Virus record (IMG/VR): IMGVR_UViG_3300030336_000001
Strand: one strand, 5' to 3'
DNA length: 20,000 bases
Source: an uncultured virus (IMG/VR IMGVR_UViG_3300030336_000001)
Lineage: Duplodnaviria; Heunggongvirae; Uroviricota; Caudoviricetes
Shown here: piece by piece, positions 1 through 20,000 of the stretch
Layout of the letters: every line of letters starts with the position of its first letter
Position numbering within the stretch: position 1 is the first letter of the stretch
Position numbers and translations under genes: made by a program
The notes under the pieces: model-generated
The model's database searches: none
The model's input: the letters and a program-made list of their open reading frames with translations, nothing else
What the model was told of the DNA's origin: nothing

Positions 1-110
1 AGCTCACCCATGAACCCGTACTTCGTCTCGGCATCCTTGTGCTGCTCGTGTGCGGCAGCCAGACGGTCACGCATGCTGGACACGAAATCGGACTGGTGTT
101 GCTTCGCCAT
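1..110 (-). CDS. 5' part of a gene running off the window (MAKQHQSDFVSSMRDRLAAAHEQHKDAETKYGFMGE...), possibly a ssDNA-binding protein
   Basis: ATG at 110-108 with AAGGAG Shine-Dalgarno upstream, open to the window edge. SSB identity is inferred only from its position after a Sak4-like ATPase. Confidence 0.6.
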   Translation of the reverse strand, partial: MAKQHQSDFVSSMRDRLAAAHEQHKDAETKYGFMGE

Positions 111-231
111 TGTGTTAGCTCCTTTATGCTAGATACTGTAGTGAACAATGTCCTCTGGCTCGCATTTGTTACTCCCCTAGAGGACGTAGGTGAGTTGTGT
201 TTAGTCTCCGATGCAAGCCTGTCGGAGTTGT

Positions 232-331
232 TGGTGGCACTGCCTAGACTGCAACGAGCAGTTTACCCTTCTAGAGCTTGTAGTCCTCGTAAGACCAAGC
301 CGTACCAGAGGCAGGAGTGGTACACAGTGCC
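232..331 (-). ncRNA. Candidate structured RNA: four-way junction with a 7-bp closing stem and 3' ACCA (tRNA-like, not a canonical tRNA)
   Basis: Stems read by eye (plus coordinates): 236-242/325-331, 302-307/318-323, 276-280/296-300 plus 283-287/291-295, 244-247/271-274 plus 248-252/258-262. A G-U pair works only on the minus strand. Confidence 0.45.
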
Positions 332-334
332 GTG

Positions 335-1183
335 TTACCCGTTGATCAACGCCATGATCTTCTCATAGCTGGGGTCAACAATTTCTGGAGGAAGTTCTTT
401 GAACCTCGGTGCTCTGAACTTTGTAATATACACCTCTGGGCACTGAATCCGCAAGCAGTGTTCCTTTTTTCCTGTGCGAATTCTGCTTTTACCAGCCGGT
501 CCCTTGCTCGGGCGCTCAACCACTTCCTCTCTGACGAACATCTCGCAGATGTAATCTGCTGCCTGGTTCAGCCATCCCGCAACCGACGGAGTGAGTGCTG
601 GTCCAATATATGGCACGCCAACCGGGGTGTCATCTTCTTTGAAACTACGCTCCTGTGCAACAACAACCACGTTACAGGTGTGGTCGAACAGTGGCCGCAT
701 CAGCTCTTTGCACTTTACACCTAGTTGACCGTACTGTTCTCGTGTCATCAAGCCCCAACTCTTCTGAACCGGCACCCGATCCAACCCCAGTATCTCCTTG
801 ATCAGCAGGTCTTGTAAGCCCGTTGCGTGGTCGACCACGACAGTCCTGTAGTTATGAATACCCTCCAGAAGCATTGGTATCTGGGCACTGTCAACTATAA
901 CCTTCGGTTCGATCACCTCCCTCAACTCCGGTGTGTCGATGCTCCTCAACTCGCCCGGTCTGGCACCACCGGAGATAACCAGTGCCAGTATGGGCTTCTC
1001 GAATGTCGCCCAGAGGGTAGTTTTGCCACTCCCTGGAGAGCCGTACAGCACCATCTTGACGCCCTCATCCTCTGACGGCCAACCGGACAAAGCCTCCTGC
1101 ACTACCCTCGGTGGCTGGGCCACCCTACCAGTACCCGTCCTGGCTACTGGCCTTGGTGTCTGCTTGGATATGCTAGGTGGCAT
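335..1183 (-). CDS. Phage AAA ATPase, AAA_24/Sak4-like recombination protein
   Basis: Walker A YGSPGSGKTT, Walker B-like TVVVDH, VVVVAQE strand, GPALTP motif; adjacent to an exonuclease; GGAGG SD. Confidence 0.8.
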   Translation of the reverse strand: MPPSISKQTPRPVARTGTGRVAQPPRVVQEALSGWPSEDEGVKMVLYGSPGSGKTTLWATFEKPILALVISGGARPGELRSIDTPELREVIEPKVIVDSAQIPMLLEGIHNYRTVVVDHATGLQDLLIKEILGLDRVPVQKSWGLMTREQYGQLGVKCKELMRPLFDHTCNVVVVAQERSFKEDDTPVGVPYIGPALTPSVAGWLNQAADYICEMFVREEVVERPSKGPAGKSRIRTGKKEHCLRIQCPEVYITKFRAPRFKELPPEIVDPSYEKIMALING

Positions 1184-1197
1184 ACGCCCTCCTATTG

Positions 1198-2424
1198 TTA
1201 GGTACTAAGTTCCGGGAACAGATTGTCGGTTCGCTCCAGCCCAGCCTCACTGCCGCTGTGCAGGTACTCATCCAACTCGGAAGAGCCACCCTCATCCAGT
1301 ACGTTGTACACTCCGAACGGGTGCCGCCAGTGGGCACCCCTACCACCGGCATTCATCCAGCAGTCCTCGGTTTCCTGGAGCCACCCCCACCAGTCGCACA
1401 GGCTCTCCAGTATGGGGTCTAGGCACTCCTTGGTGAACCGTCTTACATCGGCAGGGCTAATCTCAACCCGCCACCGCATGAAGAAGTTGTCCGGCTCTTC
1501 CATTATAACAGAGGCGAGTCGAGAGTAAAACTCGTCCTGAGTTTCTGGCGGCTTCCCGCCGATCCGCCCATCCCCACCACACTTTACGCACCTGGCACCG
1601 CTGGGCATCTTACCTTCACCCTTGCACTTCCCGCACTTAGCCCCGGCAGTACCCTTGCCCCTGACTATACTACCTTTCCCTCCAGAGAGTGGCCTCCGGA
1701 CCACGTTGTAACGTACACCACCGATTAGATACTCTCTACCGTCGGCGTGTCTGTAGTGACCCAGTCGTGCCAGGTCAGGACTCGGATTGTTGTATAGGGC
1801 GGTCATGTACATCATGGTCTGCAAGTCGAAGTGCAGTTGCTTCTTAAGTGCCTCCGGTTGCACGTCACCCTTCGTCTTGTTCTCCTGGATGTACACGGCT
1901 GCGTTCCTGCCCTTACCAATCAGGTCAACGCTGTCCCACTTACCCCGGAGAGTAACGATCTTACCTGATGGCAACTGGTATGGAACCCCGAAGGACTCTT
2001 CCTGGAGGAGAGGGGTACGCTGTAGTACATCTGGGTGTTCTGACCAGTAGTACAGATATAGTGGGAACTGTGTAGAACACACGTTCATCCAGTGTTCAAT
2101 GTTATCCTGGTCGGTGGGGTACTTCCTCATCAACTGGCCACAGTAGTCTGCTAGATAGCCCTGCCACTCATAGCCCTGTGCCCACATCTCCTCACATATG
2201 TGCCACATCTGACCATACTCGATACGATGGTTGAACCCTGACGCTGGCTTCAGACCCTCTACAACCAGTAACCTGAACCTCTCACGACACACGATGAATC
2301 TGCTGAGCAGGGAGAAGGTGATGCCGTCAACCTCCGGTCCCTTCCACACCGGGCCTGACCGAGCCTTTGGCCTGACCCTGTCAGCAGAGCCTATGCTACT
2401 CTTCAGCTTCTTAACAAAGTCCAT
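1198..2424 (-). CDS. PD-(D/E)XK (RecB/Cas4-like) phage exonuclease with an inserted CxxCxGxG zinc finger
   Basis: N-terminal TFSLLSRFIVC..RF, GQMWH, motifs E-E / LRGKWD / ENKT / QTMMY; insert CGKCKGEG...CVKCGGDG. Confidence 0.75.
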   Translation of the reverse strand: MDFVKKLKSSIGSADRVRPKARSGPVWKGPEVDGITFSLLSRFIVCRERFRLLVVEGLKPASGFNHRIEYGQMWHICEEMWAQGYEWQGYLADYCGQLMRKYPTDQDNIEHWMNVCSTQFPLYLYYWSEHPDVLQRTPLLQEESFGVPYQLPSGKIVTLRGKWDSVDLIGKGRNAAVYIQENKTKGDVQPEALKKQLHFDLQTMMYMTALYNNPSPDLARLGHYRHADGREYLIGGVRYNVVRRPLSGGKGSIVRGKGTAGAKCGKCKGEGKMPSGARCVKCGGDGRIGGKPPETQDEFYSRLASVIMEEPDNFFMRWRVEISPADVRRFTKECLDPILESLCDWWGWLQETEDCWMNAGGRGAHWRHPFGVYNVLDEGGSSELDEYLHSGSEAGLERTDNLFPELST

Positions 2425-2693
2425 TACGCCTCCATTATATCATTGAGACAATCTTTGCAGATAGGACACAGCTTAACCACCACCCCGTGGTTCTCCTTGG
2501 TAATCAACTCGCTACAGATAGTACAGCCGGTCTGACCTTTGGCTCTCTCACCCTTCCTGATGGTAGCCTGTTCCGGTGCGTCGATAGAGATGCTAACACC
2601 GTTGCGGTACAGGTCTTCAACCCTGATCACCACCTTCTCTTTACCCTCACCGATCACGATTGCCTGGCCAATCTCTCTCGTCAGTATCAGCAT
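2424..2693 (-). CDS. csrA: CsrA/RsmA-like RNA-binding regulator with a C-terminal CxxC...CxxC extension
   Basis: MLILTREIGQAIVIG...VSISIDAP...IRKGE aligns by eye with CsrA MLILTRRVGETLMIG...VRIGVNAP...HREE; tail has CTIC and CPIC. Confidence 0.75.
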   Translation of the reverse strand: MLILTREIGQAIVIGEGKEKVVIRVEDLYRNGVSISIDAPEQATIRKGERAKGQTGCTICSELITKENHGVVVKLCPICKDCLNDIMEA

Positions 2694-2696
2694 ACG

Positions 2697-3344
2697 TTAC
2701 CCTCCTAAGATATGGTCCTCGATTGCGTTGCAGATGACCACCACGCAATTCTGTATGACGTACCCACGCTGGGCTATGTTAACTCCAGACTTCAACAAGG
2801 AGCCTGGGTGGATGATGTCAACAACGTGGATGTGCTTCGGTAGTTTGACGCTGTGCTTATAGCCCTGGTGCATATAGTCTCTGGCTACCGCTCCTACTGC
2901 TACTATCAGCTTGGGCTGACAGATGTCTATGAACTCTGACAGTCGCTCCTTGCAGCAACCGATCTGGTCGGGGCACGGCTCGGATACCTTACCCCTCCTA
3001 CCTGTATCGGGGTCAACCTCCTTTGGTATGCAGCAGACTAGGTTGGTCATGGCGTAGGGTATCTCTGGAACCATTTGGTCGATACCCGTGTCATGATCTT
3101 TTACTCGGCAATGGGGTATCGCCTGGTAGATCATATAATCCAGTAGTTTACCAGCCGGACCCACGAACGGCCTGCCCGCACCATCCTCGCTTTCGCCCGG
3201 TGCCTCACCTATGAACAGCAGGTCCGCCGGTATCGTACCCCTTGCGAACACTAGCTTCCGTGCCCTGTCACAGTAATCAGAGCCGCATCCACCGGCCCAC
3301 TTCTTCTTGTGCAACTCATACGGTGTCAGGTTTATGGGTGGCAC
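2697..3344 (-). CDS. Uracil-DNA glycosylase, family 4 / SPO1 polymerase-related
   Basis: LLFIGEAPG-ESED, GRPFVGPAGKLL, TNLVCC-P, PKLIVAVGAVA and HP motifs; Cys residues compatible with an Fe-S cluster. Confidence 0.9.
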   Translation of the reverse strand: MPPINLTPYELHKKKWAGGCGSDYCDRARKLVFARGTIPADLLFIGEAPGESEDGAGRPFVGPAGKLLDYMIYQAIPHCRVKDHDTGIDQMVPEIPYAMTNLVCCIPKEVDPDTGRRGKVSEPCPDQIGCCKERLSEFIDICQPKLIVAVGAVARDYMHQGYKHSVKLPKHIHVVDIIHPGSLLKSGVNIAQRGYVIQNCVVVICNAIEDHILGG

Positions 3345-3827
3345 TCACTCCTCCTTTCCGTTGTTGACTCTAAGACAATACTCAAGGAGCAACAAAGCGT
3401 CTGATGTAGCCAGGGTCACCCTCTCGTCAGGCCACAACTCCTGTGCCTTGGCTTTCAGCCTGCCCTTGAACACAGACTTAGACTCGGTCTTCTTCTTGGT
3501 CGGTAGACCCAGTGCCTTCTGCCACTTCATCGGTGACACGGTCTCAAACCTAGCACGACTGGCCACTAACGCCATCCTGATAGAGCCATAGTTCATGCCT
3601 AGCTTGAACGCCGAGATGCTACCGTTTAGCGGCATGGCGTGGACCAACTCGACAACCGCCACTATCTGACTACCAGGGTATGCGTTGATTACCTCTAGTA
3701 AGTCACGCTCGGTCTGGGGCATGGGTACCGAAGTCAGGATACCTTCGTGTAGCATGGCTATGCCGCCACTTAATCCCGGATCAATACCCATCCATACCTT
3801 GGATCTGCCTACTATCTTAGGCATCAT
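3345..3827 (-). CDS. RuvC-like Holliday junction resolvase
   Basis: GIDPGLSGGIA, AVVE, SAFKLGMNYG, VSPMKWQK and C-terminal SDALLL motifs; GAGGAGG SD. Confidence 0.85.
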   Translation of the reverse strand: MMPKIVGRSKVWMGIDPGLSGGIAMLHEGILTSVPMPQTERDLLEVINAYPGSQIVAVVELVHAMPLNGSISAFKLGMNYGSIRMALVASRARFETVSPMKWQKALGLPTKKKTESKSVFKGRLKAKAQELWPDERVTLATSDALLLLEYCLRVNNGKEE

Positions 3828-3841
3828 TTCCTCCTCTTATT

Positions 3842-3885
3842 GAGAGTGCTATCGCTTCCTCCTTCAGAGAGCGCTATCGCTTCCT
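3842..3885. repeat. 19-bp direct repeat, 2 copies with 1 mismatch, period 25
   Basis: GAGAGTGCTATCGCTTCCT (3842-3860) and GAGAGCGCTATCGCTTCCT (3867-3885). Confidence 0.85.
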
Positions 3886-4122
3886 TTTCCCTAGTACGGT
3901 TACGGTTACCGACTCGTCCTCGTTGACGACCACTCTAACCTCCATGGCGTACCTTCTTGCAGAGGCGTTGTTACGTATCTGCTGTGCCATCGTATAGCCA
4001 CGACCGTTGAAGTCGCGACCTGGATAGATGGTGAAGGGTTCTGTGGTTGCAAACCATTCCTTCCAGGGATACCTCCTGGTATGAAGGTTGTTCTTCTTCG
4101 GCCTGCCACTGTGCACGGCCAC
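3874..4122 (-). CDS. Small basic hypothetical protein, possible DNA-binding protein (MAVHSGRPKK...YPWKEWF)
   Basis: ORF 3874..4179; start moved to GTG 4122 because AGGAGG lies just upstream. Confidence 0.7.
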   Translation of the reverse strand: MAVHSGRPKKNNLHTRRYPWKEWFATTEPFTIYPGRDFNGRGYTMAQQIRNNASARRYAMEVRVVVNEDESVTVTVLGKRKR

Positions 4123-4202
4123 GTCAACCTCCTTTCTATCACAACAACAAGCCCCACCCGCCGTGTCCTTGTTGAGCACGGTAGGTGGGGCGGGATCAAC
4201 TC

Positions 4203-5672
4203 TTACGTGGCGACTCGAACGGGCTTCTTCTTACCTGGCTTAGACTCTGGTTCAGGTGTGGGTTCCGGTTCGGGTACCAGATCAAATCCTTGATCCGGTT
4301 CAAGGTTGGGTTCAGCCTTCCTGGCCTTACGCTTGTCACGGTTCTCCTCTCTACGCTTGATCTCCTGTTCCTTGGCAGCCTCGATCTCCTTCTTGGTTGG
4401 CTGACCCTTAGCAGGAGGCGGCTCGTCCCCGTCACCCTGGTCCTTTGGATCGCCAAGGTCGATGCCACCCAGGTCCGGGCACTCAGCGATGGTACTGATC
4501 TGGGTCTCTGGGTCAGTGTCGTACTTGGGCTTAACAGAGCCGTCGGTCATCTTCTGGTTACTGGCGAACAGTCTCCACGCCTTCACCAGGATAGCCAGCT
4601 TCTCACTGTTAGTGGACACCAACTTGAGCAGCTTCCTCGCTACGTTCAACACGCCATCACCCTTGCCGAACGCGGCCCAAAATTCAACGGCTTTGTCCCA
4701 CATAGAGAAGTCAATCAACTCCTCCTTCGCCTCACCACCTCTGACGGCTGCCAGGTAGACACCCTCACCGGTCTGACTTGCTGCCATCATATACATCATA
4801 CCGGCGGCGAATCCCAGGTTGATATACTCTTTGATGGAGTTGTCACTGTTCTCATCATAGACGTGACTGACGCAACGCATGAGCCTGGGGTGCTTCTCCA
4901 GGAAGTTCAACACCTCGTCGTGTGTACGTCTCGGGGAGAACGAATGCTCTCCGTTGCCGGTCCGGTGCCACAACAATCGGATAGCCATGTCGGTGATCTT
5001 CGCGGCAGCCTTGCGATCCTCTGGCTTCTTGTTGCGGAAGTACTCTGAGCGGAAGATCACGTCGCTGATGGAACGCGCCTTGCAGGTGTCCATCGTGTTG
5101 ACCACCCTATCGGTCTCGCTCAACCCGTAGACGATCAGCTTGTCTATCACACAGGGCTGACCATCCCACAACTCCATCCACCGTGCGTGCTTCTGCCGCA
5201 ACTGGTCTGCCACGATCAGGGCAGGTAGGGTGTGCTGCCCGTTGAGAACCAGTGCCGTCTTGCCGATCAGGATAGGCTCGCCGTTCACGGTCTCTCTGTC
5301 ACCGTTGGGTGAACCATCTTCGTGCATGCCGTTAGGTCCAGCCCACCGTCTGTTCAAGATGGTCTGCGTAAGGTTACTAAAGTTGCTCTGGTAGAACGGC
5401 CTGTTGTTGATGTTGTTCAGACACCACACCGGCTTGTTGTCGGCGTCCTTGAACAACGGGTCTAACCACTTGATACCGTACTGGTCCTTGAATTTCTTAA
5501 CCTCATCTTCATCCCAGGTTGCCCCGAGTAGGAAGATAGCATGTTCGACGGTGACTGGGGTAGCACCCCACGCCTCTTCGATAGCAACCTCCGGGTACTT
5601 AACCGGACGCTCTACTGCCTGGTCAACCAGTTTGCCGGACGCCTTAGTCTTCTTGGGGGTTTTCGTAGCCAT
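4203..5672 (-). CDS. ParB/DGQHR-superfamily-like protein with a charged, Pro-rich C-terminal tail
   Basis: NNRP...W...NGEPILI...VLNGQHTL.AL matches the NRP / NGE-I / DGQHRL pattern of phage ParB-like proteins; AAGGAG SD. Confidence 0.6.
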   Translation of the reverse strand: MATKTPKKTKASGKLVDQAVERPVKYPEVAIEEAWGATPVTVEHAIFLLGATWDEDEVKKFKDQYGIKWLDPLFKDADNKPVWCLNNINNRPFYQSNFSNLTQTILNRRWAGPNGMHEDGSPNGDRETVNGEPILIGKTALVLNGQHTLPALIVADQLRQKHARWMELWDGQPCVIDKLIVYGLSETDRVVNTMDTCKARSISDVIFRSEYFRNKKPEDRKAAAKITDMAIRLLWHRTGNGEHSFSPRRTHDEVLNFLEKHPRLMRCVSHVYDENSDNSIKEYINLGFAAGMMYMMAASQTGEGVYLAAVRGGEAKEELIDFSMWDKAVEFWAAFGKGDGVLNVARKLLKLVSTNSEKLAILVKAWRLFASNQKMTDGSVKPKYDTDPETQISTIAECPDLGGIDLGDPKDQGDGDEPPPAKGQPTKKEIEAAKEQEIKRREENRDKRKARKAEPNLEPDQGFDLVPEPEPTPEPESKPGKKKPVRVAT

Positions 5673-5700
5673 TGTTATAGCTCCTTGTCGTTGGAGGGAT

Positions 5701-6009
5701 TCACTTAGCCGTCGGGCGTCCGACGGTCGTTGTCTTACGAATCAGCCGTTGCTCGTTGCCGTCCGTCGCTTCAATAGGAACAGCCTCTTGCTGAACCTGC
5801 TTTAACTGCATCCTCCTGAATCGGCACAATTCCACTAAGGTAACTGATTGCAGGTCTTCATCACACAACCTACATACAGGTATCTCCCTAGATATCTCCT
5901 GTCTGGTTTCGTTGTGCTTCAGCCCCGGCACACTGCGGTATACCCTATGTACCCTCATCGTGTTATTATGTGGAACCCATACGCCGCACACCCTACATCT
6001 GTAACTCAC
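5701..6009 (-). CDS. Hypothetical zinc-binding protein
   Basis: CRVC and CRLC pairs; first gene after the promoter at 6059-6087; AAGGAG upstream. Confidence 0.65.
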   Translation of the reverse strand: MSYRCRVCGVWVPHNNTMRVHRVYRSVPGLKHNETRQEISREIPVCRLCDEDLQSVTLVELCRFRRMQLKQVQQEAVPIEATDGNEQRLIRKTTTVGRPTAK

Positions 6010-6058
6010 CGCTCATCATCTCCTTGTCGTTCGGGTTATAGGCGAAACTCTGCCGCCT

Positions 6059-6087
6059 ATTATAAACACTGGTTTAACCAGATTCAA
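6059..6087 (-). promoter_or_regulatory. Sigma70-type promoter for the DNA-metabolism module
   Basis: TTGAAT (6087-6082), 17-nt spacer, TATAAT (6064-6059); A/T tracts upstream. Confidence 0.8.
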
Positions 6088-6096
6088 CTGCAAAAT

Positions 6097-6139
6097 TTTT
6101 AGCCGCACAAATTTTGTTCAGAAATTCATGCGGCTAAAA
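6097..6139. terminator. 11-bp inverted repeat after the upstream gene block; possible terminator or operator
   Basis: TTTTAGCCGCA (6097-6107) and TGCGGCTAAAA (6129-6139). Confidence 0.4.
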
Positions 6140-6147
6140 GGTTTACG

Positions 6148-6435
6148 TCAACTTTGGTTTTCAGACGGTAGTAATACCGTTTCAATTCTCAGGTTCACTA
6201 TACGCTCGCTAGGGTGGCAGCCATACCCCATTATGAAACTCTCTGGAGAGGTAGTGTAGTACAGGCTAATGAACTCCTCTGCTTGGTATCGGCTATCGAA
6301 TACGTGGCTTGGCCGAGGATACAGCCAATGGAACGTAAACCTCCACCATGATTCCCTTTCTCTCCAGAAGAACACCTCATACAGTATGCGGTTTGGGTCT
6401 CTCATGTCTATAAGGTCAGCCACTACCAGGAACAT
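6148..6435 (-). CDS. Hypothetical protein, aromatic-rich
   Basis: 95-aa ORF with GGAGG SD, packed against its neighbours. Confidence 0.7.
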   Translation of the reverse strand: MFLVVADLIDMRDPNRILYEVFFWRERESWWRFTFHWLYPRPSHVFDSRYQAEEFISLYYTTSPESFIMGYGCHPSERIVNLRIETVLLPSENQS

Positions 6436-6444
6436 AGTAGCCTC

Positions 6445-6741
6445 CTAGTAACCAGGGAACACCAGTACCGACACGAACTGTGGTATCTCTTCTGGAGGGA
6501 AGGTGTGGATGCTATACTCCATGATCTGCCCGTTGCGTACTATGTATTGCGGTATCTCAACCCAGGGGCCACGCCCCCTTCTTATCTCACTGGCTTGCTC
6601 GTCGTACTTCGCCTTGTCGAAGAACTCCAGCATGTGTTCTTCTAGTGGGCATATGTCTGAACACTGTAGGAATACGCAGCCGATGATCGTTCCCTTCGGC
6701 AGCTTCTGCAGATACACAATCAAGTCTTCTGCTGTCATCAT
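6445..6741 (-). CDS. Hypothetical protein, paralog of 9867..10151
   Basis: Shares (L)I..LQK.P..T.IG, SD..P.E, Y..RNG.IMEY, EE.PQF and FPG motifs with 9867..10151. Confidence 0.8.
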   Translation of the reverse strand: MMTAEDLIVYLQKLPKGTIIGCVFLQCSDICPLEEHMLEFFDKAKYDEQASEIRRGRGPWVEIPQYIVRNGQIMEYSIHTFPPEEIPQFVSVLVFPGY

Positions 6742-6743
6742 GG

Positions 6744-9008
6744 TTAGCTCACATAGGTTAGTTCATGGATTGCCCTGGTGACGCCAACATAGAGGAGGTT
6801 ATACTCCTGTTCCAACTGCCATGCCATCTTGGCCGAGGGGTGTGGGCAGGGTGACTCCTCTGGTTGTAGGAAGTACACCCGTTCAGACTCAAGACCCTTG
6901 GCCTTGTGAATACTACTGAACTTGACGCCAGGACTGACGGTGTCGTCTGTGAACAAGGACTTGATCTTGTGGATCACCCCCTCCACCGTTAACTGACCAT
7001 CGGTGAAGCACATCACACAGTCAGCCCTGTCATTGATGCCCATGATACGGGTCTCTGAAGGCATCTTCTTCGCTTGCTCCTTGGTTATCTCACCGAACCT
7101 CCACTCGTCCAGCTTACCAATCAAATCAGGCACACTCTCAGCACCCATCCTGTTGACGAGATTGACAAGGTCATCACCGATCCTCCTCCCTTGTATCATG
7201 GCTCGCCTACCCTTCTTGAGAAGGCGGAAGCACTGGTTAACCAGTGGTGCGTTGGTTCTGCACAACACCATGTCACCGTCCTTGGTTGTTGGTAAGTAAG
7301 TATCCTCGTATGGAATCTCTCGCACACCCTGATCCCAGTAGTTACTCGACCGCTGAGTGGTGTACTTACCGTGACTGATCTTCCCTTCGTGCGTGTCGGG
7401 GAAGTAGGAGAAGTCTGGTACGATACGCCTAGCCTCCTCTACGATGGCCTTGCCACACCGTCTGGTAACGGTGAGGGGTAACTCCACACAACCGGCAGGG
7501 GTGTCATCCAACTCCTTCAGCATGCGAGCCATGCTCTGAGTATCGGCTCCAGTGAAACCATATATAGCCTGCCTGTCGTCACCGCACATGACCAACCGCT
7601 TACCCATCTTCCTAGCAAGGGCGTGTTGGCACCTGCCCAAGTCCTGGAACTCGTCGATCAGGAGCAGGTCGTATCGGAACACTGGTAGGTCCAGGATGAC
7701 AGGCAACCAGACCATGTCAGAGTAGTCGATCATACCCCTACTCTTCGGATCCTTGCACTTCTTGAGTATGTCAGGCACCAACTCCAGCAGGTTGTCACGA
7801 TGAGTACCAACCTCCACGTCGTACCTGTCGATCAGGTAGTCCAGATTATCCTCAGTTGGGTCACTGAGTGTGACCTTACAGAGCCGTACCAACTCTGCCG
7901 CAGCCGATGGTAGGATTGGGTCTTTCTCCCTGAGTACCCTAATGTCCAGACCAGTTAGTTCCTCCATGATCAGGTATGTTACTAGTCTGTCATCGTCGGG
8001 CACCTCCAGTTTACCCATCGACTTGAGTACCGACCGGTAACCCAGACCGTGCATAGTCTTGGCCTCTACTCCTTGAGGCACCCTGTCTTTCAACACCCTT
8101 GCGATAGACGTATTGTATGCACACATGCAGATGAACCTGGCACCCTTACTCTCCTCCAGAGAATCCCATACCAGAGCCTGTTGCTCTGATGGTGTGATCT
8201 TGGGGATGCCGCCAGTCACCATGTCCAAGCCACCGATCAGAGTTGTAGTCTTACCAGTACCAGCCCTCGCCTTCACCATCAGGTGTGGTGGTAGTCCACT
8301 ACGACGATGTTCTCTGGAGGAAAGGGGATCATGTTCATGGGCTACCACTGTAGGCTCAGTCCCACTATTCGGTATAACTCGGAGGGGCTTTTTGATCTTG
8401 CTTCTGAGCATTGCGGATAGTCCAGACTTGCCACCACCGGTTGATCTCGTACTCCCTGGTTCGGCAGAGTTCTCGCTGGTGTCGTTCGTACCAGTTGACG
8501 GTGAACTCTGAGAACTCGCCTGCGATCTCACCACAGGGGTTGAGGATGGCTGGTACTGTGAGGGTTGGGTAGGGTCCGGGCTATGCTCACCCTCAGATTC
8601 ATCGGTGATATCGACATCCGTATCTTCTACAGACTGCACACCACCTTCGGAGGGGGTTGTAGATGTTTCGGTAGGGTTTGCTTCCTCGCTGATCTTCCCA
8701 TCGAGAGTAGCCTCGCTCGCCTCCGCGAACGGGTCATCCACCACGGTGATAAGGTCTGGAGCTTCAACCTTCTTCACCTCTACTCCAACCCTACCAGTGT
8801 TGTTACTCCCGCCGTAGGGCTGTACCTCTACACGGAACTTCTGTGCCGAGCGGAACACAACCTGTCTCTTGGTGGTAAGGTTGGTACAGTAGTAACGCCA
8901 ACCCCTACCACGGAACCCTTGCTCAATACGGTCCACTCTTACCGTGGTGAGTTTATCACTCACCTTGGCCCTGTAGGTCTTGCCAATCTGAATCTCGTCG
9001 TGTCGCAT
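6744..9008 (-). CDS. UvrD/Rep-family SF1 DNA helicase with an extra N-terminal domain and disordered linker
   Basis: ARAGTGKTT, AYN, KTMHGLG, IDYSDM, LLIDEFQD, GDDRQAIYGFTGA, TRRC, LCRTNA, SIHKAKGLE and NLLYVGVTRA motifs. Confidence 0.93.
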   Translation of the reverse strand: MRHDEIQIGKTYRAKVSDKLTTVRVDRIEQGFRGRGWRYYCTNLTTKRQVVFRSAQKFRVEVQPYGGSNNTGRVGVEVKKVEAPDLITVVDDPFAEASEATLDGKISEEANPTETSTTPSEGGVQSVEDTDVDITDESEGEHSPDPTQPSQYQPSSTPVVRSQASSQSSPSTGTNDTSENSAEPGSTRSTGGGKSGLSAMLRSKIKKPLRVIPNSGTEPTVVAHEHDPLSSREHRRSGLPPHLMVKARAGTGKTTTLIGGLDMVTGGIPKITPSEQQALVWDSLEESKGARFICMCAYNTSIARVLKDRVPQGVEAKTMHGLGYRSVLKSMGKLEVPDDDRLVTYLIMEELTGLDIRVLREKDPILPSAAAELVRLCKVTLSDPTEDNLDYLIDRYDVEVGTHRDNLLELVPDILKKCKDPKSRGMIDYSDMVWLPVILDLPVFRYDLLLIDEFQDLGRCQHALARKMGKRLVMCGDDRQAIYGFTGADTQSMARMLKELDDTPAGCVELPLTVTRRCGKAIVEEARRIVPDFSYFPDTHEGKISHGKYTTQRSSNYWDQGVREIPYEDTYLPTTKDGDMVLCRTNAPLVNQCFRLLKKGRRAMIQGRRIGDDLVNLVNRMGAESVPDLIGKLDEWRFGEITKEQAKKMPSETRIMGINDRADCVMCFTDGQLTVEGVIHKIKSLFTDDTVSPGVKFSSIHKAKGLESERVYFLQPEESPCPHPSAKMAWQLEQEYNLLYVGVTRAIHELTYVS

Positions 9009-9042
9009 GTCTATTCTCCCTGGTTAGGTTTAATACTCCCCA

Positions 9043-9051
9043 ATTATAACA
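9043..9051 (-). promoter_or_regulatory. Possible extended -10 promoter upstream of the helicase
   Basis: TGTTATAAT on the minus strand in the 9009-9059 gap; no good -35. Confidence 0.45.
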
Positions 9052-9059
9052 GAGCGGGG

Positions 9060-9341
9060 TTACTCTTCATACCGATCAGGGTCAAGCATCTCGTATACCA
9101 GACACGCCTCGGTTATGTCTTCCTCACTACGCCCCTCCTTCTCAGCCACCGCCCTGACCGCAGCCCTTGCAGCCTCCGCGTACTCGTGGCTGATCTGCCA
9201 GTCGTCGCACTGTCCATCCCTGTAGTGCTGCCAGATCAGACCCTGTATCCTCCGAGGAACCATAGCCCAGTGCTTCCTGCACATGAGCATCTCCGGCTTG
9301 ACTGGTGTGTTACAGCATGCGGCGTGACAGGTGTGTGCCAT
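9060..9341 (-). CDS. Small Cys/His-rich phage protein
   Basis: HTCHAACC...LMCRKHWAMVP pattern; abuts the HNH gene. Confidence 0.75.
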   Translation of the reverse strand: MAHTCHAACCNTPVKPEMLMCRKHWAMVPRRIQGLIWQHYRDGQCDDWQISHEYAEAARAAVRAVAEKEGRSEEDITEACLVYEMLDPDRYEE

Positions 9342-9761
9342 TTAGGTTCTCCTATACTTGCGTCTAGTTGGGTTGTACTTCTTACGCTTGTGCTTCGGTT
9401 TGTACATGGGACTCTTTGGGTCGGTGTACATCTTGATGCGTAGCATACTGGTAAGCCTTCCCTGTGCTGCCCAGAAGCTACGCTTTCTATCTCTACTGTC
9501 AAACTCAACCTTGTAGTGACAGCTTTTACACAGAGGTATCAGTGGCTCCAGGTCCATGCCGACCAACACTTCTCTGGAGTAAGAGGTATGGTGTATCTCA
9601 CTGGCCCTGTTAAGACAGCACCTACACTCTGTACCCTTCAATACTAGTACCCTGGTTCTGATGGTTGACCACAAGTCACTCATCAGGTAGGACCAGTATG
9701 ATGGGAAGCCTAGTCTCTTGAGTACAACATCTCTCTTCTGATACTCTGTTAGCTCTTTCAT
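9342..9761 (-). CDS. HNH endonuclease
   Basis: YWSYLMSDLW..IR..VL, CRCC...EIHHTSY...LIPLCKSCH. ATG 9761 has a GGAG upstream; the ORF extends to 9791. Confidence 0.85.
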   Translation of the reverse strand: MKELTEYQKRDVVLKRLGFPSYWSYLMSDLWSTIRTRVLVLKGTECRCCLNRASEIHHTSYSREVLVGMDLEPLIPLCKSCHYKVEFDSRDRKRSFWAAQGRLTSMLRIKMYTDPKSPMYKPKHKRKKYNPTRRKYRRT

Positions 9762-9866
9762 CTTAAAACTCCACTCTTTCCTCCATCCCAACAGCCGCCG
9801 TCCACCACTAAAATACTCCTTTCTAGAGTAGAAATCAAGGGGCGGCGGCGATTCCGGTAGTCAAAA

Positions 9867-10151
9867 TCAATTGCCGGGGAAGATTAGTAGTGGTATGAAC
9901 TGTGGCTCCTCATCCTTGGGCCAGGTGAGGGGATCATACTCCATGATGCGACCATTGCGGAGTACGTACCGTTCTGGTCGGGAGTATCTAGGGTAGTTAG
10001 AATCACTATCCCTCTCAGCCTTACCGTAGAACTCTATCTCTTGTAACTCCATAGGCTCGTAGTCAGAGTGTAGCCTGTACATAACCCCGATGACCGTGTC
10101 CTGTGGGTACTTCTGCAGATGCTCGATCAGTTCCTTTACAGTGATCATCAC
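9867..10151 (-). CDS. Hypothetical protein, paralog of 6445..6741
   Basis: Colinear similarity to 6445..6741; GTGA overlap with the upstream gene. Confidence 0.8.
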   Translation of the reverse strand: MMITVKELIEHLQKYPQDTVIGVMYRLHSDYEPMELQEIEFYGKAERDSDSNYPRYSRPERYVLRNGRIMEYDPLTWPKDEEPQFIPLLIFPGN

Positions 10152-10417
10152 ACAATTCTCCAGTGCTCGGGAAAGAAGGTAGGCTTGCGCTCAGGTGCCA
10201 CCTCGATGCCACTCAGTCTCATCCGGTTGTGGTAGGCACAGAACCATGAGGCTATGTCCTGTTGGTTCTCATTCCACGACCGGACGGTGGTGAGTATCTC
10301 TTCGTACGCTTCGTGGTTCATCTCCAACTCATTGGCCCACTGACCCGGCTTCACTTCCACTATGAAGTACAGGTTGTTGGTTATGGTCCTGGTGGGGTCG
10401 TAGTCTCTGGTTGACAT
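10148..10417 (-). CDS. Hypothetical protein
   Basis: 89-aa ORF, AGGAG SD, translationally coupled to the next gene. Confidence 0.7.
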   Translation of the reverse strand: MSTRDYDPTRTITNNLYFIVEVKPGQWANELEMNHEAYEEILTTVRSWNENQQDIASWFCAYHNRMRLSGIEVAPERKPTFFPEHWRIV

Positions 10418-10426
10418 TGAACTCTC

Positions 10427-10846
10427 CTAGAAGTCGATGTCGGGTGGTGTGATAACGTCTTCGTCTTCGTTTGGGCCTTGCTCCTCACTATCATGAGAGC
10501 TGTGCTCATCAACAACGCCGTTGGTTCCCGGATGTTTCCAGGGTGAGGCAGTCTGCTGACTATTCTTGCGTGGTGGCCTGGCGTTTTCCCTAGATTGGTT
10601 CTCCTTGGCCTGTGCCTCACGCTCTTTAGTAAGGCAAGGGTTGGACCAGCTGATCCTGGCACTGTCGTAGTACATGCAGATCCACAGCCCACCCCTACCC
10701 TTCTCCAGTGCTGAGTAGACCAGGGTGCCGTTGTCGAAGCACCGGACCGTACCCGCCTCCTGATCATGGTTGGCCTTGCACCCCACGTTCTTCAACCGGG
10801 TGATCATCTCCTTCACCTCGGCCTTTGTCATCACTGATACTGGCAT
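10427..10846 (-). CDS. Hypothetical protein with a disordered acidic tail
   Basis: 139-aa ORF with AAGGAG SD. Confidence 0.75.
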   Translation of the reverse strand: MPVSVMTKAEVKEMITRLKNVGCKANHDQEAGTVRCFDNGTLVYSALEKGRGGLWICMYYDSARISWSNPCLTKEREAQAKENQSRENARPPRKNSQQTASPWKHPGTNGVVDEHSSHDSEEQGPNEDEDVITPPDIDF

Positions 10847-10858
10847 GTCATATCTCCC

Positions 10859-11224
10859 TTAGTACTCATCCAGGTCGAACTCGTAATCACCGTCCACGAA
10901 GGAGTCGGTGCCGTCGTGGTCATACTCCTCTTCAAGGAACTCTTCTTGTTCCTCCCAGCATCTCAGGTCATCGTCGTACTCGGCTCTCGTCTCGTAGATG
11001 GTAGCGAAGGTGCTACCCGTATAGCCTACGCAGTGGTCGTTACCGAACGTACCCCAGTAGATAGTCAATGATTCCTCATCACCGACGAACCACTCTCCAC
11101 TAAGGGAACCGTACTCGTACTGTTGGTTACGGAACTCAAAGTCATCTGCTAGTTCACAGATGCTCTTCAGACCGGCATTGTTCCAGTCTTCAACGTGGTA
11201 TGCTCTGATCGTAGTCGTGCCCAT
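10859..11224 (-). CDS. Highly acidic hypothetical protein, DNA-mimic candidate
   Basis: About 33 D/E versus 5 K/R in 121 aa (manual count); AAGGAG SD. Confidence 0.75.
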   Translation of the reverse strand: MGTTTIRAYHVEDWNNAGLKSICELADDFEFRNQQYEYGSLSGEWFVGDEESLTIYWGTFGNDHCVGYTGSTFATIYETRAEYDDDLRCWEEQEEFLEEEYDHDGTDSFVDGDYEFDLDEY

Positions 11225-11238
11225 TCTCTGTTGCTCCT

Positions 11239-11430
11239 TTACTGTAGGTTCTTGTTGAAGTCTTGAGGGTGCGGATACATGAACATACCCGACTCTATTG
11301 CCTCGTCCTGGTTATCGAAGGGACCGATGAGCATACGCCCATCGTCCACGTACCACTGATTGTCAGACTCACTCATGACCACCGTCCATATCTGGAACAT
11401 GATTGCACTCCTGTTTACTCTCCTAATCAA
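11239..11430 (-). CDS. Hypothetical protein; start may be ATG 11400 after AGGAG
   Basis: ORF in the operon; WYVDDG..IGPF...EA pattern. Confidence 0.65.
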   Translation of the reverse strand: MIRRVNRSAIMFQIWTVVMSESDNQWYVDDGRMLIGPFDNQDEAIESGMFMYPHPQDFNKNLQ

Positions 11431-11661
11431 TCAACTCACCTTCTCTACTCTACGGTCACACACGTCACAGCCACTTAAGTACCCTATCCAGTGTGTGTAT
11501 TCTAGTGCCAGCTCTGCCTCACGTATGGTACGGAACCTTGCCAAGCGTTCGTTGTTACTGTAGACACTCCACCAATAGTGTCCTGCCCTGCACAGGTATA
11601 GCCTCTCGGCCTTGCGATTGGGTTCCCTATTTCGGGTCAACCATCCTGTTATGATGTGCAC
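11431..11661 (-). CDS. Hypothetical protein
   Basis: GTG start with GGAGG SD; C-terminal CDVC. Confidence 0.65.
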   Translation of the reverse strand: MHIITGWLTRNREPNRKAERLYLCRAGHYWWSVYSNNERLARFRTIREAELALEYTHWIGYLSGCDVCDRRVEKVS

Positions 11662-11793
11662 TACTAATCGCCTCCATCGTTGTCACACATGGTACTATCC
11701 TCCAGAGAACCGGGGTGGGCGATACCCCGGAGTTAGGTTACTTACTGATCTACTCTACGTAGCAGTCCTTGCCCATCTCTAGTCTCCTCGGGT

Positions 11794-11997
11794 TCAACTG
11801 TCGTCCACGTTCTCATCTAACACGTCTTCAATAGCAAGCACCTCGTCGTTGTGTGGACAAGCGTGCCGCTCCGCTAGTTCTCTGGAGGAAAATACCCTAA
11901 CACAGTCCATGAACATGGTGTAGGCTCCCTCCTCTACAGTCTCATACTCACTGAGGCAGCGGTAACGCTTGCTTAACCTGTGTTGTATTAGGAACAT
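11794..11997 (-). CDS. Hypothetical protein (MFLIQHR...)
   Basis: ORF 11794..12009; start moved to ATG 11997 after GGAGGT. Confidence 0.65.
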   Translation of the reverse strand: MFLIQHRLSKRYRCLSEYETVEEGAYTMFMDCVRVFSSRELAERHACPHNDEVLAIEDVLDENVDDS

Positions 11998-12053
11998 TGC
12001 TACCTCCATCGTGATTGCTTGTTGTTCATACTGTTGCTATCATTCATAGAACC

Positions 12054-12257
12054 TCAGTTTACCTGCTGGAACTGGTCGAACTCTTGACCGCTGATCGGCA
12101 GCCGCTTCATCAAGCGAACGAACCGGTGAACGTCGGCCATCTTGTCGTTCACTATCTGTTGGTTGGTACCGTGTGTAGACCAGCCATAGGTCTCTCGGTA
12201 GTACGGCACAAGTACTCTGCTAATCCACTTGGCTATGCCAGGTGTGTAGTGGTCCAT
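12054..12257 (-). CDS. Small protein, 'F....R[LM]P....E' family member
   Basis: YTPGIAKWI ... FVRLMKRLPISGQEFDQF. Confidence 0.7.
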   Translation of the reverse strand: MDHYTPGIAKWISRVLVPYYRETYGWSTHGTNQQIVNDKMADVHRFVRLMKRLPISGQEFDQFQQVN

Positions 12258-12265
12258 TACTACCC

Positions 12266-12496
12266 CTAGAAGGTGTCTTCGTCTATGTCCTTGGGCTGAA
12301 CCTTGGGTAGTGGTGCCTCAGCCTTTGGTTCCTCTTCAGGAACTACCCTTGCCGGAGGCATCAACTCTGACGCCCTGACCTTACGCTCCAGGTCACTGAT
12401 CTTCCACCACAGCATGGTTACGATGATCATTATGGAGATCATGGCCATCGTGTTGACGATCATGTACAGACTCACAAGGAACTCTTGGTCTTTCAT
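12266..12496 (-). CDS. Single-pass membrane protein
   Basis: Hydrophobic stretch FLVSLYMIVNTMAMISIMIIVTMLWW followed by a charged tail. Confidence 0.75.
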   Translation of the reverse strand: MKDQEFLVSLYMIVNTMAMISIMIIVTMLWWKISDLERKVRASELMPPARVVPEEEPKAEAPLPKVQPKDIDEDTF

Positions 12497-12705
12497 AGCA
12501 CGTCTCCAGTATAGAAGTCTAGCCAGCTAAGGTATTCGTAGCCGTCGGTTGGTAGTCTACCGTGCACCATCTTGAAATGACGCACGCCGTTGTAGTACCC
12601 CTCTACAAGATCGTATGCGTCACCGTCGAACAAGTCACCTATGTCGGTGAGGAACTGAGGCATTACAGTAATGATCCATTCTTGTATGGAGGTGTCGTAC
12701 ATCAC
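12493..12705 (-). CDS. Small protein, 'F....R[LM]P....E' family member
   Basis: YDTSIQEWI ... FKMVHGRLPTDGYEYLSW; 4-nt overlap with the next gene. Confidence 0.7.
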   Translation of the reverse strand: MMYDTSIQEWIITVMPQFLTDIGDLFDGDAYDLVEGYYNGVRHFKMVHGRLPTDGYEYLSWLDFYTGDVL

Positions 12706-12712
12706 TAGCTAC

Positions 12713-12976
12713 TTACTCGGGGTCGGTGTTGATGAACTGGTCAAGCTCTGCCTTGTCGTTAGGCAGCCGTTGCTTGCAGAACCTGAACGAGTTGGTATAG
12801 TAGAACAGGTCGTCGTAGCCACTACGATCCAGACTAATGGCGTACTCACTCCAGTCCTCGACGTGCTCCAACATCCACTCATGAACCGGTGTGTAGTACT
12901 GTTCTCGTACCCTGTTCTCTACATCACTACGGTTCCGGTTCTCGTAGTGCATCAGGTCACGGTTGGTCTTGCTCAT
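12713..12976 (-). CDS. Small protein, 'F....R[LM]P....E' family member
   Basis: YYTPVHEWM ... FRFCKQRLPNDKAELDQF; ATGA overlap with the upstream gene. Confidence 0.7.
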   Translation of the reverse strand: MSKTNRDLMHYENRNRSDVENRVREQYYTPVHEWMLEHVEDWSEYAISLDRSGYDDLFYYTNSFRFCKQRLPNDKAELDQFINTDPE

Positions 12977-13179
12977 CGCTCATCCTCCGGTTTGTGTACT
13001 ATGGGATCAAGGCGACACTCTTCTTCTGCCATCCTTGCAGCTAGTTTGCACGTCAGTCTAGCGTCCTGCTCACCACTACCCTTGCCTATTAGGTCCACCC
13101 ACTTGCTACCGTCGTGCCACTGGGGGTAGTATCCCTTGCTGAACGTCCAGGCGATACGGTAGTTGTACTGCTCACCCAT
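12973..13179 (-). CDS. Hypothetical protein
   Basis: 68-aa ORF, GGAGGAG SD, TAATG coupling. Confidence 0.7.
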   Translation of the reverse strand: MGEQYNYRIAWTFSKGYYPQWHDGSKWVDLIGKGSGEQDARLTCKLAARMAEEECRLDPIVHKPEDER

Positions 13180-13286
13180 TACTCTCCTCCCTCATAGATG
13201 TCGTTGTCCATCTCTACCACTATTACGGTCAGTGCTGCTAGTCCAAGCAGTGTGACCAGCACAGCCAGTACGATTGTCAAGAGCAT
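13179..13286 (-). CDS. 35-aa membrane peptide (MLLTIVLAVLVTLLGLAALTVIVVEMDNDIYEGGE), not in the ORF track
   Basis: Translated by hand; GGAG SD; stop overlaps the next start (TAATG); one hydrophobic segment. Confidence 0.7.
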   Translation of the reverse strand: MLLTIVLAVLVTLLGLAALTVIVVEMDNDIYEGGE

Positions 13287-13338
13287 GGTATTACTCTCCA
13301 GAGAGGGGGGCCGGGCGATAGCCCCAGGTTAGGACTGG

Positions 13339-13518
13339 TTACGACGGGTAGGTCAACTGCTCGATACGCTGGGCGATCTTGAATCGCCGTGCCTTGCGTC
13401 GGTCACTCATCAGCTTGACTCGCTGTCGGCTGTCGTTGCGTGAGCTACCAGTCCTGGTGTGGGTACGGTGAATGCTCATCGGCTCGCGGGTGGACTCGAT
13501 GCTGTTGTCGTACTGCAT
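13339..13518 (-). CDS. 59-aa Arg-rich protein (MQYDNSIESTREP...RRKARRFKIAQRIEQLTYPS), not in the ORF track
   Basis: Translated by hand; AGGAG SD; fills the gap between genes. Confidence 0.7.
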   Translation of the reverse strand: MQYDNSIESTREPMSIHRTHTRTGSSRNDSRQRVKLMSDRRKARRFKIAQRIEQLTYPS

Positions 13519-13565
13519 GTCTAGCTCCTGTGAAGGGCGATGGGTATAGGGCGACTAGGGTTGGG

Positions 13566-13778
13566 TTACTTGCTCTTCGGGAACACCTGCTTGACCTTAC
13601 CCGCCAAGGGTAAGACCTGTCGGACCTTGCCCTCATCCATGTTGTAGCCGACCAGTTCGGCAGCATCCAGTTGGTTGTTGTGGTACGCTGCCTTCAAGTC
13701 ACGGAGGTTACGGTAGGTCTGGCCCACGAACTTGCCGTGTCGGTAGCCAGAGAGATAGTATCGTGTCTTACGTGCCAT
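13566..13778 (-). CDS. Small basic hypothetical protein
   Basis: 70-aa ORF with AGGAG SD. Confidence 0.7.
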   Translation of the reverse strand: MARKTRYYLSGYRHGKFVGQTYRNLRDLKAAYHNNQLDAAELVGYNMDEGKVRQVLPLAGKVKQVFPKSK

Positions 13779-13831
13779 GTTATAACTCCTGTACTGGTAA
13801 TGGGTTGCGTCGTTACGTCGTTGGTTAGGGG

Positions 13832-14443
13832 TTACTTACGGGACCACACCACACTGATGTACTTGCTCCCCTTCTTGATGAAACGCTCGCCGTCGTCACC
13901 CTCTGTAACCTTGAACGTAGGCTGCTTACCAACTGGGATGTACCTGAACCTCTTGCCCTGCTTCACCCGGTAGTAGAGATCTCCCTCATAGTTGGGCTGC
14001 TCTGCCTGCTCGATTGGGGTAGTAGCAACCTGCCCGACGACGGGTTGTTCTTCAACAACTGGCTGCTCTTCGACCGGCTCGGTAACCCCGTTCACCGACT
14101 GGATGACAAGCACCACTTCACGCAGTACCTCTGGGGTAGTGACTGGTGGCTCTGTGCCAGGGTCATACGACTCGATGCTGCACAGACCCGATGGCATGGA
14201 TCGACTGAGCATCTCGTTGCGTCGGGCATCGACCGCCTCCCGCTGTTGCCGGTAGTAGGACATGGCTGGTAGGGCGAGCAGTGCAGAGATCGTGCTCATC
14301 AAGAACTGCCAGGCATCGGCTATCACCTGGCGGTCAGCTCTCTGGAGGAAACCACTGAACATGGCACCCAGGTACATGTCGAGGGTGGCGTCGATGCGGG
14401 AGAGGTTGGACTCGTTGCTGCTGTAGATGCGGTTGGTAGACAT
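13832..14443 (-). CDS. Hypothetical protein: helical N-terminus, EEQPVV-repeat linker, basic/aromatic C-terminal domain
   Basis: 203-aa ORF, GGAG SD; tandem EEQPVVEEQPVV. Confidence 0.75.
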   Translation of the reverse strand: MSTNRIYSSNESNLSRIDATLDMYLGAMFSGFLQRADRQVIADAWQFLMSTISALLALPAMSYYRQQREAVDARRNEMLSRSMPSGLCSIESYDPGTEPPVTTPEVLREVVLVIQSVNGVTEPVEEQPVVEEQPVVGQVATTPIEQAEQPNYEGDLYYRVKQGKRFRYIPVGKQPTFKVTEGDDGERFIKKGSKYISVVWSRK

Positions 14444-14526
14444 CGTTCACTCCGTACGTTGGTTAGGACTAGGGTATAGGGCGAGAGGTGGGCGACTGGT
14501 TAACAGTAGGGCATAGGCGTTGCTCT

Positions 14527-15225
14527 CTAGTAGGTGCTGACCGACACGGTGACGTAGGTAGGGGAGAACCCGGACTGCTGGGTGACATTCACCTCCACCT
14601 TCAGGTTGGATTCTGGCAGGTCAAGCAGGGCGTCTCTTGCTACCAGTGCTGACTCCTCAATGCCCTCACACTCGGACACCTTGTACTTGACGCTGAATCC
14701 CTTGGCGTTGCCGTTCATGGCCGACGGCTTGCAGCCGGTCATGTCTCCCAGTACCTGCATTACACGCAAACCCAGTGGCTTGAAGTACTTGCGTAACACG
14801 GACATCCTGTTCATGCTCTTGTGTTCCCTCACGTACTCGACGTACTGCTTGTAGTCGAAGAACGGGTTGGCTGCTGATCGCTTGGCTCGCCTGGCGTACA
14901 CCCCGTCGATGTACTTGCGTAGAGCAGTGAAGAACCGGATACGCTCTTCATCAGGTACCAGATTGTACAGAGTGTAGCTGTCTGGTAGGCACTCGTCAGC
15001 ACCTAGTAGCTTACGTGCCAGTGAGTCTGCCTTCTTGTGCCACTCGCTCAGTTCCCCCATGGTAACCAACACCTCGCTGGTTTGGATAGGAGTGACAGCT
15101 GTTCGTTGGGTGCTGTTCGTGTACTGGTCGTGCCAGTACTGGGCACTCTCTAGGTCTGTGTACTCGTAACGGCGCGGGTTGGCCACGTAGAGCCACGTCA
15201 CGTAGAACGAATGAACCGTAGTCAT
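14527..15225 (-). CDS. Hypothetical protein (MTTVHSFYV...)
   Basis: ORF 14527..15294; start moved to ATG 15225 after GAGGTG, which removes the overlap with the upstream gene. Confidence 0.75.
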   Translation of the reverse strand: MTTVHSFYVTWLYVANPRRYEYTDLESAQYWHDQYTNSTQRTAVTPIQTSEVLVTMGELSEWHKKADSLARKLLGADECLPDSYTLYNLVPDEERIRFFTALRKYIDGVYARRAKRSAANPFFDYKQYVEYVREHKSMNRMSVLRKYFKPLGLRVMQVLGDMTGCKPSAMNGNAKGFSVKYKVSECEGIEESALVARDALLDLPESNLKVEVNVTQQSGFSPTYVTVSVSTY

Positions 15226-15268
15226 GGATACACCTCTGTTGGTATGGGTCGTGCTAGTCAAGAACCAG

Positions 15269-15472
15269 TTAGTATTCAGCGGACACCAGTACAAGATCGA
15301 GGGCTAACTCTGATGCTGTTACTGGCATGCGGCCAGTCACGAACACGAAGTCGTCAAGACACTCACTCAACCAGTCAAGCTCTACTTTGTTTGGTTGTCT
15401 ACCATTTGTCACGTTGGCCACATGGTACGGTATGTAGACAGACATCAGCCACCGTCGTTGCTCGTTCATCAT
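15269..15472 (-). CDS. Small protein, 'F....R[LM]P....E' family member
   Basis: QRRWLMSVYIPY ... FVFVTGRMPVTASEL; GAGGTG SD. Confidence 0.7.
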   Translation of the reverse strand: MMNEQRRWLMSVYIPYHVANVTNGRQPNKVELDWLSECLDDFVFVTGRMPVTASELALDLVLVSAEY

Positions 15473-15548
15473 GCACCTCAGTTGTAGGGGTTAGGGCGAT
15501 GGATGACAGAGGGGTGGGCGACTCACCCCTCACTCTGCTTGCTGGTGG

Positions 15549-16130
15549 TTACTCGTCAACCGGCTTGCTACCCACCATGATCAGGTTGCCACCGACCTGG
15601 ACCTTGACGGTGTGCTCACCAACCTTGACCTTGGCCTTGCCGTTGACGTTCCAACCGAAGCTGCCGGTGCTGAAGATCTTGAGTGTACCCTCGATCACGT
15701 CGCTGCCGATGACCACCACCACCTGGCAGGGGTACTCGATGAAGTCGTCAGCCGTGACTGGGCACACGTAGGCAGGATCCTTGGCACCCGGCTCGGACTT
15801 GGACTTGGGCTTGATGATCTCCGTACCACGCACCTCGACGTTGACCTTGCCGTTCACGTACCAGCCGAAGGAGCCGGTGCTGAACATCTTCGGGTCAGCC
15901 TCAAGGGGCTGGCCGTTGACCGTGACCGACACGTACTTGGCCAACTCGATGAACTGCTCTTCAGTCACCGGGCACTCCGTCTTCTTGTGCCCGTTGTCGT
16001 CGGCCTTCGCCTTGCCCTTGCCACCCTTGGCCTTGGCCTCTGGCTTGGACCCGACCACGATCAGGTTCATGCCGACCTGGACCTTCGCCTTGACCGTGCT
16101 GACCGTCGCCGCCGTGCTGGACTTCACCAT
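15549..16130 (-). CDS. Protein with a duplicated 'CPVT...K.FSTGSFGW.VNGK' beta domain
   Basis: Two clear internal repeats; AGGAG SD; strong G/C third-position codon bias. Confidence 0.85.
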   Translation of the reverse strand: MVKSSTAATVSTVKAKVQVGMNLIVVGSKPEAKAKGGKGKAKADDNGHKKTECPVTEEQFIELAKYVSVTVNGQPLEADPKMFSTGSFGWYVNGKVNVEVRGTEIIKPKSKSEPGAKDPAYVCPVTADDFIEYPCQVVVVIGSDVIEGTLKIFSTGSFGWNVNGKAKVKVGEHTVKVQVGGNLIMVGSKPVDE

Positions 16131-16319
16131 TGTAGACTCCTGGGGTCATGCCCCAACTGTGGGCCACTCAACATGAGTGACTCCGGTACTACCCTATGCC
16201 AGCCCCGACATGGGACTGTTGCCCGTTCACCCCAACGTGGAGGTGGGTAGTGTGGTGAACATATGGAGGGGCAGTGTCGTTATCACACCACCCCTACTCA
16301 TCAAGACTGCCACCCCAAC

Positions 16320-16347
16320 TTCATACCGTGCCAAACACAGGAGTCAA
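16320..16347 (-). promoter_or_regulatory. Possible sigma70-like promoter upstream of 15549..16130
   Basis: TTGACT, 16-nt spacer, TATGAA in a 320-bp intergenic region. Confidence 0.35.
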
Positions 16348-16449
16348 GGGCGTGACCCTGTGTCGGTACTCGGCTACCGTTACGCCACTGAGCTATGGTC
16401 TCCTGGTTGGGGTACGGGTTAGGGGCGATGGTTGGGCGTCGCTCGCTCA

Positions 16450-16752
16450 CTACTTGCAAGCCATCGCTTGCAGTTCGTGTTGCTTGGCTGGTGTGCACTG
16501 CCATCGGGTAACTGTGCACGCCTCATCAGCAGGTGCCACCACTTCGAGTGTCACTACCACACCTGCCGTCGGGTTGCTTCGGTAGTGTTGTACGGTGTCG
16601 TTGTACACTGGTATTACTACCTGCCTGTTGCCTTGGTACAGCGTAGAGTGGACCAGTGAGTTGGGCACACCGGGTATCGGTCGGGTGTATGACACCCTGT
16701 ACGTTCGGGGTGTGGTGCTGTTGCTGGTGCTGGGTTCGTAGTGCTTGGCCAT
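16450..16752 (-). CDS. Hypothetical early protein
   Basis: 100-aa ORF, TGAGGTG SD, Ser/Thr-rich N-terminus. Confidence 0.7.
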   Translation of the reverse strand: MAKHYEPSTSNSTTPRTYRVSYTRPIPGVPNSLVHSTLYQGNRQVVIPVYNDTVQHYRSNPTAGVVVTLEVVAPADEACTVTRWQCTPAKQHELQAMACK

Positions 16753-16817
16753 GTCGTCACCTCATGGGGTCAGGGGTTGGGGGTAGTGGGTGATACTGGG
16801 CGACTGTGTACGGTGCC

Positions 16818-18554
16818 TCACTTGCTGGCCTGTGCCTTGGCCAGGTACTCGGTGCCCTTGGCTGTGATGGTGAAGGTGATCACACCTGGGTTGTCAACGC
16901 TACCCTCACACTCGGTGGCCAGCCCCAAGGTGCACAGGCTATCGGGCTTGCCCTGACGCATCACAGCCGTCAGCTGGTTGTAGTACCCGGTGTGTGCCTC
17001 GATGCCACGGTAGGTCAGTGGCCGCTTGCCAGCCAGTGCCCTCAGGCACCGGTAGTGCACCACACTCAACCCCACCGCCTTGGCACACCGCTTGTCATCG
17101 GCCTGCTGTTGGGGGGTGTACTCGACCTTGGGTGCCTGTGGCTTGACCACCTGTGCCACCGGTGCCGGTGTAGCTGGCTGCTGTACCACCTCAAGCACCT
17201 CGACCACCGGCAGCGACTCGACCTGCACAGCCGATGTGGCAGGGGTGGTACCCTGTGCCAGCCACTCACGCAGTGCCCGTCGCATCACCCCACCGTCACG
17301 GTTGTCAACCGACAGCCCCACTGCCTTGCACGCCTTGGCCAAGGCACCCAGTGTGCCCTCGTCGATGGCTGCCTGCACTGTGGCCCTGTGGTCAACCGCC
17401 TTGGGTGCTGGCTTGGCCACTGGTGCCGGTGTTGGGGTAGCTGGTGCTGGCTTGGGTTGTGTGGGCTGCTGTACCGGTGCTGGTACAGGTGCTGCCTTGG
17501 GTGCCGGTGCCGGTGTGGCAGGGGCAGTACCCTCACTCGGCAGCCACGCTGCCAGGTCACGACTCACGGCTCGCAAGTGGTCGAGTGCATCACCCGACTG
17601 CACGGTGACGGTGTCGAGCAGTGCCATGCCTGCCTTGAGCAGCACGTACGCTGCCGCTGCCCTGTCGGCCCGCTTGGGCAGTGCCTTGGCTGCTGCCAGG
17701 TGGGCCTTGACCGCCTCGACCGTCAGCAGTGGGCTAGCCACTGTGGCCACTGGTGCCACAGCCGGTGTCGCTACCGGTGCTGGTGTGGGCTGTGTGCTGA
17801 CCGGCTTGTTGGACACCACCACTGGCCGCACCTCGCTGATGGGCACCTTCACTGGGGTGACCGCCTTCACCTCGGCAGGGGTGACCAGCGGCTGTACGGG
17901 CTGTACGGGCTGTGGCTTGGGCTGCACAGGTGCCGGTACCGGTGCTGGGGTGTTACTAACACTCGGTGCCACAGGGGGGGCGACTGGTGCCGGTGTGGCT
18001 GCCACTGGCTTGCCCACCAGTGCCTGACGCCGCTTGACCTCACAGCCAGCCTTGCGGCAGTACCCGCTGTTCAGGTACGCTGGGTTGCACTGCATGTTAC
18101 AACCGGTGCAACGGGGCAGTGTCGAAGCGGGGTACTCGTTGGTGCTGGTGCTGTTCGTCGTGGTCGTGGTCGTGCTGGTCATGTTCGCCTCGGTGGTTGG
18201 GGTGTTGATGGTCGTGTTGGTGGTGACGGTGACGCTTGGGGTGTTGGTGGCCTTGCTGCCCCACGCCTTGGGGGCAGGCTGCTTGACGGTGACGGTGCCT
18301 GCTACTACGCCACGCAGCAGGTCACGGCCTGTGCTACTCAGGCACAGGTACGCCAGGTGCTCACCACGCTTGACCGTGGGTTGCACCTCAACCAGCACGT
18401 ACCCACACTTGGCAAGTGCCTTGGCGGTGGTGTGGTGTACGGTGGCGTTGGGCAGGTCGGTGGTGTTGGTGACACGCAGGTTGGTGCGGTCGGCTGCCTG
18501 TAGCACAGCCAAGTGGGCTTGGGTGATGGTCAGGGTGGTGGTCGTGTCGCTCAT
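16818..18554 (-). CDS. Large Pro/Ala/Val/Thr-rich multidomain protein: N- and C-terminal winged-helix-like domains, Cys cluster, SAP/Rho-N-like motif
   Basis: AKALAKCGYV...LSSTGRDLL and SLCTLGLA...FTITAKGTEYL wHTH-type endings; CTGC..C....C...C; LAKACKAVGLSV....MRRALREWL. ATG 18554 has a TGAGG SD; an alternative GTG is at 18617. Confidence 0.75.
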   Translation of the reverse strand: MSDTTTTLTITQAHLAVLQAADRTNLRVTNTTDLPNATVHHTTAKALAKCGYVLVEVQPTVKRGEHLAYLCLSSTGRDLLRGVVAGTVTVKQPAPKAWGSKATNTPSVTVTTNTTINTPTTEANMTSTTTTTTNSTSTNEYPASTLPRCTGCNMQCNPAYLNSGYCRKAGCEVKRRQALVGKPVAATPAPVAPPVAPSVSNTPAPVPAPVQPKPQPVQPVQPLVTPAEVKAVTPVKVPISEVRPVVVSNKPVSTQPTPAPVATPAVAPVATVASPLLTVEAVKAHLAAAKALPKRADRAAAAYVLLKAGMALLDTVTVQSGDALDHLRAVSRDLAAWLPSEGTAPATPAPAPKAAPVPAPVQQPTQPKPAPATPTPAPVAKPAPKAVDHRATVQAAIDEGTLGALAKACKAVGLSVDNRDGGVMRRALREWLAQGTTPATSAVQVESLPVVEVLEVVQQPATPAPVAQVVKPQAPKVEYTPQQQADDKRCAKAVGLSVVHYRCLRALAGKRPLTYRGIEAHTGYYNQLTAVMRQGKPDSLCTLGLATECEGSVDNPGVITFTITAKGTEYLAKAQASK

Positions 18555-18613
18555 GGTACGCCTCATGGGTTGGGGGTGTAGTGTGCTCATCGTGTACGGG
18601 TTGGGGTTGTGTG

Positions 18614-18739
18614 TCACAGCCTACGCAGCAGGGTGCGTACCCTGTGCAGCAGTCGTGTCGGCAGGTAGTACACCTCATGCCACAGTCGGTGTAGTACGCT
18701 GGTGGTGTTGGTGCTGGGGGTGCTGGTACGGTTCGTCAT
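18614..18739 (-). CDS. 41-aa basic amphipathic peptide (MTNRTSTPSTNTTSVLHRLWHEVYYLPTRLLHRVRTLLRRL), not in the ORF track
   Basis: Translated by hand; TGAGG SD; Thr/Ser-rich start like its neighbours. Confidence 0.55.
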   Translation of the reverse strand: MTNRTSTPSTNTTSVLHRLWHEVYYLPTRLLHRVRTLLRRL

Positions 18740-18779
18740 GGTCATGCCTCACGGTAGGGGGTGTAGGGTGTACGGGTGC

Positions 18780-19067
18780 TCAGTTGCACAACCTGGGTGC
18801 CAGTGCCTCAACGCAGGGCACCTCACACTGCTGCTCATCACCAACGGCCATGTACAGCCGTGTCAAGCCGGTGTCACGGCAGCTGACCAGGGTGGCTACT
18901 ACCCACGTGCCGTTGTGTGCACAGGTGTAGCCCCTCACGTCGGTGTTGGTGTCAGGGTCGTACATGGGTGCACTGTACGTGCAGCCTGGCAGCTGTGCAA
19001 GCAGCAGGTCGTGCCACTCATCGGGTGTGGTGCTGGTGGTGCGTGTGGTGCTGGGGTGCTGGGTCAT
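18780..19067 (-). CDS. First gene after the early promoter (MTQHPSTT...), hypothetical
   Basis: ATG 19067 with a CGAGG SD. The longer 19310 start would run through the promoter. Confidence 0.7.
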   Translation of the reverse strand: MTQHPSTTRTTSTTPDEWHDLLLAQLPGCTYSAPMYDPDTNTDVRGYTCAHNGTWVVATLVSCRDTGLTRLYMAVGDEQQCEVPCVEALAPRLCN

Positions 19068-19089
19068 GGTACTGGTGCCTCGTGGTGGG

Positions 19090-19104
19090 GGTGTTAGTAA
19101 CACC
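19090..19104. promoter_or_regulatory. Palindrome GGTGTTAGTAACACC in the early leader, candidate operator
   Basis: 7+1+7 perfect inverted repeat; second copy GTGTTACTAACAC at 17950-17962. Confidence 0.55.
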
Positions 19105-19173
19105 GCCTCGTGCTTGTGTGCCCCACAGGTGGGTGGGGCTGCCAGCGGCGGGTTTTTTCCTCGCCTGTGATCC

Positions 19174-19201
19174 ATTATACCAAAAAATTTTTTTTTGTCA
19201 A
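19174..19201 (-). promoter_or_regulatory. Strong sigma70 early promoter
   Basis: TTGACA (19201-19196), 16-nt spacer ending in TGG, TATAAT (19179-19174); UP-like A/T tracts and two TTTGCGCAAA palindromes upstream. Confidence 0.9.
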
Positions 19202-19374
19202 GCATTTGCGCAAATTTTTGCGCAAAAATTTTTCGGCCCGTTGCCGCGCCCGCATTATGCGCGCGGGGCAACGCGCGGCCGGGCGCGCCATCCGCGCGTC
19301 CGCGCTCCATGCAAGCCCCAAGCTAGCCCGCGATCCAACGCGCGACAAACCACTCCGCGCAGGCGATCCATATG

Positions 19375-19760
19375 CCTGCTTGCAAGAGTGCTTGGCAGTC
19401 CGTGCTTGGGGCTTGCAAGCGTCGTTATGACGCTTGGGGCTTGCAAGTGTCATCGCTGACGCTTGGGACTGGGTGCTTGGTGCTTGCAACGTGCAGCTTG
19501 CAAGGGGGTGCTTGGCACTTGGCACTGGTGCTTGCGGCTTGCACGTTGGCACTGGCAAGTGCTGGCTTGCAGGTTGCAAGTGTGTGCTTGGGACTTGCCA
19601 GTTGGTGCTTGCAAGTACTGGCTTGGGACTTGCGGGTTGCGAGTTGCGGGTTGGCTCTTGCAAGTGCTGGCTTGGCAGTGCCAAGTGCCTGTTCGGGAGC
19701 CAGTGCTTGGTGCTTGGGAGTGTCATCGCTGGTACTTGCAAGTACCGGGTTGCAAGTCAG
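19375..19760. repeat. Non-coding array of short repeats built on the palindrome CTTGCAAG and on GTGCTTGG/GCTTGG
   Basis: About a dozen TTGCAAG-type copies; longer duplications GCTTGGGGCTTGCAAG (x2) and AGTGTCATCGCTG (x2). Confidence 0.85.
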
Positions 19761-20000
19761 GAGCCAGTGCTCTGGACTCGGTGTTTGGCAGTGCTGTTTG
19801 GTGCTGGACAGTGGGGACGTGCGAGTGGGGAGTGGGTGGTGCAACCCGAGAACCAGCACTTGGTACTCCCAACCCGGTACTCCCAAGCACCACACACGCG
19901 TAGCACTGGAGCACCCAAGCCCTCCCCCCTGGTGCCTTGCGTGTAGGGGGCATTCATGCCGCGACGTGGGGGGAACCTCCCGATCCGGGATAAAATTTAC

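Follow-up and report, generated by a model that had tools for sequence, protein, structure and literature searches.

The 2.5-kb segment at 16653-19152 is almost completely cleared of a small set of trinucleotides on both strands, and it lies directly downstream of a consensus σ70-type promoter. The window analysed here, 20,000 nt of DNA from an uncultured virus, is part of a 47,422-bp contig that was scanned throughout and whose record describes a linear fragment, 66% complete. We take the purged segment, hereafter the zone, to be the immediate-early operon of a soil phage, uncultured and with a genome of about 70 kb. Selection at the DNA level accounts for the zone most economically, and we give about an even chance to the more specific proposal that such selection keeps the first-expressed operon clear of the words that a nucleic-acid enzyme with a short motif would recognize.

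How complete is the purge? AAA/TTT, AAT/ATT and AGA/TCT are absent (each 0/0, plus-strand word/minus-strand word) and GGA/TCC stands at 1/0, the sole GGA being at 17811; ATA/TAT (1/3), TAA/TTA (2/3) and GAA/TTC (2/8) are scarce. Per 2.5 kb of the remaining window there are 27 AGA, 62.5 TCT, 25.5 GGA and 49.5 TCC. Counted in 500-bp bins, the four core classes total 3, 0, 1, 0 and 0 in the five bins that span 16436-18935, and the other 89 of the contig's 94 bins hold 17-71 core words each. Stretches without any of the eight core words run for 1,342 and 1,161 nt in the zone and for 212 nt at 16401-16613; elsewhere in the window the longest is at most 125 nt. The core-triplet counts given in the preliminary description are thus reproduced exactly, and its claim of strand symmetry across genes and spacers holds as well.

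One might think that composition alone could produce such a pattern, the zone being a recently acquired high-GC module or an effect of extreme codon bias, with no selection on particular words. GC content is indeed 61-68% in the zone and about 53% elsewhere. Permuting synonymous codons with the zone's own codon usage nevertheless yields a mean of 63.9 core words (minimum 43 in 2,000 shuffles), against the 1 observed; shuffling codon order yields 97.6 (minimum 73), recoding the zone proteins by replication-gene codon usage 120.6 (minimum 92), and a dinucleotide-preserving shuffle of the 2.5 kb 89.1 (minimum 66 in 1,000 shuffles). For TCC/GGA alone, codon-based shuffles predict 30-44 copies. The preliminary description had asked whether synonymous shuffles would ever be as low as the zone, and they never are: since the constraint survives the synonymous, codon-order and dinucleotide shuffles (64-98 copies expected), it is real, and neither amino-acid composition nor codon usage nor GC content accounts for it. 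Nor does GC3 alone remove the banned words, because codons ending in A (16.7%) or T (9.9%) are common in the zone. The zone is moreover joined to phage flanks in several independent metagenome contigs, the data searched being assembled contigs of 2019 soil runs. A compositional accident is therefore extremely unlikely as the whole account; it is contradicted for the T-Y-Y/R-R-A words and remains only a partial explanation of the all-A/T words described below.

The coding cost of the purge is considerable. Only 1 of the 816 codons in the zone specifies Phe and Ile makes up 1.1%, and because RGA is absent an Asp or Glu codon can stand only after a codon that ends in a pyrimidine. Ribosome-binding sites, said earlier to be altered in type, do read cGAGG or tGAGG in the zone, as against GGAG-containing sites for most downstream genes. 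The loss of almost all Phe and most Ile codons, together with the changed Shine-Dalgarno type, implies a strong and specific selective agent.

The preliminary description treated the depletion as a single constraint. The depletion stands, but it resolves into two bans that differ in extent and conservation. The first is directed against T-Y-Y/R-R-A (TCT, TCC and TTT, with TTC leaky); it is limited to the zone and fades over the next 4 kb. For TYY/RRA, 30 genes elsewhere have observed/expected ratios of about 1.0, and so do the 12 right-arm genes tested. A gradient is found along the leftward operon only, from 0.76-0.89 (12713-15472) through 0.70 and 0.49 to 0.00-0.12 in the zone. The second ban, on all-A/T triplets (W3), reaches farther out and touches other well-expressed genes, with W3 ratios of 0.39-0.60 in the capsid region; the gene at 15549-16130 has 1 W3 triplet against 46.9 expected, and 35 TYY/RRA words against 50.1. 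The all-A/T ban probably has a separate origin, for example strong codon bias combined with a need to escape AT-tract readers or to keep out spurious promoter and terminator signals. On the right, the purge ends abruptly beside the promoter, at 19152/19153, as had been claimed, and the words reappear at 19153: the bin that starts at 18936 contains 27 AAA/TTT, and a run of six T occupies 19153-19158. On the left, AGA and GGA return at 16645-16650, inside or just before the ORF at 16450-16752.

What is the unit that is read? No 4-mer class in the zone is depleted beyond its triplet content, so the unit read is 3 nt. Short palindromes are not under-represented relative to their sub-words: GTAC (31 versus 32.0), CCGG (18 versus 16.9), TGCA (18 copies) and GGCC (16) are at Markov expectation, and CATG (13 versus 13.1) and TCGA (9 versus 5.4) show no shortage. 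The pattern is therefore not one of ordinary avoidance of restriction sites, the classical type II kind included, and the earlier suggestion of many adenine-methylation restriction-modification sites finds no signal beyond trinucleotides. A related scenario is that removing a few triplets eliminates all type I, III and IIS sites, or T-rich CRISPR PAMs, at one stroke from the first-entering DNA, that stretch being a hot spot for cleavage and spacer capture. Modell et al. are said to have found, in 2017, that spacers are captured from the injected end, and TTC/GAA is the common type I-C PAM. In Murciavirus, susceptibility to a type I system is set by whether the motif is missing from the DNA that is injected first (PMC12455610). 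The layout here, with terS-like genes, terminase genes and short-repeat arrays as neighbors of the zone, is compatible with a genome end next to the promoter. Three relatives have single-triplet gaps in one shared band 4.0-6.7 kb upstream of the portal gene (CAC/GTG over 869 nt in L048, GTA/TAC over 821 nt in L016 and ACG/CGT over 925 nt in L013). GCGC and CGCG are scarce contig-wide, with 27 and 34 copies in 47 kb where arithmetic from base composition predicts about 250 each, an avoidance of about eight-fold. Yet 23 of these 61 copies cluster just upstream of the zone, at 19236-19371; the promoter region, whose entry would come earlier still, abounds in banned words; and TTC/GAA, at 10 copies, is the leakiest banned word, against expectation for PAM avoidance. 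In five relatives flagged with direct terminal repeats the distance from the portal to the contig ends varies, which is what arbitrary break points would produce. With no 4-mer or palindrome deficit either, we consider this scenario quite unlikely.

Is the ban maintained at present? Variant L008 differs from the window by 62 substitutions over 2,470 aligned nt of the zone. None of them creates AGA, TCT, GGA or TCC, although such words would be expected to arise from 9.9% of transitions and from 19.7% of all changes (P 1.6e-3 to 1.3e-6). The RGA/TCY part of the purge is thus actively maintained, whereas the all-A/T part is not: its copies rise from 9 to 17, as random change predicts. A distant relative, L024, has a TC/GA purge of its own 0.8-1-kb early unit (in 770 nt, GA 1 versus 54.6 expected and TC 3 versus 45.8). 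In this one relative with a TC/GA purge, also designated G001, all TC/GA is affected. The complete relatives G006, G008, G012 and G023 show no purge anywhere (for G006, in the first 60,000 of 60,552 nt), and G006 and G008 have a homologous first gene that is unpurged. The preliminary description had made homologous regions of relatives a touchstone, and for distant relatives the refuting result is what is found, the homologous first gene of G006 and G008 being undepleted. The near variant L008 and a different relative, L024, do show purges. It follows that the trait is lineage-specific and not an artefact.

The features of the zone and its borders are collected in the table. None of the four zone ORFs matches a Pfam or PHROG family, and none showed homology to the early proteins of T5 or T7. 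One soil-run contig joins 18734 to 19063, omitting 328 nt that take in nearly all of the first ORF (a single contig, with a shorter side of 22 nt). For the third ORF, pN/pS is 0.13 in its own frame; of the five other frames, the antisense one with the same third codon positions gives 0.25 and the remaining four give 1.3-3.2. It has 71 homologues at E<=1e-3, nearly all matching residues ~450-578, and its AF2 model (pLDDT 88.5) shows a MarR-like winged-helix domain at the C-terminus, almost all of the top 50 PDB matches being MarR-family proteins, at TM 0.43-0.61 but E 1.5e-3 or weaker.

Table. Features of the purged zone and of the adjoining DNA (window coordinates).
Feature	Position	Strand	Remarks
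Purged zone	16653..19152	both	lacks T-Y-Y/R-R-A and all-A/T triplets; covers four minus-strand genes
First ORF, 95 aa	18780..19067	-	RBS cGAGG; no family found
Second ORF, 43 aa	18614..18745	-	RBS tGAGG
Third ORF, 578 aa	16818..18554	-	small folded domains, Pro/Ala/Val/Thr-rich linkers, Cys4 ribbon-like motif
Putative fourth ORF, 100 aa	16450..16752	-	RBS tGAGG; RGA/TCY ban ends inside, 16645-16650; TYY/RRA observed/expected 0.49
Next gene, 193 aa	15549..16130	-	two FSTGSFGW-type repeats; all-A/T ban persists, TYY/RRA ban does not
σ70-type promoter	19174..19201	-	TTGACA, 16-nt spacer with TG before the -10, TATAAT; 12/12 consensus; reads leftward into the zone
Short GC hairpin (5-pair stem), then TTTTTT	19139..19158	+	exactly on the right border of the zone
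Two TTTGCGCAAA palindromes	19205..19228	.	just upstream of the -35 element
Promoter and upstream DNA	19153..19384	.	AGA+TCT 0 versus 8.3 expected, despite many A/T runs

No promoter-like site other than this promoter turned up in 13000-20000, a region whose shuffles give 1.6 weaker sites on average, and the zone begins about 14 nt past the predicted transcription start. Among the sequencing runs searched, the stretch occurs in soil metagenomes and in no RNA run. The hairpin and T run look like a terminator for rightward (antisense) transcripts, and their minus-strand copy forms the first ~25 nt of the predicted early transcript; the TTTGCGCAAA palindromes are a possible operator or UP-like A/T runs. 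That the ban starts almost at the transcript start raises the question of whether the constraint lies in RNA, early mRNA having been selected to lack sites for RNases or RNA-modifying toxins and AU-rich RNase E-type sites, with symmetry in the DNA as a by-product. The all-A/T set is its own reverse complement, so that its symmetry is uninformative on DNA versus RNA, and the pyrimidine words are cleanest on the sense strand (UCU 0, UCC 1, UUC 2, CUC 4, UUU 0). An mRNA ADP-ribosyltransferase, CmdT, which modifies the A in GA of single-stranded RNA, does exist, though its published account has it triggered late in infection by a capsid protein (PMC11618068, in part). Against selection on RNA, AGA and TCT, and likewise GGA and TCC, are purged on both strands, which at the RNA level needs two unrelated bans; the first 14 nt of the predicted RNA carry GGAAAAAA; GA is frequent on the operon mRNA, with 103 copies as UGA and CGA (TCA 53 and TCG 50 on the plus strand); and the AGA/TCT-free stretch, 16646-19384, continues 230 nt upstream of the promoter into DNA outside the early transcript. 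An RNA-level constraint is accordingly very unlikely, in our estimate.

We return to the proposal of a short-motif enzyme. Host RNA polymerase would read the operon from the σ70 promoter, and ongoing selection on both strands would act against T followed by two pyrimidines and its complement, two purines followed by A, with the second, looser ban on all-A/T triplets overlying it. The TYY/RRA ban would amount to stealth, as the operon is needed before any counter-measure exists. The enzyme would modify or cut nucleic acid at 3-nt words on either single strand, the strands being exposed during heavy transcription and first replication of the operon, and the nearest known reader is a DarT2-type single-stranded DNA ADP-ribosyltransferase. 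We infer the host enzyme as selective agent, its action on single strands and its likeness to DarT. The promoter, the region upstream and the first ~14 transcribed nt are full of banned words, which a reader of any double-stranded DNA should hit, and this counts against the proposal. Moreover, a 2.5-kb purge would shield the phage only if later protection or later entry took care of all its other DNA. As to the earlier idea that the zone excludes a factor binding TCTCTGGAG, such a factor would not need the removal of every copy of seven triplet classes.

Could the phage instead be avoiding its own enzyme? It is conceivable, though unlikely, that after replication the phage hypermodifies 5-hmdU-derived thymidines in a T-Y-Y context (T-C in G001) and that the first operon lacks such sites, which would leave the incoming, fully modified genome legible to unmodified host RNA polymerase or hide the operon from a modification-dependent host nuclease. 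The contig encodes a 436-aa thymidylate-synthase homologue (PF00303, 2e-20, a match that cannot separate a hydroxymethylase from an ordinary ThyA), a UDG-superfamily protein, and a 291-aa protein matched over its whole length by the 5-hmdU DNA kinase helical domain (PF18723, 1e-40), whose gene overlaps one for an FkbM-type methyltransferase. This gene content hints at a 5-hmdU derivative in place of virion thymine; if so, a thymine-directed host enzyme might not act, which is a further difficulty for the stealth proposal. The TC/GA-purged G001 likewise has PF18723 (1.3e-45) and PF00303, and one phage T-dioxygenase is described in a portion of its report as preferring NTC, then NTT, so that T-modifying enzymes can have such a context (PMC13229309). 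PF18723 is nevertheless present in 12 of the 30 relatives tested (1 of 5 and 11 of 25), among them the complete and unpurged G006, G008, G012 and G023. FkbM is present in G008 and absent from G001; no TET/JBP gene was found in G000, G001, G006, G008, G012 or G023, and no P-loop kinase domain or transferase among the 36 proteins of this incomplete contig run against Pfam. The purge has no template-strand bias (TTC 8 on the template versus 2 on the sense strand), the promoter and the template T run at +8 to +14 would be heavily modified, and the excerpted text of the hypermodification-pathway paper gives no sequence context (PMC8989533).

A broader possibility, which we find somewhat doubtful, is that a widespread, undescribed enzyme family, which may be host-encoded or phage-encoded, reads 2-3-base TC/GA-centred words on single-stranded phage DNA in the first minutes of infection and has repeatedly driven unrelated phages to TC/GA-restricted first genes, the examples being TCY/RGA in the present phage and all TC/GA in G001. 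If so, the banned words of each phage would report the specificity of its host's enzyme.

How do these findings compare with known systems? Enzymes with recognition words this short are on record. DarTG resembles the inferred reader in that a T/C-rich motif of 3-4 bases is recognized in single-stranded DNA, so that both strands count: TTT/TCT in EPEC (PMC7003065, in part), TNTC in Thermus, and, for DarT2, four-base motifs whose first and third positions are T (PMC11543638). The preliminary description's appeal to DarT fits TTT and TCT and fails for TCC/GGA, which, like the rarity of TTC/GAA and the absence of AAT/ATT, lies outside the published motifs. TGT, a T-N-T word, is abundant in the zone (117 copies, TGT/ACA on both strands together), L024 bans every TC and not only TNTC, and this phage may not carry plain thymine. 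Phage T modification (the 5mYOX97 T-dioxygenase, and the 5-hmdU kinase pathways suggested by the contig's PF18723 and ThyA homologues) is alike in acting on T in a pyrimidine context of 2-3 nt; unlike it, the zone keeps NTC words (GTC 72 and CTC 45, both strands together), no TET/JBP gene was found, and relatives with the same genes are unpurged. CmdTAC is a reader of GA at the dinucleotide level and suits the sense strand of the L024 early unit, where GA is found 3 times versus 45.8 expected; but it acts on RNA only, is activated late, and leaves the complementary TC ban unexplained.

T5-type first-step-transfer (pre-early) DNA and the T7-type leading end each present an early block that is read by host polymerase. 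With these, and with the Murciavirus leading region, the zone shares the depletion of host-readable words in the first-expressed stretch and their retention in the rest; candidate defence-target words are scarcer in the zone than in the rest of the genome, as would be expected of first-entering DNA. The unit here is a trinucleotide and not a site of 4-8 bp, seven of the 32 triplet classes are hit, there is no avoidance of palindromes, and the purge has reshaped the composition of the proteins as well as the RBS type.

Avoidance of 4-8-bp restriction sites is known from phage DNA, and a full-text search of open-access papers and bioRxiv found no description of a trinucleotide-level purge of this kind. 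Here the banned units are triplets, and on both strands the ban is near-absolute for 2.5 kb. Should the phage's own thymidine modification prove to be the agent, its motif can be read from the zone, and modified genomes would, on arrival, depend on an unmodified "starter" operon. Should a host enzyme be responsible, early operons purged in this way offer a sequence-only read-out of its specificity and mark the genes that a phage must express first.

In the putative leftward early operon (16653-19152; four minus-strand ORFs of 95, 43, 578 and 100 aa) the classes AAA/TTT, AAT/ATT, AGA/TCT and GGA/TCC are represented by one copy in total, a GGA at 17811, which bears out the absence claimed in the preliminary description. 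Three further classes are leaky (ATA/TAT 4, TAA/TTA 5, GAA/TTC 10 in total). Counted in 500-bp bins, the four core classes number 3, 0, 1, 0 and 0 over the zone, versus 17-71 in the other 89 bins of the contig. Could the proteins and their codons alone dictate such a sequence? Synonymous permutation with the zone's own codon usage, the check suggested at the outset, leaves 63.9 core words, with a minimum of 43 (n=2,000); codon-order shuffling leaves 97.6, recoding of the zone proteins in replication-gene usage 120.6, and dinucleotide-preserving shuffling 89.1, with a minimum of 66 (n=1,000). Since all the shuffles give many core words against the one observed, codon bias, GC content and amino acid composition do not explain the purge. 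Composition alone thus fails as the cause, the shuffles that preserve codon usage or dinucleotides still giving 63.9-89.1; even for the all-A/T triplets, the only part to which it might apply, we consider it very improbable. The sense strand of the zone is C-rich (36%) and T-poor (13%), and its GC and AT skews are reversed or exaggerated relative to other leftward genes.

What is the rule? On the plus strand, A is absent or rare after AA, AG, GA and GG (AAA 0, AGA 0, GGA 1, GAA 2), so that, the single GGA and two GAA excepted, it occurs only after pyrimidine-containing dinucleotides; in the complement, T followed by two pyrimidines is avoided (TTT 0, TCT 0, TCC 0, TTC 8). All-purine triplets with a final G are frequent (AGG/CCT 96, GGG/CCC 134, AAG/CTT 46, GAG/CTC 45), as are TCA/TGA (79) and TCG/CGA (66). 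Apart from this TYY/RRA rule, the eight triplets made of A and T alone are each missing or scarce. The selected unit is three bases, and no 4-mer class in the zone is depleted below the triplet-based prediction. The proteins show the cost: Phe takes 1 of 816 codons and Ile 1.1%, versus 2.9% and 5.3% elsewhere; AGC serves for most Ser and AAG for every Lys; and 47% of residues are Thr, Pro, Ala or Val. The ribosome-binding sites are altered as first described, being YGAGG in all four zone ORFs and GGAG-type in most other genes.

One might think of a restricted vocabulary of restriction-modification or PAM sites on the first-entering DNA. There is a precedent in Murciavirus, whose sensitivity is reported to depend on whether a type I motif is missing from the region injected first (PMC12455610). 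Against this explanation, which we rank third and regard as rather improbable, 4-bp palindromes are at expectation in the zone (GTAC 31 versus 32.0 expected, CCGG 18 versus 16.9). A recombination signal was also considered. In the zone the E. coli-type Chi octamer has 2 copies (+) and 0 (-), in the contig 4 and 0; these are too few, the type may not be the host's, and the idea was dropped. The frequent GGTGCTGG (12/0) is just the antisense of Pro-Ala-Pro linkers.

The record to which the window belongs (bases 13566-33565 of 47,422 bp) is linear and estimated to be 66% complete, and its DNA is present in 13 soil-metagenome runs from 13 studies, none listed as RNA, nine of which may be where the record came from. 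The minus strand carries the genes left of about 19.2 kb; with the plus-strand genes to the right, this places the zone at the head of the leftward arm, where the two arms diverge.

Features of the contig around the divergence point, in window coordinates where numbered
Feature	Position	Strand	Remark
Sak4-like annealing protein, exonuclease, RuvC-like resolvase, UvrD-type helicase, HNH endonuclease	left of ~19.2 kb	-	
Family-A DNA polymerase, ribonucleotide reductase, thymidylate-synthase homologue, FkbM-type methyltransferase	farther left on contig	-	
5-hmdU DNA kinase helical domain protein	farther left on contig		PF18723, 1e-40, full-length match
UDG-superfamily protein	2697-3344		
Sigma-70 promoter, 12/12 (TTGACA, 16 nt with TG, TATAAT)	19201-19174	-	
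Hairpin then T6	19139-19158	+	at zone border
terS-like protein, terminase large subunit (two ORFs), portal, capsid-region proteins	right of ~20.2 kb	+	

The large terminase subunit is split by a single stop into neighboring ORFs of 229 aa and 360 aa (1332-2021 and 2024-3106 of the contig-derived locus L003; window coordinates 21266-23040, past the window end), the first matching the N-terminal and the second the C-terminal half of phrog_2. A scan of the window for tRNA found none, no blastn match to 16000-20000 turned up among 50,697 phage records, and comparison of the window with Rfam gave two matches only, both sub-threshold. A sub-threshold match to an HDV-like ribozyme model at 16187-16260 (-) (27.6 bits versus a gathering score of 44, E 0.037) is located in the 320 bp of non-coding DNA that follow the purged zone.

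The purge was said to end abruptly at the promoter, and so it does: banned words begin again at 19153, about 14 nt past the predicted transcript start. Banned words abound in the promoter, in the A/T runs around it and in the first transcribed bases; of these words, AGA/TCT alone stays absent up to 19384 (0 versus 8.3 expected). The hairpin at this border looks like a terminator for antisense transcripts. The left edge is marked by AGA at 16645 and GGA at 16650, within the doubtful 100-aa ORF; no convincing minus-strand terminator was found there, and RNA folding of 16300-16700 gave z = -1.1. Is the selection on DNA or on RNA? Both AGA/TCT and GGA/TCC are avoided symmetrically and the AGA/TCT-free stretch continues upstream of the promoter, which favors DNA, as the preliminary description had argued from strand symmetry; selection at the RNA level, ranked fourth, is accordingly improbable. 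That banned words are plentiful in the promoter region in turn argues against a reader of any double-stranded DNA, and favors one relevant only in the transcribed body, where strands would open and where a lesion would block expression.

The DNA upstream of the promoter has several peculiarities of its own. An island of GCGC/CGCG at 19236-19371, directly upstream of the early promoter, holds 23 of the 61 contig copies in 136 bp, and includes a 20-nt near-perfect palindrome (19236-19276); elsewhere in the 47-kb contig GCGC and CGCG are avoided about eight-fold relative to base composition. From 19380 to 19900 runs a degenerate CTTG-based array (GCTTGCAAG, TGCTTGG) of 7-nt periodicity, with copy spacings in multiples of 7, which pairs with 19840-19892 through long imperfect inverted repeats and could be a packaging, origin or partition site. 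Other short-repeat arrays lie at the same place in relatives (L024 4800-6000, in a distant relative; L040 1080-1270 and 2060-2940, of the GGCNNGGC type). The motif (T)TCTCTGGAGGA has 19 contig copies in both orientations, nine of them in the window versus 0.9 expected; some lie directly upstream of start codons, and seven on the leftward arm are on the strand opposite the genes.

Per-gene shuffles, giving observed/expected ratios for each ban, separate the two. The TYY/RRA ratio is 0.82-1.16 in every gene outside the early arm (0.98 in the first rightward gene), and on the leftward arm it is 0.76-0.89 at 12713-15472, 0.70 at 15549-16130, 0.49 at 16450-16752 and 0.00-0.12 in the zone, a gradient that would fit a pressure declining with distance, or time, from the start of the operon. 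The all-A/T ban is already complete at 15549-16130 (1 versus 46.9 expected), and ratios of 0.26-0.6 occur in several other genes, capsid-region genes among them. The product of 15549-16130, a 193-aa protein for which no family was found, has two internal repeats with FSTGSFGW(N/Y)VNGK.

A near variant of the zone, L008, shows which ban is maintained. L008 is identical to the window over 17625-20000 and carries 67 substitutions farther left, 62 of them in the zone over 2,470 aligned nt (40 transitions, 22 transversions). AGA, TCT, GGA and TCC are unchanged, the single shared copy being kept, although such a word would arise from 9.9% of transitions and 19.7% of all changes (P of none, 1.6e-3 to 1.3e-6). 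With none gained across 62 substitutions, the RGA/TCY ban is under current selection. All-A/T triplets rise from 9 to 17, near the random-change prediction of 8-12; this ban is looser, and may be largely an expression-linked bias. One soil-run contig (n=1, depth 54) joins 18734 to 19063, omitting 328 nt that include nearly all of the first ORF (18780-19067); with the L008 mosaic break at 17624/17625, this suggests frequent recombination inside the zone.

What do the purged genes encode? Between the window and L008, the 578-aa ORF has pN/pS 0.13, versus 1.3-3.2 in four of the five other frames and 0.25 in the antisense frame whose third codon positions coincide with those of the ORF; by this pattern of substitution the minus strand is the coding strand. 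None of the four ORFs has a match in Pfam or PHROGs, and for the 95-aa ORF the best ESM Atlas scores, 0.76 and 0.75, gave no lead. Against 1.84 billion representatives the 578-aa protein finds 71 proteins at E≤1e-3, nearly all aligned to residues ~450-578 and most of them small, basic and 100-220 aa long. A longer homologue of ordinary composition, P0126 (789 aa), aligns over three stretches, most strongly in the N-terminal domain (query residues 12-81). A search of 5.8 billion proteins for matches near the length of the 578-aa protein gave nothing beyond its own cluster (100% identity; 8 member sequences, found on 10 contigs of up to 68,868 nt) and a single variant at 88-94%. The C-terminal domain has a predicted fold (pLDDT 88.5) that in the PDB is matched best, with few exceptions, by winged-helix regulators of the MarR family (TM 0.43-0.61, none reaching E 1e-3), so the protein is probably DNA-binding. 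Nothing in its sequence or structure matches points to an anti-defence function.

Is the purge shared by relatives? A search of a viral contig collection for close relatives gave a low-complexity match only, and one portal query only another fragment of the same phage. Portal homologues at E≤1e-10 number 1,559 among scored candidates, many on 60-78-kb contigs; one (P0050, 924 aa) also carries DNA topoisomerase IB domains (PF21338, PF01028). An alignment-based IMG/VR scan confirmed 587 places, of which 80 loci with portal identity of 35-57% were kept. Among 78 related loci of at least 4 kb, some gap with an expectation of at least 14 occurs in 24, and a multi-word purge only in L024, from the complete 72.6-kb genome G001. 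There, at about 5930-6927, the CGA, GAC, GAA, GGA, AGA, GAG, GAT and TGA classes have 0-2 copies versus 21-30 expected, and over 770 nt GA occurs once versus 54.6 expected and TC 3 times versus 45.8. This purge spans one minus-strand gene, a monocistronic unit followed by a strong intrinsic terminator, and lies 3-4 kb upstream of the portal gene, next to a terS-like gene and short-repeat arrays; the product, 149 aa, is Lys/Ala-rich with one acidic residue, and does not match the C-terminal domain family of the 578-aa protein (hhalign probability 0.2%, BLASTP E 1.6). Single-triplet gaps, each with 0 copies versus 20-26 expected, occur at L048:3543-4410 (CAC/GTG, 869 nt), L016:5164-5983 (GTA/TAC, 821 nt) and L013:318-1241 (ACG/CGT, 925 nt), 4.0-6.7 kb upstream of portal genes, an interval overlapping with that of the purged zone in the present phage. 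The apparent purges of L040 and L041 are arrays of GGCNNGGC-type repeats instead.

It is possible that the phage avoids words read by its own thymidine modification. A cluster at contig 2521-5918 (the same numbers in locus L002), with a 7-nt gene overlap, encodes a long ThyA homologue (436 aa), an FkbM-type methyltransferase and a stand-alone 5-hmdU-kinase helical-domain protein, and hints at a 5-hmdU-derived, perhaps O-methylated, thymidine. The helical domain, PF18723, is found in both G000 and G001; of the other records, 11 of 25 and 0 of 4 have it. Whole-genome scans of four genomes that have it (G006, G008, G012, G023) found no purge, so PF18723 is rejected as the cause, and modification by the phage itself, ranked second, is unlikely. 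In G006 and G008 the leftward arm opens, at the divergence point, with a gene for a winged-helix domain homologue whose word content is normal. The expectation that homologous regions of relatives would be depleted therefore holds for the RGA/TCY ban in L008 and fails in G006 and G008, the L024 purge being in a gene whose product has no match to the C-terminal domain family. These unpurged genomes, and the unpurged homologous gene, indicate that the purge is lineage-specific and does not simply track thymidine-modification genes; lineage specificity and the different word sets of relatives favor an external, host agent over shared modification genes.

Strand symmetry, the word-rich promoter region, lineage specificity and the gradient lead us to rank first, at roughly even chances, a host enzyme that would read short motifs on single strands. 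How does such an enzyme compare with those described? In the portions of the published accounts used here, thymidine hypermodification pathways are given with no sequence context for the kinase (PMC8989533), and a phage T-dioxygenase is described as preferring NTC, then NTT (PMC13229309). CmdT is reported to modify the A in GA of single-stranded RNA, with a capsid protein as its late trigger (PMC11618068). For DarT of EPEC, which ADP-ribosylates single-stranded DNA, the motif is given as TTT/TCT (PMC7003065). DarT1 is described as relaxed, and DarT2 as recognizing motifs of four bases whose first and third are T (PMC11543638); of the known types, DarT2 would be the nearest to the enzyme proposed.
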